The notes under the pieces are model-generated. The model was not told the DNA's origin. It ran no database searches and was given only the letters and a program-made list of their open reading frames with translations. Source: a bacterium (lineage in GTDB: Bacteria; Patescibacteriota; Minisyncoccia; Phycocordibacterales; UBA9973). Taken from it: a stretch of 64,000 nt of DNA. A program made the translations under genes and the position numbers. Shown here piece after piece: positions 1 through 64,000 of the stretch. How positions within the stretch are numbered: the stretch's first letter is position 1; each line of letters starts with the position of its first letter. The DNA lies in assembly GCA_021824345.1 (NCBI GenBank), contig JAKAKW010000011.1, positions 9,074 through 73,073 on the forward strand. The letters run 5' to 3'.

Positions 1-252
1 CTCCCCTTCCTCTTTTTCCGGTTCGTCCATGCGGGCGATCGTTTCGTCCACCACTATTTTCACTTGGAAGAATTGCACTTCGCCCGTATCCGGATCAAAC
101 TTGGCTCGGACGATCTGTCCGCGCTTGCCGTAATCTTTTTTGTAGGCGGCAGCCATAGCCTGCTCGATGGCGTCCAGAATTTTTTCTTTCGGAATTTTTC
201 TTTCCGTCTCCAATTGTTCCAACGCACTCTTGAATGTCTTTATGTCCAACAT
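1..252 (-). CDS. nusA: Transcription termination/antitermination factor NusA, N-terminal part (gene runs off the window edge)
   Basis: Reverse-strand translation from ATG (250-252) gives MLDIKTFKSALEQLETERKIPKEKILDAIEQAMAAAYKKDYGKRGQIVRAKFDPDTGEVQFFQVKIVVDE..., which matches the conserved NusA N-terminal domain (B. subtilis LEKEKGISKEIIIEAIEAALISAYKRNF..VRV..DVVDEV, recalled from memory); absent from the ORF track because no stop lies within the window. The track ORFs 64..429(+) and 95..394(-) are in other frames. Confidence 0.75.
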   Translation of the reverse strand, partial: MLDIKTFKSALEQLETERKIPKEKILDAIEQAMAAAYKKDYGKRGQIVRAKFDPDTGEVQFFQVKIVVDETIARMDEPEKEEGE

Positions 253-292
253 AATATTTTATTGTGCTTACTATTAAATTGTTCAGTCTATC

Positions 293-326
293 GGGCGGCT
301 CCCCGATATGCATCGGGGAGCCGCCC
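293..326. repeat. Perfect GC-rich hairpin (15-bp stem gggcggctccccgat / atcggggagccgccc, 4-nt loop atgc) in the divergent nusA / CTD-gene spacer
   Basis: Read directly from sequence; same style as the palindrome families elsewhere but a different sequence. Confidence 0.6.
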
Positions 327-564
327 TTCCCGCCCCGGCTTTTCACTAAAAAAAGCCCCGGCAGGACAGGACTTTGATGAAAAAAGCATAGCACGGAATG
401 TATTTATTCGCAACAGGCCCATATTTTAAACGAAACGCCATAAATATCGGATATATTAGTTGTATTTCGCGAACCGGCATGTGTGGAAAAACCCTCAATT
501 TTGTATTATATGCTTATTTAGCAATACATTTTTAAAATTCTTTTCCACAGCATATCCATATTCC

Positions 565-594
565 TTGACAAACCGTTTTAAAATGTTGTACAAT
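565..594 (+). promoter_or_regulatory. Sigma70-like promoter candidate (TTGACA 565-570, 18-nt spacer, TACAAT 589-594) upstream of the 713 gene
   Basis: Consensus -35 and near-consensus -10 hexamers at canonical spacing; followed by an AAAGGAG RBS before the ATG at 713. Confidence 0.4.
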
Positions 595-712
595 ACAACA
601 AAATACGCACTTTGTCAAAAATTTATTTTGGTTAGTTAATAAAGGGCATGAGTCGAAGCTCGCGCGCTTTAGTAGCTAACTAAAAATAAATAATAAAAAG
701 AAAGGAGCTAAA

Positions 713-1540
713 ATGAAAGCTCTTATAACTATTACGTTTTTTATTTTCCTGATGGCTGAAGTATCAGCTCAGGAAAAGTGGGAAATAATCAATTATGGAA
801 TTCCCATAATTGATTATCCGAATTGTACGGTATCGTACAATTCTGACGGGTCAGTATCGTTTAAGACATATTTGACCACTCCTGATCCACCACTAGATCC
901 AAAGCTGGTGGTTTACTGGAAGTCCACTCTTACAGTTCCAACAACTGTAAGAAACTTAATCTCTGGCAACTTCTCCTTGTTGGGAGATAGTACATTATTG
1001 GGAGTCCAGATCGGGTTTGGAATATCCCATGACGGAGAAAATTGGGCGTTTGTTTTTGGAACAAGCAAAGGAGATACAATGTTCCCCGGACAAAGCACAT
1101 ACTTGACGTGGGATATGACTAATCTCACTAAATATGGCGTCTCGTTGGATAGTGTGAAGGCGATAACAATCATTATCCAGTTGTTGACATCAAAGCCCGA
1201 ATATACTTGGGCGACAGTCAAGATGTGGAATTTGGGATATTCTAGTGTGACTGGAATAAAAAATCCTCACAAGAGGGAGGATTTTCAACTGAGTCAGAAT
1301 TTTCCTAATCCATTCAATCCGACAACTACGATACAATACCAGTTGCCCAAAGCTGGTAATGTAACTATAAGGGTTTATGATATTTTGGGCAATGAAGTAG
1401 CAACACTTGTTAATGGAGAAAAGCCTGCCGGCGTTTACGAAACGAAATTCAACGCTAGCAATCTTTCTTCCGGTCTGTACATCTACCAGCTCAAGGCTGG
1501 AAATTTTATGCAGACAAAAAAGATGATGCTATTGAAATAA
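713..1540 (+). CDS. Secreted protein with a T9SS-type C-terminal sorting domain (Por_Secre_tail-like)
   Basis: N-terminal signal peptide MKALITITFFIFLMAEVSAQE. The C-terminal ~80 aa FQLSQNFPNPFNPTTTIQYQLPKAGNVTIRVYDILGNEVATLVNGEKPAGVYETKFNASNLSSGLYIYQLKAGNFMQTKKMMLLK is a near-textbook T9SS CTD (NPFNP..T.I.F.LP....V.L.VYD..GR.V..L........G.Y....D.S.L.SGVYFY.L.AG.F..TKKM.LLK). RBS aaaggag precedes the ATG. The gene and its flanks are markedly AT-richer than neighbours. Confidence 0.8.
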   Translation: MKALITITFFIFLMAEVSAQEKWEIINYGIPIIDYPNCTVSYNSDGSVSFKTYLTTPDPPLDPKLVVYWKSTLTVPTTVRNLISGNFSLLGDSTLLGVQIGFGISHDGENWAFVFGTSKGDTMFPGQSTYLTWDMTNLTKYGVSLDSVKAITIIIQLLTSKPEYTWATVKMWNLGYSSVTGIKNPHKREDFQLSQNFPNPFNPTTTIQYQLPKAGNVTIRVYDILGNEVATLVNGEKPAGVYETKFNASNLSSGLYIYQLKAGNFMQTKKMMLLK

Positions 1541-1581
1541 AAAAATAAAGAAAGGAGTTATACATTGGAACAAAATTACCC

Positions 1582-1646
1582 GGCCTTACTTTTCATTTCA
1601 ACAATATATCAATATATATTGGAAAAGTAAGGCCTTTCTCGTTTTT
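1582..1646 (+). terminator. Rho-independent terminator candidate after the CTD gene
   Basis: 13-bp stem ggccttacttttc (1582-1594) / gaaaagtaaggcc (1622-1634) with an AT-rich loop, followed by tttctcgttttt. Confidence 0.55.
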
Positions 1647-1771
1647 AACCGTTTTTTATAAATATGGGGTTTTCCACACGCAAATGGCGTATTTTTAATG
1701 CTTATAAAGGTATAATAAAGACTATTAATGGAAAAGAAAGACAAACAACCTGTCTAAATCAAACTATATTT

Positions 1772-4700
1772 ATGCGTAAAAAAATTTGGATAATTTTACT
1801 GGGAGTGCTTGCTGTGGCTATCGGTTCGTTTCTGCTGTACGGTAAAATCTTCGCGGCCCTGCCTCCCGGACCGTTAATCTCAATTACCACTTCCGTGCCG
1901 GCCAATGTGGACCAAGGTTCTACAGTTTATATAGGATATACCGTGGATCCGAGAGGGTATACCACCACCTGTCAATGGAACAATCTGGGCGGGAGTCAAT
2001 CAATTACAAGTATCGGCCCGTCTCTTGTCTACACGGACAACAAGATGCCACTTTATGGCTTTAGCTCTAGCAATTCAACGGCATCAATCACTTGTCAAAA
2101 TGCGCAGGGAACCAATACGCGCACTATGGCTTTTAGTGTATGGAATAAAGTTTCCTTTAACGTTATAAGTGGCGTGCAACAGTACGTCGTGCCTTCGGGA
2201 GTAAGCACAATTGGAATTGCGGTGAAAGGCGCCGGAGGCGGACAAGGGGGCGGTGAAGGCGGAAGCAATAGTTATCCGGGCGCAAATGGAGGCAAGGGCG
2301 GAGTGACCGTTCAGTTTGTGAATGTTACCGCGGGAAGCGCTATAAATATAGTTGCGGGAGGAAAGGGACATGGCGGAGGATACAACTCGGGTGGCGGGGG
2401 CGGAGGAGCATCTGCGGCTTACTATCCATCTGACGGTTCCAGCTTTAAGATAATAGCTGGCGGAGGCGGAGGGGGAGGGGCTGATGCATGGGACGGCAAC
2501 AAAATTTATGGCGGGGTAGGCGGTATGGGCGGTACTACAACCGGCGGTGGCGGAGGCGGAGGAGCCGGCAACGGAGCCGGAACCACGCTGGTTGACAACA
2601 ATTCTTATGCCCAAGGAGGAATAGCAGGAGGCGGAGGAGGAGGAAGCGGTTATTACCCCGGAGGTACCAGTAGCGCTACTGGCGGTTACGGGGGAGTAGC
2701 TATCGGAATCTTTTCGGCCGGGCAGAACGCAACCAGTTCTTCCGGATGCGGATTATATGGGAAGGGAGGCAATGGCGGAAGTTTGCTTGACGCAGCCGGA
2801 GGAGTTTGTAACAGAGCCTCTCCTACCGCGGGAGGAGACGGGCTTTATTCTGTTACGGGCAGTGCCATAACTACCAATCTCTCCAATGCGTTTTCATATG
2901 GCAGTGCCTCAAGCGGAGGAAGCGGGGGATTGCAGGTGGGAAATGACGGTTCCGACGGGGCAGTCTATATCTTTACACCTTCTCCCACCCCTCCACCGCC
3001 AGCGCCCATAATTGAACTTTCCGCGCAGAATGTGACGATGAATACGAATTCTACCGCTTATTCTAAAATAACTGCGTTGACTACAAATGTTTCTAGGCTT
3101 GATTGTTCAGTTATTGCTCTTCCAAGCTTCTTATCTTCTCCTTCTGCCGATTGTGCTCAAGTAGCCATTAAATCTGGTTCTACTGCTACAAGTCCGAATA
3201 GCCCAGCACAAGTGTCAATTCTCGCAAAAGGATATGATTTAAATGGTAATGCTATTACTAGTTCCTCATCTTGTTTAGGTACTGCTGTATGGAATGGTCA
3301 GCTCGGAGGTTGTCTAGCCACTTTTGACGTTACAGTCGTCTCCACTCCATCTTGCACTACAACATCCCAAGCTTCTAATCTAACTTCCACGTCTGCCACC
3401 GCAGGCGGAAATATTTCTGACACTGGCGGGGTTCCCATAATTAATCATGGGGTGTGTTACTCTACAAGCGTTGGCAGTATCCAGAGCAATTGTCCGTCTG
3501 ACACCTCTTCTGTCTCTACCGGCTCTTTCGCAGAGTCTTTATCTAACCTCTCTCCCGGTACTTCTTATTATTATCAAGCATTCGCCCAAAATTCCGTTGG
3601 TACTACATATTGTACCAATATGGGTTCGTTTACTACGCCACAGTCAACCTCTTATCTCCCAGATCTTACGCCCGACCCTAATTATCCCGGGGTTACGTTT
3701 CCCACTCCCGTAGTTGCCGGGAGTTCTACAACGTTTTCCCAAAGGATAACAAACATAGGCTCGGCGTCTTCCGGCCCGTTTTATACCCTTGTCCGCTTTG
3801 ACAATGACGCCAACCATGCCACATACAATACGTCTCTCTCAAAAGAAATTTTCTATCCAAATAATTTGGTCCCGACAGGCATAGCGACTATCTCCGCTTC
3901 TCAGACACTTCCCTCTGCCGGCACCTGGTATGTTCAAGCGTGCGCTGACATAAGCAACGAATCTACCATGACCGGTACGATTTCCGAATCAAATGAGGGT
4001 AATAATTGCGGGAATTGGACGCAGATCACGGTGACATCAGCTCCGGCCGTTCCCACTTGTACTTCTCCTGTTGTTACTAACATTACTGACACCTCGGCCA
4101 CCGTAGGTGGTACCATTACTTCAGACGGAGGCGCTACGATCACTTCCCGAGGAGTGGCTGTTAAAAGCAGTACCGGTTCTTATATATACACCGATTTGGG
4201 CGGAACAACAGGTCCGGTTACGAGAGATATTATCAATCTTACGCCCGGTGCTACATACTATTTCCAAGCATGGGCGAATAATAGCGTAGGGAGAGGATAT
4301 TGCCCAGAAACTTCTTTTACCGCGTTAAGAAATACCACGATCAACGGTGTTTGTGCCCCTGTCCACTATAACTGCGCCGCGGGAACAAGTAGCAGTAATG
4401 CGCTATCTTTTAGCGGTCTTAACAGTGTTTATTCATGGGGTTGTCTTGGTTCTAACGGAGGAGTTCCCGCATCCCCTTCATGTTCAGAAACATTGTCTAT
4501 GTCCGGCACTCTTACATCCGATGCCCCTTCCTGTGTAATTCAATCCGGCCAGAGCAGTTGTAATGTTACTTTGACATGGGGTACTACAAATCCTCAAGGA
4601 GTTTCCTCTGTTACGAGTCCGACAGACAGCACAGGAGCCTCGGTGTCTACTAGGGTGGGGACGGGGGATTCCGGTAGCCAGTTGGTTTCTATACCCTATC

Positions 4701-7399
4701 CAGGCAGGACTTTCTTCCTTTACAACAATACCAAATCACTTGTTCCGACTTCTGAATCTCCTACCGGCTCTGGATTGCGAATTACTGCGACTAATAGTGC
4801 TCCTTCCGCCCCCGATCTAATCGCTGCAACGGTTTCCCCCACGGCGGCTAATACCGGGGTCTCCACCACCTTCTCCGCCACTATCACCAACCAAGGCACG
4901 GCCGCGACCGGCACCAGCTTCTACAACTTCTTCCAGAAAGCCACCGGTTCCGGAGGAACAGGGACGGTAACTGATCTCACCGCAACCCAAATGTCTGCCC
5001 TGGCGGCGGGAGGGACCGGCACGGCATCCGTCTCCACTTCCTTCCCCCCCGCAGGCACCTACTCCATGCGCGCCTGCGCGGACAAGAGTTCTTCTTCCAA
5101 TACCGGCACCATCACCGAATCAAATGAAAACAACAACTGCGGACCCTGGACGGATATTACGGTGACGACGCCGACAACGGTAGCTCCCGACCTCGTCGCC
5201 GGAGCGGTTGCCCCGACCACAGCCATCGCGGGTGACATCCAGCCTCTTTCTTCCGTGATCTCCAACCAAGGCAGTCTCTCCACTAATTCAAGTTTCTCCG
5301 TCAAGTTCAGCGTCTCCGCTTCTCCCAGCGGTACCGGGGCTTCCACTATCAACACAACCACCATGGCGGCCTTAAACAGCGGAACCAGCGCCACCGCCAC
5401 TGTCTCATATACCTTCCCTTCGGCCGGCACCTACTATGTCCAGGCCTGCGCTGATTCAACTAACGTAATCACCGAATCAAATGAGAACAACAATTGCGGG
5501 CCGTTGACGACTATTGCTGTATCGGTGCCCCTCCCCGTCTGTTCCGCTCCCTCCGTCAGCACCGGTACCTCCGCCTCCAACATTACTTCCAGTTCCGCCA
5601 CCGGTACCGGATATATCACTTCGGACGGCGGGTGCGCGGTAATCGTGAGCGGAGGCGTATGGAGCGTGTCTCATATCCCGACTACGGCGGATCCCGCTAC
5701 TTTAAGTCATACCACCGACGGCTGGGCAAGCGGGGGACCGTACAACATCAATATGACCAGCTTGTCTCCAAGCACTCCGTATTATTATCGCGCCTATGCC
5801 ACCAACTCGGCCGGCAAGACGGGATACGGGTCTGAAACACCCTTCACTACTTTGTCCATAATTCCGCCGACCTGTTCCGCTCCCTCCGTCAGCACCACTT
5901 CTCCGGCCGCGAGTATTACCCAATCATCGGCGGTCGGCGGAGGAACCATCTCTTCGGACGGCGGGTGTGCCGTCTCTGTGAGCGGAGTGGTATGGGGAAC
6001 TTCCAACAATCCGACATTCAACCCGAATTCCGGCCCGCTCACCGGTTCTACGGGCCAGACGACCGACGGCTGGGCCTCGGGCGGACCCTGGACCGACAAT
6101 ATGACCGGTCTTTCTCCGAGCACCCCATACTACTATCGCGCCTACGCGGAGAATAGCGCCGGTATCGCCTATGGCAACAATGTGTCTTTCACTACCTTGT
6201 CCGCCGCTTGTTCCGTTCCTTCCGTTACCACCGGTTATCCTCTGAGCAATATCGGCTACAATTCCGCTACTGGATCCGGAGCCGTAACCTGGTTTGCCGG
6301 CGACTGCCCGGCGACTGTGAGCGGGGTGGTATGGAGTACCGCGAGCGATCCGACATACAATCCCAATGCGGGCGCGTTTTCCGGTTCTTCCGGCCAAACC
6401 ACGGACGGAACGACGGCTCTTGGATCTTCTTGGTATGACACCATGACCGGTTTGTCTCCCGTCGCCAATTACCATTATCGCGCCTACGCGGTGAACAGCG
6501 CCGGAGTCGGATATGGCAACGATGTGGCTTTTTCCACCACCGTGGCGCCGCCGAATGCCATGACCGGGACTCTCTCCCCGAGCGCGAATTCCTGCGTCAT
6601 CAGCCAAAACGGCAACTCTTGTTATATAAACCTTTCCTGGAACACGACCAATCCGGCGGCGACGTCGGCTGTCACCTCATCGTATCCGAGCGCCAACACT
6701 GTTTTATTCAGCGGCAATTCCGGGACGAATGAGCTGGTTTGGATTCCATACAACTCCAGAGACTTGTATCTGTACAATAACGGCACTCTTTTGGACAGCA
6801 AGAACATAACATCTTCTTGCGCTCCCGGCACGACCTGGAACAACAGCGCTTGTATTCCCTCAGGCAGTCCGGTTTCCGTTTCCATTACCGCGGATTCTAC
6901 CCAGATAGCCTTGGGCGGTTCAACCACCTTGCGCTGGACATCCGCGGGCGCTTCTTCCTGTTCCGTCACTTCCACCCCTCCGGGATTTTCTTCCAATCTC
7001 ACCGCCGGAAGCGCCACTATCCAGCCTTCCGCTACTACCACCTATACGGCGCATTGCGGCGATAACCTTGGAAATTCCGCGAGCGATTCGGTCACTGTGC
7101 GGGTTTCTCTCTCCGCTCCATCGGTTACTCTGACCGCGAATCCGGCCGCTGTCGCGCAAGGGAGCCCCTCCACTCTTTCCTGGACTTCCGCCAACGCCAG
7201 TTACTGTTACGGGTCCAACTTCAATGTTCCCGCAAGCGGCCCCAGCACTTCCGGCTCCGTATCGGTGAGCCCGGCCGCCACCACAACCTATACCATCATT
7301 TGCGTGGCGCCGGACGGCACCCAAGTGACCGGTTCGGCTACCGTTACCGTTTTGCCTCCGGGTAATGGAGGAAAAGCGCCTGTATATAAGGAAAAGTAA
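1772..7399 (+). CDS. Giant (about 1875 aa) secreted/cell-surface protein with a glycine-rich region, three CARDB-like domains and several FN3-like tandem domains (putative adhesin)
   Basis: The ORF opens at 1664, but the first plausible start is the ATG at 1772 (MRKKIWIILLGVLAVAIGSFLLYG signal/TM). Residues about 190-360 are Gly-rich (GAGGGQGGGEGG...GGGGGGGAD...GGGGGGSGYYPGG). Three domains end in the CARDB signature ESNE[GN]NNCG[NP]W (about nt 3660-4030, 4800-5160, 5180-5520). Repeated ...LSP.T.YYYRAYA.NS.G..YG FN3-like modules follow. Clean rho-independent terminator downstream. Internal minus-strand track ORFs (2084..2614, 5924..6607, 6920..7414 etc.) are GC-rich frame artefacts. Confidence 0.8.
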   Translation: MRKKIWIILLGVLAVAIGSFLLYGKIFAALPPGPLISITTSVPANVDQGSTVYIGYTVDPRGYTTTCQWNNLGGSQSITSIGPSLVYTDNKMPLYGFSSSNSTASITCQNAQGTNTRTMAFSVWNKVSFNVISGVQQYVVPSGVSTIGIAVKGAGGGQGGGEGGSNSYPGANGGKGGVTVQFVNVTAGSAINIVAGGKGHGGGYNSGGGGGGASAAYYPSDGSSFKIIAGGGGGGGADAWDGNKIYGGVGGMGGTTTGGGGGGGAGNGAGTTLVDNNSYAQGGIAGGGGGGSGYYPGGTSSATGGYGGVAIGIFSAGQNATSSSGCGLYGKGGNGGSLLDAAGGVCNRASPTAGGDGLYSVTGSAITTNLSNAFSYGSASSGGSGGLQVGNDGSDGAVYIFTPSPTPPPPAPIIELSAQNVTMNTNSTAYSKITALTTNVSRLDCSVIALPSFLSSPSADCAQVAIKSGSTATSPNSPAQVSILAKGYDLNGNAITSSSSCLGTAVWNGQLGGCLATFDVTVVSTPSCTTTSQASNLTSTSATAGGNISDTGGVPIINHGVCYSTSVGSIQSNCPSDTSSVSTGSFAESLSNLSPGTSYYYQAFAQNSVGTTYCTNMGSFTTPQSTSYLPDLTPDPNYPGVTFPTPVVAGSSTTFSQRITNIGSASSGPFYTLVRFDNDANHATYNTSLSKEIFYPNNLVPTGIATISASQTLPSAGTWYVQACADISNESTMTGTISESNEGNNCGNWTQITVTSAPAVPTCTSPVVTNITDTSATVGGTITSDGGATITSRGVAVKSSTGSYIYTDLGGTTGPVTRDIINLTPGATYYFQAWANNSVGRGYCPETSFTALRNTTINGVCAPVHYNCAAGTSSSNALSFSGLNSVYSWGCLGSNGGVPASPSCSETLSMSGTLTSDAPSCVIQSGQSSCNVTLTWGTTNPQGVSSVTSPTDSTGASVSTRVGTGDSGSQLVSIPYPGRTFFLYNNTKSLVPTSESPTGSGLRITATNSAPSAPDLIAATVSPTAANTGVSTTFSATITNQGTAATGTSFYNFFQKATGSGGTGTVTDLTATQMSALAAGGTGTASVSTSFPPAGTYSMRACADKSSSSNTGTITESNENNNCGPWTDITVTTPTTVAPDLVAGAVAPTTAIAGDIQPLSSVISNQGSLSTNSSFSVKFSVSASPSGTGASTINTTTMAALNSGTSATATVSYTFPSAGTYYVQACADSTNVITESNENNNCGPLTTIAVSVPLPVCSAPSVSTGTSASNITSSSATGTGYITSDGGCAVIVSGGVWSVSHIPTTADPATLSHTTDGWASGGPYNINMTSLSPSTPYYYRAYATNSAGKTGYGSETPFTTLSIIPPTCSAPSVSTTSPAASITQSSAVGGGTISSDGGCAVSVSGVVWGTSNNPTFNPNSGPLTGSTGQTTDGWASGGPWTDNMTGLSPSTPYYYRAYAENSAGIAYGNNVSFTTLSAACSVPSVTTGYPLSNIGYNSATGSGAVTWFAGDCPATVSGVVWSTASDPTYNPNAGAFSGSSGQTTDGTTALGSSWYDTMTGLSPVANYHYRAYAVNSAGVGYGNDVAFSTTVAPPNAMTGTLSPSANSCVISQNGNSCYINLSWNTTNPAATSAVTSSYPSANTVLFSGNSGTNELVWIPYNSRDLYLYNNGTLLDSKNITSSCAPGTTWNNSACIPSGSPVSVSITADSTQIALGGSTTLRWTSAGASSCSVTSTPPGFSSNLTAGSATIQPSATTTYTAHCGDNLGNSASDSVTVRVSLSAPSVTLTANPAAVAQGSPSTLSWTSANASYCYGSNFNVPASGPSTSGSVSVSPAATTTYTIICVAPDGTQVTGSATVTVLPPGNGGKAPVYKEK
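5527..6545 (+). repeat. Three tandem ~340-bp repeats encoding FN3-like domains inside the giant surface protein
   Basis: Protein-level repeats CSAPSVST..SDGGCAV.VSGVVW......DGWASGGP....MT.LSPSTPYYYRAYA.NSAG..YG appear three times and are visibly similar at DNA level (cctccgtcagcacc...). Confidence 0.6.
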
Positions 7400-7412
7400 T
7401 ACGGCGAAAAAC

Positions 7413-7446
7413 AAAAATCCTCCGGACTTTTCCGGAGGATTTTTGG
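7413..7446 (+). terminator. Rho-independent terminator of the giant surface-protein gene
   Basis: aaaaatcctccgga cttt tccggaggatttttgg: 10-bp GC-rich stem, 4-nt loop, T-run. Confidence 0.75.
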
Positions 7447-7458
7447 TATACTGTATTT

Positions 7459-8259
7459 ATGGCAAAAAGAACATTGATCGCCGGAAACTGGAAGATGAAT
7501 CCTCCATCCGTCCGGGAAGCGGAAAAAATTTTGAAGGGGGTAATGGCGCGAACGGCGGGACTCCGCAAGACAGAGATAGTGATATTTCCGCCCTCCGTTT
7601 TTATCGAAAGGCTGGTGAAAATTGCGGGCCGGAGCAAAATACGGCTGGGAGCGCAGGATGTATCGGTCCAATCAGGCTCGGGAGCCTTCACCGGCGAGGT
7701 TTCCGCGGATATGTTCTATGATTCCCGGGCCAGATATGCGATAGCGGGACACTCGGAACGCAGAAATCCGTCCGCAGGCAGAGGGGAAAGCAATCACGAG
7801 ATCAATTTTAAAATAAAAGCGGCGCTTGCCGCGGGCCTTTCTCCGGTGTTGTGCGTGGGGGAAAGGGAAAGAGACCGCGACCATGCGTACTTGCAGCTCA
7901 TCAAATCGCAGGTGGAGGAATGCTTGAAGGGAATATCCAAAAAATCTATGGAAAAGATGATAATCGCTTACGAGCCCGTCTGGGCCATAGGCAGGAATGC
8001 CGTCCGCGAAGCCGTGCCGGAAGAATTCCAAGAAATGAAAATCTTCATTAAAAAAATACTGGCCGACAAGTTCGGTATAGTTCCGGCGGATACCGTACGC
8101 ATATTGTATGGAGGATCCGTATCGCCGAAAAATGCTGAAGGATTTCTGCGCGAAGGCGAGGCGGACGGTTTTTTGGTCGGAAGAGACAGTCTGTCCCCGG
8201 ACAAATTCGGGCGGATAGCAAAAATCGCGGAAGACGCGGGGCAGTGGCGCCTTTCCTGA
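7459..8259 (+). CDS. tpiA: Triosephosphate isomerase
   Basis: MAKRTLIAGNWKMN...AIAGHSERR...VLCVGE...ILYGGSV: canonical TIM motifs. Confidence 0.9.
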   Translation: MAKRTLIAGNWKMNPPSVREAEKILKGVMARTAGLRKTEIVIFPPSVFIERLVKIAGRSKIRLGAQDVSVQSGSGAFTGEVSADMFYDSRARYAIAGHSERRNPSAGRGESNHEINFKIKAALAAGLSPVLCVGERERDRDHAYLQLIKSQVEECLKGISKKSMEKMIIAYEPVWAIGRNAVREAVPEEFQEMKIFIKKILADKFGIVPADTVRILYGGSVSPKNAEGFLREGEADGFLVGRDSLSPDKFGRIAKIAEDAGQWRLS

Positions 8260-8287
8260 GTAATTCACAAAAATTTTTTGAAGTTTT

Positions 8288-9424
8288 ATGAAATCAATAA
8301 TCAAATTGAAAAATCTGAAAGGAGAAACGGCGCTTTTGCGCGCCGGTTTTGACGTTCCCATCAAGAACGGCCGGGTTGCCGATTTCAGAAGAATCAAAGC
8401 CGTTTTGCCGACAATAGAATTTTTGATGAAAAGGGGATCGGTGGTGATAATGGCGCATCAGGGCCGGCCGGGCGGAAAAACAGACGCGCGCTTTTCCCAG
8501 AAACCGGTGGCGCTCGCTTTGGAAAAACTCTTGAAAAAGAAGGTTAAATTCTCGGATGATTGCGTCGGCCCGTCTGCGGAAAGAGCGGTGAAATCCCTTA
8601 AAAAAGGCGAAGTCCTGCTTTTGGAAAATCTTAGATTCCATCCCGGAGAAGAAAAGAACAGTCCGGCTTTCGCCAGGGCGCTTTCCAGGCTGGGGGATGT
8701 CTATGTGGACGATTCATTCCCGGACGCGCATCGCGAGCATGCTTCCATCGTGGGCGTCCCGAAATATTTGCCGGCTTACGCCGGCTTCCGGCTTCTGGAC
8801 GAAATAAAATATTTGTCGGCCTTGTCCAAAGATACCAAGCATCCTTTCCTGTTCATCTTGGGAGGGGCGAAGTTTGAGACCAAATTGCCGGTATTGAAGA
8901 AGTTTTTGAAAAAGGCGGACAGCGTCGCCATATGCGGAGCCTTGGCCAATCAGGTTTTCAAGGAAGAAGGATATGAGACGGGGCTTTCCCTCGTCGAGGA
9001 CAAGAAATACGGATTGTCATCCCTGGCGCGAAATGGAAGAATAATCCTTCCGGTTGACGTCGTGGCGGAGAGTTCAAAGGGGAAAAAAATTAAATCGCCC
9101 TATGAGATTTCTAAAAATGAAAATATGGTGGACACGGGTCCCCAAACGGCGGATATTTTGGAAAAGGAAATAAAAAAGGCAAAAATGATCCTATGGAACG
9201 GACCGCTCGGAAAATCATCAGCGGGTCATCCCGGAAGCACCAAAGACATAATCAAAGCAATCGCCAAAAGCGGAGCGGTTTCGGTCATCGGCGGAGGAGA
9301 TACCATTGACCTCATCGCGGGAATGAAAATGGAAAAGAAATTCACCTTCATTTCCACCGGCGGAGGAGCCATGCTGGATTTCCTGGCCAAAGGGACTCTT
9401 CCGGGCCTGGAAGCTCTCAAGTAG
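8288..9424 (+). CDS. pgk: Phosphoglycerate kinase
   Basis: 378-aa protein with PGK hallmarks (RAGFDVP N-terminus, NGPLG, GGGD/TGGGA C-terminal motifs); directly downstream of tpiA. Confidence 0.9.
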   Translation: MKSIIKLKNLKGETALLRAGFDVPIKNGRVADFRRIKAVLPTIEFLMKRGSVVIMAHQGRPGGKTDARFSQKPVALALEKLLKKKVKFSDDCVGPSAERAVKSLKKGEVLLLENLRFHPGEEKNSPAFARALSRLGDVYVDDSFPDAHREHASIVGVPKYLPAYAGFRLLDEIKYLSALSKDTKHPFLFILGGAKFETKLPVLKKFLKKADSVAICGALANQVFKEEGYETGLSLVEDKKYGLSSLARNGRIILPVDVVAESSKGKKIKSPYEISKNENMVDTGPQTADILEKEIKKAKMILWNGPLGKSSAGHPGSTKDIIKAIAKSGAVSVIGGGDTIDLIAGMKMEKKFTFISTGGGAMLDFLAKGTLPGLEALK

Positions 9425-9444
9425 CCGCCGATTTCCAGACGGGG

Positions 9445-9473
9445 GAAGGGCGGAGGGTTACCCTCCGCCCTTC
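9445..9473. repeat. Family-A palindromic repeat (gaagggcggagggtTaccctccgcccttc, perfect 29-bp palindrome) between convergent pgk and HIT genes; likely bidirectional terminator
   Basis: Read from sequence. The same element recurs at 14454-14482 and 26628-26656. Confidence 0.7.
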
Positions 9474-9493
9474 CTTGCGATGGTTTCGGCCTG

Positions 9494-9904
9494 TCAAAGC
9501 GCTTGGCTGATCTTTTTTGCCACTTCTTTCGCTTCTCCATCGGCATAGTCTCTTCGGCCGTGCCATGGGCCGAAGCCGTCGCTTGAGAGGCGCGGTATCA
9601 CGTGCACATGAGTATGAAATATGACTTGTCCAGCCGCAGAATCGTTGTTCATGGTTACGTTTATTCCGTCCGCCTTGAGCTCTTTTTTGACTGCCATGCT
9701 GATCTTCTTTGCCGCTCGTATCAGCTTGCAAGCAATTTCCTCCGGAGTTTCATATATGTTTTTGAAATGTTCTTTGGGAATGATGAGGGTGTGTCCGATA
9801 TTTACCGGCTTAATGTCCAGAAAAGCAAGAGTATGTTCATCCTCATACACCTTTTCACTGGGTATTTCTCCCTTCACTATTTTACAAAAAATGCAGTCAT
9901 CCAT
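9494..9904 (-). CDS. HIT-family (histidine triad) nucleotide hydrolase
   Basis: Protein MDDCIFCKIVKGEIPSEKVYEDEHTLAFLDIKP...IFHTHVHVIPR contains the HxHxHxx triad. Only the 3' 411 nt of track ORF 9494..10927 is real; the rest overlaps recJ on the other strand. Confidence 0.85.
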   Translation of the reverse strand: MDDCIFCKIVKGEIPSEKVYEDEHTLAFLDIKPVNIGHTLIIPKEHFKNIYETPEEIACKLIRAAKKISMAVKKELKADGINVTMNNDSAAGQVIFHTHVHVIPRLSSDGFGPWHGRRDYADGEAKEVAKKISQAL

Positions 9905-9929
9905 GGGCAAATTATAACACATATTCCAA

Positions 9930-9959
9930 CGTGGGAGGCCTTGCCTCCCACGTTTTTTT
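9930..9959. repeat. Family-B palindromic repeat (cgtgggaggccttgcctcccacg) followed by a T-run, in the divergent HIT / recJ spacer
   Basis: 9-bp stem gtgggaggc / gcctcccac with 3-nt loop, then ttttttt; copies at 25130, 31360, 31422, 37581, 37602. Confidence 0.65.
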
Positions 9960-10018
9960 ATGTGGTCAAATAAAGGCGCGTTCAACGGATTTGCCTTATT
10001 CGTGATAAAATCAACTTT

Positions 10019-11689
10019 ATGCAAAAGTACGGCGAATTGCTGAGAACCCTGCTTGAAAAAAGGGGAATTATGGATCCGGAACAGGCGGAAATATTCTTGA
10101 ATCCGGATTACGAACGGGATCTCTATGATCCCTTTCTGATGAAAGACATGGAAAAGGCGTGCCGGCGCATTTTTGATGCAATACAGAAGGGCGAAAGAAC
10201 GGTGATTTACGCCGACTATGACTGCGATGGAATGCCCGGAGCGGTCATTCTGGAAGATTTTTTTAAGAAAATCGGGTTTGGAAATTACGAGGTGTACATT
10301 CCCGAGCGAAATTCGGAAGGATACGGATTGAACAAGGAAGCCATAGAAAAATTCGCCGAAAAAGGCGCGAGCCTTCTCCTTGCGGTGGACCTCGGTATTA
10401 CTGCGGTGGAAGAAATAGCCTTTGCCAAAGAAAAAGGCATGAATACCATTATAGTGGACCACCACCTTCCGCCGGAAAAACTTCCCGAGGCTTACGCCAT
10501 TCTGAATCCGAAAATAGACGGCTATCCGGAGAAAATGCTTTGCGCCGCGGGAGTGGCTTTCAAGCTGGTGCAGGGGCTTCTTGCCGCCGCGGAAAAAATT
10601 GACACGTTTCCGAAAATCCCCGCGGGATGGGAAAAATGGCTCATGGACATGGCCGGAATCGCCACTCTTTCTGACATGGTTCCGCTTTTGGGCGAGAATC
10701 GGGCCTTGGCGCATTTCGGAATGAAAGTCTTGCGCAAATCTCCCCGGCCGGGACTGCAGAAGCTTCTGCAGAAAATGAGGGTGGAACAGCGCTTTCTTTC
10801 CCCGGACGATATCGCATTTATGGTCGTGCCGAAAATAAATGCGGCCAGCCGGATGGATGATCCGCGCAGAGCTTACGAGCTTCTTTCCACTGATGATCCG
10901 GCTGAGGCCGGAGCGCTTGCGGACCATCTGACCAAGATAAACGACGAAAGGAAAACAATCGTAACGGGCATAATGCGGGAAGTGAACCGAAATTTTGAGA
11001 AAAGGAACACGGAGGAAAGCCTTCGGGAGGTGATAGTGGTTGGCAATCCGAATTGGAAAATAGGGGTTCTGGGCCTGGTGGCCGGCCGGCTTTCGGAAGC
11101 TTATGAACGGCCGGTTTTCGTATGGGGGGCGGACGAAAACGACTGTATCCGCGGGTCCTGCCGTTCCGACGGCTCGGTGTCAGTGGTGGAACTTATGCAC
11201 GAAACAAAGGAGTATTTTACCGAATTCGGAGGACACGAGCTGGCCGGAGGGTTTGCCGCGGAAAGGACCAAGATTCATTTTTTGGAAGACGCTCTGCTTT
11301 CTTCTTTCGCCAAAGTGAAGAGAGAAAAGCCGGAAGCGGCCGCCGATTATGATTTGAAGCTCGGCTTGTCCGATGTGACTATGAAAAACTGGAAGGAACT
11401 CCAGAAAATGGAACCGTTCGGATCGGGAAATCCGAAGCCGGTGTTCTTATTTGAAAATGTGAAGACTGAAAGCGTGAAAAAATTCGGAAAGAATGGCGGA
11501 GAGCATATTGAGATAACTTTCTCGGACGCCGGCGGACGCAAAATTAAAGCCGTTTCTTTTTTTTCCGGCGAAGATTCGTTCAAGGCGCACGTCTTTCCCG
11601 GCTCGTACGCCAATCTCCTGGCCAGCTTCGACCTGTCCCGATTCCGGGGAAGGGAGGAGCTCCGTCTGCGTATTGAGGATATATATTAG
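10019..11689 (+). CDS. recJ: Single-stranded-DNA-specific exonuclease RecJ (short form)
   Basis: DHH family motifs: VIYADYDCDGM, LLAVDLG, IIVDHHLPP, plus the RecJ-type DHHA1 region. Confidence 0.85.
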   Translation: MQKYGELLRTLLEKRGIMDPEQAEIFLNPDYERDLYDPFLMKDMEKACRRIFDAIQKGERTVIYADYDCDGMPGAVILEDFFKKIGFGNYEVYIPERNSEGYGLNKEAIEKFAEKGASLLLAVDLGITAVEEIAFAKEKGMNTIIVDHHLPPEKLPEAYAILNPKIDGYPEKMLCAAGVAFKLVQGLLAAAEKIDTFPKIPAGWEKWLMDMAGIATLSDMVPLLGENRALAHFGMKVLRKSPRPGLQKLLQKMRVEQRFLSPDDIAFMVVPKINAASRMDDPRRAYELLSTDDPAEAGALADHLTKINDERKTIVTGIMREVNRNFEKRNTEESLREVIVVGNPNWKIGVLGLVAGRLSEAYERPVFVWGADENDCIRGSCRSDGSVSVVELMHETKEYFTEFGGHELAGGFAAERTKIHFLEDALLSSFAKVKREKPEAAADYDLKLGLSDVTMKNWKELQKMEPFGSGNPKPVFLFENVKTESVKKFGKNGGEHIEITFSDAGGRKIKAVSFFSGEDSFKAHVFPGSYANLLASFDLSRFRGREELRLRIEDIY

Positions 11690-11750
11690 GATTATATGAG
11701 GGATTTTACCCTTGTATTTTATATATCATATACGATATACACAGTTTTCT

Positions 11751-11780
11751 TTGACATGCTGGAAATGGGCGTAGTAAAAT
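11751..11780 (+). promoter_or_regulatory. Sigma70-like promoter candidate (TTGACA 11751-56, 18-nt spacer, TAAAAT 11775-80)
   Basis: Consensus -35 with good -10 at canonical spacing in the 230-bp recJ-rnhA spacer. Confidence 0.4.
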
Positions 11781-11851
11781 ATGTGCAGAGCCGTTCAGTT
11801 CCTTCAAAACATAATAAAATCCTATCATTATAGATAGGTACAAACTAACTG

Positions 11852-11892
11852 AATGGCCATATTTTTTAATTAATATGGTCATTTCTTTTTTT
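11852..11892 (+). terminator. Terminator/attenuator-like hairpin plus T-run about 100 nt downstream of the promoter candidate and just upstream of rnhA
   Basis: aatggccatat (11852-62) pairs with atatggtcatt (11873-83) with one mismatch, then tcttttttt. Confidence 0.35.
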
Positions 11893-11918
11893 AGTAGAGC
11901 TTTTTATTTTTTTATACT

Positions 11919-12467
11919 ATGATAGTGGATATGCCGAAAGGAAAAATGATTATATACACTGACGGAGCGGCGCGGGGAAATCCCGGACCGGCCGGCTGGG
12001 GCGCGGTGGTTTTGATACAAGAGCCGAAAGTGCTCGGCAAGGGGCCGGAGGTTCTTCATCGCGGCAACCAAAAGCCGAAGCGCGAAGTTGCGGCGGAACT
12101 GGGCGGAGGGGAAAAGCATGCCACCAACAACCAGATGGAGCTTACGGCTGCCATTGAGGCTTTGAAATACGCGAAGGCAAAAAAATCCGATATGCCCCTT
12201 GAAATATACGCGGATTCAAAATACGTGCTTTTGGGCGTGACTGAATGGATAAAGAAATGGGTGTCCAATGGGTGGAGAACGGCCAATAAAAAGCCGGTGC
12301 TGAATGAAAAGATGTGGCGCGAACTGCACGCTCTGTCGGAGGAATTGCGGCCGTCCTGGTTTTATGTGGAAGGGCACAGCGGGGATACTTATAACGAACG
12401 AGCGGATGAGATCGCCACGGCTTTTGCCGACGGAAGGGAAGGCGAGATTAATTTGAAAAAACCGTGA
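11919..12467 (+). CDS. rnhA: Ribonuclease HI
   Basis: IIYTDGAARGNPGPAGWGAVV...NNQMELTAAIEAL...IYADSKYV...EGHSGDTYNERADEIA. True start may be an internal ATG (11931 or 11946). Confidence 0.85.
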   Translation: MIVDMPKGKMIIYTDGAARGNPGPAGWGAVVLIQEPKVLGKGPEVLHRGNQKPKREVAAELGGGEKHATNNQMELTAAIEALKYAKAKKSDMPLEIYADSKYVLLGVTEWIKKWVSNGWRTANKKPVLNEKMWRELHALSEELRPSWFYVEGHSGDTYNERADEIATAFADGREGEINLKKP

Positions 12468-12471
12468 GAAA

Positions 12472-13761
12472 ATGAGAGAAAAAATATTTTATATAGTTTG
12501 CTTCGGATTTCTTTTAGGAACGCTCGCGCGTTCCTTTCTTTTTGTTCCCGCCCTCGCGCCGGATATTCCGGAAGGAACATTTGAGGGCATGGTGGAGGAA
12601 GAACCGGATGCCGGGGAGAATAATCAAAAACTGGTTGTGAAAACCGAAGGAATGAAAGTTCTGGTTACAACGGGGCTGGAGCAATATTTTCGTTATGGGG
12701 ACGAAGTGCGCTTGTCCGGCAAGCCTAAACTGCCGGAAAATTTTGTTACCGACCAGGGCAAGGTTTTTGATTATGTGAATTACCTTCGCAAGGATGGAAT
12801 CAGGTATGTCGTAAGCTATCCGAAAATTGAGATTCTCTCGCGAGGGCGCGGAAGTTTTTTGCGGAATGCGCTTTTCTTTGCCAAAGAAAAGTTCATGGAT
12901 GCTCTCAAAGTTTCCATCCCCAGTCCCGAATCAAAACTTTTGGGCGGACTCATCCTCGGAGACCGTTCTTCTTTCAGTTCGGATATGCGGCAACAATTTG
13001 TGGATACCGGCACTATTCATATCGTGGCTCTGTCCGGGTATAACGTGACTATCGTCGCGGAATGGATCATGAAAATATTTTCGTTTCTGCCTCGCCTGGC
13101 CGGGTTCGGGGCCGGCATCCTGGGCATCATACTTTTTGTAATCATGTCCGGCGGGACGTCCACGGCCGTGCGGGCCGGGATAATGGCGGTATTGGGCATT
13201 CTGGCCAGGGTGCTTGGCCGGCCGTATGAAGCAGGGCGGGGCCTTATTCTGGCCGCCGCGGCCATGTGCCTGGCGAACCCGCTGATCATTGCCTACGACG
13301 CGTCTTTTCAGCTGTCGTTTTTGGCCACGGCGGCCGTTATTTTCGTCCCGCCTCGCATAGAGAAGCATTTTTATTGGATTAAATGGAAATGGCTGCGTGA
13401 AATCACGGTCACCACTTCCTCCGCGTATGTTTGCGTCGCTCCATACATATTTTGGCAGATGGGCAATCTTTCCCTGGTCGCCATTCCGGCCAACCTCCTC
13501 GTTCTGCCGGCCATCCCCCTCACCATGCTCCTCGGGTTCGCCGCCGGTTTCACCGGGCTTCTTTCCCCGATTCTTTCCGCGCCCTTCGGGTATTTTTCAT
13601 ACGCGCTTCTTCATTACGAATTATGGATAATAGGCGCCATATCAAAAATCCCGTTCGCTTCCATAAGCGTCGGGGATTTTCCGCCGGTATCCATCGTTCT
13701 GATCTACGCTTTCCTTATTTTGTGGCTTCTACGAAGTTCTTTTCAATCTCCTCCCAGTTAA
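12472..13761 (+). CDS. comEC: ComEC/Rec2 DNA-uptake channel, N-terminal DUF4131 + competence (TM) domains only
   Basis: Periplasmic OB-like N-terminal region followed by the multi-TM competence domain (GTIHIVALSGYNVTIVAEW...); lacks the C-terminal lactamase domain, which is encoded separately at 14409..15353. Confidence 0.75.
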   Translation: MREKIFYIVCFGFLLGTLARSFLFVPALAPDIPEGTFEGMVEEEPDAGENNQKLVVKTEGMKVLVTTGLEQYFRYGDEVRLSGKPKLPENFVTDQGKVFDYVNYLRKDGIRYVVSYPKIEILSRGRGSFLRNALFFAKEKFMDALKVSIPSPESKLLGGLILGDRSSFSSDMRQQFVDTGTIHIVALSGYNVTIVAEWIMKIFSFLPRLAGFGAGILGIILFVIMSGGTSTAVRAGIMAVLGILARVLGRPYEAGRGLILAAAAMCLANPLIIAYDASFQLSFLATAAVIFVPPRIEKHFYWIKWKWLREITVTTSSAYVCVAPYIFWQMGNLSLVAIPANLLVLPAIPLTMLLGFAAGFTGLLSPILSAPFGYFSYALLHYELWIIGAISKIPFASISVGDFPPVSIVLIYAFLILWLLRSSFQSPPS

Positions 13762-14311
13762 GATTCTGAAAAAACGTGTCAATGTATTTTTTCTTTTCCG
13801 AAGAAGCATAATCGTAAATATATGAGTGTTCCCACATATCCAGGGCCAGAATCCATTTGGCGCCGTTTAATTGTCCAAGATGCTGTTCGTCTATCCAGCT
13901 CGTTACCAGCTGGCCGGTGGCCTGGTCCCAGGCCATTACAGCCCAGCCTATTCCGCGAGTGGCGGCCATTTGCTTGAACGCTTCGATAAATACATCCATG
14001 GGCACATCTTTTTCCAGCTCGGCTTTCAATTTAGAATTTGCGGGCAATGGTTTGGCTCCTCCGGAAAGGGATTGGAAATAATATTCATGATTGCGTACTC
14101 CGTTGAACTCAAAGGCGAAGCGCCGGTGCAGTTCCCCGATCAAGAAAGCGTTGCCCGCAGGATCCTCTTGATAAAGTTTGCCCAGCTTTTCCCGCACCAG
14201 GTTGGCGTTTTTTACGTATCCTGAATACAGTTTCAAATGTTCTTCAATGTTTTTGGCGGAGATCCCCGAGAGTTCTCCGATGTTGAATTTTTTTTCTTCA
14301 AATATTTTCAT
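13715..14311 (-). CDS. sodA: Fe/Mn superoxide dismutase
   Basis: ...HHRFAFEFNGVRNHEYYFQSL...ALDMWEHSYIYDY: both Fe/Mn-SOD signature regions. 3' end overlaps the comEC fragment by 47 nt on the opposite strand. Confidence 0.9.
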   Translation of the reverse strand: MKIFEEKKFNIGELSGISAKNIEEHLKLYSGYVKNANLVREKLGKLYQEDPAGNAFLIGELHRRFAFEFNGVRNHEYYFQSLSGGAKPLPANSKLKAELEKDVPMDVFIEAFKQMAATRGIGWAVMAWDQATGQLVTSWIDEQHLGQLNGAKWILALDMWEHSYIYDYASSEKKKYIDTFFQNLNWEEIEKNFVEATK

Positions 14312-14408
14312 GGTTCTTTAATAGTTATTTATAAAGCATGCATATACTGCTTGTACGGAGCAATACGGCTCCATATTTCAAGCCATTTGCATATCAGCGC
14401 ATTATACC

Positions 14409-15353
14409 ATGAATTCCAAAGCACTTATAAAAAATGAAAAGAAACCGCTTGCCGAAGGGCGGAGGGTAACCCTCCGCCCTTCGGCGCCCCAGAAACCCGT
14501 AAAAATTTTCCCCCTATATGCCGTTTTTGCGCTTCTAGCAATGGCTATTTTCCTGTTTTCGCTTGATTTGCGGAATTCTCGCCGAGGGCTAACTTTTGCC
14601 ATGCTTGACGTGGGCCAAGGAGACGCGCTTTTTATAGAATCTCCGACCGGCACTCGGATTCTGGTGGACGCCGGGCCTCCGCGGAAAATATTGGGACAAA
14701 TGGCAAGGGTAATGCCCGCCCTTGACCGCACTTTGGATGCGGTGATAATCACTCATCCGGATGCCGATCATATTTCCGGATTCGCGGACATTTTGGAAAA
14801 TTATAAAGTAAAAGAAATTTTTGATCCCGGCATCGCGGATGATTCCGCGCTGTATCAGAACATAAAAAAAATTGCGGAAGAAAAATCCGTGCAGAACATT
14901 CCCGCCAGGCGAGGCATGCGGTTAAATATTGGCGGCGGCGCGGTTATTGATATTTTGTTTCCCGACGCTGATGTTCGCGACTGGGAAACAAATGCAGGCT
15001 CCGTGGTGGCGCGCCTCTCTTATGGCGATACCTCCATACTGCTTGCCGGCGACTCTCCGATAGATACCGAAAAAATCATTTTGGCGCAAACACAGAGGAC
15101 GCTTCTCAAAAGTACGGCGCTGAAAGTGGGCCATCACGGTTCCAAAAATTCCAGTTCGGCCGAGTTCATTGAAGCGGTCGCGCCCAAGTATGCTCTCATT
15201 TCCGCGGGCAAAGAAAACAGATACGGCCATCCGGATCCCGCGGTACTGGACATCTTTGAAAAGTCCGGGATACAAGCGTTCCGCACGGACGAACACGGAA
15301 CCATTCTCATGCGCTCCGACGGCAAGACTGAAGCCTTTTCTTTTTATAAATAG
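14409..15353 (+). CDS. comEC: ComEC C-terminal metallo-beta-lactamase domain protein (separate ORF)
   Basis: TM helix then MLDVGQGDALFIESPTGTRILVDAGPP...IITHPDADHISG...GHHGSKNSSS: ComEC-type MBL domain. The start is uncertain: the family-A palindrome lies inside the first 25 codons, so the true start is probably downstream, e.g. the ATG at 14541. Confidence 0.7.
   Translation: MNSKALIKNEKKPLAEGRRVTLRPSAPQKPVKIFPLYAVFALLAMAIFLFSLDLRNSRRGLTFAMLDVGQGDALFIESPTGTRILVDAGPPRKILGQMARVMPALDRTLDAVIITHPDADHISGFADILENYKVKEIFDPGIADDSALYQNIKKIAEEKSVQNIPARRGMRLNIGGGAVIDILFPDADVRDWETNAGSVVARLSYGDTSILLAGDSPIDTEKIILAQTQRTLLKSTALKVGHHGSKNSSSAEFIEAVAPKYALISAGKENRYGHPDPAVLDIFEKSGIQAFRTDEHGTILMRSDGKTEAFSFYK
14454..14482. 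repeat. Family-A palindromic repeat copy (gaagggcggagggtAaccctccgcccttc)
   Basis: Identical to 9445-9473 apart from the central base; lies 45 nt inside the track ORF starting at 14409. Confidence 0.7.
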
Positions 15354-15361
15354 CACTATTA

Positions 15362-15479
15362 AGCAAAACTTCCGGTACTCTCTTCGGAGGGGGTTTGGCG
15401 AGCGGCGGCGAGCCAACTTCAGGGATTTTTAAGCTTCAAAAATCCCGTACCCGGAGAGGAGAGTACCGGAAGTTTTGCT
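15362..15479. repeat. Structured intergenic element: 21-bp perfect inverted repeats flanking an inner hairpin
   Basis: agcaaaacttccggtactctc (15362-82) and gagagtaccggaagttttgct (15459-79) are perfect inverted repeats about 76 nt apart. The spacer contains the hairpin gggatttttaagcttcaaaaatccc (15422-46). Located between the comEC-lactamase stop and the glyA start. Confidence 0.6.
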
Positions 15480-15497
15480 ATATGCTAGAATGGTCAT

Positions 15498-16679
15498 ATG
15501 AAAGATAAACAAGTAGAAAATCTGATCAAAGCCGAAGAAAAAAGGCAAAAAAAGGTCATCAATCTAATCCCGTCGGAGAACTACGTATCCAAAGACGTAC
15601 TCATAGCCCTCGGCTCTATTTTTGACAATAAATACGCCGAAGGATATCCGCACGCCAGATATTACGGAGGCCAGACGAATACGGACAAGCTGGAAGAGCT
15701 CTGCAAGGCAAGGGCCCTCAAGCTTTTCAAACTCTCTCCAAAAGAATGGGCGGTGAATGTCCAACCGCTTTCCGGCGCTCCGGCAAACCTGGCGGTATAT
15801 TTGGGATTGGTTTTGCCCGGAGAAAAAATAATGGGAATGACTCTCACCGCGGGAGGGCACTTGAGCCACGGGCAGAAAGTTTCCATTACCGGAAAAGTCT
15901 GGCAGCAAGTTCCCTATGGCGTAGACCCCAAAACGGAGACGCTTAATTACGACGAATTGAAAAAGCTTGCGATGGAAGAGAAGCCGGCGCTCATTGTGGC
16001 GGGTTACACCGCCTACCCTCGGGTAGTGGACTTCAAAAAATTCAGGGAAATCGCCGATGCTTGCGGAGCATATCTCATGGTGGACATGTCCCACTTCGCA
16101 GGGCTGGTGGCCGGCGGAGCGTATCCGACTCCTTTCAAATATGCCGATGTGGTAACCAGTACCACGCACAAGACCTTGCGCGGTCCGCGCGGGGCTTTGA
16201 TTTTTTCGAAAAAAGATGACAGGAAGCTGGACAAAAAAATTGACAAGGCGATCTTTCCGGGACTTCAAGGCGGTCCGCACATGGGCCAGATCGCCGGCAT
16301 TGCCGTGGCTCTGAAGGAAGACACGGCTCCGGCTTTTAAAACTTACGCAAAGCAAATAGTGAAAAATGCCCGGGCGCTTGCCGGGGAGCTGGAAAAGCTA
16401 GGTTGGCGGATTATTTCCGGAGGAACCGATTCGCACCTGATCCTGATGGACACTTGGATGGAAGGCAAGGGCCTGCCCGGCAAAGACGCCGAGGCTCTGC
16501 TTGAAAAAAACGGCATCATCTGCAACAAGAACACCATTCCCGGAGAGACCCGTTCCCCGTTTGATCCTTCCGGCATCCGCATGGGCACTCCCGCCGAAAC
16601 CACCCGCGGCCGCAAGGAAAAAGATTTTCTGGCTATCGCCCGCAAAATCGACAAGATATTGAGAGCAGGGAAAAAATAA
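15498..16679 (+). CDS. glyA: Serine hydroxymethyltransferase
   Basis: ...VTSTTHKTLRGPRGA... PLP-lysine motif and overall SHMT architecture. Confidence 0.9.
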   Translation: MKDKQVENLIKAEEKRQKKVINLIPSENYVSKDVLIALGSIFDNKYAEGYPHARYYGGQTNTDKLEELCKARALKLFKLSPKEWAVNVQPLSGAPANLAVYLGLVLPGEKIMGMTLTAGGHLSHGQKVSITGKVWQQVPYGVDPKTETLNYDELKKLAMEEKPALIVAGYTAYPRVVDFKKFREIADACGAYLMVDMSHFAGLVAGGAYPTPFKYADVVTSTTHKTLRGPRGALIFSKKDDRKLDKKIDKAIFPGLQGGPHMGQIAGIAVALKEDTAPAFKTYAKQIVKNARALAGELEKLGWRIISGGTDSHLILMDTWMEGKGLPGKDAEALLEKNGIICNKNTIPGETRSPFDPSGIRMGTPAETTRGRKEKDFLAIARKIDKILRAGKK

Positions 16680-16688
16680 GAAAAGAAC

Positions 16689-17426
16689 ATGGATCAAAAA
16701 GGCAGAACAATTTTAATCACGGGCTCTTCCTCTGGCATAGGGGAAGCAACAGCCAAACTTGCCAAAAAATACGGATGGAATCCGATTTTGCACGGAAAAG
16801 ACGAAAGCGAGAAACTCAAAAAACTTGCAAAAGAACTTGAAGCTGAATATATTTTCTGCGATGTATCTAAGAAAGAACAATGCGAAGAGGTTGTAAAGAA
16901 ACTGTTGGAGAAAACTCCCAGAATAGACGCTCTTATAAATTCTGCCGGAATTGCAGCGCAGGAATCTTTTCTGGAAAGTACTGACGACGAATGGATGAAT
17001 ATGTTTAAAGTTAATCTGCTTGGTACGGTGCATCTCTGCCAACTGATAATTCCGGTGATGCAGAAAAAAAAATATGGCAGGGTAGTGAATCTAGCTTCAA
17101 TACGCGGACATTCCTTCACTGCCAGCAAGGAAGGTCTGATTTACTCTGCAACAAAGGCAGCAGTGATGACACTGTCTGCTAGTTTGGCTAAAAGATATGC
17201 GCCAGAAATTTTGGTGAATTCAGTATCGCCCGGTTTCACACAGACACCGATAAGCAAAGAATGGTCGGAAACAGGATGGAGGAAGAGCACAGAAAATCTT
17301 CTCGGCAGGGTGCTTCAGCCCGAAGAAATAGCGGAAGTAATACTGTTTCTCGCAAGCGATAAGAATACCGCCATTACCGGCCAGGATATTCTGGTAGACG
17401 GCGGATACGGAGCGTTTGATAAATGA
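16689..17426 (+). CDS. Short-chain dehydrogenase/reductase (SDR) family oxidoreductase
   Basis: ILITGSSSGIGEATA (TGxxxGxG), NSAG, and YSATKAA (YxxxK) motifs. Confidence 0.8.
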   Translation: MDQKGRTILITGSSSGIGEATAKLAKKYGWNPILHGKDESEKLKKLAKELEAEYIFCDVSKKEQCEEVVKKLLEKTPRIDALINSAGIAAQESFLESTDDEWMNMFKVNLLGTVHLCQLIIPVMQKKKYGRVVNLASIRGHSFTASKEGLIYSATKAAVMTLSASLAKRYAPEILVNSVSPGFTQTPISKEWSETGWRKSTENLLGRVLQPEEIAEVILFLASDKNTAITGQDILVDGGYGAFDK

Positions 17427-17895
17427 AATGCCGCATATTCATGAAAAAATAGATTTTTGTGTTGAAGTATTCATCGTACACAGGGACAAAGTGCTGTTGC
17501 GAATGCACGATAAGCATCACATATGGCTATCGGTCGGCAGACATATTGAACTTGACGAAGACCCCATTCAAGCGGCGGTTCGCGAAGTAAAAGAAGAAGT
17601 CGGCCTTAATGTTAAAATATTCGGCCAAGTGTCGGATACAAAAAAAGAGGCGGATTACCAGCCTCTTCCCGCTCCGGCATTTCTAGGTTGCCATGAAGTG
17701 AATAGCACGCATAAACACGTGGTACTTGTGTATTTTGCCACCGCTAGTTCAAACAAAATATCGGAAGCGGTGATGAAACACGAACGCACTGATATAATTT
17801 GGGCGACAAAAAAGGACCTTCTGAAAATGGATCTCAGACCCAATGTGAGATTCTATGCCGAACAGGCTTTAAGGGTATTGGGAAAAAATAAATGA
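17416..17895 (+). CDS. NUDIX hydrolase
   Basis: Nudix box GGHIELDEDPIQAAVREVKEEVGL. Confidence 0.8.
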   Translation: MINEMPHIHEKIDFCVEVFIVHRDKVLLRMHDKHHIWLSVGRHIELDEDPIQAAVREVKEEVGLNVKIFGQVSDTKKEADYQPLPAPAFLGCHEVNSTHKHVVLVYFATASSNKISEAVMKHERTDIIWATKKDLLKMDLRPNVRFYAEQALRVLGKNK

Positions 17896-17959
17896 ACCTG
17901 CAAGTCGGAGCCGATGGACAAATACTTCAAGGAAGTTTTAGAAAAAATGCAACAATAAT

Positions 17960-18397
17960 ATGGAAAATGAAACGGATAATCAAAGACCGAAAATCGGCAT
18001 AGGCGTAATGATATGGAAAAACAATAAGGTGCTTATTGGCCGCAGAAAAAATCGTCACGGAGATGGAGAATATTCTTTCACCGGAGGACACCTGGAATAT
18101 TCACAGTCATTTGAGAACTGTGCCAAGCAGGAAACTCTTGAAGAAGCTGGAATACATATAAGGAACATAAAGTTTCTATGCGTAGCCAATGGTACGCAGT
18201 ACGCGCCCAGGCATGATGTCTTGGTGGGGCTCTCCGCAGAATGGGAATCCGGAGAACCAAGAACGAACCCGGAAGAACGGATTGGGGATTGGAAGTGGTA
18301 CGATCTTGATGAGTTGCCCCAGCCTCTTTTTGCCTTCGCGGGGATAATGGTAAAAGCATATAAAAGCGGCCAAAATTATTTTGATATAGAAAAATAA
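17960..18397 (+). CDS. NUDIX hydrolase (MutT-like)
   Basis: Nudix box GGHLEYSQSFENCAKQETLEEAGI. Confidence 0.8.
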   Translation: MENETDNQRPKIGIGVMIWKNNKVLIGRRKNRHGDGEYSFTGGHLEYSQSFENCAKQETLEEAGIHIRNIKFLCVANGTQYAPRHDVLVGLSAEWESGEPRTNPEERIGDWKWYDLDELPQPLFAFAGIMVKAYKSGQNYFDIEK

Positions 18398-18421
18398 GAT
18401 ATTTTCTGCTATATTTTCCCT

Positions 18422-19123
18422 ATGGCAAAAACTAAAAGGAAAGGGAAATTCATTGTGTTTGACGGAACGGACGGCAGCGGAAAGGCCACGCAAGTGGCGC
18501 TTTTGGCGAAACGCTTGAAGAGGGAAGGCAGAAAAGTGGCGGTGCTGGATTTTCCGGAATACTACAAAAATTTTTTCGGCGGGTTCATCGGCCACTGCCT
18601 CTCCGAGCAATACTACAATTGGACCAATATTCATCCGAAAATCGCCGCAATAGCATACGCGGCGGATCGCTGGGAATCTTCCGAAAAAGTGCGCAAACTT
18701 CTTGCCGAAGGGTATATCGTGCTTTCCAACCGGTACATGAGCGCCAATCAGATCCATCAGGGAGGAAAGATAAAGAATGCCGCCAAGCGGGCGGCATTTA
18801 TCAAATGGCTGGACAAGATGGAATATGGCACTTTCAAGATTCCAAGACCGGACAAGATTTTCTATCTTAGCGTGCCCATTCCGACCATCCTACGGCTGAT
18901 CAAAGAGAGGGACGGAAAAAAGCGCCGGGCATATACCGGCAAAAAGAAAGATATAGTGGAAGGGGATATCAATTATCTGACCAATTCGCAAAAGACCGCC
19001 GAATGGCTGGCCGAGCGGGAGAAGAATTGGATAAAGATAGACTGCACGGAAGGCAACAAGCTTTTTTCACAGGAATCCATTCACCAAAAAATATATGCTA
19101 AGATAAAAGGCATTATAAAGTAA
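18422..19123 (+). CDS. tmk: Thymidylate kinase
   Basis: FIVFDGTDGSGKATQ P-loop and dTMP-kinase layout. Confidence 0.85.
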   Translation: MAKTKRKGKFIVFDGTDGSGKATQVALLAKRLKREGRKVAVLDFPEYYKNFFGGFIGHCLSEQYYNWTNIHPKIAAIAYAADRWESSEKVRKLLAEGYIVLSNRYMSANQIHQGGKIKNAAKRAAFIKWLDKMEYGTFKIPRPDKIFYLSVPIPTILRLIKERDGKKRRAYTGKKKDIVEGDINYLTNSQKTAEWLAEREKNWIKIDCTEGNKLFSQESIHQKIYAKIKGIIK

Positions 19124-19155
19124 CAGAACTCCAAGAGAGCCATAAATGATTTTTT

Positions 19156-19476
19156 ATGGTTCAAATCAGGGTTCGGTATGTAAGCGATTCCATTCAAGAT
19201 TTTATTAAATCCTTAGACAAGCGTACTCGCATTGCGTGCCGCGAAGCTGTCGCCGCGCTTGCAATCTATGGCAATGAACTGACAATGCCTTTATCAAAAA
19301 ATATTGGCAATGGTCTTTTTGAGCTTAGGGTAAAAGAAATAGCAAACATTAGAATTATATATACTTTTTATCTTAATTCTGCGTGGATCCTCCATGTGTT
19401 TGAAAAGACGAGCAATAGAATTTCAAAAAACGACATGGCTATATGTTTGAAAAGAAAAAGGATGTTGCTTGCATAA
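19156..19476 (+). CDS. Type II toxin, RelE/ParE superfamily (HigB / phage Gp49-like)
   Basis: ...SKNIGNGLFELRVKEIANIRIIYTFYLNSAWILHVFEKTSN... matches the Gp49/HigB pattern (..LFELRI....YRVLYFF......LLHAF.KK.). An HTH gene follows immediately. Confidence 0.6.
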   Translation: MVQIRVRYVSDSIQDFIKSLDKRTRIACREAVAALAIYGNELTMPLSKNIGNGLFELRVKEIANIRIIYTFYLNSAWILHVFEKTSNRISKNDMAICLKRKRMLLA

Positions 19477-19504
19477 TATTACATATATGTGATATTATTA
19501 CTTT

Positions 19505-19846
19505 ATGGAAAATATGAAGAAAAAAATTAAAAAAAGAAATGGCACTTACGACGAAATAAAAGAAATAAGGCCGGTTGATTTTGAGGACGATTTGGCGGAG
19601 GAGCTGAAAGACCCCGAGTTCAAAAAAGAATTTCAAAAACTGGGCCCAAAATACGCTCTCTATGCCGCCGTCGTAGAAAGCAGGCACCAGAAAAATATTT
19701 CTCAAAAAACTCTTGCCAAGCGCCTCGGCACCGGCCAGTCGGCAATTTCCCGTCTTGAATCCGGCAAATACAACCCTACCTTTGAATTCATGCAAAAACT
19801 TGCAAAAGCCCTGGAAACCGACATTACTATAACTTTCAGCAAATGA
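19505..19846 (+). CDS. HTH XRE-family antitoxin (HigA-like)
   Basis: ...ISQKTLAKRLGTGQSAISRLESGKYNPTFEFMQKLAKAL: classic Cro/C1-type HTH. Toxin-then-antitoxin order as in higBA. Confidence 0.6.
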   Translation: MENMKKKIKKRNGTYDEIKEIRPVDFEDDLAEELKDPEFKKEFQKLGPKYALYAAVVESRHQKNISQKTLAKRLGTGQSAISRLESGKYNPTFEFMQKLAKALETDITITFSK

Positions 19847-20265
19847 AAATCAAAGTTAAAAAACTGAAGGAAGATGCGAAATTGCCGAAGTATGCCCATC
19901 CCGGAGATGTCGGCATGGATTTGTTTTCCATGGAAACAGTGACTATTGCGCCGGGAGAACATCACCGGTTCTGGCACGGATTTGCCCTGGAATTTCCCGT
20001 CGGCCACGCGGCCATCATAAAAGACAAGTCCAGCATTTCCAAGGCCGGTTTGCATACCATGGGCGGAGTTTTTGACGCCGGTTTTCGCGGGGAATATAAC
20101 ACTCATTTGGTAAATCTGTCCGACGAACCGTATTCAGTGGAGAAAGGGGACAAGGTTGCCCAGCTTTTGATTGTTCCCGTGGAAATTGTAGAATTAGAAG
20201 AGTCGGACGAGCTTGCCGATTCCTCCCGCGGCACGGGGGCCTTCGGATCTACCGGCAGGAAATAA
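19843..20265 (+). CDS. dut: dUTP diphosphatase
   Basis: AHPGDVGMDLFS...RSSISKAGL..GVFDAGFRGE...: dUTPase motifs. 4-nt overlap with the upstream gene. Confidence 0.9.
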   Translation: MKIKVKKLKEDAKLPKYAHPGDVGMDLFSMETVTIAPGEHHRFWHGFALEFPVGHAAIIKDKSSISKAGLHTMGGVFDAGFRGEYNTHLVNLSDEPYSVEKGDKVAQLLIVPVEIVELEESDELADSSRGTGAFGSTGRK

Positions 20266-21926
20266 TGAAGGAAAAGATAAAAAAATTAGTGAGCGAAGCG
20301 CTGGCCGAATTGAATTTGGGCGAGGTTTATTTTACCGTTGAACATCCGGATGATTCTGTAAACGGTGATTACTCCACGAACGTCGCGCTGGTTTTGTCCA
20401 AAAAGCTTAAACAGAATCCCAGGGAGGTGGCGGAAAAAATAATATCCGGCATCAAAAAACCGCCTGAGATTTCTGCGATAAAGCCGGCGGGCCCGGGCTT
20501 TATCAATTTCCATCTTTCACGAAAATTCTTCGCCGACACCATCGACGAAATTCTGGAGAAAAAAGAAAACTACGGCAAGAATAAAAATCTGGCGGGACAG
20601 AAGGTAATAGTGGAATACACCGATCCAAACCCGCTCAAAGAGTTTCATATCGGCCACTTAATGAGCAACACCATCGGCGAAGCCATTTCCCGGGTCGTTG
20701 AAGCCAGCGGCGCGGAAGTTAAGCGGGCCTGCTATCAAGGCGATGTCGGAATGCACGCCGCCAAGGCAGTGTGGGGATATTTGCACGAAAAAAATTGGAA
20801 GACCGCCTACGCATTCGGATCCAAGGCGTACGAAAAGGACGACAAAGTGAAGGAAGAGGTGCTTGCGGTCAACAAAAAACTGTATGAACGATCCGACCCG
20901 GAGCTAAACGCTATCTATGACCAAGGCAGAAAAGCTTCCCTGGAAAGTTTTGAAGAAATATATCGGAAGCTCGGCACCTCTTTCAATTACTATTTCTTTG
21001 AAAGCGAAACGGGCAAGCTTGGGAAGGAAATCGTGGAAGAAAACACCGGCAGCGTTTTTGAAAATGGAGATAAAGGCGCGATCGTATTTCATGCGGAAAA
21101 GTTCAATAAGAAACTGCATACCCGCGTCTTCATAAATTCCGAAGGCTTGCCCACTTATGAGGCGAAAGAACTGGGACTGGCGAAAATCAAATACGGCAAG
21201 TTTCCATACGACAAATCCATTGTTGTCACCGGCAATGAAATCAACCAGTATTTCCAAGTGCTTTTGGAGGCCATGAAGCGGGTGTTCCCGGAGCTCGCGG
21301 AGAAAACCAGACATATTTCCCACGGCATGCTCCGCCTTCCCACCGGCAAGATGTCTTCCAGGACAGGTGATGTAATCACCGGCGAATCGCTCATATCTTT
21401 GATTTCGGAAAAAGTGGTTGAAAAAGTGAAAGAAACCAATCGCGGAGAAATGACCGAAGAATTCATAAACCAAGTGGCCGTGGCGGCCCTGAAGTATTCC
21501 ATTCTGAAGCAGTCTATCGGCTCGGACATCATTTACGACTTTGATAAGTCCATTTCCTTTGAAGGAGATTCCGGTCCGTACTTGCAGTATTCATACGCCC
21601 GGGCCAAATCCGTGGCGGAAAAAGCGGAAAAAGAAGAAATTTTTATGAACGTGGAAAATCCGCCCGAGGAAATTTCCGCTCCCGAGCGTTTGCTTTATAT
21701 TTTCCCGGAAATTGTGGAAAGATCCGCCAGGGAATTCCAACCGCACCACATAGCGAATTATCTGATTGAGCTGGCCCGCGCCTTCAACGCATATTATGGG
21801 AATAATCGCATCGCGGACAAGAACGATGAAAGCTCCCCGTACAAAGTGGCCCTGGCCAGCGCCTTTGCCATTGTGATAAAAAACGGCCTGCGATTTCTCG
21901 GCATCCAGGCCCCGGAGAAGATGTAA
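20265..21926 (+). CDS. argS: Arginine--tRNA ligase
   Basis: Class I HIGH region (EFHIGHLMSNTIGEAISR) and ArgRS anticodon-binding C-terminus; TAATG overlap with dut. Confidence 0.9.
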   Translation: MKEKIKKLVSEALAELNLGEVYFTVEHPDDSVNGDYSTNVALVLSKKLKQNPREVAEKIISGIKKPPEISAIKPAGPGFINFHLSRKFFADTIDEILEKKENYGKNKNLAGQKVIVEYTDPNPLKEFHIGHLMSNTIGEAISRVVEASGAEVKRACYQGDVGMHAAKAVWGYLHEKNWKTAYAFGSKAYEKDDKVKEEVLAVNKKLYERSDPELNAIYDQGRKASLESFEEIYRKLGTSFNYYFFESETGKLGKEIVEENTGSVFENGDKGAIVFHAEKFNKKLHTRVFINSEGLPTYEAKELGLAKIKYGKFPYDKSIVVTGNEINQYFQVLLEAMKRVFPELAEKTRHISHGMLRLPTGKMSSRTGDVITGESLISLISEKVVEKVKETNRGEMTEEFINQVAVAALKYSILKQSIGSDIIYDFDKSISFEGDSGPYLQYSYARAKSVAEKAEKEEIFMNVENPPEEISAPERLLYIFPEIVERSAREFQPHHIANYLIELARAFNAYYGNNRIADKNDESSPYKVALASAFAIVIKNGLRFLGIQAPEKM

Positions 21927-22346
21927 CTAAGGAAAATAGGGATCTTTATTCTTCAGCACCAATTTTTTTGCTTCTTCAGCTAGGCGTTTGAATTTTTCTT
22001 CATCCTCATCCGTGAGCGAGTTTAATTTTTCAAATATTTCATTGAGCTTAGCTGTTCTTTTGGGATACTTTTCGATTCCGTTTTTCATTCTCTTATATTC
22101 AACAGCATCATCCCCGAACTTATTTTTTACTTCTCCCAACAATTTTTCCATTGTAGGAAAAAGATTTTCTTTTATTTCTTTATTAACCTCTGCAAATTTC
22201 CCATTCTGTTTTCTTAATTCCCTTACAAAATATGTGAGTGTAATTAAACATTCCTCAAAACCCAGGTTGTCAGGCACAGTCGTTAGATCTTCCTTCCCAG
22301 CATTCGTTTTTTCCATCTCGTTTCCATTCATATCAATATTGTACAT
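21927..22346 (-). CDS. Hypothetical K/E-rich coiled-coil protein (antisense to flanking genes)
   Basis: 139-aa ORF with no recognisable domain; AT-richer than flanks. Confidence 0.4.
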   Translation of the reverse strand: MYNIDMNGNEMEKTNAGKEDLTTVPDNLGFEECLITLTYFVRELRKQNGKFAEVNKEIKENLFPTMEKLLGEVKNKFGDDAVEYKRMKNGIEKYPKRTAKLNEIFEKLNSLTDEDEEKFKRLAEEAKKLVLKNKDPYFP

Positions 22347-22398
22347 TTTTTATATCAAGATGTAAAAACAAGGCCTTTATGATAGAATCATTTCCATA

Positions 22399-25300
22399 AT
22401 GGCTTCCGGTGAAGAATCTAAAAAATCCGAATCTGCTCGGCGCGAAGAGCGGATTTTGGAGTTCTGGAAGGAGAATAAAATTTTTGAAAAAACTCTGGGA
22501 AAGCCGTCCCCCAAGGGGGAATTCGTTTTCTACGAAGGTCCGCCTACGGCCAATGGCAAACCTCACATAGGGCACTTTGAGGCGCGTTCTTTCAAGGATG
22601 CCGTTCCCAGGTACAAGACCATGCGCGGATACCATGTGCGTCGGAAAGGCGGATGGGACACCCACGGCCTGCCTGTGGAGCTTGCGGTGGAGAAAAAACT
22701 CGGGCTTAGTTCCAAAAAGGGGATAGAGGAATACGGAATTGCCAAGTTCAACGAGCAATGCAAGGAAAGCGTATGGGAATATGTGAACCTATGGGAAAAG
22801 TTCACCGAGCGCGTGGGATACTGGGTGGATCAGAAGGATGCCTACGTCACTTACCATAACGATTACATTGAATCTCTTTGGAATATCGTAAAAAAAATAG
22901 ATGAACAAGAACTGCTTTACAAGGATTACAAAGTGGTTCCGTGGTGTCCGCGCTGCGGGACGGCCCTTTCCTCGCACGAATTGGCGCAGGGATATGAGGA
23001 TGTGAAGGATCTGTCGGTGTATGTGAAATTCCGCGTGAAATCTTCGCCTGACGCTTTTGCGAAGGTCCTCGGTTCCCCTCGCACAAAGCTTGCTCCTTCG
23101 GAGCTGGAAGCTCGGCCAGACCATTCGCAAAAGCATTCAGTCGAGGATTTCACATATATTCTGGCATGGACCACTACCCCCTGGACTTTGCCGGGCAACG
23201 TTGCTTTAGCGGTAGGAAAAGATATTGATTACACCGCTTTGCGCGTAAAAGGGGTTTCCGAATTGTATATTCTCGCAAGCGATAGGGTAAAGAGTGTCTT
23301 TGAAGGGCAGGAAATTGAAATTGTGCATGACAACATAAAAGGATCAGATCTTGTCGGCCTGGAATACGAACCCTTGTATCCGTATTTCGCGAACACTCTT
23401 CCTGAGAGCGAAAAGTCCAAACTTCCAAAAGCATACAAGGTTTACGAAGCGGATTTTGTGACAACCGTTGACGGCACGGGCGTGGTGCATACCGCCGTGA
23501 TGTACGGACAAGACGACTTCGTGCTGGGCACCGCTATCGGTTTGCCCAAGCACCATCTCGTGGGTCTGGACGGGAAATTCCTGGCCGGCACTGATTTTCT
23601 TGAAGGAAGATTCGTGCGAGACGAAGATGTGGCAGTGGACATTATCAAAGACCTTGCGCACCGGAACCTTTTGCTAAAGAAAGAAAAGTACGAACACTCA
23701 TATCCTTTCTGCTGGCGCTGCCATACCGCGCTCATATATTACGCGCGGGACTCGTGGTACATAAAAGTTTCAGATCCGCGGATTAAGGAAAAGATGATTT
23801 CTGAGAATGAGAAGATAAACTGGGAGCCGGCGCACATTCGGGACGGGCGTTTCGGAGAATGGCTGCGCGATATCAAGGACTGGGCGATTTCCCGCGAGCG
23901 GTACTGGGGAACTCCGCTTCCGGTGTGGACATGCGAGAAATGCAACCAGAGGATTACCATCGGAAGCATTGAGGAACTGAAAAAGCATACGAAGAAATCC
24001 GGCAATCGGTACTTCTTTATGCGGCATGGAGAAGCAGAGAGCAATGTTAAGGGTATGGTGGCTTGCAGAGTGGAGGATAACGATAATTTAATCGAGGCCG
24101 GGAAACAACAAGTATTGTCTTCGGCAAAACAACTAAAAGAAAAGAATATTGATCTTATTTTCTCCTCGGATATTTTGAGGACGAAAGAGACAGCTGAAAT
24201 TGTTAAAAAAGAAATTAGTACTGAAAAAGAAATAATTTTTGACAAGCGCCTGCGCGAGTGGAACGTAGGAAAATTTGACGGAAAAACATGGCACGAATAT
24301 AAAAAATTTGCGCGCCAACACGATGATTGGTACAGTTTTATCCCTGAGGGAGGCGAATCATTCAAAGATATAAAGATTAGAGTTTTTGATTTCATTTACG
24401 AATTGGAGAATAAATACCAAGGGAAAAATATCTTGATCGTCACTCACCAGGCTCCGATTGTAGTTATTCTTAAGGGTTTAGATAAACTTAATGATGAAGA
24501 TACAAAGGCAGGTGATAGCGATGTGAACTTAAGATTCAAGGGAGGAGAGTTTAAAGAGATAGATTTTACCTTACTTCCCCACAACAAAAACTACGAGCTG
24601 GATTTGCACCGGCCATACATAGACGAGGTTCCGCTGGTCTGCGATTGCGGAGGAAAACTTTCTCGTACACCGGAGGTTATGGACGTCTGGTTTGATTCCG
24701 GTTCCATGCCGTTTGCCCAGGATCATTATCCTTTTGAGAACAAAGACTGGATTGACGATCACGGATATCCGGCTGATTTCATATCGGAGGCCATAGATCA
24801 GACTCGCGGATGGTTCTATACCCTGCACGCCGTGGGAGCGCTTGTGGGGAAGGGCAGGGCATACAAAAATGTAATCTGTCTCGGACACCTGATGGATGCC
24901 GAGGGAAAGAAAATGTCAAAACATATCGGCAACGTAGTGGACCCCTGGGAGATGATAGAGAAATACGGGGCGGATACTTTGCGATTATGGATGTACTCCA
25001 TAAACCAGCCGGGCGAGTCCAAGAATTTTGATGAAAAAACGGTGGTGCTTCTCCACCGGCAAATGTTCGGTCTGCTTTACAATGTGCTTTCTTTCTACGA
25101 GCTTTACCGCGACAAAGAGCTTGAGACGATGGGAGGCAAGGCCTCCCACCGGCCTGCCTCGGAAAATATTCTGGATAAGTGGATAATTACGCGATTAAAC
25201 GAGCTGGAGATTCTGTGCACGGAAAATCTTGAGAAATATAAATTATTGGAACCCGTGCGGGCCATGCGCGATTTCATCGACGATCTGTCCACTTGGTATT

Positions 25301-26016
25301 TGCGCCGATCCAGGGAGCGCATTAAGGACGGGGACAAGGATGCCAAGCGCACTTTGTACTTTGTGTTGAAAAATCTTGCCAAGCTTCTGGCCCCGTTCGC
25401 TCCTTTTGCCACCGAGGATATATGGCAAAAGCTTAAAAGCGATGAGGACCCTGCAAGCGTTCATTTGTCCGAGTGGCCGTACAAGGACCAATCCCTTTTG
25501 CAAAAGCTTTTCGGAAAGAAAGAAAAAGTGGATTACTCAGTGCTGGAAAATATGCGCCGAGCCAGGCAGATTGTGACAATGGGCTTGGAAGCTCGGCAGA
25601 AAGCGGGCATAAAGGTGCGCCAACCGCTCGGACTTTTGAGGATAAAGGATCGGAATCTTTCATCGGAGTATGAAGAGCTCATCAAGGACGAGCTCAATGT
25701 TAAAGAAATTGCCAAAGATGCCGGCCTAGAAGGAGAAGTGTTGCTTAATACTGAAATTACTCCTGAACTTAAAGAAGAAGGCGACTATCGCGAACTGGTT
25801 CGCGCTATTCAGGATATGCGCAAAGAGGCGGGGCTCTTACCGAGCGACATGGTAACGCTTCTTTTGGATACTGATGAATCTGGCGAAAAGCTGGCCAAAA
25901 AATTTGAAGAAGATCTGAAGAAAACTGTTAGCGCCGAAAAAATTGAATTCACGGAAAGCGACGGTCCGGAAATCAAAATCGGCAATTCAGCGTTTAAGAT
26001 AAAAATTCAAAAATAG
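22399..26016 (+). CDS. ileS: Isoleucine--tRNA ligase (type 2) carrying three insertions
   Basis: HIGH (PTANGKPHIGH), CP1 editing (WTTTPWTLPGN), KMSKS (KMSKHIGN). 1205 aa is about 150-200 aa longer than typical type-2 IleS. Insertions at 23062-23128, 24001-24570 and 25130-25148 are annotated separately. Confidence 0.9.
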   Translation: MASGEESKKSESARREERILEFWKENKIFEKTLGKPSPKGEFVFYEGPPTANGKPHIGHFEARSFKDAVPRYKTMRGYHVRRKGGWDTHGLPVELAVEKKLGLSSKKGIEEYGIAKFNEQCKESVWEYVNLWEKFTERVGYWVDQKDAYVTYHNDYIESLWNIVKKIDEQELLYKDYKVVPWCPRCGTALSSHELAQGYEDVKDLSVYVKFRVKSSPDAFAKVLGSPRTKLAPSELEARPDHSQKHSVEDFTYILAWTTTPWTLPGNVALAVGKDIDYTALRVKGVSELYILASDRVKSVFEGQEIEIVHDNIKGSDLVGLEYEPLYPYFANTLPESEKSKLPKAYKVYEADFVTTVDGTGVVHTAVMYGQDDFVLGTAIGLPKHHLVGLDGKFLAGTDFLEGRFVRDEDVAVDIIKDLAHRNLLLKKEKYEHSYPFCWRCHTALIYYARDSWYIKVSDPRIKEKMISENEKINWEPAHIRDGRFGEWLRDIKDWAISRERYWGTPLPVWTCEKCNQRITIGSIEELKKHTKKSGNRYFFMRHGEAESNVKGMVACRVEDNDNLIEAGKQQVLSSAKQLKEKNIDLIFSSDILRTKETAEIVKKEISTEKEIIFDKRLREWNVGKFDGKTWHEYKKFARQHDDWYSFIPEGGESFKDIKIRVFDFIYELENKYQGKNILIVTHQAPIVVILKGLDKLNDEDTKAGDSDVNLRFKGGEFKEIDFTLLPHNKNYELDLHRPYIDEVPLVCDCGGKLSRTPEVMDVWFDSGSMPFAQDHYPFENKDWIDDHGYPADFISEAIDQTRGWFYTLHAVGALVGKGRAYKNVICLGHLMDAEGKKMSKHIGNVVDPWEMIEKYGADTLRLWMYSINQPGESKNFDEKTVVLLHRQMFGLLYNVLSFYELYRDKELETMGGKASHRPASENILDKWIITRLNELEILCTENLEKYKLLEPVRAMRDFIDDLSTWYLRRSRERIKDGDKDAKRTLYFVLKNLAKLLAPFAPFATEDIWQKLKSDEDPASVHLSEWPYKDQSLLQKLFGKKEKVDYSVLENMRRARQIVTMGLEARQKAGIKVRQPLGLLRIKDRNLSSEYEELIKDELNVKEIAKDAGLEGEVLLNTEITPELKEEGDYRELVRAIQDMRKEAGLLPSDMVTLLLDTDESGEKLAKKFEEDLKKTVSAEKIEFTESDGPEIKIGNSAFKIKIQK
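23062..23128 (+). repeat. About 66-nt repeat element inserted in-frame in ileS (encodes roughly AKVLGSPRTKLAPSELEARPDHSQ); second copy at 36154-36215
   Basis: aggtcctcggttcccctcgc...agctggaagctcggccagaccat has a 23-nt identical core and about 75-80% identity over 70 nt with the tatD-rpsF spacer copy. From a remembered T. thermophilus IleS alignment, this IleS has about 28 extra residues between VKFRVK and WTTTPWTLPGN. Confidence 0.65.
24001..24570 (+). other. Inserted histidine-phosphatase (phosphoglycerate-mutase-like) domain within ileS
   Basis: FFMRHGEAESN (RHG catalytic motif), IFSSDILRTKETAEIV, DKRLREWNVG, IPEGGES, IVTHQAPI match the PhoE/GpmB-type histidine phosphatase fold. The insert lies between the conserved PVWTCEKC...ELKKH and DLHRPYIDEV...VMDVWFDSG IleS segments and is AT-richer than the flanking ileS sequence. 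Confidence 0.7.
25130..25148. repeat. Family-B palindrome copy (tgggaggcaaggcctccca) in-frame inside ileS, encoding GGKASH
   Basis: Exact match to the intergenic family-B element (31422-31440); translates as MGGKASH within a variable IleS linker. Confidence 0.6.
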
Positions 26017-26017
26017 A

Positions 26018-26602
26018 ATGGAAATTCCTAAGCCGAAATCCAAACAGCCGATCCCGGAGAATGCGAAATGCGTGTTTCATGGAGAAATTTTTGATGTGTA
26101 TCAATGGGAGCAAAAAATGTATGACGGAAGTACTGCGACCTTTGAAAAACTGAAGCGGCCGGACACAGTAGTAATTTTCCCGATATTGCCTGACGGGAAA
26201 ATTCTTCTTGTTGAACAAGAACAACCCGGGAAAGATCCTTTCATAGGGACTCCTGGGGGCAGGGTGGACCTAGGAGAAGATATACTGGAAGCCGCCAAGC
26301 GGGAGTTACTGGAAGAGACCGGCTATGAAGCGAAAAAATTTATTTTATGGGATGCTCAACAGCCGGTAAGCAAGATTGAGTGGTCTGTGTATACCTTTGT
26401 CGCCAAGGGTTTGAAAAAAGTAGCGGATATGAATTTGGATGCGGGAGAAAAGATAGAACTGAAACCAGTGACATTCAATGAATTTATGGAAATAAGTGTA
26501 AAACGAAATTTCAGCGAGCGGGAAATTGTATTGAAAATAATGGAAGCAAGATTAATTTCCGAGAAAAGAAAGGAACTTCAAAAGTTATTCTCTCCGGAAT
26601 AG
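26018..26602 (+). CDS. NUDIX hydrolase (ADP-ribose pyrophosphatase-like)
   Basis: Nudix box GGRVDLGEDILEAAKRELLEETG. Confidence 0.8.
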   Translation: MEIPKPKSKQPIPENAKCVFHGEIFDVYQWEQKMYDGSTATFEKLKRPDTVVIFPILPDGKILLVEQEQPGKDPFIGTPGGRVDLGEDILEAAKRELLEETGYEAKKFILWDAQQPVSKIEWSVYTFVAKGLKKVADMNLDAGEKIELKPVTFNEFMEISVKRNFSEREIVLKIMEARLISEKRKELQKLFSPE

Positions 26603-26627
26603 TTCGACGTGGCAGGTCGGAATTTTT

Positions 26628-26656
26628 CCAGGGCGGAGGGTTACCCTCCGCCCTAG
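26628..26656. repeat. Family-A palindromic repeat copy (core gggcggagggttaccctccgccc)
   Basis: Same core as 9445 and 14454; outer arms slightly degenerate. Sits after the NUDIX gene and before a TATAAT-containing promoter region for the next gene. Confidence 0.65.
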
Positions 26657-26717
26657 ACAGCATTGTATATTTATAGCAGTGAAATTTTTAATATTTTCGG
26701 TGGTATAATATAGTGAT

Positions 26718-27362
26718 ATGAAAATCACAAAGCTTGGGCATTGTTGCCTCATTATTGAAGAAAACGGAAAGAGGATTATGACTGATCCGGGTTCTTTTAC
26801 CGCGGAAGAGCAGAAGAAAGAGAAAGATATCGATGTCATTCTTTTTACCCACGAGCACGGCGACCACTACCACCTTGAATCGCTGAAGGAAATTCTGAAG
26901 AACAGTCCGAATGCGAAAATAATCACAAATGCCGGCGTGGGGAAGCTTCTGGACGAAGCCGGCATAAAGTATGAAATCATGCCGGACAAAACTTCCAAGG
27001 AAGTTTTGTCCGGCATAGAACTGGAAGCGCATGACTGCAAGCATGGGGAAATTTTTGAAGAATACGGCCAGGTGCCGAACACCGGCTTCTTTATCGGCAA
27101 GCGCCTATTTTATCCTGGAGACTCATATTACAATCCCGGCAAGCCAGTGGAAATCCTTGCGCTTCCCGTGGCCGGCCCGTGGGCGAAGGTGGCGGACTTT
27201 ATGCGCTATGCATTGGATGTAAAACCGAAAGTATGTTGTCCGGTGCATGATGGCATGCTGGGAAAATATTCCGGGCTTGCGTATTGGGTGCCAGAAAAAG
27301 TGCTTCCTGAGAATGGGATTTCTTTCAAGATTCTTGAAAAAGGCAAAACGGAGGAATTTTAG
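26718..27362 (+). CDS. MBL-fold metal-dependent hydrolase
   Basis: HEHGDHYH (HxHxDH) motif and UPF0173-like layout. Confidence 0.8.
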   Translation: MKITKLGHCCLIIEENGKRIMTDPGSFTAEEQKKEKDIDVILFTHEHGDHYHLESLKEILKNSPNAKIITNAGVGKLLDEAGIKYEIMPDKTSKEVLSGIELEAHDCKHGEIFEEYGQVPNTGFFIGKRLFYPGDSYYNPGKPVEILALPVAGPWAKVADFMRYALDVKPKVCCPVHDGMLGKYSGLAYWVPEKVLPENGISFKILEKGKTEEF

Positions 27363-27370
27363 TTTCTAAA

Positions 27371-27961
27371 ATGCACCACATATACCATACTGAAGGGATT
27401 ATTTTGGGAAGCCGAAACTACGGCGAGTCCGGGAAATATTATTATCTCTTTACTCGCGATTTGGGAATGATAACGGCGGCCGCCCGCGGGGTGCGCAAGA
27501 TGCCTTCCAAATTGCGTTATATTTTAAGTGATTTTTCCTACATTAAAACAGACCTGGTGCGGGGAAAAGATTTTTGGCGGATCACCAGCGCGTCCAAAAC
27601 CAATACATTGGAAAAAATTTCCAAGCATCCCGAAACTCTGAGGATTTTTGCCGGTATTTCCCGCCTGCTTAGGAAACTGTTGGCCGGCGAAGAGCCCAAT
27701 ACTGAACTCTTTGACGACCTATTAAAAGGCCTGGAAGCGCTTGAAAAATGTTCCGATGACGGGGAGCTTCGCGACATCGAAGCGGTGGTGGTGCTTCGGG
27801 TCCTGTACAAGCTCGGATATGTGGGCGCAGACGAATCCGTGGAAAGCCTCGCGCGCTCTCCTTTTGCGGGGGACATGGCATACCGCGCGGCTTCCCAAAG
27901 AAAAAAAATTCTCTCCGAAATCAACAAGGCTCTGCGGGAAAGCATGCTATATGGCGCGTAA
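27371..27961 (+). CDS. recO: DNA repair protein RecO (short form)
   Basis: N-terminal OB-fold segment TEGIILGSRNYGESGKYYYLFTRDLGMITAAARGVRK matches RecO (EGIVL.S..YGE.D.I..LLT...G......G.R). Confidence 0.7.
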   Translation: MHHIYHTEGIILGSRNYGESGKYYYLFTRDLGMITAAARGVRKMPSKLRYILSDFSYIKTDLVRGKDFWRITSASKTNTLEKISKHPETLRIFAGISRLLRKLLAGEEPNTELFDDLLKGLEALEKCSDDGELRDIEAVVVLRVLYKLGYVGADESVESLARSPFAGDMAYRAASQRKKILSEINKALRESMLYGA

Positions 27962-28048
27962 AGCGCCTTATAACAGCCAGCAAGGGCGCCGAACAAATAC
28001 CCTTCGGGCATTTGTTTCCGTCCTCGCTTGTTGTTATAATTACAAATT

Positions 28049-29974
28049 ATGGCAGGAGACTCAGACAAATTAAATCGGCTGGAAGAATTAAAAACAAAGC
28101 TTTCCGGGAAAAATTATCGAATGAAAATCGGCAACCGAGAAGACTTTGTCCATCCATACAAAAGCGAGATATCTGATTCATGGGGAGGAAAAGAAAAAGA
28201 GAAGGAATCATTTTCGGACAAATTTTTTACCCAGACCTCCGCTTTCAAAAAATTTTTCATTTTTTCCATAATATTTTTCATACTTGCGGCCGGGTTCGCC
28301 GCTTTCACTTTTTTCTTCAAGGGCAATACCATTTCCAACAGCAATATCGGAATATCCGTGCTGGGCAATCCATTTGCGGCCGGCGGGGAGCCGCTTTCTC
28401 TGCAAATAGAAATTACGAACAAAAACAGTTCGCCTCTCGAGCTGGCCGATCTTTTGGTGGAGTATCCGAAAAGCGCTTCGGACAGCCTGGCTTCAAACGC
28501 TGAAAGGCAAAGAATAAACATCGGCACCGTTCCCGCCGGCGGGGTGCGGGATGAGAATGTAACCGTGGTGCTTTATGGCGAACAAGGAAGCGTGAAGCCG
28601 GTGAAAATAACTCTGGAATATCGAGTGGAAGGATCCAACGCCATCTTTGTGAAAGAGAAGGACTATCAAGTTTCCATCAACTCCACTCCTTTGTCTCTTT
28701 CCATTGATGTCCCTCCGAACGTCAGTCCGAATCAGAATGTTACCTTGAACATAAAAACCACATTGAATTCCACCATACCCGCAAAGAACATATTGGTCAG
28801 CGCGGACTACCCGGTGGGATTCCAGTTTGTATCGGCCAATCCCGCTCCGTCTTTCGGGAACAATGTCTGGACCCTTGGAGATCTGGCGCCCGGAGTGGAA
28901 AGGGATATTTCCGTTACCGGAAAAATAATAGGGGCGGCCAGCGGAGAGGACAAGACTTTTCACATATACAGCGGTTCGGAGAGCGATACCGATCAGTCAA
29001 AAATAGGCATAATTTTCAATTCACTTTCTCAGACGATAGCCGTGGAGAAGCCTTTCATTGCCGCCATGCTCTACCTCAACGGATCATATCAGGATCAGTA
29101 TGCGGTAGACGAAAGCACTCCTTTGGTGGGGGAGATACATTGGGCCAACAATCTTGATACCCAAGTAAACGATATGCGAATTACCGCCAAGATTTCCGGC
29201 AACGCCATGGATCCCGCTCAGATATCTTCCCAAGACGGGTTCTACGATTCCACCAAGGATTCCATCGTCTGGGATAAAAATTCGGACAGCGATCTTTCAC
29301 AGGTGGCTCCGGGCGGATCCGGGGTGGTGAAATTTACCATGTCTCCGCTGCCTCTCTACGGATCAAACGGACTCCTGTCCAATCCTTCCATCCGCATAGA
29401 TGTGTCGGTCTCGGGGAAACAGCCTCTTTCGGGCAATGCCTCCACCGATTTGCAAAATTCAGAATCAAAAACAGTTAAAATAATTTCGGATGTGGGATTG
29501 TCCGCCCAGGCCTTCTATTCTTCCGGACCATTTCAGAATTCCGGACCGGTTCCGCCGAAAGTCGGACAGAAAACCACTTACACTGTCACCTGGTCCGTGA
29601 CCAATACGGCCAACAATATATCCAAGGCGCAGGTAAAATCTTCTTTGCCTCCATGGATAGATTACGCCGGGATAGTTTCTCCCCCTTCAGAGGATTTCAG
29701 CTATAATCCTTCCACCAAGCAATTGGTTTGGAATGTCGGAAACATCGCCAAAGGGACGGGTATCACCGGCGGCAGCCGGCAAGTGAGCTTCCAAATAGAG
29801 TTCACGCCGTCGCTCTCCCAAGTCGGGGCCGCTCCCACCCTGGTGAACGACGCCGTTTTGACCGGGCATGATGATTTTGCTAATGTAGACGTGACGGTGA
29901 ACAAGACCGCCTTGAGCACCAGGCTCGGCAGTGATCCGAATTTCCCGGCCAGCGGAGAAAGGGTAGTGCAGTAG
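28049..29974 (+). CDS. Hypothetical membrane-anchored extracellular repeat protein
   Basis: Short charged N-terminus, one TM helix (FFIFSIIFFILAAGFAAFTFFF), then about 550 aa of beta-rich Ig/CARDB-like repeats; no catalytic motifs. Confidence 0.65.
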   Translation: MAGDSDKLNRLEELKTKLSGKNYRMKIGNREDFVHPYKSEISDSWGGKEKEKESFSDKFFTQTSAFKKFFIFSIIFFILAAGFAAFTFFFKGNTISNSNIGISVLGNPFAAGGEPLSLQIEITNKNSSPLELADLLVEYPKSASDSLASNAERQRINIGTVPAGGVRDENVTVVLYGEQGSVKPVKITLEYRVEGSNAIFVKEKDYQVSINSTPLSLSIDVPPNVSPNQNVTLNIKTTLNSTIPAKNILVSADYPVGFQFVSANPAPSFGNNVWTLGDLAPGVERDISVTGKIIGAASGEDKTFHIYSGSESDTDQSKIGIIFNSLSQTIAVEKPFIAAMLYLNGSYQDQYAVDESTPLVGEIHWANNLDTQVNDMRITAKISGNAMDPAQISSQDGFYDSTKDSIVWDKNSDSDLSQVAPGGSGVVKFTMSPLPLYGSNGLLSNPSIRIDVSVSGKQPLSGNASTDLQNSESKTVKIISDVGLSAQAFYSSGPFQNSGPVPPKVGQKTTYTVTWSVTNTANNISKAQVKSSLPPWIDYAGIVSPPSEDFSYNPSTKQLVWNVGNIAKGTGITGGSRQVSFQIEFTPSLSQVGAAPTLVNDAVLTGHDDFANVDVTVNKTALSTRLGSDPNFPASGERVVQ

Positions 29975-29983
29975 AAAGAAAAA

Positions 29984-31327
29984 ATGAGCAAAGAAAAAAA
30001 ATCGGAAGAGAACAATTTGATGGAAAAAATCGTGTCGCTCTCTAAGCGGCGGGGGTTCATTTTCCAAGGATCGGAAATATACGGAGGCTTGGCCGGCACC
30101 TGGGATTACGGCCCCTTGGGACTGGCCCTGAAGAAAAATATAGAAAGCCTGTGGTGGAACCGCTTTGTGGATTCGCGGGAGGATATGTACGGCATCGACT
30201 CCGCGATACTGATGAATCCGCGAGTGTGGGAGGCGAGCGGGCATGTGTCCGGTTTTTCCGATCCTCTGGTGCAGTGTGAAAAATGCAAGCGCCGTTTCCG
30301 GGCGGATCATTTGGAAAACGCTTCAAAATGCCCGGATTGCGGAGGAAAACTCGGGGAACCCAGGCAATTCAATATGATGTTCAGAACCTCCGTCGGTTCG
30401 GTGGACGGTTCGGATATGGCGGTATATTTGCGTCCGGAAACGGCGCAGGGAATGTTCGTGAATTTCAAAAATATTATTGATTCATATCATCCCAGAATGC
30501 CTTTCGGCATAGCCCAAATCGGCCGGGCTTTTCGGAACGAAATCGCTCCCCGCGATTTTATCTTCCGGGTAAGAGAGTTGGAAATCATGGAATTTGAATA
30601 TTTTGTTCGGGAAGATGAGTGGAAGGGCATTTTTGAGTATTGGCGCAAAGAAATGCTTTCCTGGTTTTTATCGCTCGGTTTTGAAGAAAGCGACATAAAG
30701 GAAGTGGAAATACCGGAGGAAGATCGAGCGCACTATTCCAAGCGCACCGTAGATTTTCATTTCAATTTCCCCCATAAATTTGATGAAATTGCCGGCCTCG
30801 CTTATCGCACCGGTTTCGATCTGGAGAACCACATCAGGGAGAGCGGATCGGATTTGTCGTATTTGGATCCGGTGTCCGGCGAAAGATTCGTCCCTCACGC
30901 GCTTGAGCCCACTTTCGGCCTCGGCCGGCATCTTTTGGCCGTTCTATCCAAGGCTTATACCGAAGACAATCTCGGCGGAGAAACAAGAGTTTTTCTAAAA
31001 TTCCCCGCAAGGCTGGCACCGATCAAAGCGGCCGTGTTTCCTTTGCTCAAAAACAAGCCGGAATTGGTAAAAAAAGCGAGAGATATATATGAGACCCTGA
31101 AGAAAGAAGTGCCTCAGACTGAATTTGACGACAACGGCAACATCGGCAAGCGCTATCGCCGGCAGGATGAAATCGGCACTCCCTGGTGCATTGTGGCGGA
31201 TTTCGACACCTTGGAAGACGACACGGTTACAGTTCGCGACAGGGATACCGGAAAACAGGAGAGGATGAAAATTGCGGAACTGTCCGGATATATTAAAGAA
31301 AAGCTGGCGGCAGGAAGTTTGCGATAG
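29984..31327 (+). CDS. glyQS: Glycine--tRNA ligase (alpha2 dimeric type)
   Basis: RRGFIFQGSEIYGGLAGTWDYGPLG..., class II motifs, insertion domain with the C..C pair. Confidence 0.9.
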   Translation: MSKEKKSEENNLMEKIVSLSKRRGFIFQGSEIYGGLAGTWDYGPLGLALKKNIESLWWNRFVDSREDMYGIDSAILMNPRVWEASGHVSGFSDPLVQCEKCKRRFRADHLENASKCPDCGGKLGEPRQFNMMFRTSVGSVDGSDMAVYLRPETAQGMFVNFKNIIDSYHPRMPFGIAQIGRAFRNEIAPRDFIFRVRELEIMEFEYFVREDEWKGIFEYWRKEMLSWFLSLGFEESDIKEVEIPEEDRAHYSKRTVDFHFNFPHKFDEIAGLAYRTGFDLENHIRESGSDLSYLDPVSGERFVPHALEPTFGLGRHLLAVLSKAYTEDNLGGETRVFLKFPARLAPIKAAVFPLLKNKPELVKKARDIYETLKKEVPQTEFDDNGNIGKRYRRQDEIGTPWCIVADFDTLEDDTVTVRDRDTGKQERMKIAELSGYIKEKLAAGSLR

Positions 31328-31352
31328 GAAAACAGCGGGTGCACGGCAGCAG

Positions 31353-31446
31353 CGGGAGAGTGGGAGGCCTTGCCTCCCACTTTTTAATATGTGTCCTGCC
31401 AGGCCACGACTTCTAGGAGTGGGAGGCAAGGCCTCCCACTCTCCCG
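31353..31446. repeat. Pair of family-B palindromes in inverted orientation with extended 28-bp arms, flanking a 37-nt spacer
   Basis: cgggagagtgggaggccttgcctcccac (31353-80) ... agtgggaggcaaggcctcccactctcccg (31418-46); MITE-like or nested-hairpin architecture between glyQS and the M16 peptidase gene. Confidence 0.65.
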
Positions 31447-31487
31447 CCGGGCTTCCTACAAGCTTTTGATTATGGTATGTTTTATGG

Positions 31488-32756
31488 ATGAAAATCTCCA
31501 AGAAAATTCTTTCCAACGGCCTTCGGGTGGTGGCCATACCGATGAAAGACAATCCGACTGTTACCGTGCTGGTGCTGGTGGAAGCGGGATCCAAGTACGA
31601 ACCCGCCCGGCAGAACGGCATCTCCCATTTTTTGGAGCATATGTGCTGGAAAGGCACCCTGAAGCGTCCGGGGTCCGTGGATATTTCCCGGGAACTGGAC
31701 GAGCTCGGCAGTTCATACAACGCTTTTACTTCCCACGAATTCACCGGATACTACGCCAAGTCCGACGGCCGGCACTTCCGGAAAATTTTTGAATTGCTGT
31801 CGGATATTTATCTGCACCCTGTTTTTCCTGAAGCGGAAATAGAGAAGGAAAAAGGAGTGATCATGGAGGAAATGAACATGTACCGCGATATTCCGCAGCG
31901 GCACATTGACGATCTGTTTATGAAGCTTCTTTACGGGCCTTCTCCGGCCGGGCGAGGCATCTTAGGCTCCCGGGAGAGCGTTTCCGGGCTCAAACAAAGA
32001 GATCTTTTGCGCTATCACTCCATGCATTATCTGCCGGAATCCACCGTAATTGCGGTGGCGGGAAAAGTTTCCGAGAGGGAAGTGATGGAAGAAGCGAGGA
32101 AGATATTCGGGAATGTGAAGCGCGGAAGAAAGGCCGGCAAGCCGAAGGTGCGGGAAAGCCAGAAAAAACCCGCCGTTTTGATTGAATACAAAAAAACCGA
32201 CCAGGCGCATTTCATGCTCGGAGTCAGAACTTACAGCATGTTTGACAAGCGGTCGCCGGCTCTTGCCCTTCTTTCCTCGGTGCTTACCGGAGGAATGAGT
32301 TCCCGCTTGTTTATAAAATTGAGAGAAGAAATGGGAGCGGGATACTACGTGCGTTCCGACAATGATACTTTTACCGACCACGGATTCTTCCAGATTTCCG
32401 CCGGAGTGGACAAGAAGAGGATAAAAGAAGCGCTTCGGGCGGTGCTGGCCGAATGCCGGAAGCTGGCGGAAAAAGAAGTTTCCAAAAGGGAACTGGACAA
32501 GGCGAAAGAGATCTTGATAAGCGGAATGAAATTCTCTCTGGAATCCAGCGACGACATCGCCGATTTTTACGGAGGACAGGAAGTGCTAAAAAGGAAGATG
32601 GTTTCTTCCGAAGAGAAAGCCAGAAGGATCAGGGCCGTCACTCCCGCCCTGCTTCGCAAAACAGCCGAGGAAATTTTCAAAGACGGGAGCCTGAATCTGG
32701 CCCTGATCGGCCCTTTCCGGCAGAAGGGAGAATTTTTGAAAATGCTCAAATTCTGA
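31488..32756 (+). CDS. M16-family zinc peptidase (pitrilysin/insulinase-like)
   Basis: HFLEHMCWKGT inverted zinc-binding HxxEH motif with the downstream E. Confidence 0.85.
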   Translation: MKISKKILSNGLRVVAIPMKDNPTVTVLVLVEAGSKYEPARQNGISHFLEHMCWKGTLKRPGSVDISRELDELGSSYNAFTSHEFTGYYAKSDGRHFRKIFELLSDIYLHPVFPEAEIEKEKGVIMEEMNMYRDIPQRHIDDLFMKLLYGPSPAGRGILGSRESVSGLKQRDLLRYHSMHYLPESTVIAVAGKVSEREVMEEARKIFGNVKRGRKAGKPKVRESQKKPAVLIEYKKTDQAHFMLGVRTYSMFDKRSPALALLSSVLTGGMSSRLFIKLREEMGAGYYVRSDNDTFTDHGFFQISAGVDKKRIKEALRAVLAECRKLAEKEVSKRELDKAKEILISGMKFSLESSDDIADFYGGQEVLKRKMVSSEEKARRIRAVTPALLRKTAEEIFKDGSLNLALIGPFRQKGEFLKMLKF

Positions 32757-32768
32757 TATTATATCAGT

Positions 32769-33851
32769 ATGTCCGACGGGAAGAACAAACTCTCCATCTC
32801 CATATCCACCGACACCATGCTTCGGGCGGTTTTGGTGGCGCTCGGGGTGTTTCTCATTTGGCGCCTGCACGATCTGGTAATGGTTATTCTGACCGCAATC
32901 GTGGTCGCTTCCTTTGTGGAATCCGCCATTCCCCACCTTCAAAAGCTGCGGCTGGGAAGGGTCGCGGGGGTTGTCATACTTTACATTATTACCCTGCTTA
33001 TTCTCGGGGGGCTGTTTTATATCTTCGTCCCTCTTCTGATCGCGGAGATCTACAATATTTCAAGCGTTCTTTCCAACTACATTCCAAATGTGGCATTTCT
33101 CGACGCCCTCAAGGCCGGCTTTTCCGGAGCTCAAAATATCGTGTCCAGCCTGCCGTCCGGCAACATCACTTTTTCTTCCTTGCTTTCCACGTCCAGCGCC
33201 TTTATCGGGAATCTTTCGGGCGGATTTTTCCAGACTTTATCTCTTGCCTTCGGCAGTATCGTGAACGTGGTGCTTATCATCCTCATTTCTTTCTATCTTT
33301 CCATTCAGAAAAACGGCATAGAGAATTTTTTGCAGATAATCTTTCCGGCCCAGTACGAAGAGTATGTGCTTGACCTATGGCGCAGAACCAGGAGAAAAAT
33401 CGCCTTTTGGATGAGGGGACAGATGCTCCTCGGAGTGATCATCGGGGTGCTGACTTATCTGGTCCTGACTCTGCTCGGAAGCGAATATTCACTGCTCTTG
33501 GCCATCATCTCCGGCATCACCGAGCTCATTCCTTACGGCATTCTTATCGCCCTCATTCCCGCCGTGTCTTTTTCATACATTTCCGGCGGAATTTCCATGG
33601 CCCTCTTGGTGGCCGGCGCGTATTTGATAATTCACCAGTTTGAAGCGTATCTCTTTACTCCGCTTATCATGCAGAAAGTGGTGGGGCTTTCGCCTTTAGT
33701 GGTAATCCTGGCCGCCTTGGTGGGACTCGAGCTCGGCGGATTCTGGGGCCTGGTGCTGGCCATCCCGGGCGCGGTGTTTATCATGGAACTGGTAGGCGAT
33801 TTGGAAAAAAGAAAAGCTTTCCGAAAAGAAAATCCCCGCTCGGAATCGTGA
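32769..33851 (+). CDS. AI-2E family (PerM/UPF0118) transporter
   Basis: 8-TM layout with a conserved C-terminal region (LIPYG...HQFEAYLFTPLIM). Confidence 0.8.
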   Translation: MSDGKNKLSISISTDTMLRAVLVALGVFLIWRLHDLVMVILTAIVVASFVESAIPHLQKLRLGRVAGVVILYIITLLILGGLFYIFVPLLIAEIYNISSVLSNYIPNVAFLDALKAGFSGAQNIVSSLPSGNITFSSLLSTSSAFIGNLSGGFFQTLSLAFGSIVNVVLIILISFYLSIQKNGIENFLQIIFPAQYEEYVLDLWRRTRRKIAFWMRGQMLLGVIIGVLTYLVLTLLGSEYSLLLAIISGITELIPYGILIALIPAVSFSYISGGISMALLVAGAYLIIHQFEAYLFTPLIMQKVVGLSPLVVILAALVGLELGGFWGLVLAIPGAVFIMELVGDLEKRKAFRKENPRSES

Positions 33852-35305
33852 AAAATTTCTATATTACAACCACTCTTCCTTATGTAAACGCGCCCCTGCA
33901 CATGGGACACGCCCTTGAGTTCGTGCGGGCGGACGCCGTAGCCAGATACAAGAAATTGATCGGCTTTGAAGTATTCTTCAATACCGGCACCGACGAGCAT
34001 GGAATGAAAATTTTCGAGCGGGCGGAGGACGAAGGCATGAGCCCCCAGAAATTCGTGGATGAGAGCTACGCCAAATTCCGCGAGTCGGTGAAAATTTTCG
34101 GCATCATGCCGGAGGCGCATTTTATCCGCACCACGGAAGAGAGGCATATAAAGGCGGCCCGGGAATTCTGGCAAAGATGCAAGGATGGCAAGGATGAAAA
34201 CGGGCAGTCGTATATATACAAGAAGAACTACAAGGCGAAATATTGCGTCGGCTGCGAAGAAGAAAAATCCGATTCGGAGCTGGAGAACGGAGAATGCCCG
34301 CTCCATCCCGGCCGCCCGCTTGAGGTCATTGAAGAGGAAAATTATTTCTTCCGATACAGCTCGCTTCAGAATAAATTGCTCAAGTTTTATGAAGACAACC
34401 CCGATTTTGTCGTTCCCGATTTTCGCTTCAATGAAGTAAAACAATTCGTCTCCGGAGGACTGCGGGACTTTTCCATTTCGCGTTTGAAAGAAAAGATGCC
34501 CTGGGGCATTCCGGTGCCCGGGGACCCTGACCATGTGATGTATGTGTGGTTTGACGCTCTAACCAACTATATTTCCACTCTCGGCTGGCCGGAGGACGAA
34601 GACGGGCTCTTTGAAAAATTCTGGGCGAACGGAACGCCCGTTCAATATTGCGGAAAGGACAATACCCGCTTCCAGGCGGCCATGTGGCAGGCCATGCTCA
34701 TGGCGGCCGGCGCGCCCAATTCGCACAAGGTAATAGTGGACGGCTTTATCACCGGCGAAGGAGGAGTGCGCATGTCCAAAACCATCGGCAATGTGGTGGA
34801 CCCGAAGGATATCGCCGAAGAATACGGCACCGATGCCCTGCGATATTTCCTTCTCGGGGAGGTATCAAGTTTTGAAGACAGCCCGTTTACCATGGAGCGA
34901 TTCAAAAACGCATACAACGCCAAACTGGCGAACGGATTGGGAAACCTTGCTTCGCGCATCCTCACTCTTTCCGAAAAATATTTGGAAAAGTGTCCGGAAA
35001 TACCGGAAAAATCCATACCGCAGGAATTTTTTGATTATTTTGAAAAGTTTGACATGCAGAAGGCGGTTGAATTCGCATGGAACAAAATCCAGGCGCTGGA
35101 TAAAAGAATCCAGGAAGAACAGCCGTTCAAAGTAGTGAAGACCGACGAGGAGAAAGGGAAGGAGATAATAAAAGAGCTGGTGCTGGAGCTCTATGCCGTT
35201 GCCCGGATGCTCAATCCTCTTCTGCCCGAGACGAACGTGAAGCTTAAAAAACTGATTCGCGAAAACAAAAAGCCCGAAACTCCGCTTTTTCCCCGCAAAG
35301 ATTAG
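33848..35305 (+). CDS. metG: Methionine--tRNA ligase (core, no C-terminal dimerisation domain)
   Basis: LPYVNAPLHMGHALE (HIGH-type), KMSKTIGNVVDP (KMSKS), CxxC...CP zinc knuckle. Confidence 0.9.
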   Translation: MKNFYITTTLPYVNAPLHMGHALEFVRADAVARYKKLIGFEVFFNTGTDEHGMKIFERAEDEGMSPQKFVDESYAKFRESVKIFGIMPEAHFIRTTEERHIKAAREFWQRCKDGKDENGQSYIYKKNYKAKYCVGCEEEKSDSELENGECPLHPGRPLEVIEEENYFFRYSSLQNKLLKFYEDNPDFVVPDFRFNEVKQFVSGGLRDFSISRLKEKMPWGIPVPGDPDHVMYVWFDALTNYISTLGWPEDEDGLFEKFWANGTPVQYCGKDNTRFQAAMWQAMLMAAGAPNSHKVIVDGFITGEGGVRMSKTIGNVVDPKDIAEEYGTDALRYFLLGEVSSFEDSPFTMERFKNAYNAKLANGLGNLASRILTLSEKYLEKCPEIPEKSIPQEFFDYFEKFDMQKAVEFAWNKIQALDKRIQEEQPFKVVKTDEEKGKEIIKELVLELYAVARMLNPLLPETNVKLKKLIRENKKPETPLFPRKD

Positions 35306-35307
35306 CC

Positions 35308-36123
35308 ATGCCGAAATACATAGATATACATTGCCATACGAACTTTCAGGTGTTCAAAGAAGATTATAAAGACGTTATAAAGCGGGCGCTCCGGGGCGAT
35401 ACCTGGCTCATAAATGTCGGCACCCAGGCGGATACTTCCCAAAGGGCCATAGAAATCGCCCGTGAATATCCGGAAGGAGTTTATGCTTCCATCGGCCTGC
35501 ATCCCATTCATACCGGCAAGTCATATCACGACGAGAAGGAGCTCGGGGAGGGAGGCGCGGAATTCACTTCCCGGGGAGAGGTTTTTGACCATGATACGTA
35601 TCTTGCCTTGGCGAAAGATCCGAAGACGGTTGCAATAGGGGAATGCGGCCTTGATTACTATCGCACCGAACCCGAATCCATTGAAAAGCAAAAGCAGGCG
35701 TTCATCGCGCAGATAGAATTGGCCAATGAAGTTGGCAAGCCTCTCATGCTTCATGTGCGCGACGCTTACGAAGATACTCTGGAAATTTTAAAAAAGTATG
35801 CCAAAGTAAAGGGAGCGGTGCATTTTTTTGTCGGCACGCCCGCGCAGGCGAAAAATTTTCTGGATTTTGGTTTTATGCTTTCCTTTACCGGAGTGCTGAC
35901 TTTCACTCATGATTATGATGAGGTTGTAAAAGCCGCTCCGCTTGATATGATTTTGAACGACACTGATTCGCCTTATGTGGCTCCCGTGCCGCACAGGGGA
36001 AAACAAAACGAGCCGGCGTACATACGGGAAGTGACAAAGAGAATCGCCGAGCTGAAAGGAATATCTGAAGAAGAAGCGGCCTCCGCCATCATGGCAAACG
36101 CCCGGCGGCTGTTCAAGATCTAG
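35308..36123 (+). CDS. tatD: TatD-family metal-dependent hydrolase
   Basis: IDIHCHTNF (HxH) start and the TatD conserved His/Glu/Asp pattern. Confidence 0.85.
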   Translation: MPKYIDIHCHTNFQVFKEDYKDVIKRALRGDTWLINVGTQADTSQRAIEIAREYPEGVYASIGLHPIHTGKSYHDEKELGEGGAEFTSRGEVFDHDTYLALAKDPKTVAIGECGLDYYRTEPESIEKQKQAFIAQIELANEVGKPLMLHVRDAYEDTLEILKKYAKVKGAVHFFVGTPAQAKNFLDFGFMLSFTGVLTFTHDYDEVVKAAPLDMILNDTDSPYVAPVPHRGKQNEPAYIREVTKRIAELKGISEEEAASAIMANARRLFKI

Positions 36124-36127
36124 AAGG

Positions 36128-36241
36128 GCCGGGGAACGCACAGGAGTTCTGCTAGGTCCTCGTTCTCCTCGCTTTAGGTCCGCTTCTACGAAGCTGGAAG
36201 CTCGGCCAGACCATCGCAGAGCTCCTGTGCGTTCCCCGGCC
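36128..36241. repeat. MITE/RPE-like element: 26-bp inverted repeats flanking a 62-nt core shared with ileS
   Basis: ggccggggaacgcacaggagttctgc (36128-53) pairs with gcagagctcctgtgcgttccccggcc (36216-41) with one mismatch. The core 36154-36215 matches ileS 23062-23128. Confidence 0.65.
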
Positions 36242-36294
36242 TATTCATATTCCTTTCGGCCTGAAATTGGACTTTTAAAGCCCTTTCTGTTAAT

Positions 36295-36849
36295 ATGCAG
36301 CATATGTCAGAGACGGAAAACGATGACAAAAAATCCGCAGAAATCGCGGAAAATAAAGACACGGCCGAATCGGCAAAATCCGCCGGGAAGCAGATATACG
36401 AGCTCGGCTATCTTTTGGTGCCCACCATTGCTGAGGAAAACGCCCCTGCGTTGTTCGGCAACCTGAAAGAATTAGTGGTTTCTTTCGGCGGAGAGATAAT
36501 TTCCAGCGAAATGCCCAGAATGATCCGCCTTGCTTATGTAATGGCCAAAACCATTGATAACGTAAAAAACAAGTTTGATACGGCATATTTCGGATGGATA
36601 AAGTTTGAGGCGGAAAAGAGCGCCGTCGCTGAAATAAAGAAGAAGCTTGACGCAAACACCGACCTTATCCGCTTCCTGATCACCAAAACCGTCCGGGAAA
36701 ACACTCTTGCTCCGAAGAAGTTCAGCGGAGGCGGTTCAAGCAGGTATCGCGGATCCGCCGAACACAAGGAGGAAAAAGAGCCCTCCGCTCCCATGGATGA
36801 AGAGAAAGTGGACAAGGAAATAGAAGCCCTGGTAACCGAGGCGGCTTAA
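36295..36849 (+). CDS. rpsF: 30S ribosomal protein S6 with N- and C-terminal extensions
   Basis: Core IYELGYLLVPTIAEENAPALFGNLKELV...RLAYVM...DLIRFLITKT matches S6; rpsF-ssb-rpsR operon context. Start could be 36295 or 36304. Long charged C-terminal tail. Confidence 0.7.
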   Translation: MQHMSETENDDKKSAEIAENKDTAESAKSAGKQIYELGYLLVPTIAEENAPALFGNLKELVVSFGGEIISSEMPRMIRLAYVMAKTIDNVKNKFDTAYFGWIKFEAEKSAVAEIKKKLDANTDLIRFLITKTVRENTLAPKKFSGGGSSRYRGSAEHKEEKEPSAPMDEEKVDKEIEALVTEAA

Positions 36850-36891
36850 TTATCATTAACCAGCCGCGGAGATGGCGCTTATAAAAATAAC

Positions 36892-37344
36892 ATGTATCTA
36901 AACAAAGTCATTCTAATAGGAAATCTTACTCGCGATCCGGAGCTGCGCTCTCTGCCTTCAGGAATAAAAGTTTGCTCTTTCTCCATAGCCACTAACAGGG
37001 TATGGAAGGACAAGAACGGTTCCCGCCAGGAAGCGGCCGATTATCATAATGTGGTTGTGTTCGGCAGGCAAGCGGAAAACGTGGCCCAGTATATGAAGAA
37101 AGGAAATTCCATGCTGGTGGAAGGCAGAATGCAAACCCGCAGCTGGGAAGACAAGCAGAGCGGAGAAAAAAAATATCGGACGGAGGTGATCGCCGATCGC
37201 ACTCAATTCGGACCGAAAGGCGGCGGCGGAGGAGGAAGCGCCGGAGCTTCTCAAGGGGCCAAAGGCAAGCAGGAAGAATCCGGAGAAGTTGATTCCATAG
37301 AATATCCGGAAGAAGACATTAACCCGGAAGACATACCATTTTAA
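36892..37344 (+). CDS. ssb: Single-stranded DNA-binding protein
   Basis: MYLNKVILIGNLTRDPELR OB-fold start, Gly-rich linker, acidic C-terminal ...EEDINPEDIPF tip. Confidence 0.9.
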   Translation: MYLNKVILIGNLTRDPELRSLPSGIKVCSFSIATNRVWKDKNGSRQEAADYHNVVVFGRQAENVAQYMKKGNSMLVEGRMQTRSWEDKQSGEKKYRTEVIADRTQFGPKGGGGGGSAGASQGAKGKQEESGEVDSIEYPEEDINPEDIPF

Positions 37345-37355
37345 TTTAAAGAAAT

Positions 37356-37556
37356 ATGAAGCAAGATTATTTTTCAGCCAACAATATCAAATACATAGAT
37401 TACAAAGACGTGGAAATCCTGAAGCGCTTTCTGAACGCCAACGGCAAAATTGTGAACCACAAGCGTTCCGGAATCACTTCCAAAAACCAGCGCAAGCTGG
37501 CGACCGCCATAAAGAATGCCCGCTTTATGGGGCTTCTGCCTTTCGTGGCGAAATAG
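37356..37556 (+). CDS. rpsR: 30S ribosomal protein S18
   Basis: 66-aa protein, ...YKDVEILKRFLNANGKIV..R.SGITSKNQRKLATAIKNARFMGLLPF. Confidence 0.9.
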   Translation: MKQDYFSANNIKYIDYKDVEILKRFLNANGKIVNHKRSGITSKNQRKLATAIKNARFMGLLPFVAK

Positions 37557-37578
37557 CGAATTTTATAAGTTTTAATGA

Positions 37579-37630
37579 AGGTGGGAGGCCTTGCCTCCCT
37601 AAAGGAGGCAAGGCCTCCCACCTTTTCTTT
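37579..37630 (+). terminator. Terminator of the rpsF-ssb-rpsR operon built from two abutting family-B palindromes
   Basis: ggtgggaggccttgcctccc taaa ggaggcaaggcctcccacc followed by ttttctttat. Confidence 0.7.
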
Positions 37631-37635
37631 ATATT

Positions 37636-38208
37636 ATGCTTGCATACAACGAAATTCGGGAAAAGAAAATAATCATTTACAACGGAGAACCATGCGAAGT
37701 GGTGGATTCCCATGTGGCCCGCACCCAGCAAAGGAAGCCCCAGAACCAGGTGAAATTAAAAAGCCTGATTTCCGGCAAGACCATAGCCGCCACTTTCCAT
37801 GTATCGGACTCCGCGGATGAGGCGGAAATAGACCGGAAGGAAGTAAAATTTTTATACCAAAACCGCGGGGAGTATTGGTTCTGCGAACCAAGCGATCCCA
37901 GCAAGCGCTTCAAGCTCGATGATTCTCTGATCGGCGCGTCGGGAAAATTCCTGAAGGCGAACGAGAATGTTTCCGTCATGGTATGGGACGACGAGGGAGA
38001 AGAAAAAACCATCAAGCTGGATCTGCCCATCAAAATGGAATTCAAGGTAAAAACGGCTCCTCCCGCGGTAAAAGGCAACACCGCCCAGGGCGGAAGCAAA
38101 GTAATCACTCTTGAAAACGGCACTACCATTAACGCTCCGATGTTCATCAGCGAAGGGGATACCATCCGGGTAAATACCGAGACGGGGGAATACGTGGAGC
38201 GAGCGTAA
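37636..38208 (+). CDS. efp: Elongation factor P
   Basis: 190 aa with three OB/KOW-like domains; ...KPQNQVKLKSL..GKT... region and overall EF-P length. Confidence 0.85.
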   Translation: MLAYNEIREKKIIIYNGEPCEVVDSHVARTQQRKPQNQVKLKSLISGKTIAATFHVSDSADEAEIDRKEVKFLYQNRGEYWFCEPSDPSKRFKLDDSLIGASGKFLKANENVSVMVWDDEGEEKTIKLDLPIKMEFKVKTAPPAVKGNTAQGGSKVITLENGTTINAPMFISEGDTIRVNTETGEYVERA

Positions 38209-38213
38209 TATTC

Positions 38214-40415
38214 TTAACCGCCCGCCTGTTCCGAGAACTTTTTTCGGATATCCTTCAAAATCTGGCCCGCGATTTTCGGATTTTCTTTCAAAAATGTCCG
38301 AGTGGAATCGTAGCCCCGTCCGAGCTTCACTTCCTCTTCGCCATCCGGCTTGCCCGCCTGCCCGGTTGGCTTGTATGAATACGAACTGCCGGACTTTTCC
38401 AAGATCTTAAACTTTTCTCCGAGGGCGATGAGTTCGCCTTCTTTGGAGATGCCTTCGTTATAAATGATGTCGAATTCCGTCTGCTTGAACGGCGCGGCTA
38501 CTTTGTTTTTTACCACTTTCACTCGTGTTCGCGATCCCACCACTTCTTCTCCTTTCTTTATTTGGGCGATGCGCCGGATGTCCATTCGAACACTTGTGTA
38601 AAACTTAAGAGCCTTGCCTCCGGGCGTTGTTTCCGGCGAGTTGCTGACCAGGCAGCCATCCGCAAAATAATTGTGGTTATCAGCGACGCTTATATCAAAT
38701 CTTTGCCGGCTTATCCTCTGGCCATCATGGTACGGCGTACGGGTTCTGATTTCTTTTATTATCATCGGGCGCAATATCTGGCTTTGCTTTGATTGTTGAG
38801 GATCCGTCTGATGATAGCGCCCGCGGTATTTTTCAGGAAGCTTGTATTCCATGGACTTAGGAACGAAAGGGGATATCAGTTCAAAGAATTTATCCGACTC
38901 TGCGGCACTAAAACCCAGCACTTGATATTCTCCGCATTTCCTCCATTTGGGCGCAATATCATAGCGGGCGAATATCCGGTTGATTCTGTCAACGCTCTCC
39001 GGCTGATTTCCGAAGGCGTTGGCGTACAGCCCGGCTCTCGGCCGCCGCGCGTACCATTTTCCTTTCCATTCTGAAAGTCCGGTCTGCATTGTTCCGTCTC
39101 CGCAGTACCATAAAGCTATCATGCGAGGAGTAATTTGCTCCACCAAAAACTCCGGCACGATCTTTTTTTGTTGCGGATAAAACAGTCCGTGTAGGTCTCC
39201 GATGCGCAGAAGATGTTTGGTTTCCACAATGGCATTTCCCCTAGAATTTTCCATTACGACATTGCTGGCGATATCGCCCAATTCCTCTGCGAGCCATGAC
39301 ACGTATTGGGATTGTTCTGCTCCATGTTCCTCCCTGAAATATGCGGTTTGTTCGTTAAATTTCTTAATGTTTCCATCTCCCAGCAAAGAGCCGATGATAA
39401 TCTCCTCTTGTTCCGGGGAGAGGTCTATATTATTTATATTCACTGATATCTCATCTCCGGCTTTCAGTTCCTTGGCCTTTTTCCAGCCAGCCGGCGTATA
39501 TATTTTGTGGTCGGGAGTGCAGGAAAATCCTCTTCGTCCGTTTCCCGTATGGTTTTGAACAAAAAACTGCAAGAATGAATCCGTTTCTCCGTTTATGTGC
39601 CAGTCAGTTATGAACTTTGCTTCTACGCATTTCTTTTCAAAATTATAAGAAAGCACCTTCACTTTTTTAGTTTGATTGACAATTTTCCCGATTTTTTCTT
39701 TCGTTCCGTCGGCCAGCAGCACTTTCGTATCGTAGGAAAAACATCCGAACATCACCCCGATCTGCATTCTGATTTGGTTTATGAAAATCACTACGGTCTT
39801 GCTTCGCGCCACGATTGCCGTGAGCTTGCGCAGAGCTTGGGACATAAGCCGGGCCTGCTTGCCCACATGATATGCTCCCATATCTCCCTCGATTTCATCT
39901 TTTGGAGTAAGGGCTGCCACCGAGTCCACCACCACCACGTCAATCTTGCCGGTGCGCACAAGCGATTCCACTATTTCCAGCGCCTGTTCTCCGGTATCCG
40001 GCTGGGAAATCAGGAGTTCGTTTATGTTGACGCCGAGACGTTTGGAATATTCCGGATCCATGGCATGCTCCGCGTCAATGTACGCGCATATTCCGCCTTT
40101 CTTTTGCGCCTCCGCCACTATATGCAGGGACAGGGTAGTCTTCCCGCTGGACTCCGGGCCGAAAATTTCGATAATCCTTCCGCGGGGAATGCCTCCGACC
40201 CCCAAGGCCATATCCAGGCCGATTGAGCCCGTGGGTATTACGTTCACATCCACCTTCGGGGTATCCCCGAATTTCATAATAGTGCCTTCGCCAAACTTGG
40301 TCTGCAGGGCTTTCAGGGTGTCTTCCAATCCTGAAGCGTTTCCGCCTTTTCCGGCGGAACCCTTTTTTTCTTCACTTATTTCCTTCTGGGGGTCGGTTTT
40401 TGTTTTTTTAGGCAT
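38214..40415 (-). CDS. recA: Recombinase RecA interrupted by a 368-aa intein
   Basis: N-extein has Walker [10 protein letters not shown] and ...[11 protein letters not shown]-extein resumes [23 protein letters not shown].... Between them is a Cys1...VSN intein with LAGLIDADG motifs. Confidence 0.9.
38640..39743 (-). mobile_element. RecA intein with LAGLIDADG homing-endonuclease domain
   Basis: Starts [14 protein letters not shown] (block A, Cys1), ends [11 protein letters not shown]|S (terminal Asn, +1 Ser). Internal [11 protein letters not shown] and [18 protein letters not shown] motifs. 1104 nt = 368 codons, in frame, at the MFG|SPETT site. Confidence 0.85.
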
Positions 40416-40420
40416 AGCTA

Positions 40421-40765
40421 TTAAAACGTTAATTTATAATACTTTTCATCCTTATGGCCGAATTTGTCTTCGGCTTGGATTACCATCATATTATACCCCG
40501 GAAGCAGGGCCACCGTATCTTCAAAATTACCCTTTTCATCTATAGGTATTTCCCGTCCGTCCAGGTACAGTTTCAAGGCATTTTCCGCGCTTCCTTTTAC
40601 TTTCATTATCCCGTCCCGGGTCTGGTCTCGTTCTGCGATGTTTACGTCTTGTATCTTCACCCCGAAGACCAAAGCCTTGGTCCGATAGAAAGCGTACAAT
40701 ACTATTAATAAAGAAAAGATAAAGAAAATGGAGATCTTCAGCAGTTTCTTCGCGTCAGTGGTCAT
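40421..40765 (-). CDS. Small hypothetical membrane-anchored protein between ftsK and recA
   Basis: 114 aa, N-terminal TM helix, 4-nt overlap with the ftsK stop; no recognisable domain. Confidence 0.5.
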
Positions 40766-43014
40766 GGCATATTCTCGCCGTTCTCATCGCGGGTGATTTT
40801 TTCAAGCACTTCCCGGGGCTTTGCGCCTTCGCCCGGTCCCACCACTCCGTGTTCCTCCAGCTGATCCATAAGGCGCGCCGCCCGAGCGTAGCCGAGCTTT
40901 AGCTTTCTCTGCAAGAATGAAGTGGAAGCCTTGCCCGCTTCTATTACGCACTGGCGAGCTTCCTCGTACATTTCATCTTCTTCCTCTCCGCCGTCCAAAG
41001 TGCTCTCAAAAATGCTCTTGTCGGGAGATATGGAACCCTCGGAGAGGGAAATTTCATCACCAAGCTCCTCTTTATACGCATCTGAGAGGAATTTAACCAC
41101 TTTCTTTACTTCGCCTTCGGAAATGAAGGCGCTCTGCAAGCGTTCTATGGAAGAAACTCCGGAAGCGTAAAGCATATCGCCTGCGCCCAAGAGCTTTTCT
41201 GCCCCGCCGGCGTCAAGAATGGTGCGAGAGTCTATTTGAGAAGAAACTTTCAGGGCGACTCTTGCCGGAATGTTTGCCTTGATAAGTCCGGTGATTACGT
41301 TCACTTCCGGCCGCTGGGTGGAAAGCACCAAATGGATGCCGACCGCCCTAGACATTTGGGCCAGACGCACTATGGCCGCTTCCAATTCGCGGGGATAGGC
41401 GCTCATAATATCCGCCAACTCATCGATGATAATCACTATGTAGGGCATGCGATCTTCCCCGGATTCTTCCATGATTTCACCTTCGTCATCCGTTTTCTGC
41501 TTTTTTTGCTTTTTGCCCCAAACATTCTGGTGGTACGACTCAATATCGCGCACTGATTCGGCCTCCAGGATATCATAACGGCGATCCATTTCCTTGGCAG
41601 CCCATTTAAGCGCCAAAATGGCTTTCTTTGCGTCGGTTATCACCGGCGTAAGCAAATGGGGAATGTTCTTATATAGAGTGAGCTCCACTCTTTTCGGATC
41701 TACCATTATGAATTTAAGGTCTTCCGGGCTATTGCGATAGAGGAGGGAAACGATCATGGCATGAATAGTGACAGATTTTCCCGCTCCCGTCGCTCCAGCC
41801 ACCAAAATATGGGGCATTTTTGCCAAATTTCCGAATACCGCCCGGCCCGCAATAGAACGGCCCAGGGCAATGGTCAGGGGCTTCGCAGATTTCTGGAATT
41901 TTTCGTCTGACAGCATATTCGCCAGTCCCACGATAGATTTCGCCTTGTTCGGTATTTCAATTCCAACCAAAGATTGTCCCGGGATGGGGGCTTCTATGCG
42001 GATGGGGTGGGCGGCCAGGGCAAGGGAAAGGTCGTTCTGCAGAGCGACAATGCGGGAAAGCTTCACTCCCTCGGCCGGTTTCAAAGCATAGCGGGTTACG
42101 GTGGGCCCGATGGTAATCTCGTCCATCTCCACTTCAATTCCGAAGTTCTGGAGCGTTCGCTTTATTATCACAGAATTCGCTTTCACATCGCCGGTGTTCG
42201 GCTTGCCCATGTCTCCCTCCAAGAGGGAAAGGGGCAGGCCGGAATACCCGACAGCCACGGCCCGGCGTTTCGGAGAAATCTTTTTGAAAAATCCGGCCTC
42301 CTCTTCCTCTTCTCCCTTCTTTGTTCCGGTTTCGCTTTTCTTTTCGTTCCTGCCGGCATTTTCCGCGGCTTCCATTTTCTTTTCTTCCGCGCTCTCGGCC
42401 AAGGGAAGAATGACCGTATCCGATTCTTCGTCGTCTCCGCTTTCGATTGATTCCAATTTTTGATCAAGAGCTCTCTTGTTGCTGGTCATCGCCTGCCAGA
42501 GCTTTTTGAAAGTCGGCGCCAGGTTGGGCTTTGCGTCAAACATGGCCAAAATGGAAACGATAACTATGGCTCCCAAAAAGACAATGCTTGCATATACATC
42601 AAACAGGGAAACAAATGGAACCCCCAGAACTTCCCCCAGCACTCCGCCCGCATGATTGCGGGAGACCGCGTCGATTATTCCGAGCCCGGCAAGTATGAAC
42701 AATACGGAAGCGAACATTTGCATAATGCCGAAGCGGGAATCTTCTTCTTTTAAAAAAGAAACTCCCAGAAGCACGAACAAAATCGGGATGATGATGTATC
42801 CCACTCCCACCAGATAATGCAAAGCGTCGTAAGCGGCCGAGCCGGCCTTCCCGGCCAGGTTAAAGAGAGACATCAGAAAAAAAACTGCCAGCGCGAAGAA
42901 GATGATTGCCGCGATGCCGTGTTTAGTTTCTGATTTCAGACGGGCTCCGCCGCCGCTTCCTTGACGATTTTTTGCGGAAGCGGACCTGTTTTTCTTCTTG
43001 CTGTTTTTTGCCAT
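40762..43014 (-). CDS. ftsK: DNA translocase FtsK/SpoIIIE
   Basis: N-terminal TM segments, linker, motor domain with Walker A GATGAGKSV, C-terminal gamma wHTH domain (LGYARAARLMDQLEEHGVVGP). Confidence 0.85.
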   Translation of the reverse strand: MAKNSKKKNRSASAKNRQGSGGGARLKSETKHGIAAIIFFALAVFFLMSLFNLAGKAGSAAYDALHYLVGVGYIIIPILFVLLGVSFLKEEDSRFGIMQMFASVLFILAGLGIIDAVSRNHAGGVLGEVLGVPFVSLFDVYASIVFLGAIVIVSILAMFDAKPNLAPTFKKLWQAMTSNKRALDQKLESIESGDDEESDTVILPLAESAEEKKMEAAENAGRNEKKSETGTKKGEEEEEAGFFKKISPKRRAVAVGYSGLPLSLLEGDMGKPNTGDVKANSVIIKRTLQNFGIEVEMDEITIGPTVTRYALKPAEGVKLSRIVALQNDLSLALAAHPIRIEAPIPGQSLVGIEIPNKAKSIVGLANMLSDEKFQKSAKPLTIALGRSIAGRAVFGNLAKMPHILVAGATGAGKSVTIHAMIVSLLYRNSPEDLKFIMVDPKRVELTLYKNIPHLLTPVITDAKKAILALKWAAKEMDRRYDILEAESVRDIESYHQNVWGKKQKKQKTDDEGEIMEESGEDRMPYIVIIIDELADIMSAYPRELEAAIVRLAQMSRAVGIHLVLSTQRPEVNVITGLIKANIPARVALKVSSQIDSRTILDAGGAEKLLGAGDMLYASGVSSIERLQSAFISEGEVKKVVKFLSDAYKEELGDEISLSEGSISPDKSIFESTLDGGEEEDEMYEEARQCVIEAGKASTSFLQRKLKLGYARAARLMDQLEEHGVVGPGEGAKPREVLEKITRDENGENMP

Positions 43015-43175
43015 GTTGATTACATTTTATCACAGTTTGAAGTTGTCATAAAGATGGAATGAATATCAGCCTGCGTCCGCCTGTCTTCCGAAAGCGAGCG
43101 AGAATTGTTTGGAAGGGGGTTGAAAATAGCTCTCCGCGAATCATTGCGCAGGAGTCTATCAGAGATACTGATTGG

Positions 43176-43195
43176 AAAGGCAAATATTTGCCTTT
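43176..43195. promoter_or_regulatory. 20-bp perfect palindrome aaaggcaaatatttgccttt (operator candidate 1)
   Basis: Exact self-complementary sequence; near-identical second copy about 125 bp downstream. Confidence 0.5.
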
Positions 43196-43303
43196 GAGCG
43201 GGTTGCAAGCCCGAGCGGGCACGGTTCGAGTCCGCTGGCAAGCGGACGAGAGAGCGAGGGCAAGACCCCTGAGCCGCCTCGCTGGGGTGGCGAGGAAAGC
43301 GAG

Positions 43304-43322
43304 AAGGCAGAATATTTGCCTT
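43304..43322. promoter_or_regulatory. Palindrome aaggcagaatatttgcctt (operator candidate 2, one base off copy 1), about 45 bp upstream of the 43367 ATG
   Basis: Read from sequence; followed by tatataat immediately before the ATG. Confidence 0.5.
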
Positions 43323-43366
43323 TCCTTACTTGTAGAGCCATTGCTTTTTTCCTTGTCCTATATATA

Positions 43367-44215
43367 ATGGACAACATGCAAGGCGAGGGAGACAACATAA
43401 AGGACACTCTCAAGGACTCCTTAAAGGACACGAATTCCGCGCCTATTTCTATTGATTTTTCTCCCATTTCAGTTGGCACATACAACAAGACTGGCAAGCT
43501 TATTGCGGCTCTCTATATGGTAACAGACATAATGGACAGGGAAGAGCCCATAAGGGGCAGATTGAGAGCCTTGGGTTCGTCCATCTTATCGGACGCGTAT
43601 TTGCTCGCCACTCCGTATAGGACAGGTTCTCTTCCCAAATCATCCGATGTCCTTGAGATAGAGAGAAAAGTAATGGAGCTTGTTTCATTCCTTGAAATTT
43701 CTTCTTCCGTCGGAATGATTTCCGAGATGAACTCAAATATCTTAAAAACCGAGTTTCTTGAATTGAAACAGTCTTTAAAGGTTTTGGATACCGATCTCGA
43801 GTGGTTGCAGAAATTCTTTGATAAGAACCATAATCATTCTTCGGAAGAAATATCCGGCACCTCTGCCAATCGCCGGTTTAGTTACCTTCCAAATCGCGCT
43901 CAATCTGAACAAAATGACTCTCAAAATGTCCAAAAGAAAAATACCGAAATTCCTGAAAAAATGTCCGATAGGAACAATGGAAATTCCGTAAAGGACATGG
44001 AGGTTCTTAAAGGACAAAGAAGGGAAGGAATTATAAAAATCGTTAAAAATATGCCGGAAGGAGCCACTATAACGGACATTCGATCAAAGGCGACAGGTTC
44101 CTTGCTTTCCTGCGGGGAGAAGACCCTCCAGAGGGAGCTCTCAGCCATGGTAAGCGACGGTGTCCTTAAGAAAGAGGGGGAGAAGAGGTGGAGCCGCTAT
44201 TATATCAATAATTGA
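43367..44215 (+). CDS. Hypothetical protein with a C-terminal winged-helix-like domain
   Basis: The ORF is open from 43172, but the upstream part covers the palindromes and hairpins; ATG at 43367 (or 43376) is the likely start. The C-terminal ~60 aa (ITDIRSKATGSLLSCGEKTLQRELSAMVSDGVLKKEGEKRWSRYYI) resembles a wHTH DNA-binding domain; the rest is unassigned. Confidence 0.5.
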   Translation: MDNMQGEGDNIKDTLKDSLKDTNSAPISIDFSPISVGTYNKTGKLIAALYMVTDIMDREEPIRGRLRALGSSILSDAYLLATPYRTGSLPKSSDVLEIERKVMELVSFLEISSSVGMISEMNSNILKTEFLELKQSLKVLDTDLEWLQKFFDKNHNHSSEEISGTSANRRFSYLPNRAQSEQNDSQNVQKKNTEIPEKMSDRNNGNSVKDMEVLKGQRREGIIKIVKNMPEGATITDIRSKATGSLLSCGEKTLQRELSAMVSDGVLKKEGEKRWSRYYINN

Positions 44216-44657
44216 CAACGTATTTTCTCGTGTTCTAAATATGGGCGAAGGTAACATTTAAAGGCCGGATTTCGTCATATATGTCAGATTGCAGATTTCC
44301 AAAAAATATGCAATCATGTGTAAGCCTTGTGGATAAGGCTTATTTATCCACATAATATATTGCCGTATAGTCGCGTGCAGTATATTATATTGTTACTGCA
44401 AATTATGGACGAAAAAAGGCGTGCGAAAGCGCGCTGATTTGGGTCCACAATTTGCGTTTAGTTTTAATCTGTCCATTGTTTCTCGGTCCGCCTAGGCGGG
44501 GAAACAATGAAAGATAGAGACATGCGCTTTTAGTTTTGTCCTCTCATATTAAAAATGTCAGGACAAGTCGAAACTAAATTAATGGCGCATAACCCCTGTG
44601 GAGGTTTCTTAAAAATTATAAGTTTAGGAAACGGCCTCGGGATTAATAATTAACATT

Positions 44658-46823
44658 ATGAGTAATTTATCAAAATCAAAAGTCCTCTTGGGATTGGCGA
44701 TCGCGGTTGCAGTTCTTGTTGTCGGAGGTACCTTCGTCAGCGCTGCTTACACCCAGACTGTCACTCTTAAGCAGGGCATGACCAGCCCTCAAGTTTTGAG
44801 CCTTCAACAGACTCTTAACGCCAATGGCTATCTGATCGCCACCACCGGCGCGGGATCTCCTGGAATGGAGACCTCTTACTTTGGTTCTAAGACCAAGTCC
44901 GCTGTTATGGCTTTCCAGACCGCTAAGGGCCTGACTGCAGACGGAGTTGTCGGTCCTCAGACCGGCGCCGCTTTGGCTGCTTTGACTGGAACCACGTCTT
45001 CCTCCGGACTTCCGGCTGGATGCACCTCTGCCACCGGTTATAGCGCCACCACGGGCCAGCCTTGCACTTCCACTTCCAGTTCTTCGACTCTTCCGGCCGG
45101 TTGTACTTCAACCTCCGGTTACAGTCCTACCACTGGCGTAAAGTGCGACAGCACCACGTCTACGACTCTTCCGGCCGGTTGTACTTCAACCTCCGGTTAC
45201 AGTTCTACGACCGGTGCGAAGTGTGATGGAACTTCAACCCCCACCACTACTTCCGGAACCAGCGGTTATCTGTCCAATATAGTCAATGATTCTGCCAATC
45301 GTGTTTCCACGGTGTACGAATCTCAGACTGATCAAGTAGTGGGCGGATTCCAGGCTACGGCCAGCTTGGCTGACCAGACGGTGACCCGCGTTCGTGTTAC
45401 TTTCAATAACACTGACACCGTGTCTTCCGCTGACCTTGCTAAGTACATTTCCAGCGCTTCTCTGTGGTACGGTTCTACCAAGATCGCGACCATGCCTGTT
45501 TCTCAGGCTGACCGCTCCAATGCCGATGTCTTTACTTTTAACTTCACCGGCTTGAGCGCGAAGATCCCTGCGGAGCAGATCGGACACTTCTACGTTTCCG
45601 TTAGCGCCAATGGTTCAATTGACACCAACGACACTTCTGCCGCTTGGACGGTTAAGTTCGTGGCTTCTGGCGTGAGCGCTACGTCTCCTGATGGAACTTA
45701 CGACACTTATCCTTCTTCTGACCTTACCGCTCAGACCAGCCTTGGATTCGGCAAATTTGCCGCTCAGGGCGTAAAGGCTACTGTCAACCTGTCTTCCAGC
45801 AATCCTGCTGCCAGTTCAGTTGCAGTATCCAGCTCGGCTTCCACCACGGATGTCCCGCTGTTGGCCTTCACCATTCAGGCGACCAACTCTGATCTGACCT
45901 TGAGAAAGGTTCCGATCCAGGTTGTGGCCAGCGCGGACGGAGTAGGAAAGATCATCAGCACCTTGAAGCTGTATAAGGATGGAACAGTAGTTGATTCCGT
46001 TGACGCCACCAGTGGCGAGTACACTGTTACCAGCGGAGCCATCACTTCCACCAATGCAGCCAGCGCTACTGCTACCACTGCGGGTTACTTCTTCAGCAAC
46101 ATTTCGTCTCCTTACAACGTAATCAAGGCCGGTACTACCGCCGAATTCGTCATTAAGGCTGACGTTAAGTCTCAGAGCAGTAACTACACCGCGGGCGATA
46201 CGCTTACCGCTTCCTTCACCAATGCTGACGCTATCACCACGAACTTCTCTGTTCTGGATGGCAGCGGCAATCAGCTTACCACCGGCTCCACCTATCGCGT
46301 AGGTTCGGCTGTGGGTAATGTTCAGACTCTTCTGATTAACGGCGTGAACGTTGTGATGGGTACGGCTACTATGAGTCAGCCTACTTACAGCGGAAGCGGT
46401 GCTACCAAGACCGCCAGCGCTTCCTGGACGATTCCGGTCACCGTGACCGCCTTCGGACAGACCTTGTATGTCGGTCAGACCGTTCAGTTGGCTTCTACCG
46501 CGACGGCTTCCAATGCCTTCGCAGTGACCTTCTTTGACGGAGCTACCCCGACTACGGCTGACACTACGTCTTCAGCTACCTTGTCTATGACCACTTCTGA
46601 TGCTACCTTGGAGAGCAATGGTTATCGTTTGGATAGCGGAACGGCTAAGCACTTCACTTTGACCGTGCTTATGACCGCTCCTGCTACCGCCGATCACCAG
46701 TATGGAGCATGGATTCAGCAGATTCGCACTTTCACCTCTTCCGATATCGGAACTGGTGCTGCGAACCAGAGCTTGGTTCCTGCAACTTCCTTCAAGACCG
46801 GCATTCAGAAAGTCCACAGCTAA
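44658..46823 (+). CDS. Thr/Ser/Ala-rich cell-surface (S-layer-like) protein with N-terminal peptidoglycan-binding domain
   Basis: Signal/TM (VLLGLAIAVAVLVVGGTF), PG_binding_1-like domain (LKQGMTSPQVLSLQQTLNANGYL...MAFQTAKGLTADGVVGPQTGAAL), three ~26-aa LPAGCTS.SGYS.TTG..C repeats, then about 520 aa beta-rich and extremely T/S/A-rich. Strong terminator downstream; biased codon usage suggests high expression. Confidence 0.8.
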   Translation: MSNLSKSKVLLGLAIAVAVLVVGGTFVSAAYTQTVTLKQGMTSPQVLSLQQTLNANGYLIATTGAGSPGMETSYFGSKTKSAVMAFQTAKGLTADGVVGPQTGAALAALTGTTSSSGLPAGCTSATGYSATTGQPCTSTSSSSTLPAGCTSTSGYSPTTGVKCDSTTSTTLPAGCTSTSGYSSTTGAKCDGTSTPTTTSGTSGYLSNIVNDSANRVSTVYESQTDQVVGGFQATASLADQTVTRVRVTFNNTDTVSSADLAKYISSASLWYGSTKIATMPVSQADRSNADVFTFNFTGLSAKIPAEQIGHFYVSVSANGSIDTNDTSAAWTVKFVASGVSATSPDGTYDTYPSSDLTAQTSLGFGKFAAQGVKATVNLSSSNPAASSVAVSSSASTTDVPLLAFTIQATNSDLTLRKVPIQVVASADGVGKIISTLKLYKDGTVVDSVDATSGEYTVTSGAITSTNAASATATTAGYFFSNISSPYNVIKAGTTAEFVIKADVKSQSSNYTAGDTLTASFTNADAITTNFSVLDGSGNQLTTGSTYRVGSAVGNVQTLLINGVNVVMGTATMSQPTYSGSGATKTASASWTIPVTVTAFGQTLYVGQTVQLASTATASNAFAVTFFDGATPTTADTTSSATLSMTTSDATLESNGYRLDSGTAKHFTLTVLMTAPATADHQYGAWIQQIRTFTSSDIGTGAANQSLVPATSFKTGIQKVHS
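45009..45236 (+). repeat. Three tandem 78-81-nt repeats (LPAGCTS[AT][ST]GYS.TTG..C units) in the surface-protein gene
   Basis: Units start at 45009, 45090, 45168 (cttccggc[ct]gg...), highly similar at DNA level. Confidence 0.7.
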
Positions 46824-46861
46824 TCTAGCTTTGGCATAGGTCCAGTACAATAAAAGTACGC

Positions 46862-46893
46862 AAAAAACCGCCTTCGGGCGGTTTTTTGTTTTT
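46862..46893 (+). terminator. Rho-independent terminator of the surface-protein gene
   Basis: aaaaaaccgcc ttcg ggcggttttttgtttttg. Confidence 0.8.
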
Positions 46894-46926
46894 GTGTTTC
46901 AACTGTTTTATTTGTATAATGTACGA

Positions 46927-48951
46927 ATGAATTTAAAAGACAAGGTTCTCAAATATGCCAGTTTCATTCTTGTACTCCTTATTCCCGTCGTATATTTCGG
47001 AGGAGCGGCATATCCGAGCATCGCGCCTAAGATTTTTTTCTTTTACGGAGCAGTTGAATTGATGGCCGCCTTTTGGATATATGCTTTACTCACCGATCCG
47101 GAGTATCGATTAACAAAGAAAACTCTCCTTTATTTTATCCCCATATTTGCCTTTGTGGCATGGATGACCGTTTCAGGCGTCATGGCGGTCAATCCGCGTT
47201 TGGCGTTCTGGGGTACCCTGGCTCGAGGAACCGGCCTTATTGTTCTTTATCACGCCTTCATTTTTTCCGTTATAATGGCGTCTCTGTTTAAGAAGTTCGG
47301 AAAGGAATATTTGTACAGGCTGATGAAATGGTTTGTGGCGGGAGGGTTTTTGCTTTCAATAACCATATGGTTTGGGGCGTCAGGTTTCAAATTGCCGTAT
47401 CAGTGGTCTCAAACCGACGGGGGAGGAGGATTGACCGGCAATTCGTCTCTTGCGGCCGCCTACCTTCTCTTTGCCATTGCTTTTGGAATAATTTTGTTGC
47501 TTTCACGCTCAGTTTCTAAGAAAGAGAAATGGCTTACTGTGGGCGCCCTTACTGTTACAATCTTTTCTCCTCTTTTTATAAACTTGGTTTTCTGGATGTT
47601 CTCCGGCCAAGGTTTGATGGGGAATGCCCGCGGAGCAACAATAGGGATGTTTTCCGGAGTGGCTGCAGCTCTTGTAATTTATGCTATTTTTTCCGGTAAA
47701 AAAACTTGGCGAGCAATTGGCATTATCCTTGTTATCGCAGGGATTGCCAGCTTTTCATATCTATGGAATCGGTTAGTTACGCCCGGCACCTCTCTTCATG
47801 AGACATTTGTCCAAGATGCTACTGGTACCCGTTTCATATTTTGGAATGTGGGAAGCGAAGTTTTACAGGATAGTCCATGGTTTGGCTACGGGCCTGAAAA
47901 TTACATGATTGCTTTCCAAAGGCATTTTGATTACCGAATGCTTGAGGCAAAATATAACCATGAGGTATGGAACGATCGGGCCCATAACATCTATTATCAG
48001 ACCGGAACGGATGGCGGATATCCTGCCATTGTTTTATACGCGCTGTTTCTGGCAGGCATTCTATTTGCATTGTATAAAGCATACAAAAAAGAACGCCTGA
48101 GTCTGAAAGAGGCGTGCATCCTTGCCGGCTTGATCGTCGGATATGTTATCCAAAATTTGGTTTATTTCGATTCCACCATATCACTCATGGCTCTTTTCCT
48201 TGTGGCAGGAACAGCATACGGATTTCAATTTGACACCGCAAAACAAAATGAGGAAGTGTGGAAACTAAAGTCTATTCCAATCCAAAAGATCACATCCGTT
48301 ATCATCTTCATATTTTTTGCCCTTGCTTTCATTGTTTTCGCCTGGAATCCTTTTATGAAAGACATAGCGTATGTAAACGCCTTTGAACATCCGTCCGAAC
48401 AATCCTTCAAAGCCCTTGAAGACGGATCTTCCATTGGGGAAGATTGGGATGTCAGCGGATTTGCCAATGATATGTATAAGTTCTATGCTTCCCATTCCTT
48501 GTCCATAAAAAGCGACAAAGCCAGAAATGAACGTGCTATTCAAAGTATTTCATACACCCTTAACTATCTTGAATGGCTGGCTCCGAGAGAGCCGTATGAT
48601 TTTCGCCTTTATGCGAGCATGGTACTTCTATACAATACCAGGACTTTCCTTTCAAATGCTTCATATGATTCCGCGCAAGCGGAACACTTGCTTGCGCTTC
48701 TGGCTCATGCGGAAAAGCTGTCTCCCGGGGACCCAGAGATGTATTGGAATGAGGCCCAGATAATGGCCTGGAAGGGCGATTTGCAAGCTGCGGCAAACGC
48801 GTATGAAAAGGCGATAGAGGTTGCGCCAAAATTGTCCGTATCGCATGAACTGCTCATTAAGTTCGCACGGGCTCTGGGCGACAAAAATCTGTATAACTTT
48901 GCGGTAGATCAGGCAAAAAAGTATGTTCCCAATTTTGTAATTCCCAATTAG
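46927..48951 (+). CDS. Wzy_C (O-antigen ligase/polymerase superfamily) membrane protein with C-terminal TPR-like domain
   Basis: Multi-TM protein with the Wzy_C signature region ...WNDRAHNIYYQTGTDGGYPAIVLY... and a periplasmic C-terminal TPR-like region. Start placed at ATG 46927 (MNLKD...) because the ATG at 46894 abuts the upstream terminator and a TATAAT lies at 46913-18. Confidence 0.8.
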   Translation: MNLKDKVLKYASFILVLLIPVVYFGGAAYPSIAPKIFFFYGAVELMAAFWIYALLTDPEYRLTKKTLLYFIPIFAFVAWMTVSGVMAVNPRLAFWGTLARGTGLIVLYHAFIFSVIMASLFKKFGKEYLYRLMKWFVAGGFLLSITIWFGASGFKLPYQWSQTDGGGGLTGNSSLAAAYLLFAIAFGIILLLSRSVSKKEKWLTVGALTVTIFSPLFINLVFWMFSGQGLMGNARGATIGMFSGVAAALVIYAIFSGKKTWRAIGIILVIAGIASFSYLWNRLVTPGTSLHETFVQDATGTRFIFWNVGSEVLQDSPWFGYGPENYMIAFQRHFDYRMLEAKYNHEVWNDRAHNIYYQTGTDGGYPAIVLYALFLAGILFALYKAYKKERLSLKEACILAGLIVGYVIQNLVYFDSTISLMALFLVAGTAYGFQFDTAKQNEEVWKLKSIPIQKITSVIIFIFFALAFIVFAWNPFMKDIAYVNAFEHPSEQSFKALEDGSSIGEDWDVSGFANDMYKFYASHSLSIKSDKARNERAIQSISYTLNYLEWLAPREPYDFRLYASMVLLYNTRTFLSNASYDSAQAEHLLALLAHAEKLSPGDPEMYWNEAQIMAWKGDLQAAANAYEKAIEVAPKLSVSHELLIKFARALGDKNLYNFAVDQAKKYVPNFVIPN

Positions 48952-48974
48952 CAGTGTTTTGACGCCATTTTCAA

Positions 48975-49880
48975 ATGAAAAAAATTGTGATAACCGGAGG
49001 GGCAGGCTTTATCGGATCCCACATTGCGGATGCGCTGATTGAGAAAGGATATGAAGTCCATGTGGTGGACAATCTTTCCGCCGGGAAGAAAGAGAATGTG
49101 AATTCCAAAGCCATTTTGCACGTCGCGGATATACGCAATGGCATGGAAATGCTTAAGATATTTGAGGGAGCGGAATATGTTTTTCACGAAGCCGCTTTTC
49201 CGAGGGTGCAATATTCCATTGAAAATCCGGTGGAAACGCATGACATAAACGTAAACGGAACTTTGAATGTGCTGGAAGCGGCGCGGCTGTCCGGAGCAAA
49301 AAAAGTGATCTTCGCTTCCTCCTGCGCGGTATATGGCAATCCGACAAAATTACCAGTGGATGAAACTGGCGAGATTTCTCCCATGTCTCCCTATGCGGTG
49401 CACAAATGGATGGGGGAAAAGTATTGCCGAATGTATTCGGATCTGTACGGCCTTAAAACTGTCTGTCTCAGGTACTTTAACGTATACGGTCCGCGTATGG
49501 ATCCGGAGGGAGCTTATCCAATGGCGATCGGTAATTTCATCAAGATGCGTAAAATAGGCAAGCCTCTTCCCATAACCGGCGACGGAACGCAGACCAGAGA
49601 TTTTGTGAATGTAAAAGATGTGGTAAAGGCCAATCTTCTTGCGTTGGAATCAGACAAGATTGAAAAAGGAGAGGTGGTGAATATAGGCAGCGGCGTAAAA
49701 ACTTCCGTCAATCGCCTCGCCGAGCTTATCGGTGGACCTGTGGAGCGCATTTCTGCGCGACATGAACCGCACGATGTGCAATCTGATGTTTCATTGGCTG
49801 AAAAACTTTTAAGCTGGAAAGCGTCGGTAGTTATCGAGGAAGGACTTGCGGAATTAAAAAAAGAAAATAGTATAGCTTGA
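48975..49880 (+). CDS. NAD-dependent sugar-nucleotide epimerase (GalE-like extended SDR)
   Basis: ITGGAGFIGSH Rossmann motif, SS.AVYG, YAVHK (YxxxK). Confidence 0.8.
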   Translation: MKKIVITGGAGFIGSHIADALIEKGYEVHVVDNLSAGKKENVNSKAILHVADIRNGMEMLKIFEGAEYVFHEAAFPRVQYSIENPVETHDINVNGTLNVLEAARLSGAKKVIFASSCAVYGNPTKLPVDETGEISPMSPYAVHKWMGEKYCRMYSDLYGLKTVCLRYFNVYGPRMDPEGAYPMAIGNFIKMRKIGKPLPITGDGTQTRDFVNVKDVVKANLLALESDKIEKGEVVNIGSGVKTSVNRLAELIGGPVERISARHEPHDVQSDVSLAEKLLSWKASVVIEEGLAELKKENSIA

Positions 49881-49884
49881 GCGA

Positions 49885-50829
49885 CTACTGGCTCACAACG
49901 CTTTTGAAATACTCAATGGTTTTCTTTAGGCCTTCTTCCAGGGGAATCTTCGGTTCCCATTTTAATTTTTCTTTTGCGAGGGTTATATCCGGCTTCCGGC
50001 GGCGGGGGTCATCTTCAGGCAAGCCCTTGAAGACTATTTTTGATTTTGATTCTGACAAGTTTAATATCTTTTCTGCGATATCAAGCACGGTTCTCTCATC
50101 CGGATTGCCCAAGTTAACTGGTCCGGTAAAATCGCTGTTCATAAGCTTAACGAGTCCTAAGACCATATCTGAAACATAACAGAAAGATCGTGTTTGCCGT
50201 CCGTCGCCGTATACCGTCAAATCTTTTCCTTCAATTGCCTGCACAATAAAATTAGAAACCACTCTTCCGTCGTCTGCATTCATGCCGGGTCCGTAAGTGT
50301 TGAAGATTCTGGCAACACGTATCTTTGTTCCATACTTTCTCTGAAAATCAAAAAAAAGAGTCTCCGCTATTCTTTTTCCTTCGTCATAGCAGGATCTTAT
50401 GCCGATAGGGTTTACGTTTCCTTTATATTTTTCATTTTGCGGACTTTCCAAAGGGTCACCATAGATTTCGGATGTTGAGGATTGGAGAATTTTTGCATTA
50501 TTTGCTCTTGCCAGTTCCAGGACATTAAGCACGCCTATGGTGTTTGTCTGAATGGTGTGCACGGGATCAAGTTGGTAGTGTACGGGAGACGCGGGACAAG
50601 CAAGATTGTATATTTCGTCTATTTTCTGTTTTGGAAATTCTGCATTAATAATGTCTTTCTTTATGAATGTAAAGCGTTTTTCTTCCAAGAGGTGCCGGAG
50701 ATTTTCCATGCTTCCAGTCAATAAATTATCAACCCCGATGATTCTATAGTTTTCATTTTCAAGAAGATAACGGGAAAGATTGCTACCGATAAATCCTGCG
50801 CAACCCGTTATCATAATTGTTTTTGTCAT
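49885..50829 (-). CDS. UDP-glucuronate decarboxylase (UDP-xylose synthase)-like extended SDR
   Basis: IMITGCAGFIGSNL...VDNLLTGS...YGDPL.SPQ.E.Y.GNVNPIGIRSCYDEGKR... is characteristic of UXS/ArnA-decarboxylase enzymes. The track ORF begins at a TTG at 50868; the ATG at 50829 (MTKTIMITG) is the likely start. Confidence 0.75.
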   Translation of the reverse strand: MTKTIMITGCAGFIGSNLSRYLLENENYRIIGVDNLLTGSMENLRHLLEEKRFTFIKKDIINAEFPKQKIDEIYNLACPASPVHYQLDPVHTIQTNTIGVLNVLELARANNAKILQSSTSEIYGDPLESPQNEKYKGNVNPIGIRSCYDEGKRIAETLFFDFQRKYGTKIRVARIFNTYGPGMNADDGRVVSNFIVQAIEGKDLTVYGDGRQTRSFCYVSDMVLGLVKLMNSDFTGPVNLGNPDERTVLDIAEKILNLSESKSKIVFKGLPEDDPRRRKPDITLAKEKLKWEPKIPLEEGLKKTIEYFKSVVSQ

Positions 50830-50983
50830 GTCGGTCTTTATACTAACACCCGTTGTATTTAGTGGCAATATGTCTTAGTATAATTAAATTAATTGGGCGG
50901 AAAATGCAGGCGCGCAGAAAATGGTATAATATGAATGATCTAAAGGCAATTTTCCGAAAGTAAAAATAATAACATAAATCAAT

Positions 50984-52072
50984 ATGACAAAAAAATTTAA
51001 TAAAAGAAATCAAAAAGTAAACAAACGAGCGCTAATAATAGGCATAACGGGCCAAGACGGCTCGTATTTGGCTGAATTCCTGCTCTCTCGCGGATACGAG
51101 GTGCACGGCCTTATACGGCGCTCTTCCAGCTTCAACACGGGCCGTTTGGACGATATTTACCAGGATCCGCATGAAAGCCACCGCAGGCTCTATTTGCACT
51201 ATGGCGACCTAATTGATTCTCACAGCCTATTAAATATCATCAGCGAAAGCCAGCCGGACGAAATTTACAATCTCGGGGCGCAGAGCCATGTGCGCGTCAG
51301 CTTTGACATTCCGGAATATACCGCCGACGTGGATGCGCTGGGAACCACCCGCCTTTTGGATGCGGTGCGGGCGAGTAAACTGCCTGCAAAAATTTATCAA
51401 GCAGGATCCAGCGAGATGTTCGGGAAAGTATTGGAAACTCCGCAAAAAGAAAACACTCCATTCAACCCTCAAAGCCCCTATGCATGCGCCAAAGTATTCT
51501 CGCACTTCATTTGTAAAAATTACCGCGATTCATACGGAATGTTCATCGCCAACGGCATACTTTTCAATCATGAATCTCCCCGGCGGGGAAAAACTTTTGT
51601 GACCAAGAAAATAACCGAAGGCCTTGCGGACATAAGACTGGGGAAGAAAGACAGAATATATCTTGGGAATCTGGACGCCAAGCGCGATTGGGGATACGCG
51701 CCGGACTACGTGGAAGCAATGTGGCAGATGCTCCAGGAGGAAAAGCCGAATGATTACGTAATATCTACAGGGGAAACTCATTCAGTGCGCGAATTTGCCG
51801 AGGAAGCGGCACGTCTCATAGACATGGATCTGCAATGGAAGGGAAGCGGGCTTGAGGAGGAAGGCATAGACGCAAAGACGGGCCAAACAATCATCAGCAT
51901 TGATCCAAAGTATTACCGCCCTAGCGAGGTGGATGCCCTTCTCGGCGATAGTTCCAAGGCAAAGAAGAATCTTGGCTGGGAACCAAAAGTTAAATTCAAG
52001 GAGTTAGTGAAAATTATGATGGTAGGAGAGTTTGAAGAGAGAAAATTGGACAGTTCCGCATATTTGTCTTGA
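50984..52072 (+). CDS. gmd: GDP-mannose 4,6-dehydratase
   Basis: [34 protein letters not shown]..., GMD family. Confidence 0.9.
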
Positions 52073-53007
52073 TCATGGAAAAGAACTCCAAAATATACGT
52101 TGCCGGACATACCGGACTTGTCGGTTCGGCGATTGTACGAGAACTTAAAAAACAGGGATATGAGAATCTAATATTTAGGACTAGCAAAGAGCTAGACTTG
52201 CGCTCGCAATCAGACACCTTAGATTTTTTTAAGAAAGAACAGCCCGAGTATGTCTTTCTTGCCGCCGCCAAAGTTGGCGGTATAGGGGCAAATGATAAAT
52301 ATTCGGCGGATTTCATTAGGGACAACCTAGAGATAGAAGACAACGTAATTGACGGCAGCCACCAAGGGGGAGCAAAGAAACTGCTTTTTTTGGGCAGTTC
52401 ATGTATATATCCAAAGCTTGCTCCCCAGCCTTTAAAAGAAGAATACTTGCTCACCGGTCCGCTTGAAGAGACAAATAAAGCGTATGCGGTAGCAAAAATA
52501 GCCGGAATCACCATGTGCCAGATGTATGATAAACAGTATGGCACGAATTTTATTAGCGCCATGCCTACTAATTTGTATGGTCCCGGGGACAATTTTGATC
52601 TTGAAACTTCGCATGTTCTGCCCGCGATGATTCGGAAGTTTCATGAAGCAAAAGAAAGCGGGGCTAAAGAAGTGACACTGTGGGGCACGGGCAATCCTAA
52701 ACGAGAATTTCTGCATGTGGATGACTTGGCAAGCGCATGCGTTTTCCTTATGGAAAAGTACGATAGTCCGGAGATAATAAACGTGGGAACAGGGGAAGAT
52801 GTTTCAATAATGGAGCTGGCAGACAAAGTAAAAAAAATAATAGGGTGTTCCGGTAAAATTGTATGGGATTCAGACAAGCCCGACGGAACGCCGCGTAAGC
52901 TGCTGGATACTTCAAAAATCAATGCTCTCGGCTGGAGACCGTTAATTTCCATGGACGAAGGTATAAAATCTACATACGAGTGGTTTTTGGATAAATATGG
53001 AAAATAA
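52069..53007 (+). CDS. fcl: GDP-L-fucose synthase (GDP-4-keto-6-deoxymannose 3,5-epimerase/4-reductase)
   Basis: [15 protein letters not shown].., [14 protein letters not shown]. 4-nt overlap with gmd. Confidence 0.9.
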
Positions 53008-55015
53008 ATATGACATTGTAATAGTCGGCGCCGGAATTTCCGGCGCTACTCTGGCAGAGCGGTACGCTTCTTTAGGAAAAAAAGTGCTGGTGATAGAATC
53101 TCGGGACCATATCGGAGGAAACTGTTACGATTTCATTAATGAAGACGGAATCTTGGTGGCAAAATACGGGCCGCACTATTTTCATACGAATTATGAAGAC
53201 GTGTGGAGATATGTGAACCGTTTTTCTGAATGGGTCCCTTTTGAGGCTCGAGCCGTCAGTCATATTGACGGGAAAAAGGTTTCTTTACCCATAAACATAA
53301 AGACAATAAATCAGGTCTTTGGCTTGGAGATTAAAGAAAAAGAAGAAATGGAGAAGTGGGTAAAAGAAAATACTGAACCAAAAAGGCACCCCAGAAATTC
53401 TGAAGATGCGGCAATAGGCCGGGTAGGCAAAATCCTATATGAAAAGGTATTCAAGGAGTACACTCGAAAACAATGGGATAAGGATCCCAAGGAGCTTGAC
53501 CCTGAAGTGACAAACAGGATACCGATTCGCCTAAACGATGACGACAGGTATTTTACCGATGTCCATCAAGCCATACCAAGGGAAGGATACGCCAAGCTTT
53601 TTAAAAATATGTTAAGCAATGAAAATATAGAAGTTCGCCTCAATACCAAGTGGGAAGATGAAAAAGACAGGATTACTTACCGGGAGAAACTTTTTTTTAC
53701 GGGGAGGATTGATTCATATTTTAAAAAGAAATTCGGCCTGTTGGAATATCGCTCGCTTAAGTTTGAGTTTGAGACTTTTAACCGCGAATATTTTCAGGAA
53801 TACGTGCAGGAGAATTACCCGTCACTTAAAGTTCCCTTTACCCGAATTGTTGAATACAAGCATATGACCGGTCAGAAACATCCAAAAACGACCGTTTCCC
53901 GCGAATATCCTACTTGGGAGGGGGAGCCGTATTATCCGGTTCCTTCGACAAAAAACAGGAAGATATACGTAAAATATCAGCATGAGGCGAAAAGGTTGGA
54001 GAAGAAAAACATTTATTTTGTCGGCCGACTGGCCAATTACAAATACTTTAATATGGATCAGGCGTTCAAGAACGCCCTGGATTTGTTCTATAGGCTGGAA
54101 GGAAAGAAAGAACGCGGATCGGGGATGACGGTAAGACTCGCCGGGGGAATGGGAAACCAGATGTTTCAATACGCACTTGGCCGGAAGCTTTCAATAAAAA
54201 ACAACGTACCCTTGTATCTTGATTTGACGTTTTTAAATCACAGAGTCAAACTACCGGAGTTTTTGCGCCCTCATTTCGTTTTTCATGATTTGAAACTTGA
54301 TGTGTTTAATATCAAGGCTGACATCGCGAATCCCGCCCAAATTGGTTTTTGGAACCGTCCCTTTTTATCTGGAAAGATCATGATATTGATTGACGCGATT
54401 TTGCGCAAGCTCGCGCTCTTCCCAGGATGGGAAAAGTCATTTTCTTTTAACAAGAAAATCCTTGATTTAGGTCCTGGCACGTACCTGGAGGGATATTGGC
54501 AAAGCGAAAAATATTTCAAGGATATAAGCGAAACGCTTCGGAAAGATTTTTCCTTGAAAGCGCCCTTGTCCGGCAAGGCAGCGGAACTTTATAAAGAAAT
54601 AAGAAACTGCGCGTCCTTATGTATATTTGTGCGCAGGAAAGACATGGCAGATAAATCTTTTCACGGCACCGTGCCCATTGAGTATTACCGTGCCGGCATA
54701 GAATACATAAAGAAGCGTCAACCTATTGAAAAAATATACGTGTTTTCAGATGACAATGAATGGTGCCGGCAGAATCTGAAGTTTGAATATCCCACCTTGA
54801 TCGCCGAAAAGGAATGTTCCGGCAAGAAATGGGAAGGGCATCTTATTTTAATGAGTGCGGGCCGGAATTTCATAATCGCCAACAGTACTTTTTCCTGGTG
54901 GTCGGCATGGCTTTCAGATAACCCGAACAAGATAGTCGTTGCCCCTAAACAATGGTTTGGGAACAATAGGCTGGACGATTCCGATTTAATACCCGAAAGC
55001 TGGGTAAGATTATAA
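52997..55015 (+). CDS. Fusion ORF: UDP-galactopyranose mutase (N-terminal ~375 aa) plus GT11 alpha-1,2-fucosyltransferase (C-terminal ~295 aa)
   Basis: N-terminal [18 protein letters not shown]...[15 protein letters not shown] (Glf FAD-binding) through ...[12 protein letters not shown]. The C-terminal part begins at the internal Met of [18 protein letters not shown] (GT11 motif I) and contains VRRKD, YVFSDD and [12 protein letters not shown] motifs. Continuous frame with no stop. 11-nt overlap with fcl. Confidence 0.75.
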
Positions 55016-55090
55016 ATCTTTCATTTTAAGGATATTTATCAATTCTGATTTGTTGTTTTTATTCTTAATATAGCTTAGTATTATTTACAT

Positions 55091-55930
55091 ATGGCAAAAA
55101 AGAAACTCCGCATAGGATTTATCGGACAAGGATATATCGGGAAGAATTATGCGGATGATTTTGAACGCAGAGGATATAAAGTTACCCGATATTCAAAAGA
55201 GCGTCCTTATATCAAAAACAAAGAAGAAATCAAAGAGTGCGACGTAATATTCATAGCGGTTCCGACCCCTACGCGCCACGGATCCTTTTATGACGGAGTA
55301 TTGAGAGAAGTTATTCCTCTGGCCGGCCGAAATAAGGTTGTGGTCATCAAGTCCACTGTGAGCCCAGGCCTCACCCGCATCTTGCAAAATAAATTCAAAG
55401 ACCGCCTCATTATTCACAGTCCTGAATTTTTGAGCGAGGATACCGCCGCCAATGATGCAAGCAATCCTTTTTTTAATATTGTCGGTATAAAAAAGAATTC
55501 CCGAAAGCATAAAAAGGCGGCCTCGCTCCTTCTAACCATACTTCCTCCTTCTCCGTTTTTCTCCATAGTTTCATACGAAGAAGCCGAGCTCATAAAATAT
55601 ATTCATAATTCTATGGCCTTTACCCAAATTGTTTTTTTTAATCTTATGTATGATTTGGCCCTAAAATTTGGCGCCGATTGGGCCAATATCAACAGAGCCA
55701 TAAAAGCGGATCCGTTAATACCCAACAGGTACTCCGAACCTGTGCATAAGAGCGGAAGGGGTGCGGGCGGGCATTGTTTCATAAAGGATTTTGCAGTCAT
55801 ATCCCAGGCCTATGAAAAAGCAGTAAAGGATCCAAAAGGAATTGATGTATTGAAAAGCCTGGAAATAAAAAACATAGATCTTCTTAGAAAGAGCAAGAAG
55901 GATCTTGAATTGCTTCGTGAGATTTATTAA
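55091..55930 (+). CDS. UDP-glucose/GDP-mannose dehydrogenase-family protein, short (279 aa; C-terminal UDP-binding domain missing)
   Basis: IGFIGQGYIG (NAD-binding), VIFIAVPTPT, VVIKSTVSPG, IIHSPEFLSED, GAGGHCFIKD (catalytic Cys), as in Ugd; the ORF ends about 50 aa after the catalytic Cys. Confidence 0.55.
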   Translation: MAKKKLRIGFIGQGYIGKNYADDFERRGYKVTRYSKERPYIKNKEEIKECDVIFIAVPTPTRHGSFYDGVLREVIPLAGRNKVVVIKSTVSPGLTRILQNKFKDRLIIHSPEFLSEDTAANDASNPFFNIVGIKKNSRKHKKAASLLLTILPPSPFFSIVSYEEAELIKYIHNSMAFTQIVFFNLMYDLALKFGADWANINRAIKADPLIPNRYSEPVHKSGRGAGGHCFIKDFAVISQAYEKAVKDPKGIDVLKSLEIKNIDLLRKSKKDLELLREIY

Positions 55931-55939
55931 ATTTCCTAT

Positions 55940-56860
55940 ATGAAAAAAAACGCGGTTTCAGAAAAAATTTCGGCGGTTGTGGTAACGCATAATAGAAAAG
56001 AACTCTTAAGGAATTGTTTGAATGGAATTTTGCGGCAAACTGTCCCTGTCAACCATATCTTTATAATTGACAACGATTCTAAAGATGGTACGGAGGATAT
56101 GATCCGGGACAAATTTGGAGATAATCAGCTTGTAGAATATAGAAATCTCGGTAAAAATACCGGAAGCGCCGGTGGCTTTCATGAGGGTGTGAAGATGGCC
56201 TACGAGCGTGGATCGGAATGGATCTGGCTTATGGATGATGACGTAACACCTCGCCCTGATTGTCTGGAAAAAATGAAAAGCTACGGGCATATATCAAAAT
56301 GTATCAATGCAAACAAAGTTGATCCATCAAACAAGGAATATGAGTTCATGTTTGAAGTTATATTTGATCCTTCAATATGCAGAATGACTTTTATGAATAA
56401 TATCTCCTTTAAAAACGGCAAAGATTTTGCTTTTGTCAATGTCGGATGTTTTGAGGGAATGCTTATTCACCGAGATATTGTTGCCCAAATAGGTTTTCCT
56501 GACAAGCGATTTTTCATTTATAGCGATGATACCACTTATGGATTTATCGCTTCTCTGTATACAAATGTTATTTTTGTGAGAGATGCGTATTTTGATAAAA
56601 AAGTTTCCTTTAAAAATACTGCCACGCCGATTTTTTCATATTACGCGATTCGAAACCAATTCTTACTTAAGGAATACCTAAAGAAATACGGCATTTATAA
56701 TGCGCGCCTGTTTTATCTTGGAATAGCATTATTCGCCGGTCTGGCTGCCACCAAGCAGGCGGTTAGAAGCAGAGACATCAAGATACCATGGTATGTTCTT
56801 CGGGGATTATTTGACGGCTTAAGGGGAAAGTTTTATCAGATTGGGACACACAGAAAATGA
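55940..56860 (+). CDS. Family 2 glycosyltransferase
   Basis: ISAVVVTHNRKELL...IFIIDNDSKDGT (DxD) ...WIWLMDDD, GT-A fold GT2 motifs. Confidence 0.8.
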   Translation: MKKNAVSEKISAVVVTHNRKELLRNCLNGILRQTVPVNHIFIIDNDSKDGTEDMIRDKFGDNQLVEYRNLGKNTGSAGGFHEGVKMAYERGSEWIWLMDDDVTPRPDCLEKMKSYGHISKCINANKVDPSNKEYEFMFEVIFDPSICRMTFMNNISFKNGKDFAFVNVGCFEGMLIHRDIVAQIGFPDKRFFIYSDDTTYGFIASLYTNVIFVRDAYFDKKVSFKNTATPIFSYYAIRNQFLLKEYLKKYGIYNARLFYLGIALFAGLAATKQAVRSRDIKIPWYVLRGLFDGLRGKFYQIGTHRK

Positions 56861-59019
56861 ATCTTTCCTGGGAAAAGATAAACAAGGGACTTTTACTTCT
56901 TGGACTTGTTGCCCTGCTATATAGGGAAGGGAACTTTGCCGGCACGTTTATACCAAAGCCCTTTGAAATAATATTTGTGATCTTGTGTGTTTCCACAGCT
57001 CTTTTCATGTTAAAGGGCTCAAAAATGAAGGATTTTTTCGCATCAATACCGAGAAAAATATTAATTGCCGTATGTGTAATGTTGGGGTCAGTATTTCTGG
57101 GATGGATTTCGGCTTCATTGTCCGGCATGAAGCCCAATTTCAATATGATTTTGGAGCTAGGAACTTTTTTAATCGGAATTGGCATTTTTCTTTTGATTCT
57201 TTTTTATGCTCAGGGGAACAAAGCGTATGCGCGATATTGCTTATATGCCATGCTGGTTCCGGCGATATATGCTTTTTTTATTTTCCTGTATCCCGGCACA
57301 TATCTTGGCATAAATTTAAAAATACATTTCCTGGGTTTTACGATAAATCCGAATACCATTTCAAAGATCTTATTGATCCCGGCAATGTTTTTTGTTTCTT
57401 ATTCATTATTCGAGCATCGGAACAAATGGATAAAGGCTCTGTATATTTTCTTGTCCGCTTCCATGGTTTCTCTAATATTCTGGACGGGGTCAAGAGGGTC
57501 TTTGGTAAGCCTTATAATAGGAATGGGTTTCATTTTAGTCGTATACATATTTCATGAATTCACCTGGAAAAAAATCTTCTTCGGTTCCGGAGTAATCTTA
57601 GCTATACTTATTTTGGGTCAGGGGATGTTGCCCATAGATCGACAGGAGGCATTCGTGCACAGAGTGGTCCTCACTTTTATTCATCAGCCGAATATAGTTT
57701 CCACCTTGCGAGAATATACTACTGGGGTAGTTATATATCAGAATAAAGAGGAAGAATTGGAAGGAACGATTGACATAAAACTCGTTGAGCCTAGGCTCAT
57801 TGCGTGGCCGTTCTATTTGAAATATGTGCTTCTTCATCCCCTTGGCATAGGTCCGGATACGCACAAAGATTTCGGACTTGTAGATAAAAAAGGCAATCCA
57901 ATAAATTCAGGTCCTCATAACACCTATCTTGAAATATGGCTGTGGGGAGGCATACTAGGCATCCTAAGTTTCATATACTTATTGTATTGCGCTTTTAAAA
58001 ACTTAACGGAAAGGATCAAATCTTCCTTCAGCCTGACAAATATTGCGCTACTGGCGATTCTTTTTGCTTTATCCGTATCTATTTTCTTTGATGACAGTCT
58101 TTCATTTTATTGGTTTTTCATAATCTTGGCGTTTGCCTTAATTGAAAAGGAGACTATTGCGGTCAGCATGCATATGGGAAAAGAAGAGCTAGATATTTTT
58201 GCAAAGCTGAGTTGGAACTTCAAAACGGTTTTTGATGTTGGTTCAAGAGACGATATTGATTATTTTAAGATAAAAAACGACTGCGAGTATCATTTGTTCG
58301 AACCTAATACGGAGGCTATTGCCTCAATAAAACGGAAAATTTCGAATTTAGGCGAGCACAATATAATTCTCAATGAATTCGGACTATCAGACGCCGACAA
58401 AGACAACTGCGTTTATTACAAGAACGTTCAGTCATTTATCCCGCATTGGAGTTTAGCCTCTTTTGACACTGGCGAACGTTTTTCTCTGCGTAAAATGGAT
58501 GATTATGTGGAAAATCACGGCATATCCTTCATTGATTTTCTGAAAATAGACGTTGAAGGAATGGATTATCAAGTAATACTCGGGGGCATAAATACTATTA
58601 AGCGGAACAACAAAGTATCTTTTATCCAGCTGGAATGTTCCGGTGGCAGCAGGCAATATATCGAGCTTCTGGATAATTTTGATTTTTACTTAATTATGGA
58701 TCCTAGTCTGCTGAAAGTGATCAATACTTTAAACAGAACAGGCATCGACTTCAACAAGCAATTGATCAAGATGGATGAGGATGTAATAATTTTTTTGGAT
58801 AAGACTATGGCTGAAACTGGCGCCGCGGCTTGTATTTTAGGAGTGAATAAAAACATTGATTTTTCTTTAATAATTCAAGAAAGAAAACTGGCATACAGCA
58901 TAGTTTCCGTGAACAAATCGTACAGTGGAATGGCTCTGGATTATTTTAAGATCTTATACGGTATCAAAAGGCGCTTGCGGAAAATAAGGAAGACGGTCAA
59001 AAATTTCCTCTTTACTTGA
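56857..59019 (+). CDS. Fusion ORF: Wzy_C (O-antigen ligase/polymerase-like) membrane domain plus C-terminal FkbM-family methyltransferase domain
   Basis: About 430 aa with 10 or more TM helices and the Wzy_C region (GSRGSLVSL...SGPHNTYLEIWLWGGILG). From about residue 440, FkbM-type MTase motifs (FDVGSRDDIDYF...FEPN......KIDVEGMDYQVILG). No stop between the two parts. Confidence 0.7.
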   Translation: MNLSWEKINKGLLLLGLVALLYREGNFAGTFIPKPFEIIFVILCVSTALFMLKGSKMKDFFASIPRKILIAVCVMLGSVFLGWISASLSGMKPNFNMILELGTFLIGIGIFLLILFYAQGNKAYARYCLYAMLVPAIYAFFIFLYPGTYLGINLKIHFLGFTINPNTISKILLIPAMFFVSYSLFEHRNKWIKALYIFLSASMVSLIFWTGSRGSLVSLIIGMGFILVVYIFHEFTWKKIFFGSGVILAILILGQGMLPIDRQEAFVHRVVLTFIHQPNIVSTLREYTTGVVIYQNKEEELEGTIDIKLVEPRLIAWPFYLKYVLLHPLGIGPDTHKDFGLVDKKGNPINSGPHNTYLEIWLWGGILGILSFIYLLYCAFKNLTERIKSSFSLTNIALLAILFALSVSIFFDDSLSFYWFFIILAFALIEKETIAVSMHMGKEELDIFAKLSWNFKTVFDVGSRDDIDYFKIKNDCEYHLFEPNTEAIASIKRKISNLGEHNIILNEFGLSDADKDNCVYYKNVQSFIPHWSLASFDTGERFSLRKMDDYVENHGISFIDFLKIDVEGMDYQVILGGINTIKRNNKVSFIQLECSGGSRQYIELLDNFDFYLIMDPSLLKVINTLNRTGIDFNKQLIKMDEDVIIFLDKTMAETGAAACILGVNKNIDFSLIIQERKLAYSIVSVNKSYSGMALDYFKILYGIKRRLRKIRKTVKNFLFT

Positions 59020-60931
59020 AAAGCTTCCGGTATTTATCCTTGTTTTTCAAAACGTAGTCCGGCAAATCTGATTCGTCGGTCCAGTATTTGAATTTTCGGC
59101 CTCGATAATCCACGTTTTTATTCACTCTATCTTCTAAAGTTTCCAGCCAGTCTGCATAGGCTGGGTGCCGCCATTCCGCCATTTTTCTTTTTGCTCCTTC
59201 CACTCCTCCCATAAATCCGAAATGCCATCCGCCATCGTTAACCTCGGCATATCTAGTCTTTTTTCTGGTACGCAGATCATTCAGGCAATTTTCTTTTATA
59301 GTTTTGTATTGAACGGCAATTGTCCCCGTCCAACCGTTTACTTCGTTACAACGATTGTTTAAATAGTAATAGTATGCAAGCTGCTTTGGGCGGATTATCT
59401 CGCTTTTTGAAAAATCGGTAAGCCCTTTTAATTTTATTGGGTTCCATATTTCATCCAAGTCGGACACAAATACCACGTCCGTGTCATTCAGATTAAGCTT
59501 CGCAAGTGCTTTTTTCGCGCTTTCTTTCTGATAGAATTCCCGTACCCAGTAATGCTCTCCGGCGCCTACGTTGCTGTTATTCTTTGCCATTTCAAACAAG
59601 GAAGTGTCTTTAGGAAAATCATTCACCACGTAATAGGTTATCTTGTCTTTCCATTTTGCGAACCGCTCCTTGTGTTTCTCGTATTGCAGTTCATGGGGCA
59701 TTCCGGAAAAAGTTTCCGTGCTCTCCACGATCACGAATTGGTCCACGTAATCGTTCAATATATTAAGCCTGATTTCCAGGAGATCAAGTTCATTGAGCAG
59801 ATAAAACAGGTCGTATACCTTGATCCTTTTCTTATATTCGTCCAGTTCTATTTTTGATACCCAGGCCTTTTGCCTGACTTTTTCTTTTTTCAGTTCAAGG
59901 GAAGTTCTTACGAAGTTTTTTGCGCTCTGCATCTTGTAAATCACCGCCCTGGCGGCCCTTCTGGCGCTTTTCGGAAGCAATTGTTTGGCTTTTGCCTTCA
60001 TGCCTTTTGGGGCCGGCATGAAAACGGGAGCCTGATTTTGATAATAATCTTTATGTCTTTCCATATACGCCTTCAGTTCCTTTAAGCATGTATCATAATC
60101 GTTGAGATTCCCTTCCCGGTCCAGGTAATTCCACCCTTTCGTAATGTTGTATCCCAGGCTCCAGTATCCGTCCGAAACGTTGTGCCTGCCCCAATATTTC
60201 GGTGCAATGCAGAATTTTAGACTCTCGCTAAGCCAGGCGGGAAACCAAGCGAAGCTGGAATTGGACATGATGAGATAATGGGCGTTTTTAACCACGACAT
60301 AATCCTTTGCAATACTGAAATGAAATACCCCGAAATCCGGGAAGAATTTTTTGGCTGTTGAAACATCTTCGGTAATTACAATGAATCGGAAATTCGGATT
60401 GATTTTTCGCATATGCCTTACGGCATCTTCCCAATATTCTTTTCTCAAAAAAAATTCCGGATGCCTGACATACTCTCCGCCCCGGAAATTTATGACGCAG
60501 GTGTTGTCATCGGCGTAGTCATAGCATTCATATTCTTCCTTCACCTGGAGCCATTTTTTTATTTCATCCTTTCGGTGAAAAATATATTGCTCGTCTTGCA
60601 TTAATCCGTCTATTTTTGTGCCATCTTTAATGTTTACCAGATTTTTGTCATATGTTCTGATGTCTGCTCCGGAAAATGGGTGGATGATTTTTCTTTCAGT
60701 GTAATAATACTGCATGCCTTCGGGCAAGGTTTTGGGCGGTCCGCCCTCCGGGCCTTTTCCGCCTGTCACCTTACATCCGAAATCAAGATTCATAAAATTT
60801 CCCGCCTTAAATTTTTCAGGGGATTTGATACCAAAATCATATCCATTATCTAAGGAAAAAACTCTCGTTGCCACATAGCAGGCAAGCTGGTTGCCCAGTC
60901 CTTGGCCGTTGTATAACTCTGTAATTATCAT
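59012..60931 (-). CDS. Two-domain glycosyltransferase: N-terminal GT11-like domain plus C-terminal GT17-like (MGAT3-type) domain
   Basis: N-terminal GQGLGNQLACYV, FRGGEYV, MSNSSFAWFPAWL mirror GT11 motifs I/II/IV. C-terminal FYLLNELDLLEIRLNILNDYVDQFVIVESTETFSG..., TDVVFVSDLDEIW, GGWHFGFMGG, PDYVLKNKDKY parallel Glyco_transf_17 blocks (NHEFDLLDVRF..VVDAFVVCESNFT, DDVFIIDDADEIP, GWHCSWCF, PKYLLKNYDRF, recalled from memory). Confidence 0.7.
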   Translation of the reverse strand: MIITELYNGQGLGNQLACYVATRVFSLDNGYDFGIKSPEKFKAGNFMNLDFGCKVTGGKGPEGGPPKTLPEGMQYYYTERKIIHPFSGADIRTYDKNLVNIKDGTKIDGLMQDEQYIFHRKDEIKKWLQVKEEYECYDYADDNTCVINFRGGEYVRHPEFFLRKEYWEDAVRHMRKINPNFRFIVITEDVSTAKKFFPDFGVFHFSIAKDYVVVKNAHYLIMSNSSFAWFPAWLSESLKFCIAPKYWGRHNVSDGYWSLGYNITKGWNYLDREGNLNDYDTCLKELKAYMERHKDYYQNQAPVFMPAPKGMKAKAKQLLPKSARRAARAVIYKMQSAKNFVRTSLELKKEKVRQKAWVSKIELDEYKKRIKVYDLFYLLNELDLLEIRLNILNDYVDQFVIVESTETFSGMPHELQYEKHKERFAKWKDKITYYVVNDFPKDTSLFEMAKNNSNVGAGEHYWVREFYQKESAKKALAKLNLNDTDVVFVSDLDEIWNPIKLKGLTDFSKSEIIRPKQLAYYYYLNNRCNEVNGWTGTIAVQYKTIKENCLNDLRTRKKTRYAEVNDGGWHFGFMGGVEGAKRKMAEWRHPAYADWLETLEDRVNKNVDYRGRKFKYWTDESDLPDYVLKNKDKYRKLFK

Positions 60932-61554
60932 AAGTAATCCTTCGGGATATAAACTCCTGCCTCTTTAACGTAATCGTCTACATTATTGGGCACCACATCC
61001 GGGCGCGTTCTTTTTGCCAACTCAAACATAGTCTTGCGGCCGGTTCCCAAATACTCCAGCGAGCTGGTTTTTCTGTCCCATTCTTTTACTCTTTTGGCCA
61101 GAAGTTCGGCAATCACATCCACATAATCTCCTTGGGTATATTGATCAATGTAAGCCATAGGGAAAGGGAAAGGATTCGGTTTGAACAACGTGCGCAAAAT
61201 AAGGTGCCGGGGATGCGCCTCTACTATCTCCTCGGCCAGCTTTTTACTTAAAGCGTATACGCTGAACGGATATTTTGCAGACTCGCTGGAAACGTATATG
61301 AAAGGCGTGTTTTTGTAGTGGCTTATCAGATTAAAAGTGCCATAAACGTTTACCATAAAACATTTTTCTTTATCTTCATGCTCGGCCCTGCGCACGTCCG
61401 TGTACGCGCCCGCATGCACAATCAGATCATATTCCGCTTCCGGTATTTTCCCGGTAAAGTCAAAGTCTTCTGTTCCGACATAGTGCCCCGCAAGATGTTT
61501 TTGCAGTTCTTTGCCCAGCCGGCCGGTTCCTCCCGTGATTAATATTTTATTCAT
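60928..61554 (-). CDS. NAD(P)-binding short epimerase/reductase-like protein (RmlD-like)
   Basis: ILITGGTGRLG Rossmann start and a YALSK (YxxxK) motif; 208 aa. Confidence 0.55.
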   Translation of the reverse strand: MNKILITGGTGRLGKELQKHLAGHYVGTEDFDFTGKIPEAEYDLIVHAGAYTDVRRAEHEDKEKCFMVNVYGTFNLISHYKNTPFIYVSSESAKYPFSVYALSKKLAEEIVEAHPRHLILRTLFKPNPFPFPMAYIDQYTQGDYVDVIAELLAKRVKEWDRKTSSLEYLGTGRKTMFELAKRTRPDVVPNNVDDYVKEAGVYIPKDYL

Positions 61555-62233
61555 GATATTTTTTCTTCATATATTTAATTTCTTTCCTTTTTTCCCAAAA
61601 GCCTAAATGTTTGGTTGTCTGGTGCTTTCCAAGCCCGATGATAACGTTTATGTTGTTTAAAACGGTCGGCTCTCCATATTTTTCATAAAGTCTTTGGTAA
61701 TAATCGCAATCCAGCACCCAGGTCAAATTTTCATTAAACCATAAAGGATTTTCATTTGTAATGGCAAGCACCGAAGGGCTCCCTATGGTATTTTCCCCCA
61801 TTTTTAACTTATTATTGAAAGATGGGAAATGCGGTTTCATTATTTTGCCATTTTTTTCACTGTGCGCGCAGGCGGTAACCAACCAATGGCCCTTGAAATT
61901 ATCCACAACCTCCTTTAAAGAATTTTCTCCGCTCAAAAAATCGTCCATATATAATATTTTTATCAATTTTCCGGAGGCGGCCCTTATTGCTTCGTTGGTG
62001 TTTGCCGATATTCCTTTTCTCGGATTCTTGGAGTATTTAATATTTAACGAAGCATATTCCGGCCTCTCGCAGAAATTCTTTATGTCATCATTATCGGAAT
62101 TATCGGAAACTACTACTTCAAAATCTTTGAATGTCTGCTTTTTAAGCATATCAAAGCTCCTGGAGAGCAATTCAATGGCTCTACCATGCGCCTCAAAAGT
62201 CGGTATGCATACGCTTACGGCCGTTGTTCCCAT
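61547..62233 (-). CDS. Family 2 glycosyltransferase
   Basis: VSVCIPTFEAHGRAIELL...FEVVVSDNSDNDD...ILYMDDF: GT2 DxD pattern. Confidence 0.8.
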   Translation of the reverse strand: MGTTAVSVCIPTFEAHGRAIELLSRSFDMLKKQTFKDFEVVVSDNSDNDDIKNFCERPEYASLNIKYSKNPRKGISANTNEAIRAASGKLIKILYMDDFLSGENSLKEVVDNFKGHWLVTACAHSEKNGKIMKPHFPSFNNKLKMGENTIGSPSVLAITNENPLWFNENLTWVLDCDYYQRLYEKYGEPTVLNNINVIIGLGKHQTTKHLGFWEKRKEIKYMKKKYHE

Positions 62234-62291
62234 GAGAAAATATTATCATGTATTTACCTTATATGCATTCGTAGGATATAATTGACGGGTT

Positions 62292-63182
62292 ATGGTCCAA
62301 AAAACTTTACGGGAAAGAATTTCCTACGGCATAAGGTTTAGACTACAGAGCATGTTTTTGAGGTGCTTCGCCATTTTTAATTATTTAAGGTCTAATGGCA
62401 ATGTGTATGATGAACCGTCGGTGTGCGCTTTCTATCAATGCTACAAGAGGCCCAAATGTGTCATTACTGTCCTTGATTCATTCAGGAAGGTATATCCCTC
62501 AGGCACAGTTCATTTGTTTTGCGATCAGGGGGACGATATGAGCCATATAGCCGCGCATTTCAATTGCAAGTATGAGTACATGACCAACAGATCCGGAAAC
62601 GGCACCACGCTTTTTTTCTTATCCAAAGAGCGGTTGATGTCTTATCTGGATAGATTGCTGTATGCCGCGCAAAATTCAAAAGAGGATTTTATGATGATTC
62701 TGGAAGACGACTCTTTGGTTCTTGGGAAAATAAGGAAGCTGAAATTCGATTGGAATTGCATCAAATCAAACCACCATTACAGCGGGGGAGGGGTAACTTC
62801 AATATTAAGGATCCGAAACAAATCCATCCCTTGGTATGTTCGGAATATGTACTTTGCCGGCTGGGGAGGAGTGATGCTCAATAGGGCTTTTTTTGTTGAG
62901 CACTTTTCTGACAAGGAAAAGCTTTCGGATGCGATTGACATATTATCTCCGCAGATACAGATGCAGTGGGAGGGAGCGTTGCCTATGGACGCCATCGTAA
63001 CCGCTCTCATTATTTATTTCGGCGGTACGGTTGGGTGGTATCCGGGTTTTGCCGAAACCCAATATTGGAGATATAAGCTCAGACCTCTCTTTGGAAAGAT
63101 TGACGTTGTGCACAATGCAAAAAGCTTTTACAATTCTCCGATGTCAATAGAAGAAGAAAAAATATTTTATGGCAATCAATGA
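62292..63182 (+). CDS. Hypothetical protein (possible nucleotide-diphospho-sugar transferase)
   Basis: 296-aa ORF in a glycosyltransferase neighbourhood with a DDS motif (ILEDDS); no confident family assignment. Confidence 0.45.
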   Translation: MVQKTLRERISYGIRFRLQSMFLRCFAIFNYLRSNGNVYDEPSVCAFYQCYKRPKCVITVLDSFRKVYPSGTVHLFCDQGDDMSHIAAHFNCKYEYMTNRSGNGTTLFFLSKERLMSYLDRLLYAAQNSKEDFMMILEDDSLVLGKIRKLKFDWNCIKSNHHYSGGGVTSILRIRNKSIPWYVRNMYFAGWGGVMLNRAFFVEHFSDKEKLSDAIDILSPQIQMQWEGALPMDAIVTALIIYFGGTVGWYPGFAETQYWRYKLRPLFGKIDVVHNAKSFYNSPMSIEEEKIFYGNQ

Positions 63183-63850
63183 TAGTCTGTGGTATATTCT
63201 CCATTATTCTTTAAGTCAATCCTTATACGTGCTGCTGCTCTTAAAATACTATATGGAATTTCCTGTTTTTTCACATCTCCTTTTTTCGAATAGTTTAGCA
63301 ATCTTTCCGCTTCTGCCACAAGACGCTTTCTCGTATCTAGATCATCCATGTCTAATGGTTCGTCAGCTGGGCAGTTTATGTATTTGATCTCCGGGTGTTG
63401 TTCTTGAAAAGTGGCCCAAGCCCTGCGCTGGTGAATAGGGCGGGAAACTATGATAATCTGCTTTGGATCTATGCCGTTTTTCCTTATGAAAGGAATAGCT
63501 TCTCTCGCCTCTACTAGAGTGTTATCCGAAATGCTTTCTGTCAAGATGGCCTCAGGAGGCACTTTCAGCTTTTCTAATACTTCTTTGTACTTCTCATTTT
63601 CAGGGACCTCCCAGTCTTTGTTGCTGAATGATCCTTTTGTGGCAATAGCGACTACATGCTCGGAATACCCCTTCTTGTATAGTTCAGCCCCCTTCTCCGC
63701 TGGACCGACGGTAGATCCGCCAAATAGGAAGATTGCATCTGATCTTTCAGGTTTATCTTCTACTTTTAAATACTCAAAGAATGTCTGCATCGCCTTTTTC
63801 AGCTCCTCTTTTTTTTCGCTTTCATTTTTGTTGCTTATTTCTTCATTCAT
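63176..63850 (-). CDS. DUF218 (YdcF/ElyC/SanA-like) protein
   Basis: ...SDAIFLFGGSTVGPAEKGAELYKKGYSEHVVAIATKG...IIIVSRPIHQRRA... matches the DUF218 pattern. Confidence 0.65.
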   Translation of the reverse strand: MNEEISNKNESEKKEELKKAMQTFFEYLKVEDKPERSDAIFLFGGSTVGPAEKGAELYKKGYSEHVVAIATKGSFSNKDWEVPENEKYKEVLEKLKVPPEAILTESISDNTLVEAREAIPFIRKNGIDPKQIIIVSRPIHQRRAWATFQEQHPEIKYINCPADEPLDMDDLDTRKRLVAEAERLLNYSKKGDVKKQEIPYSILRAAARIRIDLKNNGEYTTDYH

Positions 63851-64000
63851 ATTATTTTTGATTTATCAATATTTTTGAAGATCTTTATATTGTAATAATA
63901 ATCGTTTGAAAAATCTCCATATTCATCTATATGTTTGTATATATCCCTGACGATATCCTCTATGCCGTATCTTGGGGCATATTCAAGGACTGATTCGGCT
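63851..64000 (-). CDS. Partial CDS (C-terminal 49 aa; stop TGA overlaps the DUF218 start as ATGA), unknown function
   Basis: Reverse-strand frame ...AESVLEYAPRYGIEDIVRDIYKHIDEYGDFSNDYYYNIKIFKNIDKSKII* runs in from the window edge. Confidence 0.35.

Follow-up and report, generated by a model that had tools for sequence, protein, structure and literature searches.

Does the membrane enzyme encoded directly downstream of a Ser/Thr-rich surface protein attach glycans to that protein? An earlier note on this DNA raised the question, and we addressed it in a 64-kb stretch (the window) from an uncultured, ultra-small Patescibacteria host, a Paceibacteria/Nomurabacteria-type (CPR) bacterium. The locus comprises a wall-anchored surface protein gene (A), a Wzy_C enzyme gene (B), and a sugar-synthesis island (Table 1), and we describe its domain anatomy, folds, membrane topology, conserved catalytic residues, expression signals, and neighborhood statistics. 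The lineage lacks LPS (PMC5220378), as the note had suspected, and S-layers have been seen on CPR cells without an outer membrane (10.1101/2020.05.14.094862; 10.1101/2022.04.20.488981; PMC5220378). Every feature that the note described was found at the position it gave. There is good support for reading A as an abundant envelope protein anchored to peptidoglycan, and B as an enzyme of the Wzy_C superfamily with an outward-facing TPR domain. The putative O-glycosylation of A by B is a tentative reading, to which we give somewhat less than even credence.

Table 1. Features of the A-B locus and the adjoining island (window positions).
Feature	Position	Strand	Basis
Gene A, secreted peptidoglycan-binding Ser/Thr/Ala-rich surface protein	44658..46823	+	ORF, conserved full-length family, lowest Nc
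Signal peptide, aa 1-29, predicted cleavage VSA/AY (between A and A)	44658..44744	+	Hydrophobic segment, family ...ASA motif
PG_binding_1 domain (PF01471), aa 43-106, non-covalent peptidoglycan anchor	44784..44975	+	Pfam, E 8.5e-18
Three C-x13-C Ser/Thr-rich loop repeats (LPAGCTSxSGYSxTTGxxC), aa 118-189	45009..45224	+	Regex matches
Tandem beta-sandwich (Ig-like) domains, aa 204-721, exposed body of A	45267..46820	+	AlphaFold2 model
Intrinsic terminator of A, 13-bp GC-rich stem with A- and T-tracts	46860..46899	+	Hairpin scan, related loci
TGTATAAT, extended -10-like element, 6 nt upstream of B ATG	46913..46920	+	Read directly from sequence
Gene B, 674-aa Wzy_C-superfamily membrane glycan transferase, 13 TM helices and external TPR	46927..48951	+	
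Large external catalytic loop of B, aa 285-361	47779..48009	+	Invariant columns, alignment to PglL/WaaL, positive-inside tally
C-terminal TPR domain of B, aa 480-674, outside membrane via 13th TM helix	48364..48948	+	Pfam TPR_2, PDB profile matches, model, topology
AT-richer glycan-biosynthesis island	48975..62233 (end approximate)	.	Pfam, GC, Nc
Second Wzy_C-family gene, fused to FkbM methyltransferase	56857..59019	+	Pfam Wzy_C 3.2e-14, Methyltransf_21 3.4e-13

The A family is conserved over its full length in Patescibacteria/Nomurabacteria, and the mature form of the 721-aa protein has computed properties of about 70 kDa and pI 5.3, with few charged residues. Its N-terminal hydrophobic segment (aa 3-33), previously described as a signal or TM segment, ends at VSA/AY, and the ...ASA motif is kept across the family alignment; together these make a cleavable Sec signal peptide most likely, with the predicted cleavage at VSA/AY, and disfavor a membrane anchor. 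The PG_binding_1 domain was confirmed and was modeled as helical (pLDDT 85-94). The three Cys-containing repeats also held: the pattern LPAGCTS.[ST]GYS.TTG..C gave exactly three matches (aa 118-136, 145-163, and 171-189). All six Cys residues of A sit in these C-x13-C loops, in which the Cys, TTG, and G positions are nearly invariant across homologs, with a copy number of one to five. The loop region had no match in Pfam, and the AlphaFold2 model gave it low pLDDT and small beta bridges. We regard the loops as candidate disulfide hairpins and, by analogy with the disulfide-flanked sequons of ComP and pilins (PMC8457361, PMC9829042), as candidate acceptor sites; conserved Ser/Thr positions outside them are few in the family alignment.

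The remaining ~520 aa were rich in Thr, Ser, and Ala as described earlier (overall T 16.8%, S 14.1%, A 12.2%), but the high-confidence prediction is one of tandem beta-sandwich domains (all-beta, pLDDT mostly 85-95) and not of a mucin-like or disordered linker. Foldseek returned generic Ig-like adhesin and S-layer matches for this body, and 489 clusters at 50% identity are defined by the body alone. Other large surface proteins of the window are a 1911-aa CARDB/FN3 protein and a DUF11 protein.

The expression signals claimed for A were borne out. It has the strongest codon bias of the 36 window genes (Nc = 43.3), with GCT, GGT, AAG, and CAG strongly preferred and ACA and GGG almost absent, a preference that, judged by the codons, is of the expression type; A is probably abundant. 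The terminator hairpin (to 46889) has 6 GC pairs in its stem and a T-run, and equivalent hairpins lie 3' of the A gene in 20/20 related loci examined (dG -15 to -26 kcal/mol). A strong conserved terminator between the two genes indicates that A and B do not form one operon. The element TGTATAAT is a possible promoter of B's own, which would give a leaderless mRNA; it is missing from the output of the promoter scan, presumably for want of a qualifying -35 hexamer. The most likely start codon of B is ATG 46927, whose 674-aa product is identical to the database entry P0121; the alternative GTG at 46894 is disfavored.

Pfam identified Wzy_C (E 5e-15) and a C-terminal TPR (TPR_2) in B. The core has the WaaL fold with the catalytic Arg/Arg/His: R302, P317-x-x-G320-x-G322, N325, and H353 are invariant in the large external loop, and R235 is invariant in the external loop preceding it. 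These residues align with R224, R298, P313, G316, G318, and H349 of PglL and with the corresponding part of WaaL; R224/R298/H349 of PglL have been equated with R215/R288/H338 of E. coli WaaL (PMC3643930). The C-terminus forms helical repeats in the structure model, with PDB profile matches to consensus TPR and to the TPR of OGT (E 1e-27 to 1e-12). The positive-inside loop tally placed both the catalytic loop and the TPR outside the membrane. Distant members of the B family adjoin Bac_transf initiating transferases, PglF/DegT-like enzymes, and PglK-like ABC transporters. These features suggest that B is a putative outward-facing undecaprenyl-pyrophosphate (Und-PP)-glycan transferase.

Pfam Wzy_C contains polymerases, ligases, and oligosaccharyltransferases (OTases) that are not separable by sequence (PMC3643930, PMC12645811), and the profile comparison of PglL with WaaL that the earlier note had proposed does not discriminate between them. 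The top PDB match of B was the Neisseria-type PglL oligosaccharyltransferase 9RMK (E 1.2e-11, 262 aligned positions), with WaaL close behind (2.4e-10, 165 positions), a margin of only about 4 bits; P-x-x-G-x-G is found in the WaaL chain too. Pfam detected neither PglL_A nor Wzy_C_2, motifs characteristic of PglL and PglS (PMC12645811), in B. In architecture, B resembles PglL and WsfB, and differs from WaaL, in joining the catalytic core to an external TPR through a 13th TM helix, an arrangement reported for PglL and WsfB and present in none of the solved or characterized polymerases and ligases examined (PMC2943079).

The near-equal WaaL match and the missing PglL motifs would also suit a WaaL-like ligase acting on a non-protein acceptor of the LPS-free envelope, either a membrane glycolipid anchor or peptidoglycan, with the TPR as a scaffold to wall or partner proteins. 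The neighbors of the distant B-like genes are generic Und-P glycan assembly genes, and the window showed no LCP-family ligase, so that another enzyme would be needed to attach any wall polymer. However, no Wzy_C enzyme is known to ligate to peptidoglycan. The TPR is typically a protein-binding domain, and that of B best matches the substrate-binding TPR of OGT; a secreted protein gene is also consistently beside B, and the canonical acceptor, lipid A-core, is missing in the lineage (PMC5220378). We consider such a ligase improbable.

The nucleotide-sugar and glycosyltransferase locus noted downstream of B was confirmed. It encodes an epimerase, UXS-like, GMD, GDP-fucose synthase-like, UGM+GT11 fusion, and UDP-glucose dehydrogenase-like proteins, followed by GT2, Wzy_C+FkbM, GT11+GT17 fusion, RmlD-like, and GT2 proteins. 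Its GC content is 0.38-0.48, versus about 0.50 elsewhere, and its Nc mostly 50-61; B shares the low GC, and A differs. The second Wzy_C gene, which had escaped mention, matched the B family in hhalign (97% probability, 19% identity) with Arg/Arg/His retained; its FkbM part is probably cytoplasmic. As a candidate polymerase or alternative ligase that looks active, it leaves the polymerase and ligase roles not fixed on B. The window yielded no initiating phosphoglycosyltransferase, flippase (Wzx), ABC exporter, or Wzz.

A polymerase acting with a ligase would account for two Wzy_C genes in one island, both with their catalytic residues retained, and tandem Wzy_C-TPR paralogs occur in many loci. 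B might thus be a Wzy-type polymerase, or half of a polymerase/ligase pair with the second enzyme, making an island-encoded capsule or secondary wall polymer, with A not a substrate and the island merely occupying a variable site between A and the L10/L12 operon. The compositional break between A and B agrees with this, as does a Wzx flippase in a related cluster (L087), and sequence does not separate B from polymerases. Against it stand the external TPR, the missing Wzx and Wzz in this window, and, as described below, the constant place of B beside A and the enrichment of Ser/Thr-rich secreted proteins next to B-like genes elsewhere; overall we think it unlikely, though the least so of the alternatives.

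In about 22 B-ortholog loci with readable upstream DNA, a same-strand A-family gene always lay directly upstream or was set off only by a Wzy_C paralog or one or two genes. Island gene content differs among related loci, whereas B is the constant first gene beside A: one locus (P0069) has the same A-B arrangement with a different glycan cluster, and another (L064) keeps the pair outside the RecA-FtsK block. Most related loci share a collinear block (EF-P, RecA, g40421, FtsK, hypothetical, A, B, sugar genes), so the adjacency may simply be inherited and A and B do not stand out by gene order alone, a point that favors a polymerase. Equally, when A-family genes were sampled independently of B, 5/6 (P0108, P0085, P0107, P0019, P0030) had neither Wzy_C nor sugar genes within the surrounding 8-10 kb, and A led into variable genes and, beyond them, L10/L12. 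This downstream site varies: in other genomes, it encodes Fic, VanY, Y1 transposase, PIF1, LCAT, or Big_5 proteins. The Ser/Thr content of the A body was the same with and without an adjacent B (25.9% versus 25.1%), as were the numbers of Cys and Cys loops. On the other side, Ser/Thr-rich secreted proteins were enriched within two genes of distant B-like genes (13/180 vs 4/405, OR 7.8, p 1e-4, 56 loci), a result that rests on 8/56 loci, not all independent; five of the 56 loci share one recurrent pair, one member of which has PG_binding_1.

Wzy_C-TPR genes are widespread in Patescibacteria (>568 matches among species genomes), and most are not beside an A-family gene. B could then be a general O-oligosaccharyltransferase with many envelope substrates, pilins included, like Neisseria PglL, which has many substrates and whose gene is not adjacent to pilE (PMC3643930). 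A would then be one substrate among several, if a substrate at all, and its position next to B would have no functional meaning. The PglL-like architecture and top profile match fit this proposal, and the CARDB/FN3 and DUF11 proteins are further surface proteins of the window. The constant placement of the B clade beside A and the missing PglL_A and Wzy_C_2 motifs speak against it, and we give it little credence.

We therefore retain the earlier proposal in part: the PglL/WsfB architecture, the adjacency, the locus layout, the LPS-free lineage, and the enrichment near distant B-like genes favor O-glycosylation of A by B, while the collinear block, the A genes lacking a Wzy_C neighbor, the independence of A's composition and Cys loops from B, the terminator that separates the two genes, the absent PglL_A and Wzy_C_2, the near-equal PglL and WaaL scores, the second Wzy_C enzyme, and the missing initiating transferase and flippase in the window weaken it. 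From this evidence we infer a lipid-linked donor, the acceptor, and the glycosylation sites as follows. A, transcribed alone and at a high level, would be a major secreted surface protein, held to the wall by PG_binding_1 after signal peptide cleavage, with about four Ig-like beta-sandwich domains on display; it is a candidate subunit of the CPR-cell S-layer. B would be the first gene of a glycan island that varies between loci, was probably exchanged horizontally, and became inserted immediately 3' of A. The B enzyme may accept a finished Und-PP-linked glycan on the external membrane face and, through its Arg235/Arg302/His353 site, would pass it en bloc to the acceptor that the external TPR binds. 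The most likely acceptor would be Ser/Thr of A, possibly inside the disulfide-bounded C-x13-C loops between anchor and body. As a whole, this explanation is the one we favor, while holding it a little short of an even chance.

The resulting system would be akin to WsaB/WsfB with the Bacillales S-layer proteins, and to TfpO/PglS/TfpM with their adjacent pilins. The locus layout mirrors the slg (S-layer glycosylation) loci of the Gram-positive Bacillales, and WsaB is accompanied by a separate TPR protein encoded just upstream (PMC2943079). Cognate OTase-acceptor adjacency and disulfide-flanked sequons both have precedents (PMC3643930, PMC9829042, PMC8457361, PMC12645811), and the A-B arrangement resembles the pilin-OTase pairs; the A/B pair is a plausible analogue of a known kind of system.

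Protein A, the product of the gene directly upstream of the Wzy_C gene (protein B), comprises 721 residues with an N-terminal hydrophobic segment, a PG_binding_1 domain at residues 43-106 (E 8.5e-18), and three exact copies of the motif LPAGCTS.[ST]GYS.TTG..C (residues 118-136, 145-163, and 171-189), which contain all six Cys residues. Ser and Thr account for 31% of the composition, and Ala for 12%. The elements that the earlier note had described from the sequence, in A and at the genes downstream, were all found in the window. The hydrophobic segment ends in VSA/AY and the A-family consensus in ...ASA, which makes cleavage as a signal peptide the most likely reading and leaves the PG-binding domain as the anchor. 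The mature protein has a computed mass of 70 kDa and a pI of 5.3, with few charged residues.

The idea that the approximately 500 residues rich in Thr, Ser, and Ala form a long unstructured stretch did not hold. AlphaFold2, supplied with a 39-sequence alignment, predicted the 520 T/S/A-rich residues as tandem beta-sandwich domains with pLDDT values mostly between 85 and 95, while the loop region (residues 111-200) was the sole low-confidence part. This confidently folded prediction ruled out a disordered, mucin-like glycosylation carpet. Foldseek returned only generic Ig-like matches for A (Gram-positive adhesins, integrin legs, and an archaeal S-layer), and a Pfam search with the Cys-loop region and the beta body matched no family. 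Protein A is identical to database entry P0001, and its family is conserved over the full length (823 matches). The beta body alone yielded 489 clusters at 50% identity, nearly all of 600-750 residues and with the same layout of signal peptide, PG_binding_1 domain, one to five Cys loops, and beta body. The C, TTG, and G positions of the loops are nearly invariant in the family alignment. The Bacteroidetes D(S/T)(A/I/L/V/M/T) motif, which belongs to an unrelated system, occurs only six times in A and was set aside.

The expression signals claimed for A, a strong terminator and biased codon usage, were borne out. The Nc value of 43.3 is the lowest among the 36 genes of the window, most others falling between 48 and 61; GCT, GGT, AAG, and CAG are favoured, and ACA and GGG are nearly unused. 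Such codon preference is typical of highly expressed genes. A strong A-tract/T-tract hairpin (-15 to -26 kcal/mol) ends the A gene in 20 of 20 related loci, indicating a conserved monocistronic unit. We infer the abundance of A with codon bias and terminator as proxies for expression, and lattice formation is likewise a prediction. The protein fits the description of an S-layer protein in being secreted, wall-anchored, within the 40-200 kDa range, weakly acidic, rich in Thr, Ser, and Ala, and poor in Cys. A is very probably a major wall-anchored surface protein, and it could reasonably be proposed as the protein of the S-layer observed on cells of the Candidate Phyla Radiation (CPR). Its most constant neighbour is the upstream hypothetical gene, present even in genomes without B, whose product may serve specifically to regulate the surface-protein gene. 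The 440-nt intergenic region between these two genes contains a GC-rich hairpin.

Features of the window discussed in the text
Feature	Position (nt)	Strand	Description
Por_Secre_tail protein	713-1540	+	275 aa; E 1.3e-12; local GC 0.40
Large probable surface protein	1664-7399	+	1911 aa; CARDB and FN3-like repeats
Isoleucyl-tRNA synthetase	22399-26016	+	1205 aa; His_Phos_1 insert at aa 539-699 (E 3e-34), mid-catalytic domain
Large probable surface protein	28049-29974	+	641 aa; DUF11
RecA	38214-40415	-	733 aa; ~368-aa insertion at aa ~225-592 (starts CFSYDTK, ends LVSN/S)
Hypothetical protein	43466-44215	+	weak winged-helix (HTH_DeoR/DUF7342-like) signals at C-terminus
GC-rich hairpin	~44478-44508		intergenic, upstream of A
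Protein A	44658-46823	+	721 aa; PG_binding_1 surface protein
Terminator hairpin of A	46860-46889		
Extended -10 element	46913-46929 region		TGTATAAT; ends 6 nt before the ATG of B, directly after the A terminator; read from sequence
Protein B	46927-48951	+	674 aa; Wzy_C and C-terminal TPR
UDP-galactopyranose mutase + GT11 fucosyltransferase	52997-55015	+	fusion
Second Wzy_C-family protein	56857-59019	+	fused to C-terminal FkbM-type methyltransferase
GT11 + GT17	59012-60931	-	fusion

Protein B probably starts at the ATG at 46927, and the resulting product is identical to database entry P0121. The extended -10 element so close to this ATG suggests that B is transcribed from a promoter of its own, perhaps as a leaderless mRNA. 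We identified 13 transmembrane helices, the last at residues 450-487 and followed by helical repeats. Lys and Arg total 22 in the six even loops versus 4 in the five short odd loops, which places the N-terminus inside, and the loop of residues 285-361 and the C-terminal domain outside. In addition to Wzy_C (E 5e-15), B carries the C-terminal TPR domain described in the earlier note; this external domain of 195 residues matched, in profile searches, both consensus TPR proteins and the OGT TPR that binds substrate (E 1e-27 to 1e-12), by which it is judged genuine. R235, R302, P317, G320, G322, N325, and H353 are invariant in 21-28 B-family members.

A single-sequence PDB search with the membrane domain of B gave no match, and a profile was required. 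The top solved match to this profile was 9RMK (annotated 'Oligosaccharyltransferase', 610 aa; E 1.2e-11 over 262 positions), followed by WaaL 7TPG (E 2.4e-10 over 165 positions). R224, R298, H349, P313, G316, G318, Q178, and N180 of 9RMK are numbered exactly as in the published PglL of N. meningitidis (PMC3643930), and it is this agreement in numbering, and no annotated organism name, by which we take 9RMK as the Neisseria PglL. R235, R302, and H353 of B align with the catalytic residues of both PglL and WaaL. The profile comparison between PglL and WaaL that had been proposed as a check gave 47 versus 43 bits; with a margin of 4 bits, too small for a decision, and with P-x-x-G-x-G also present in the WaaL chain, the profile does not classify B. 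A Pfam scan with the PglL_A (PF15864) and Wzy_C_2 (PF11846) models gave no match to B at E <= 0.01, and in the profile alignment with 9RMK the last chain residue covered is 381, short of the PglL_A region (395-420). Oligosaccharyltransferases (OTases) are inseparable from WaaL by Wzy_C alone (PMC3643930, PMC12645811), and extra motifs of the PglL_A/Wzy_C_2 type are likewise absent in TfpO and TfpM (PMC12645811). A review of S-layer glycomes reports a C-terminal TPR motif for WsfB and PglL and, for WsaB, a distinct TPR protein whose gene lies immediately upstream (PMC2943079). It is in architecture that B departs from WaaL. Elsewhere in Patescibacteria, distant B-like genes have as neighbours Bac_transf initiating transferases, pairs of a PglF-like dehydratase with a DegT aminotransferase, and fused ABC transporters of the PglK type, which supports a lipid-linked glycan donor. 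We consider it very likely that B acts as a transferase at the outer face of the membrane, with a lipid-linked glycan as donor.

The nucleotide-sugar and glycosyltransferase genes reported downstream of B form a 13-kb block. B and this island have a GC content of 0.38-0.46, versus about 0.50, and show no codon bias. The UDP-galactopyranose mutase + GT11 and GT11 + GT17 fusions, together with the GMD and GDP-fucose synthase-like genes, suggest that the island glycan contains fucose and galactofuranose. We found no match to Bac_transf, Glycos_transf_4, or an ABC transporter in the 64-kb window, and neither a Wzx flippase nor a Wzz co-polymerase up to position 64000; the cluster may extend past the window end, and a Wzx-like gene is present in a related locus (L087). 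The earlier note did not mention the second Wzy_C-family gene, whose product keeps the catalytic Arg/Arg/His and shares 19% identity with the B family. We know of no described fusion of Wzy_C with an FkbM methyltransferase. This protein could act as the polymerase, or as a ligase able to methylate or cap by itself. The polymerase might instead be B, whose Wzy_C domain by itself does not reveal its class; a pair of Wzy_C genes in one island would suit such a role, the TPR architecture shared with known OTases speaks against it, and we regard it as rather unlikely.

Whether A is the acceptor of B was approached through genome context. An alignment of B was used to scan GTDB species genomes, yielding 80 loci, with an HMM score above about 400 defining an ortholog. 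In roughly 22 B-ortholog loci with upstream DNA, the gene immediately before B on the same strand is as a rule an A-family member; in the remaining cases, only a further Wzy_C-TPR paralog, or one or two intervening genes, stand between A and B. As a control, the surrounding order was compared, and EF-P, RecA, a small conserved gene, FtsK, a hypothetical protein of ~250-290 residues, A, B, and the sugar genes proved to be collinear. Because the whole block is collinear, the adjacency of A and B is no stronger evidence than that of FtsK and A, and synteny was rejected as decisive proof of A-B coupling. Only one locus (L064) has the A-B pair without the upstream block.

Sampling was also performed from the side of A, with six A-family genes picked independently of B. 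Five of them (P0108, P0085, P0107, P0019, and P0030) have no Wzy_C or sugar gene within 8-10 kb; they retain the upstream block, and A is followed by variable genes and then by L10/L12. In the sixth (P0069), A is followed by a Wzy_C gene and a different glycan cluster (GT4, GT2, methyltransferase, and Wzx). On the basis of this sample, B and its variable glycan cluster behave like an island at the junction of A and L10/L12, and the constant island gene adjoining A is B. In loci L081-L086, the same site is a variable hotspot with genes for Fic, VanY, a Y1 transposase, a PIF1 helicase, an LCAT-like lipase, Big_5/PG_binding, and PTL_trimer proteins; B and the glycan island occupy it in the lineage of the window. 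The asymmetry, in which B always occurs with A and A often without B, fits an enzyme tied to its substrate, and equally fits a preferred insertion site.

Composition was also ruled out as evidence for glycosylation of A: the Ser/Thr content of the A body is 25.9% with and 25.1% without an adjacent B, and the number of Cys residues likewise does not differ, indicating a trait of the A family independent of B. A further test covered 56 distant loci outside the collinear block, where a secreted protein was counted as Ser/Thr-rich at >=22% S+T. Such proteins occur more often within two genes of a B-like gene (13/180 versus 4/405; odds ratio 7.8, p 1e-4), an enrichment carried by 8 of the 56 loci, which are partly non-independent. 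These distant loci provide independent support for a link between the enzyme class of B and Ser/Thr-rich wall-bound proteins.

The proposal in the earlier note that B O-glycosylates A is reasonable and consistent with the literature; our analysis neither establishes nor excludes it. We favour A as the acceptor of B, though only tentatively. Alternatively, B could be a general O-OTase with A as at most one of several substrates; the CARDB/FN3-like and DUF11 proteins would then be possible acceptors. The constancy of B beside A speaks against this alternative, which seems improbable to us.

Several of the loci showed further arrangements. In distantly related Patescibacteria, a recurrent pair of secreted Ser/Thr-rich proteins with two Cys each stands beside a Wzy_C-TPR gene (L040:9211-11729, L053:7736-9704, L057:12314-13938, L069:12390-13507, and L073:1714-3217). 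One member has 'ATTISTNITTGGTL...' repeats, and the other has a linker rich in Gly and in Thr/Pro/Ala, and carries either one or two PG_binding_1 domains at its C-terminus; a PglK-like ABC transporter also adjoins the pair in L053 and L057. Together with the Wzy_C-TPR gene, the pair may represent a second, independent surface-protein/transferase module. Tandem Wzy_C-TPR paralogs in two to four copies were observed in L060, L075, L078, L007, and L072, and a Ser/Thr-rich secreted protein of ~1200 residues adjoins tandem Wzy_C genes in L078 and L077.

The remainder of the window is largely housekeeping (aminoacyl-tRNA synthetases, PGK, TIM, RecA, FtsK, EF-P, S6, and SSB), and Rfam and tRNA scans of it found nothing. 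RecA in related loci has 344-356 residues, and the insertion in the present protein looks like an intein with a homing-endonuclease-sized insert. Por_Secre_tail is a C-terminal sorting signal of type IX secretion, and its occurrence here is unexpected in a lineage thought to have no outer membrane.

Nearly all homologs of A and B are from metagenome-assembled Patescibacteria (Candidatus Nomurabacteria, Paceibacteria, Parcubacteria, and similar). A 327-kb contig in NCBI and ENA encodes both A and B in identical form. CPR genomes do not encode lipid A/LPS synthesis, and the structure and assembly of the envelope have been described as unclear (PMC5220378). Cryo-EM of CPR cells often revealed an S-layer and no outer membrane (10.1101/2020.05.14.094862; 10.1101/2022.04.20.488981). 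On the identity of the CPR S-layer protein and on protein glycosylation in Patescibacteria, we found only general statements in the literature. Protein A is offered as a concrete, widely conserved candidate for a major CPR envelope protein, with B and the island as candidate decorators. In the most inclusive reading, the A family would be the PG_binding_1-anchored S-layer (major envelope) protein of Paceibacteria/Nomurabacteria-type CPR, its Ser/Thr-rich C-x13-C loops, closed by disulfides, would be modular O-glycosylation sequons, and a dedicated TPR-bearing Wzy_C OTase, on a swappable island beside the A gene, would serve them; we consider this combination speculative and, as a whole, rather unlikely. 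If true, it would be the first protein-glycosylation system defined in the CPR, and strains could then gain, lose, and exchange their surface glycan coat, for example in host recognition or phage evasion. If B does glycosylate A, the pair would represent a variant of surface-array protein O-glycosylation by a Wzy_C/TPR OTase in a phylum without a described case, and a handle on the CPR envelope. Confirmation would widen the range of lipid-linked surface-array O-glycosylation, now comprising Firmicutes and Proteobacteria, to include the CPR, and bioconjugation would gain a further OTase as well as a new, small sequon in the form of a disulfide loop; otherwise, the locus would be an ordinary surface-polysaccharide island beside a surface-protein gene.

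Among known systems, WaaL of Cupriavidus metallidurans (7TPG/7TPJ) shares with B the membrane fold, the external catalytic loop, and the Arg/Arg/His constellation. This likeness bears on the alternative that B ligates its glycan to a lipid or to the wall, to which we assign a low probability. WaaL has ~400 residues, 12 transmembrane helices, and no TPR, whereas B has 674 residues, 13 helices, and the 195-residue TPR domain, at 14% identity; moreover, the lipid A-core acceptor is not made by the CPR lineage (PMC5220378), and no lpx or kds gene is present in the 64-kb window.

As a transferase to protein, B can be compared with Neisseria PglL, in which R224, R298, H349, P313, G316, and G318 align with R235, R302, H353, P317, G320, and G322 of B, and which likewise has an additional external C-terminal domain with a reported TPR motif (PMC3643930, PMC2943079). 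In contrast, Q178 and N180 of PglL correspond to N172 and S174 in B, and B has no PglL_A or Wzy_C_2 match. The pilin-specific O-OTases (TfpO/PilO-PilA, PglS-ComP, and TfpM-pilin) resemble B as Wzy_C enzymes in which a conserved His is essential and whose genes follow the acceptor gene directly, in the same orientation; their acceptor Ser is located within or next to a Ser/Thr-rich loop closed by a disulfide, such as CTGVTQIASGASAATTNVASAQC (PMC9829042, PMC8457361, PMC3643930). By analogy, the C-x13-C loops of A resemble pilin sequons. However, A is no pilin, B is larger and has a TPR domain, and A has one to five internal loops, which persist in homologs without an adjacent enzyme, whereas pilins have one loop or a C-terminal Ser. 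Moreover, the pilin systems are those of diderm Proteobacteria and draw on existing O-antigen or capsule units.

In layout, the S-layer glycosylation (slg) loci of Bacillales come closest (sgsE with WsaA/WsaB in Geobacillus stearothermophilus, and SpaA with WsfB in Paenibacillus alvei). A is unrelated to SgsE and SpaA and is anchored through PG_binding_1; the window has two Wzy_C genes and neither a WbaP-type initiator nor a Wzm/Wzt exporter; the A family is often without an adjacent enzyme; and for A both glycosylation and lattice formation are predictions. The two systems are alike in a surface-array protein gene that is transcribed alone, beside the glycan cluster in Geobacillus, in a Wzy_C O-OTase with TPR (C-terminal in WsfB, and a separate upstream-encoded protein, WsaA, in Geobacillus), in nucleotide-sugar and glycosyltransferase genes with a GC content below that of the genome, and in a monoderm-type envelope without LPS (PMC2943079).

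Follow-up and report, generated by a model that had tools for sequence, protein, structure and literature searches.

The window, a 64-kb stretch of DNA, carries between positions 48975 and 63850 a tightly packed set of genes which the first-pass annotation had described as a surface-glycan locus with fucose, xylose and galactofuranose precursor genes. Assignment of gene families by Pfam, NCBIfam and PDB sequence searches supported this description and confirmed the individual entries, namely Gmd, Fcl, Glf, UXS, Ugd-like, GalE-like and RmlD-like proteins, two GT2, two GT11-type and one GT17-type transferases, a Wzy_C protein joined to a methyltransferase and a DUF218 protein. Several of these entries turned out to be fusions: Glf::GT11 (672 aa), GT11-like::GT17 (639 aa) and Wzy_C::FkbM (720 aa). 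The tight packing was likewise borne out, with eight overlaps of 4, 11, 4, 8, 4, 8, 7 and 4 nt and a coding density of 98.6% from 48975 to 63850. Of the proposed low-GC locus of 15 kb, the low GC held and the size did not: the stretch is the in-window portion of a ~27-kb glycan cluster of ~26 genes, which starts at 46894 with a Wzy_C-TPR gene, outside 48975-63850 and just 3' of a strong terminator, and extends ~10 kb past the window end up to an initiating phosphoglycosyl transferase (Bac_transf). The features are:

44658..46823, + strand: PG_binding_1 wall protein, signal/TM-anchored, 721 aa (Pfam, composition)
46860..46889, no strand: bidirectional intrinsic-terminator-like hairpin, 12-13 bp stem depending on strand, 6 G-C pairs, T-runs on both strands
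46894..48951, + strand: Wzy_C membrane protein with C-terminal TPR, 685 aa (Pfam Wzy_C 56 bits, TPR_2)
48975..49880, + strand: GalE-like UDP-hexose/HexNAc 4-epimerase, 301 aa (Pfam, NCBIfam, PDB)
49885..50868, - strand: UDP-glucuronate decarboxylase (UXS, UDP-xylose synthase), 327 aa (PDB sequence search)
50984..52072, + strand: GDP-mannose 4,6-dehydratase, Gmd (NCBIfam TIGR01472 545.6 bits, cutoff 415)
52069..53007, + strand: GDP-L-fucose synthase, Fcl (NCBIfam NF047922)
52997..55015, + strand: Glf::GT11 fusion, 672 aa (Pfam GLF 240.8 bits, GT11 84.1 bits)
55091..55930, + strand: "mini-Ugd", two-domain UDP-glucose-dehydrogenase-like protein, 279 aa (Pfam N-terminal and central domains only)
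55940..56860, + strand: GT2 glycosyltransferase GT2_306, 306 aa (Pfam; NCBIfam NF050113)
56857..59019, + strand: Wzy_C::FkbM fusion, 720 aa (Pfam, NCBIfam)
59012..60931, - strand: GT11-like::GT17 two-module glycosyltransferase, 639 aa (GT11-like N-module, GT17-type C-module)
60928..61554, - strand: short RmlD-like SDR, 208 aa (Pfam and NCBIfam cover only the RmlD N-terminal half)
61547..62233, - strand: GT2 glycosyltransferase, 228 aa (Pfam)
62292..63182, + strand: GT-A-fold glycosyltransferase, GT31/Fringe-like, 296 aa (N-terminal helix, conserved EDD motif)
63176..63850, - strand: DUF218 protein, 224 aa (Pfam 58.8 bits)
63847..64000, - strand: 3' end of an SDR gene, 322 aa, running off the window
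Beyond the window, after this SDR: SDR238 (short RmlD-like), RmlC-like, RmlB, RmlC, RmlA, GT2_275, SDR303, DUF3431, Wzx and Bac_transf

GDP-L-fucose synthesis is represented by Gmd, above its NCBIfam equivalog cutoff, and by Fcl, which matched NF047922 over its full length with 482.4 bits (E 6e-145), marginally under the cutoff of 500; we judge the pair to constitute the GDP-fucose pathway. The Glf module scored 367.6 bits over aa 4-363 (NCBIfam cutoff 303.75), as expected for a UDP-galactopyranose mutase. The GalE-like protein reached 174.8 bits, under the NCBIfam GalE cutoff of 262.3, and had a UDP-glucose 4-epimerase (4zrm, 199.7 bits) as top PDB match; it probably supplies UDP-Gal to Glf. 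The similarity of UXS to human UXS1 (2b69; 354.7 bits, E 5.5e-105, aa 15-323) is close, practically full-length and clearly above the next family of SDR sugar enzymes at 135 bits. Beyond the window, RmlA, RmlB and RmlC scored 465, 478 and 217 bits, all above their respective NCBIfam cutoffs. The 208-aa RmlD-like SDR lies immediately upstream of the adjoining GT11-like::GT17 gene, and this partnership is conserved: orthologues at 70% identity occupy the same position in the related loci L086-L088 (209 aa) and L092 (213 aa).

The Ugd-like protein differs from characterised UDP-glucose 6-dehydrogenases (UGDH/Ugd/TuaD). Like these it has the NAD-binding and central domains, and alignment to 4a7p showed that the catalytic motif GGHCFIKD with its Cys (GGxCFxKD) is retained, as are PEFL[RS]E and the conserved Lys and Asn. 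In contrast to them, it has no C-terminal UDP-sugar-binding domain at all and is short of about 35 residues in the N-terminal domain, and with 124.6 bits it stays under the NCBIfam cutoff of 189.8, spanning model positions 71-282 of 413. It thus has the catalytic residues and neither the three domains nor the score of the canonical enzyme. It forms a ~280-aa family of its own, in which a threshold of E<=1e-30 gathers 106 cluster representatives; among the best 150 matches listed, the majority are full-length at 260-300 aa, and the members include fusions with glycan enzymes. We regard this conserved mini-Ugd as mildly new. Every characterised UGDH binds UDP through the domain that is missing here, so the UDP-xylose branch may be unable to operate on its own.

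In the Glf::GT11 protein, the mutase (aa 1 to ~370) is followed by an 8-residue linker, the retained ancestral GT11 start '[17 protein letters not shown]' and a fucosyltransferase-type GT11 module (aa ~377-672). GT11 membership of this module and of the N-module of the 639-aa protein was indicated by PF01531 scores of 84.1 bits (aa 495-670) and 27.0 bits, respectively (cutoff 23.9), and by the N-terminal GGxGNQ-type motifs '[11 protein letters not shown]' and 'GQGLGNQL'. Stand-alone GT11 orthologues (45-72% identity) adjoin Fcl in relatives; the fusion is the only one of its kind among the best 120 Glf homologues, and the same protein was found on 13 contigs. Similarly, the Wzy_C membrane domain (aa 1 to ~431) and the FkbM-family methyltransferase (aa ~437-720) of the 720-aa protein correspond to separate adjacent genes in L086-L088 (432-435 aa and 245-283 aa), with 60-63% and 69-70% identity to the L086/L087 genes, and the junction still contains an internal Met. 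The separate neighbouring orthologues together with the junction sequences indicate that both proteins arose by fusion of adjacent genes, and we consider these species-specific fusions mildly new.

The 639-aa protein joins a fucosyltransferase-fold module to a C-terminal GT-A module via a ~50-residue helix, and the latter scored above the gathering threshold of the GT17 (MGAT3-type) family PF04724. With 593 homologues at E<=1e-5, this architecture is frequent in the phylum, at odds with the proposed rarity of the glycosyltransferase combinations; some members in relatives carry FkbM inserts. It represents a widespread uncharacterised Patescibacterial two-module family, again mildly new. Two catalytic modules per chain, a long helical connector and GT-A structural matches of the C-terminal module to chondroitin and heparosan synthases are shared with the bifunctional polymerising enzymes WbbM, K4CP, PmHS2 and CHSY3; here, however, a GT-B fucosyltransferase-fold module is combined with a GT17-type GT-A module, and polymerisation is only putative. 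The best named relative of GT2_306 is the galactofuranosyltransferase GlfT1 (NF050113; 85.1 bits, far below the cutoff of 330), which makes it a candidate Galf transferase; a 57% orthologue adjoins Glf in L089/L090. The 228-aa GT2 has 72-73% orthologues in L086-L088, and in 12 of 29 metagenome loci it is encoded no more than 10 kb from a GT11-like::GT17 gene. The transferase first left unassigned is indeed a transferase and can be placed as GT-A-fold and GT31/Fringe-like; its EDD motif comprises E138, D139 and D140, with D139 present in at least 90% of sequences.

The cluster contains two membrane proteins with a Wzy_C domain, which is shared by polymerases, ligases and O-oligosaccharyltransferases (O-OTases), and the TPR-bearing one may be either a polymerase or a ligase/O-OTase-like enzyme, judged from its domains. 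Homologues of it occupy the same position in 14 of 45 relatives, and L091 has Wzy_C and TPR as separate genes. A 487-aa Polysacc_synt/MurJ-family protein beyond the window is taken as the MOP-family flippase Wzx, with weak matches, far below cutoffs, to the NCBIfam Wzx models. The 430-aa Bac_transf protein (Pfam), an initiating polyprenyl-phosphate phosphoglycosyl transferase, closes the cluster as far as it was read, about 9-10 kb past the end of the window, and is found in the same arrangement at L088-L090. As the genes continue through RmlABC and Wzx to this enzyme, we class the ~26 genes as a Wzx/Wzy-type cluster. No Wzz/PCP family occurred among the Pfam families of the genes from 46894 to Bac_transf, and neither an LCP-type ligase nor a chain-length regulator was found within the 27 kb examined.

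Both in transcription and in composition, the cluster is bounded on its left by the hairpin at 46860..46889. Across it, GC falls from 0.536 in the wall-protein gene (44658-46823), a genome-typical value, to 0.438 (46894-48951); beyond the window it stays at 0.35-0.46 up to Bac_transf, itself 0.487. The stretch 48975-63850 has a GC of 0.416 compared with 0.484, and locus genes differed significantly from the others (GC 0.417 vs 0.487; GC3 0.446 vs 0.550; Mann-Whitney p = 4e-7), confirming that the locus is AT-richer than the housekeeping block. The tetranucleotide signature was only mildly shifted (r 0.86-0.91 vs 0.92-0.95). The sequence read for this contig amounts to 74 kb of its 219 kb. The glycan side was also lower in GC in 13 of 15 relatives, following each host's own GC. 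Since the dip recurs despite genome GC values from 0.34 to 0.52, low GC belongs to loci of this kind as a lasting feature and is no mark of recent import.

What we see here is probably the central part of a ~27-kb, ~26-gene Wzx/Wzy-type surface-glycan cluster that is ancestral, lineage-typical and ftsK-adjacent in Paceibacteria (Patescibacteria/CPR), the group to which the host, a "Nomurabacteria"-like MAG, belongs. Among 45 relatives with enough flank, 18 carry glycan genes no further than 10 kb from ftsK at the same site, beside ftsK-hyp347-(PG_binding protein), including 14 with a Wzy_C homologue and 6 with Gmd/Fcl at 66-77% identity; homologous glycan genes also lie beside ftsK in L091. 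As recognisable glycan genes occur there in only 18 of the 45, the site is variable. In the closest cluster (L086-L088), gene order is unchanged all the way from Gmd to the initiating transferase (60-87% amino-acid identity), and L089-L092 share a core with the present one. The first-pass annotation had instead suggested a horizontally exchanged island, unusually rich for a reduced genome. A recently acquired island of foreign origin would account for a GC 7 points below the rest of the window, the slightly lower tetranucleotide correlation, the rarity of four modules, Glf, GT2_306, mini-Ugd and UXS, none of which occurs in more than 1 of 29 related loci, and the inserted modules that distinguish the cluster from its nearest relative. 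Against it stand the conserved site and gene order, the GC dip that scales with the host, the absence of any tRNA within the 64-kb window and of integrase or transposase families in those ORFs of the locus and its neighbourhood that were scanned with Pfam, and the large-database search with Glf, GT11-like::GT17 and the 296-aa GT, in which all named best matches were Patescibacteria (Paceibacterota, Nomurabacteria, Minisyncoccota, Parcubacteria or Levyibacteriota) rather than from outside the host lineage. For the locus as a whole, recent import is thus very unlikely and already largely refuted, while module-level mosaicism between related clusters does fit part of the idea. An unusual richness is likewise not supported: GT-rich Parcubacterial genomes with full rml sets have been published (PMC5220378).

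That the locus is partly degenerate, with the Ugd-like and RmlD-like genes as decayed remnants and a non-functional xylose branch, is suggested by proteins much shorter than the canonical enzymes and under NCBIfam cutoffs; yet the former belongs to a conserved family with intact catalytic residues and functional-looking fusions, the latter keeps its length and position at 70% identity, and identical proteins were recovered in independent assemblies, so that decay is already disfavoured and appears extremely improbable. A rather doubtful, though appreciable, possibility compatible with the ancestral-cluster reading concerns the product: the cluster might primarily serve protein O-glycosylation, with the Wzy_C-TPR protein as a PglL/WsaB-like O-OTase acting on the wall protein or pilins and no free or wall-linked polysaccharide being made. 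PglL, PilO and WsaB, all of them characterised O-OTases, are Wzy_C-family members; the S-layer glycan of Geobacillus carries a methyl cap, and the present cluster encodes an FkbM methyltransferase. The two Wzy_C paralogues would leave one free to act as ligase. Directly upstream lies the 721-aa wall protein, a candidate glycan acceptor by position, with 31% Ser+Thr (Thr 16.8%, Ser 14.1%) and three Cys-containing 'LPAGCTS..GYS.TTG..C' repeats; 27 of 45 relatives have a homologue at this position, and in relatives the slot is filled by a PG_binding homologue or a ~1,196-aa protein. However, a strong terminator separates its gene from the cluster, and Wzy_C alone fits a polymerase, a ligase or an O-OTase equally.

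The cluster resembles the Wzx/Wzy clusters for O-antigen, capsule and wall polysaccharide, such as E. coli O86/O128 (gmd-fcl with a GT11 fucosyltransferase) and the pneumococcal cps loci, in combining nucleotide-sugar genes, glycosyltransferases, Wzx, Wzy_C and Bac_transf in one tight block at a fixed chromosomal site, with variable mosaic content and a GC below the genome mean. It differs in its monoderm-like, LPS-less CPR host, in its two Wzy_C paralogues, one with a TPR and one with an FkbM domain, in having no Wzz/PCP or LCP gene among the 27 kb examined and in its uncharacterised GT families (GT11-like::GT17, DUF3431 and the GT31-like GT-A protein). The slg cluster of Geobacillus stearothermophilus NRS 2004/3a encodes the O-OTase WsaB and the multi-domain methyl-/rhamnosyltransferase WsaE. 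It is likened here by gene content, not by WsaE/WsaB sequence: rml genes, multi-module GTs, a Wzy_C protein, methyltransferases embedded in some GT family members (the FkbM inserts of relatives) and a neighbouring Ser/Thr-rich surface protein, whose acceptor role is here a positional guess. Export differs, as slg uses an ABC transporter instead of Wzx.

The cluster would make a cell-surface sugar chain of the fucose, galactofuranose and rhamnose type, with transferase specificities predicted from family membership. Soluble enzymes would first make the activated sugars: GDP-L-fucose by Gmd and Fcl, and UDP-galactofuranose by Glf, presumably fed by the GalE-like epimerase. UDP-xylose would come from UXS, with UDP-GlcA possibly provided by mini-Ugd; RmlA/B/C, assigned by family, may lead to dTDP-L-rhamnose and a second 6-deoxyhexose, the remaining steps being plausibly carried out by the short RmlD-like SDRs and the RmlC-like protein. 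Bac_transf would start the chain on polyprenyl phosphate, and seven to eight transferase modules (three GT2, GT11, GT11-like::GT17, the 296-aa GT-A protein and DUF3431) would extend it. After O-methylation by FkbM, Wzx would flip the unit, one Wzy_C protein would polymerise it and the other may transfer it to an acceptor. During the evolution of the locus, sugar-specific modules would have been swapped among related clusters and neighbouring genes fused.

Scanning of all 13 open reading frames between positions 48975 and 63850 against Pfam and NCBIfam recovered every transferase family named in the first-pass annotation (two GT2, two GT11, one GT17), together with a Wzy_C protein joined to a methyltransferase, here identified as FkbM, and a DUF218 protein. 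Gmd (545.6 bits, equivalog cutoff 415) and the Glf domain (367.6 bits, cutoff 303.75) scored above their NCBIfam thresholds, Fcl (482.4 bits, E 6e-145) marginally below its cutoff of 500, and the expected GalE-type 4-epimerase was present. The tight packing was likewise borne out by overlaps of 4-11 nt and a coding density of 98.6%. The gene list itself required revision: three presumed genes are fusions, the Ugd-like and RmlD-like proteins are short, the latter (208 aa) matching only the N-terminal half of RmlD, and the borders were misplaced. The main features are:

40762-43014, minus strand: FtsK
44658-46823, plus strand: PG_binding_1 wall protein
46860-46889: terminator hairpin
46894-48951: Wzy_C-TPR protein, first gene of the cluster
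48975-49880: GalE-type 4-epimerase (SDR)
49885-50868, minus strand: UDP-xylose synthase, UXS (SDR), 354.7 bits against human UXS1, next family 135
55091-55930, plus strand: Ugd-like protein of 279 aa (mini-Ugd)
55940-56860, plus strand: GT2 transferase of 306 aa (GT2_306)
59012-60931, minus strand: GT11-like::GT17 fusion
60928-61554, minus strand: short RmlD-like SDR
61547-62233, minus strand: GT2 transferase of 228 aa (GT2_228)
62292-63182, plus strand: GT31-like transferase of 296 aa
beyond the window, 2707-3477 of locus L003: DUF3431 (PF11913, uncharacterised)

The terminator hairpin is near-perfect, strong and G+C-rich, with a stem of 12-13 bp and T-runs on both strands as expected for bidirectional termination. 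It sits exactly between the wall-protein gene of genome-typical composition and the low-GC glycan cluster, so that the left edge is marked by a drop in GC and by the Wzy_C-TPR gene directly past the hairpin. On the right side the cluster extends about 10 kb beyond the window end and encodes, in this order, SDR322, SDR238 (numbers are lengths in aa; SDR238 is a short RmlD-like protein), an RmlC-like protein, RmlB, RmlC, RmlA, GT2_275, SDR303, DUF3431, the flippase Wzx and the initiating phosphoglycosyl transferase Bac_transf. RmlA, RmlB and RmlC each exceeded their NCBIfam cutoffs, and GC remained low (0.35-0.46 per gene) up to the Bac_transf gene, itself at 0.487. The start at 46894 and the run to Bac_transf thus replace the borders 48975-63850 and define a Wzx/Wzy-type unit of about 27 kb with approximately 26 genes.

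The first 46 kb carry housekeeping genes (TIM, PGK, RecJ, RNase H, ComEC, SHMT, ArgRS, IleRS, MetRS, a class II aminoacyl-tRNA synthetase, TatD, S6, SSB, EF-P, RecA and FtsK). FtsK was matched at 65-78% identity by metagenome-assembled genomes only. Most were assigned to Paceibacterota, Nomurabacteria, Patescibacteria, Minisyncoccia or Parcubacteria, whereas many automated TPA assemblies bore the label ‘uncultured Candidatus Saccharibacteria’ and others were unclassified. This places the host among CPR bacteria of the Paceibacteria type. Scans of the window for tRNAs and Rfam families gave zero matches, and promoter-like sites were not in excess (45 versus 40 +/- 5.8 expected from shuffling). 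RecA (38214-40415, minus strand, 733 aa) is split by an intein with a LAGLIDADG_2 homing endonuclease (aa ~232-592), which also occurs in the RecA of L020, the sole relative with a full-length match (81% identity). The IleRS-like class I synthetase (22399-26016, plus strand, 1205 aa) contains a PGM-like histidine-phosphatase domain (His_Phos_1, aa 539-699), unusual for such enzymes, after the tRNA-synt_1 stretch ending at aa 534. A Por_Secre_tail sorting domain of the T9SS type is present in a 275-aa protein (713-1540, plus strand); next comes a 1911-aa CARDB/fn3 surface protein (1664-7399, plus strand). Nowhere in the window, the glycan locus included, does the tetranucleotide signature deviate more than in the gene of the latter (r 0.62-0.70; GC2 0.62).

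The first-pass annotation had described the lower GC of the locus as typical of horizontally exchanged surface-glycan islands. The compositional difference is significant, with a GC of 0.416 in 48975-63850 versus 0.484 in the remaining window and a GC3 per gene of 0.446 versus 0.550 (Mann-Whitney p = 4e-7), but the tetranucleotide shift is small: the mononucleotide-normalised correlation with the housekeeping block was 0.86-0.91 for the locus versus 0.92-0.95 inside the block, so that the locus deviates less than the giant surface-protein gene does. Moreover, in 13 of the 15 relatives with ftsK-adjacent glycan genes, GC on the glycan side again fell below that on the ftsK side, at host GC contents of 0.34-0.52, a bias not shown by relatives without glycan matches.

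Comparison of FtsK-anchored loci from 80 species by tblastn revealed a nearly universal order S6-SSB-EF-P-(RecA)-FtsK-hyp347. Forty-five loci extended for 6 kb or more on the relevant side of FtsK; of these, 18 carried recognisable glycan genes there, 14 a Wzy_C homologue and six Gmd and/or Fcl (66-77% identity). A stand-alone GT11 orthologous to fusion residues ~375-672 was found in seven FtsK-anchored loci, shorter ones included. In the related loci L086-L088, where the GT11-like::GT17 anchor is 80% identical, the genes follow the order of the present locus with identities of 60-87%, running Gmd, Fcl, GT11, Wzy_C, FkbM and, further on, GT11-like::GT17, RmlD-like (209 aa) and DegT, followed by GT2, RmlB, RmlC, RmlA, GT2, SDR, DUF3431, Wzx and Bac_transf. 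Relative to these loci, Glf, mini-Ugd and GT2_306 were gained here between Fcl/GT11 and Wzy_C, and a block of GT-A, DUF218, SDR322, SDR238 and RmlC-like genes replaces DegT. Loci L089/L090, L091 (also adjoining FtsK) and L092 have the core in common and differ in other modules. Among 29 long metagenome loci with GT11-like::GT17, Glf, GT2_306 and UXS each occurred nearby in one and mini-Ugd in none. The best named matches of Glf, the 639-aa GT11-like::GT17 protein and the 296-aa transferase all came from Patescibacteria. Conserved site and order, matches within the phylum, the shared GC dip and the small tetranucleotide shift thus disfavour recent import, and we favour a long-resident, lineage-typical locus evolving through module exchange among related clusters. 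Like O-antigen and capsule loci, it combines a fixed site with mosaic content and low GC; as a genome feature it is an ordinary polysaccharide cluster and does not testify to unusual horizontal transfer.

The three fusions are Glf::GT11 (672 aa), GT11-like::GT17 (639 aa) and Wzy_C::FkbM (720 aa). The first is unique among the best 120 Glf homologues and was found as an identical protein on 13 contigs; a linker, GKKERGSG, leads into the GT11 half, in which the original start methionine is kept ([17 protein letters not shown]), and relatives carry GT11 and Glf as neighbouring but separate genes in reversed order. It is a species-level fusion of neighbouring genes. A role of the GT11 module as Galf transferase, suggested by the fusion with Glf, was rejected because of the retained start methionine and because orthologous stand-alone GT11 genes follow Gmd-Fcl in relatives without Glf. 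GT2_306 is the better candidate: its best named relative is GlfT1, at a score (85 bits) far under the cutoff, and an orthologue (57%) adjoins Glf in L089. A metagenome scan with the Wzy_C::FkbM protein gave no confirmed relative; its halves are separate adjacent genes in L086-L088, which resolves its origin as the joining of two neighbours.

Of the proposed UDP-xylose pathway, UXS is supported by its score, but the Ugd-like partner lacks the UDP-binding C-terminal domain, and the presumed supply of UDP-GlcA from mini-Ugd to UXS is the weakest link. Mini-Ugd spans positions 71-282 of the 413-position NCBIfam model and retains the motifs GGHCFIKD and PEFL[RS]E together with the conserved Lys and Asn. 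A search of 1.84 billion representatives returned 106 homologues at E<=1e-30. Among the best 150 matches listed, the majority are 260-300 aa long and align end to end, which marks mini-Ugd as a genuine family rather than a truncated protein. Longer members are fusions with GT4 (four), GT2, a GalE-like SDR, an ATP-grasp ligase or APS kinase. The SDR fusion (P0323) does not support a link to UXS, its SDR half being 39% identical to the GalE-like SDR301 versus 30% to UXS. The 651-aa member P0415 carries an intein with a LAGLIDADG endonuclease from ~aa 247, just past the central-domain match (aa 169-245), a position hinting at a functionally essential site.

A PDB sequence search with GT11-like::GT17 gave no match at E<=1, and its fold was assigned by structure prediction and fold search. 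The short RmlD-like SDR immediately upstream (4-nt overlap) is a conserved partner (208-213 aa) in L086-L088, L092 and 8 of the 29 metagenome loci. In some Patescibacteria DUF3431 and Glf form a single protein, and in dozens of proteins DUF3431 is inserted between the GT11-like::GT17 halves (P0015, P0104 and P0123 are among the examples of these arrangements), which suggests that it is probably a glycosyltransferase module, possibly Galf-related. No characterised member of GT11-like::GT17, DUF3431, the GT31-like transferase or mini-Ugd was found in Pfam, NCBIfam, PDB or the literature searched, and these four, DUF3431 in its putative transferase role, appear new at the family level. Parcubacterial genomes that are rich in glycosyltransferases and have complete rml sets were already described (PMC5220378); beyond that paper, literature searches on DUF3431, CPR glycan loci and GT17/GT11 in Parcubacteria returned nothing specific.

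The gene content suggests that GDP-Fuc, UDP-Galf, dTDP-Rha with a second 6-deoxyhexose, and UDP-Xyl would serve as donors for sugars built onto polyprenyl phosphate. After initiation by Bac_transf, the chain would grow through the action of seven to eight transferase modules; FkbM would O-methylate the unit and Wzx flip it, after which the two Wzy_C proteins would polymerise and transfer it to peptidoglycan, lipid or protein. Protein O-glycosylation is a serious, non-exclusive alternative, favoured by the location of the PG_binding_1 wall protein (Ser/Thr 31%) directly upstream of the cluster. This protein comprises three tandem repeats that contain Cys (LPAGCTS(A/T)(S/T)GYS.TTG..C) followed by ~500 Thr/Ser/Ala-rich residues; in related genomes the slot before Wzy_C holds a PG_binding_1 wall protein or a ~1,196-aa protein.

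Members of the CPR/Patescibacteria are ultrasmall and for the most part episymbionts; to our knowledge almost nothing is known of their surface chemistry. In a joint reading that we consider rather unlikely, GT11-like::GT17 defines a Patescibacteria-wide, uncharacterised glycan-synthesis core and mini-Ugd a new dehydrogenase class. The core would comprise optional connecting-helix DUF3431/FkbM inserts, the short RmlD-like SDR, GT2_228 and Wzy_C(-TPR); its product would be a phylum-typical fucose/6-deoxyhexose surface glycan for host attachment of episymbionts, possibly on Ser/Thr-rich wall proteins, and mini-Ugd would act as a sugar 6-dehydrogenase working without a UDP-binding domain. About 3% of a genome assumed to be ~1 Mb is devoted to a complex Fuc/Galf/Rha-type glycan, an investment whose position and core content are conserved among Paceibacteria, and the GT11-like::GT17 family, DUF3431, the GT31-like transferase and mini-Ugd are enzyme candidates for work on surface glycans in this phylum.

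What the first reader, a model, noticed from the sequence alone, without database searches (positions are those of the whole stretch)
52997..55015. Apparent in-frame fusion of UDP-galactopyranose mutase with a GT11 alpha-1,2-fucosyltransferase
One 672-aa ORF encodes a complete Glf (FAD-binding GxGxxG ... to about residue 375) and, after a short KKERGSG linker, a complete GT11 domain starting at an internal Met ([17 protein letters not shown]). Glf supplies a different sugar (Galf) from the one GT11 enzymes normally transfer (fucose from GDP-Fuc, made by the two genes immediately upstream). A physical fusion is therefore functionally unexpected. It may instead be two genes whose intervening stop was lost or mis-sequenced. 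If real, it is a precursor-synthesis/transfer bifunctional enzyme without precedent that I know of.
Basis: seen in the sequence. Interest (0 to 1): 0.55.

Follow-up and report, generated by a model that had tools for sequence, protein, structure and literature searches.

The report
Real fused galactofuranose-mutase/fucosyltransferase gene
In one uncultured, tiny-genome (Patescibacteria) bacterium, two sugar-coat genes that lie side by side as separate genes in its relatives have merged into one gene; the merger is real, but it looks like an ordinary neighbour-gene fusion rather than a new kind of enzyme.

Summary
Window 52997..55015 (+) is one uninterrupted 672-aa ORF. It encodes a complete UDP-galactopyranose mutase (Glf, residues 1-376) followed directly by a complete GT11-family glycosyltransferase that starts at its own Met377.

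It is not a sequencing slip. The identical protein was read on 13 contigs from NCBI, ENA and Logan. Two of these assemblies match the window base for base over 2.2 kb.

The fusion is a singleton. All close Glf relatives (up to 79% identity) and all close GT11 relatives (up to 70%) are stand-alone proteins.

The pairing is not odd, however. In Patescibacteria, GT11>glf>GT2 (GlfT1-like) is a recurring cassette, found in six loci and a seventh with wzy inserted. gmd-fcl>GT11 recurs in seven loci.

The same locus holds two more neighbour fusions, Wzy::methyltransferase and GT11-like::GT17. Glf fused to other transferase-like domains is common in metagenomes.

Best reading: a bifunctional protein with mutase plus probable alpha-1,2-fucosyltransferase activity. 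A separate GlfT1-like GT2 would transfer the Galf.

Minority reading (about 12%): the GT11-like domain itself uses UDP-Galf.

Interest is modest.

The parts
52997..55015 (+). Fused ORF glf::GT11, 672 aa (stop codon 55013-55015)
   Evidence: Identical protein read on 13 contigs. DNA identical in L001 and L002.
52997..54097 (+). UDP-galactopyranose mutase domain, residues 1-367
   Evidence: TIGR00031 scores 367.6 bits, above its cutoff. Matches D. radiodurans UGM 3HDQ at E 3e-112 over residues 4-375. Motifs GAGISG 11-16, Y155, W160, R174, Y185, YRSLKF 251-256, PYYPV 311-315 and [13 protein letters not shown] 343-355 are all present.
53027..53044 (+). FAD-binding GxGxxG (GAGISG, residues 11-16)
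   Evidence: Present in 119 of 119 stand-alone homologues checked.
54098..54124 (+). Junction EGKKERGSG (residues 368-376); this is the native variable C-terminal tail of Glf acting as a linker
   Evidence: Stand-alone Glf tails end 2-12 aa after the conserved ...DLFxRLE. The 3HDQ tail RLQGQPEQGN aligns with [10 protein letters not shown]. No promoter-like, terminator-like or repeat element here.
54125..55012 (+). GT11-family glycosyltransferase domain, residues 377-672, starting at its ancestral Met
   Evidence: Pfam PF01531 scores 84.1 bits. 70% identical end to end to stand-alone P0121. AF2 model pLDDT 92.2. Best PDB fold matches are NodZ, FUT8, AtFUT1 and POFUT1.
54143..54175 (+). GT11 N-terminal motif [11 protein letters not shown] (residues 383-393; taken here to be 'motif IV')
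   Evidence: Invariant or nearly invariant in 68 homologues. The paper lists motifs I-IV but not their sequences (PMC8439653).
54626..54643 (+). GT11 motif I variant FVRRKD (residues 544-549; canonical form HxRRxD, the GDP-Fuc phosphate-binding motif)
   Evidence: R546 and R547 are invariant in 68 of 68 homologues, D549 in 55 of 68, and Phe replaces His in 5 of 68. Motif role from PMC8593560 and PMC8439653.
50984..52072 (+). gmd, GDP-mannose 4,6-dehydratase
   Evidence: TIGR01472 scores 545.6 bits against a cutoff of 415.
52069..53007 (+). fcl, GDP-L-fucose synthase. The ATG at 52075 is the start called in the NCBI record. The gene overlaps the fused ORF by 11 nt.
   Evidence: NF047922 scores 482.4 bits against a cutoff of 500; it is the best hit. 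Gene calls.
55091..55930 (+). Short (279 aa) nucleotide-sugar dehydrogenase-like protein that lacks the C-terminal domain
   Evidence: Pfam UDPG_MGDP_dh_N plus the central domain only. TIGR03026 scores 124.6 bits, below its cutoff, matching profile positions 71-282 of 413.
55940..56860 (+). GT2 glycosyltransferase, the likely galactofuranosyltransferase of the locus
   Evidence: Best NCBIfam hit is GlfT1 (NF050113, 85 bits, below its cutoff of 330). It is 52-67% identical to the GT2 that directly follows glf in L003, L016, L087, L171, L174, L176 and L177.
56857..59019 (+). Second neighbour fusion: Wzy_C polymerase/ligase-like :: FkbM-type methyltransferase, 720 aa
   Evidence: Pfam. Residues 1-431 are 63% identical to the L084 Wzy (432 aa). 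Residues 438-720 are 69% identical to the adjacent, separate L084 methyltransferase (283 aa).
59012..60931 (-). Third fusion: GT11-like (DUF5672-related) :: GT17-like, 639 aa
   Evidence: Pfam. Residues 1-347 are 63% identical to the C-terminal part of the L003 548-aa protein. Residues 368-639 are 51% identical to the adjacent, separate L003 GT17 (313 aa). The two are also fused in L087.
48975..49880 (+). GalE-like NDP-sugar epimerase, a possible UDP-Gal supplier for Glf
   Evidence: Best NCBIfam hit is TIGR01179 galE, 174.8 bits, below its cutoff of 262.

Best explanation
This is a genuine, evolutionarily young gene fusion in the surface-glycan gene cluster of one Patescibacteria (Paceibacteria/Nomurabacteria-like) lineage.

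How it arose. Two genes that are habitual neighbours in related genomes, glf and a GT11-family transferase, sit here in the order glf-GT11. The glf stop codon is gone. The native Glf tail therefore runs straight into the native start Met of the transferase.

What it makes. The product is a bifunctional polypeptide of about 77 kDa.
- The N-terminal domain is an intact FAD-dependent UDP-galactopyranose mutase (UDP-Galp <-> UDP-Galf).
- The C-terminal domain is an intact GT-B-like enzyme of the alpha-2/alpha-6/O-fucosyltransferase superfamily.
- That domain most likely transfers L-fucose from the GDP-fucose made by Gmd and Fcl, encoded immediately upstream, onto a Gal(p/f)-containing lipid-linked repeat unit.
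- The UDP-Galf made by the mutase domain is most likely used by the separate GlfT1-like GT2 two genes downstream.

What the fusion does. It gives equimolar co-expression and co-localisation of two enzymes of one repeat-unit pathway. It does not channel the mutase product into the attached transferase.

Shown: ORF continuity, reproducibility across assemblies, domain integrity, fold class, synteny.
Inferred: both activities, the fucose donor, the acceptor, and the role of the GT2.
For: The ORF and both domains are confirmed.

Reproducibility:
- The exact protein was read on 13 contigs from three sources.
- Nucleotide identity is 100% between the window, an NCBI MAG contig and a Logan contig.
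- GC content is flat across the junction, and there are no repeats there.

Domain integrity:
- Glf domain: above the TIGR00031 equivalog cutoff, full-length alignment with solved UGMs, all hallmark motifs present.
- GT11 domain: full-length match to stand-alone homologues. Both motif-I arginines are invariant.
- The high-confidence model's best PDB matches are all GDP-fucose enzymes: NodZ, FUT8, AtFUT1 and POFUT1.

Support for a fucose donor:
- Its closest homologue (P0121, 70%) sits in gmd-fcl>GT11 with no glf in view and is its sister on the tree.
- gmd-fcl>GT11 with gaps of 3-27 nt recurs in L084, L087, L006, L008, L010, L100 and L016.

Support for a separate Galf transferase:
- The conserved glf>GT2 pair, and the GlfT1-like best hit of the GT2, give Galf its own transferase.

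Support for neighbour fusion as the mechanism:
- The GT11-glf neighbourhood is conserved in six loci.
- Two further end-to-end fusions of neighbouring genes lie in the same locus.
Against: - No transcript, peptide or enzyme data exist.
- The fusion is known from one population only (cluster of one member). Selection for it cannot be shown, and it could be neutral.
- In relatives the gene order is GT11>glf, the reverse of the order here. The fusion therefore needed a rearrangement, not just loss of a stop codon.
- Four related loci carry GT11>glf>GT2 with no gmd or fcl within 7-8 kb. That fits a fucosyltransferase only if GDP-fucose genes lie elsewhere in those genomes.
- Motif I has Phe where characterised alpha-1,2-fucosyltransferases have His.
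- The GT11 domain matches no NCBIfam model.
Confidence: 0.6

Rival explanations
1. Coupled mutase-transferase. The GT11-like domain, and perhaps its whole Patescibacteria clade, has switched donor and transfers galactofuranose from UDP-Galf. The fusion places the transferase next to the mutase so that the scarce, thermodynamically disfavoured UDP-Galf is consumed where it is made.
For: - GT11>glf>GT2 is a conserved cassette in six loci, four of them with no gmd or fcl within 7-8 kb.
- The GT-glf-GT2 layout mirrors K. kingae pamA-pamB-pamC, where both flanking transferases are predicted Galf transferases (PMC12269835).
- Glf is fused to GT2 and other transferase-like domains in many metagenome proteins. 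Mutase-transferase coupling is therefore a recurrent theme.
- The clade has a divergent motif I: FVRRKDMA or HVRRADMA instead of HxRRGDY.
Against: - The papers read here describe GT11 as comprising almost exclusively fucosyltransferases, which use GDP-fucose (PMC8439653, PMC8593560).
- The best structural neighbours are all GDP-fucose enzymes.
- The closest homologue lies directly after gmd-fcl with no glf nearby.
- Five loci have gmd-fcl>GT11 with no glf in the flank held, which is 8-10 kb in L006, L008 and L100.
- The glf-linked and fcl-linked contexts are intermingled on the tree rather than forming separate clades.
- The window's own cluster makes GDP-fucose and needs a fucosyltransferase.
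- A GlfT1-like GT2 is already available for Galf.
Confidence: 0.12
2. The fused ORF is real, but it does not work as a bifunctional enzyme. Either the GT11 part is also or mainly translated on its own from the internal ATG at 54125, or the fusion is a neutral or slightly harmful recent accident in which one domain is impaired.
For: - The ancestral start Met of GT11 is retained exactly at the junction.
- The fusion is a singleton with no diverged relatives that keep it.
- Genes in this genome start without Shine-Dalgarno sites. The absence of an RBS at the junction therefore does not exclude internal initiation.
- A Phe-for-His change sits in motif I.
Against: - There is no promoter-like site and no AT-rich or TATAAT-like leader before 54125, unlike at many real starts in the window.
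- Both domains keep all family-invariant residues.
- The Phe variant also occurs in stand-alone homologues (P0146, P0161).
- C-terminal extensions of Glf are tolerated in many natural proteins.
Confidence: 0.12
3. Artefact. There are really two genes, and a stop codon or frameshift was lost through sequencing or assembly error, or through a chimeric join.
For: - All related genomes have separate genes, and in the opposite order.
- All assemblies come from what is evidently one population, so a shared systematic error cannot be excluded absolutely.
Against: - The exact protein was read on 13 contigs, ranging from the 5-10 kb to the 0.2-1 Mb length class, in NCBI, ENA and Logan assemblies made from separate runs and with different assemblers.
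- The window, L001 and L002 are identical over 2201 nt.
- The junction contains no homopolymer longer than 4 nt, no repeat and no compositional break.
- The alternative frames at the junction do not recreate a Glf-like tail; the in-frame tail aligns with that of 3HDQ.
Confidence: 0.04

Closest known systems
Stand-alone bacterial UDP-galactopyranose mutase (Glf/UGM), e.g. D. radiodurans 3HDQ and E. coli 1I8T
   Same: The N-terminal 376 residues align over the full length (E 3e-112 to 3HDQ). They have the same FAD-binding motif and the same conserved Arg/Tyr/Trp motifs, and they score above the equivalog cutoff.
   Different: Here the C-terminal tail continues into a 296-aa transferase instead of ending in a stop codon.
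Bacterial GT11 alpha-1,2-fucosyltransferases (H. pylori FutC, E. coli WbgL/WbsJ/WbwK, Thermosynechococcus Te2FT/Ts2FT)
   Same: Member of the Pfam GT11 family. It has the N-terminal [11 protein letters not shown] motif and the RRxD core of motif I, is about 296 aa long, and is encoded directly after gmd-fcl (motif roles from PMC8593560 and PMC8439653).
   Different: Motif I reads FVRRKD rather than HxRRGD. The domain belongs to a Patescibacteria subclade with an extra insertion (NHRxKMPxFLRPHF). It is fused to Glf. No member of this subclade has been assayed.
Uncharacterised Glf fusion proteins in metagenomes (Glf::DUF3431, Glf::GT2, GT2::Glf, GT4-like::Glf, Glf::GT90, Glf::GT61, Glf::DUF707, GalE-like::Glf)
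   Same: A complete Glf domain is joined to a glycan-synthesis domain in one polypeptide.
   Different: None of those examined has a GT11 partner. Several form families with diverged members, whereas the Glf::GT11 protein is a single sequence cluster.
[quoted passage not shown]
   Same: A fucosyltransferase is fused to another enzyme of the same glycan pathway so that consecutive steps sit on one polypeptide (mentioned in PMC8439653).
   Different: PgtA joins two transferases and is eukaryotic and cytoplasmic. Here the partner is a nucleotide-sugar mutase. PgtA was not compared by sequence here.
GT-glf-GT2 galactan loci (K. kingae pamA-pamB-pamC)
   Same: Same gene layout: transferase, mutase, GT2 (PMC12269835; window relatives).
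   Different: There the upstream transferase is GT111, a predicted Galf transferase. Here it is GT11, a fucosyltransferase family, and gmd-fcl often precedes it.

Membership tests
UDP-galactopyranose mutase (Glf, EC 5.4.99.9; TIGR00031 / PF03275) | Scores above the curated equivalog cutoff over the full length | tested here: met
   TIGR00031 scores 367.6 bits (370.1 for the domain alone) against a cutoff of 303.75, covering residues 4-363.
UDP-galactopyranose mutase (Glf, EC 5.4.99.9; TIGR00031 / PF03275) | N-terminal FAD-binding Rossmann motif GxGxxG | tested here: met
   GAGISG at residues 11-16. NAD_binding_8 E 3.7e-20.
UDP-galactopyranose mutase (Glf, EC 5.4.99.9; TIGR00031 / PF03275) | Conserved substrate-binding residues: mobile-loop Arg, second Arg, Tyr/Trp cluster. 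The residue roles come from my knowledge of the K. pneumoniae and D. radiodurans UGM structures. | tested here: met
   Y155, W160, R174, Y185, YRSLKF, PYYPV and [13 protein letters not shown] are all present. The same patterns occur in 101-119 of 119 stand-alone homologues. Aligned with 3HDQ.
UDP-galactopyranose mutase (Glf, EC 5.4.99.9; TIGR00031 / PF03275) | Interconverts UDP-Galp and UDP-Galf | not testable with these tools
   Needs an enzyme assay.
CAZy GT11 / Pfam PF01531 alpha-1,2-fucosyltransferases | Scores above the Pfam gathering threshold | tested here: met
   84.1 bits against a cutoff of 23.9. The best stretch covers only profile positions 124-295 of 298.
CAZy GT11 / Pfam PF01531 alpha-1,2-fucosyltransferases | N-terminal glycine-rich motif ([11 protein letters not shown]; I take this to be the family's 'motif IV') | tested here: met
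   [11 protein letters not shown] at residues 383-393, invariant or nearly invariant in 68 homologues. The paper places motif IV near the N-terminus (aa 13-18 of TbFUT1) but gives no sequence (PMC8439653).
CAZy GT11 / Pfam PF01531 alpha-1,2-fucosyltransferases | Motif I HxRRxD, the proposed GDP-fucose binding site; the two Arg and the Asp matter for activity (PMC8593560) | tested here: inconclusive
   The sequence is FVRRKD. Both Arg (68 of 68 homologues) and Asp (55 of 68) are kept. His is replaced by Phe, as in 5 of 68 homologues.
CAZy GT11 / Pfam PF01531 alpha-1,2-fucosyltransferases | Fold of the alpha-2/alpha-6/O-fucosyltransferase superfamily | tested here: met
   AF2 model pLDDT 92.2. 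Top Foldseek PDB hits are NodZ (E 9e-6, TM about 0.5), FUT8, AtFUT1 and POFUT1. No GT11 structure was found in the PDB by sequence.
CAZy GT11 / Pfam PF01531 alpha-1,2-fucosyltransferases | Uses GDP-L-fucose and makes an alpha-1,2 linkage | not testable with these tools
   Only context is available. gmd-fcl lies directly upstream here and in seven related loci. Four related loci lack gmd and fcl nearby.
Known galactofuranosyltransferase families (GT2 GlfT1/GlfT2 type and others), considered for the GT11 domain | Sequence membership in a family with a demonstrated UDP-Galf donor | tested here: not met
   The GT11 domain has no NCBIfam hit at all, and its Pfam and fold matches are fucosyltransferases. 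The neighbouring GT2 (55940-56860) is the one that hits the GlfT1 model, at 85 bits and below its cutoff.
Fusion of operon neighbours ('Rosetta stone' protein) | Each half is a full-length orthologue of a separate gene in other genomes | tested here: met
   Stand-alone Glf proteins of 369-385 aa reach 79% identity. Stand-alone GT11 proteins of 283-311 aa reach 70% identity.
Fusion of operon neighbours ('Rosetta stone' protein) | The separate genes are neighbours in related genomes | tested here: met
   GT11 and glf are adjacent in L016, L087, L171, L174, L176 and L177, always in the order GT11>glf, which is the reverse of the fused order.
Fusion of operon neighbours ('Rosetta stone' protein) | The fused reading frame is reproducible and not an assembly error | tested here: met
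   Read on 13 contigs from three sources. Two assemblies are identical to the window over 2201 nt. Raw reads were not inspected.

The most novel reading that the evidence does not exclude
The GT11-like domain, together with the Patescibacteria clade that habitually sits next to glf, is not a fucosyltransferase. It is a galactofuranosyltransferase with a fucosyltransferase-superfamily fold. The fusion physically couples the mutase to its consumer, which pulls the unfavourable UDP-Galp/UDP-Galf equilibrium forward. As far as I know, this would be the first UDP-sugar-using GT11 member, a new Galf-transferase family, and a natural synthesis-transfer enzyme.
Probability: 0.12. Interest if true: 0.75.

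Novelty: new variant of a known kind. Interest (0 to 1): 0.3.

Why it matters
If both domains are active, this is a natural single-chain enzyme that combines nucleotide-sugar isomerisation with a glycosyl transfer from the same glycan pathway. That makes it a small addition to the catalogue of multifunctional glycan enzymes and a possible tool for one-pot glycan synthesis.

The surrounding evidence is more useful than the fusion itself:
- It defines a conserved Patescibacteria cassette, (gmd-fcl)>GT11>glf>GT2>wzy. The cassette predicts a fucose- and galactofuranose-containing surface polymer in organisms whose envelopes are almost unstudied.
- It shows that glycan loci in these reduced genomes repeatedly weld neighbouring genes together.
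- The many Glf fusions to domains of unknown function, DUF3431 above all, point to candidate new galactofuranosyltransferase families.
- Galf is absent from humans, so its transferases attract interest as drug targets.

Tried and rejected
1. RBS test at the internal ATG. Anti-SD pairing energy is -3.9 kcal/mol at the junction, against a median of -2.1 at 45 gene starts and -3.5 at 325 internal ATGs. The genome barely uses SD sites, so the test cannot discriminate.
2. Promoter and terminator scan around the junction. The counts are at or below shuffle expectation, and nothing lies next to 54125.
3. Repeat search for a chimeric join. Only short chance matches were found.
4. Frameshift origin. 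I read the alternative frame by eye; it ends in an ATGA stop/start overlap, but its peptide (..[10 protein letters not shown]) does not resemble Glf tails. The in-frame tail aligns with 3HDQ, so no frameshift is needed.
5. Search for other Glf+GT11 proteins in either order. None was found among the best hits of the full-length query in 5.8 billion clusters, of the GT11 query, or of the exhaustive search of 1.84 billion representatives. None of the representatives of 550 aa or more carries the GT11 N-terminal motif.
6. PDB sequence search for a solved GT11. None was found.
7. Full-length structure model. Domain packing is untested.
8. Link to the characterised Thermosynechococcus enzymes. L025 (40% identity) comes from that genus, but its N-terminus does not match the published Ts2FT primer. 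Orthology is unverified and was not used.
9. tRNA and Rfam scans of the window found nothing.
10. A literature search for a described Glf-transferase fusion found none.
Full report
**1. The observation**

The window contains one ORF, 52997..55015 on the + strand. It encodes 672 aa, starts at ATG and has no internal stop under table 11.

- Pfam places NAD_binding_8 at residues 9-76, GLF at 150-350 (E 1.4e-71) and Glyco_transf_11 at 495-670 (84.1 bits; gathering score 23.9).
- The N-terminal 376 residues exceed the curated equivalog cutoff for UDP-galactopyranose mutase (TIGR00031: 370 bits against 303.75).
- They align over their full length with solved mutases (D. radiodurans 3HDQ, E 3e-112, residues 4-375).
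- The FAD motif GAGISG and the conserved motifs are all present: Y155, W160, R174, Y185, YRSLKF, PYYPV and [13 protein letters not shown].
- The internal Met is residue 377 (nt 54125). From there the protein aligns residue 1 to residue 296 with stand-alone GT11 proteins of about 296 aa.

The "linker" EGKKERGSG is simply a Glf tail. Stand-alone Glf proteins end 2-12 residues after the conserved ...DLFxRLE. The tail of 3HDQ (RLQGQPEQGN) aligns with [10 protein letters not shown].

**2. Is the fusion real?**

- The exact 672-aa sequence was read on 13 contigs, ranging from the 5-10 kb to the 0.2-1 Mb length class. They come from NCBI (GCA_027428375.1), ENA and Logan single-run assemblies.
- The window is identical at all 2201 positions to the NCBI contig and to a Logan contig from SRR13241953.
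- The junction has no homopolymer longer than four bases.
- It has no repeat that could cause a chimeric join.
- GC content shows no step; it stays at 0.41-0.43 on both sides.

I did not see raw reads. Even so, an error reproduced in that many independent assemblies is very unlikely (about 4%).

This genome has almost no Shine-Dalgarno signal. The median pairing energy is -2.1 kcal/mol at 45 gene starts, -3.5 at internal ATGs and -3.9 at the junction. There is no promoter-like or terminator-like site at the junction. The AT-rich, TATAAT-like leaders seen before many genes in the window are absent there.

**3. How common is it?**

This exact fusion is unique.

- In a search of 5.8 billion protein clusters, the full-length query found itself, then only stand-alone Glf proteins (79% identity downwards, 369-401 aa). 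The exceptions were two Glf+DUF3431 proteins.
- The GT11 half found only stand-alone proteins (70% identity downwards, 283-311 aa).
- An exhaustive HMMER search of 1.84 billion cluster representatives found no protein that matched both halves.
- The protein's own cluster has one member.

The general architecture is not rare. 55 of the best 150 Glf representatives are 550 aa or longer. The 30 I scanned carry the following partners:

- DUF3431 (seven cases)
- GT2 on either side of Glf
- GT4-like
- GT90
- GT61
- DUF707
- DUF3405
- GalE-like epimerases
- an ABC ATPase
- an Rce1-like domain
- extensions without any Pfam match

No paper in the searchable library describes a Glf-transferase fusion.

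**4. Genomic context**

This context changes the interpretation.

*Link to GDP-fucose genes.* The GT11 domain belongs to a Patescibacteria clade (source names: Nomurabacteria, Paceibacterota).

- In relatives, gmd-fcl>GT11 with gaps of 3-27 nt occurs in L084 (the closest homologue, 70%), L087, L006, L008, L010, L100 and L016.

*Link to glf.*

- GT11>glf>GT2 occurs in L016, L087, L171, L174/L175, L176 and L177. L003 has a wzy gene between GT11 and glf.
- L016 and L087 carry the longest forms of the cassette. L016 has gmd-fcl>GT11>glf>GT2. L087 has fcl>GT11>glf>GT2 before its contig ends.

*The window.* The order here is gmd-fcl>[glf::GT11]>short dehydrogenase-like gene>GT2>[wzy::methyltransferase]. 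The two fused genes are thus habitual neighbours, but they are swapped relative to all relatives.

*The GT2.* The window GT2 (55940-56860) is 52-67% identical to the GT2 that follows glf in those loci. Its best NCBIfam hit is the galactofuranosyltransferase GlfT1, although well below the cutoff (85 against 330 bits).

*Tree.* On a neighbour-joining tree, the fcl-linked and glf-linked GT11 genes are intermingled. The window's domain is sister to L084, which has gmd-fcl and no glf in view.

**5. Other fusions in the same locus**

- The 720-aa protein at 56857-59019 is an end-to-end join of orthologues of two adjacent, separate genes of L084. Wzy (432 aa) is 63% identical over residues 1-431. The methyltransferase (283 aa) is 69% identical over residues 438-720.
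- The 639-aa protein at 59012-60931 (-) joins orthologues of two adjacent, separate genes of L003. These two are also fused in L087.

Three neighbour fusions within 8 kb argue for a general tendency in this lineage rather than a special adaptation of Glf and GT11.

**6. What the GT11 domain probably does**

*For a fucosyltransferase:*

- An AlphaFold model built on 68 homologues is confident (pLDDT 92.2, pTM 0.92).
- Its best matches in the PDB are all GDP-fucose-dependent enzymes of the alpha-2/alpha-6/O-fucosyltransferase superfamily: NodZ, FUT8, Arabidopsis FUT1 and POFUT1.
- No GT11 structure was found in the PDB by sequence.
- Motif I (HxRRxD) has been implicated in GDP-fucose binding, and its two Arg and its Asp matter for activity (PMC8593560, PMC8439653). 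Here it reads FVRRKD. Both Arg are invariant in 68 of 68 homologues, and Asp is kept.
- The Phe-for-His change is shared with five stand-alone homologues.
- gmd-fcl lies immediately upstream, and the closest homologue has the same context.

Together these make an alpha-1,2-type fucosyltransferase the most economical assignment.

*Against it:*

- Four related loci have GT11>glf>GT2 but no gmd or fcl within 7-8 kb.
- The subclade's motif I departs from the canonical HxRRGDY.
- The GT-glf-GT2 layout resembles loci in which both flanking transferases are predicted to use UDP-Galf (K. kingae pamABC, PMC12269835).

I therefore keep a 12% reading in which the domain uses UDP-Galf.

**7. Mechanism proposed**

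*Shown:*

- one reading frame;
- two intact domains;
- tight operon packing (fcl overlaps the fused ORF by 11 nt, and the GT2 overlaps wzy::MT by 4 nt).

*Inferred:*

- Gmd and Fcl make GDP-L-fucose.
- A GalE-like epimerase (48975-49880) may supply UDP-Gal.
- The Glf domain makes UDP-Galf.
- The GT2 adds Galf, and the GT11 domain adds fucose, to a lipid-linked repeat unit.
- Wzy::MT polymerises or ligates the unit and methylates it.

The fusion would then enforce 1:1 expression and co-localisation of two enzymes of one pathway. It would not channel a metabolite.

**8. Verdict**

The artefact explanation is very unlikely. The "functionally unexpected, unprecedented" reading is only partly right.

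This is a new domain combination formed from two ordinary, habitually neighbouring genes. It is known from a single population and sits in a locus prone to such fusions. Interest is modest (0.3).

The most interesting open point is the donor sugar of this GT11 clade. A genome-wide check for gmd and fcl in the glf-linked genomes could settle it, as could a simple enzyme assay.

Noticed in passing
Proteins P0015, P0104, P0241, P0243, P0256, P0283, P0371 (not in the window); also L087:4085-6826(-) and L176:13653-16292(-): DUF3431, a domain with no characterised function in the searchable literature, is the most frequent fusion partner of Glf among the proteins scanned. It sits on either side of Glf. 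It is also fused to GT17-like domains in the related glycan loci. By guilt by association, it is a candidate galactofuranosyltransferase or Galf-related family.
   Followed up: partly
window 56857-59019 (+): A 720-aa protein joins a Wzy_C polymerase/ligase-like membrane domain to an FkbM-type methyltransferase. In L084 the two are adjacent, separate genes (63% and 69% identity).
   Followed up: yes
window 59012-60931 (-): A 639-aa protein joins a weak GT11-like (DUF5672-related) domain to a GT17-like domain. The two are separate adjacent genes in L003, and in L087 they are fused with an extra DUF3431 segment between them.
   Followed up: partly
window 55091-55930 (+): A 279-aa nucleotide-sugar dehydrogenase-like protein has only the N-terminal and central domains. 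It matches profile positions 71-282 of 413 and scores below the family cutoff. It may be a truncated remnant or a short variant, inserted between the fused gene and the GT2.
   Followed up: no
window, gene starts at e.g. 26718, 28049, 62292 (+) and the start of the (-) strand gene spanning 40762-43014: Most genes lack a Shine-Dalgarno sequence, and several have a TATAAT-like box only about 6-12 nt before the ATG. This suggests leaderless or very short-leader mRNAs in this organism.
   Followed up: no
GT11 homologues P0123, P0128, P0130, P0132, P0135, P0138-P0140 etc. (loci L088-L092): A sizeable subgroup of the Patescibacteria GT11 clade has motif I as HLRR(T/A/M)HGGG. It lacks the Asp reported as important for alpha-1,2-fucosyltransferase activity (13 of 68 have His at that position). 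No gmd, fcl or glf lies within 6-8 kb. Their donor sugar is an open question.
   Followed up: no
window 46894-48951 (+), and the equivalent genes in L171, L172, L174 and L176: A long (650-685 aa) Wzy_C-domain protein, here with a weak C-terminal TPR hit, is a conserved component upstream of these cassettes. It directly precedes GT11 in L171, L172, L174 and L176. In several of these loci it lies downstream of a PG_binding_1 protein and FtsK.
   Followed up: no
(tool behaviour): The search with the GT11 half alone did not return the fused protein P0001 itself among the 120 best hits, although P0001 is in the collection. Fusions may therefore be under-reported by single-domain queries.
   Followed up: no
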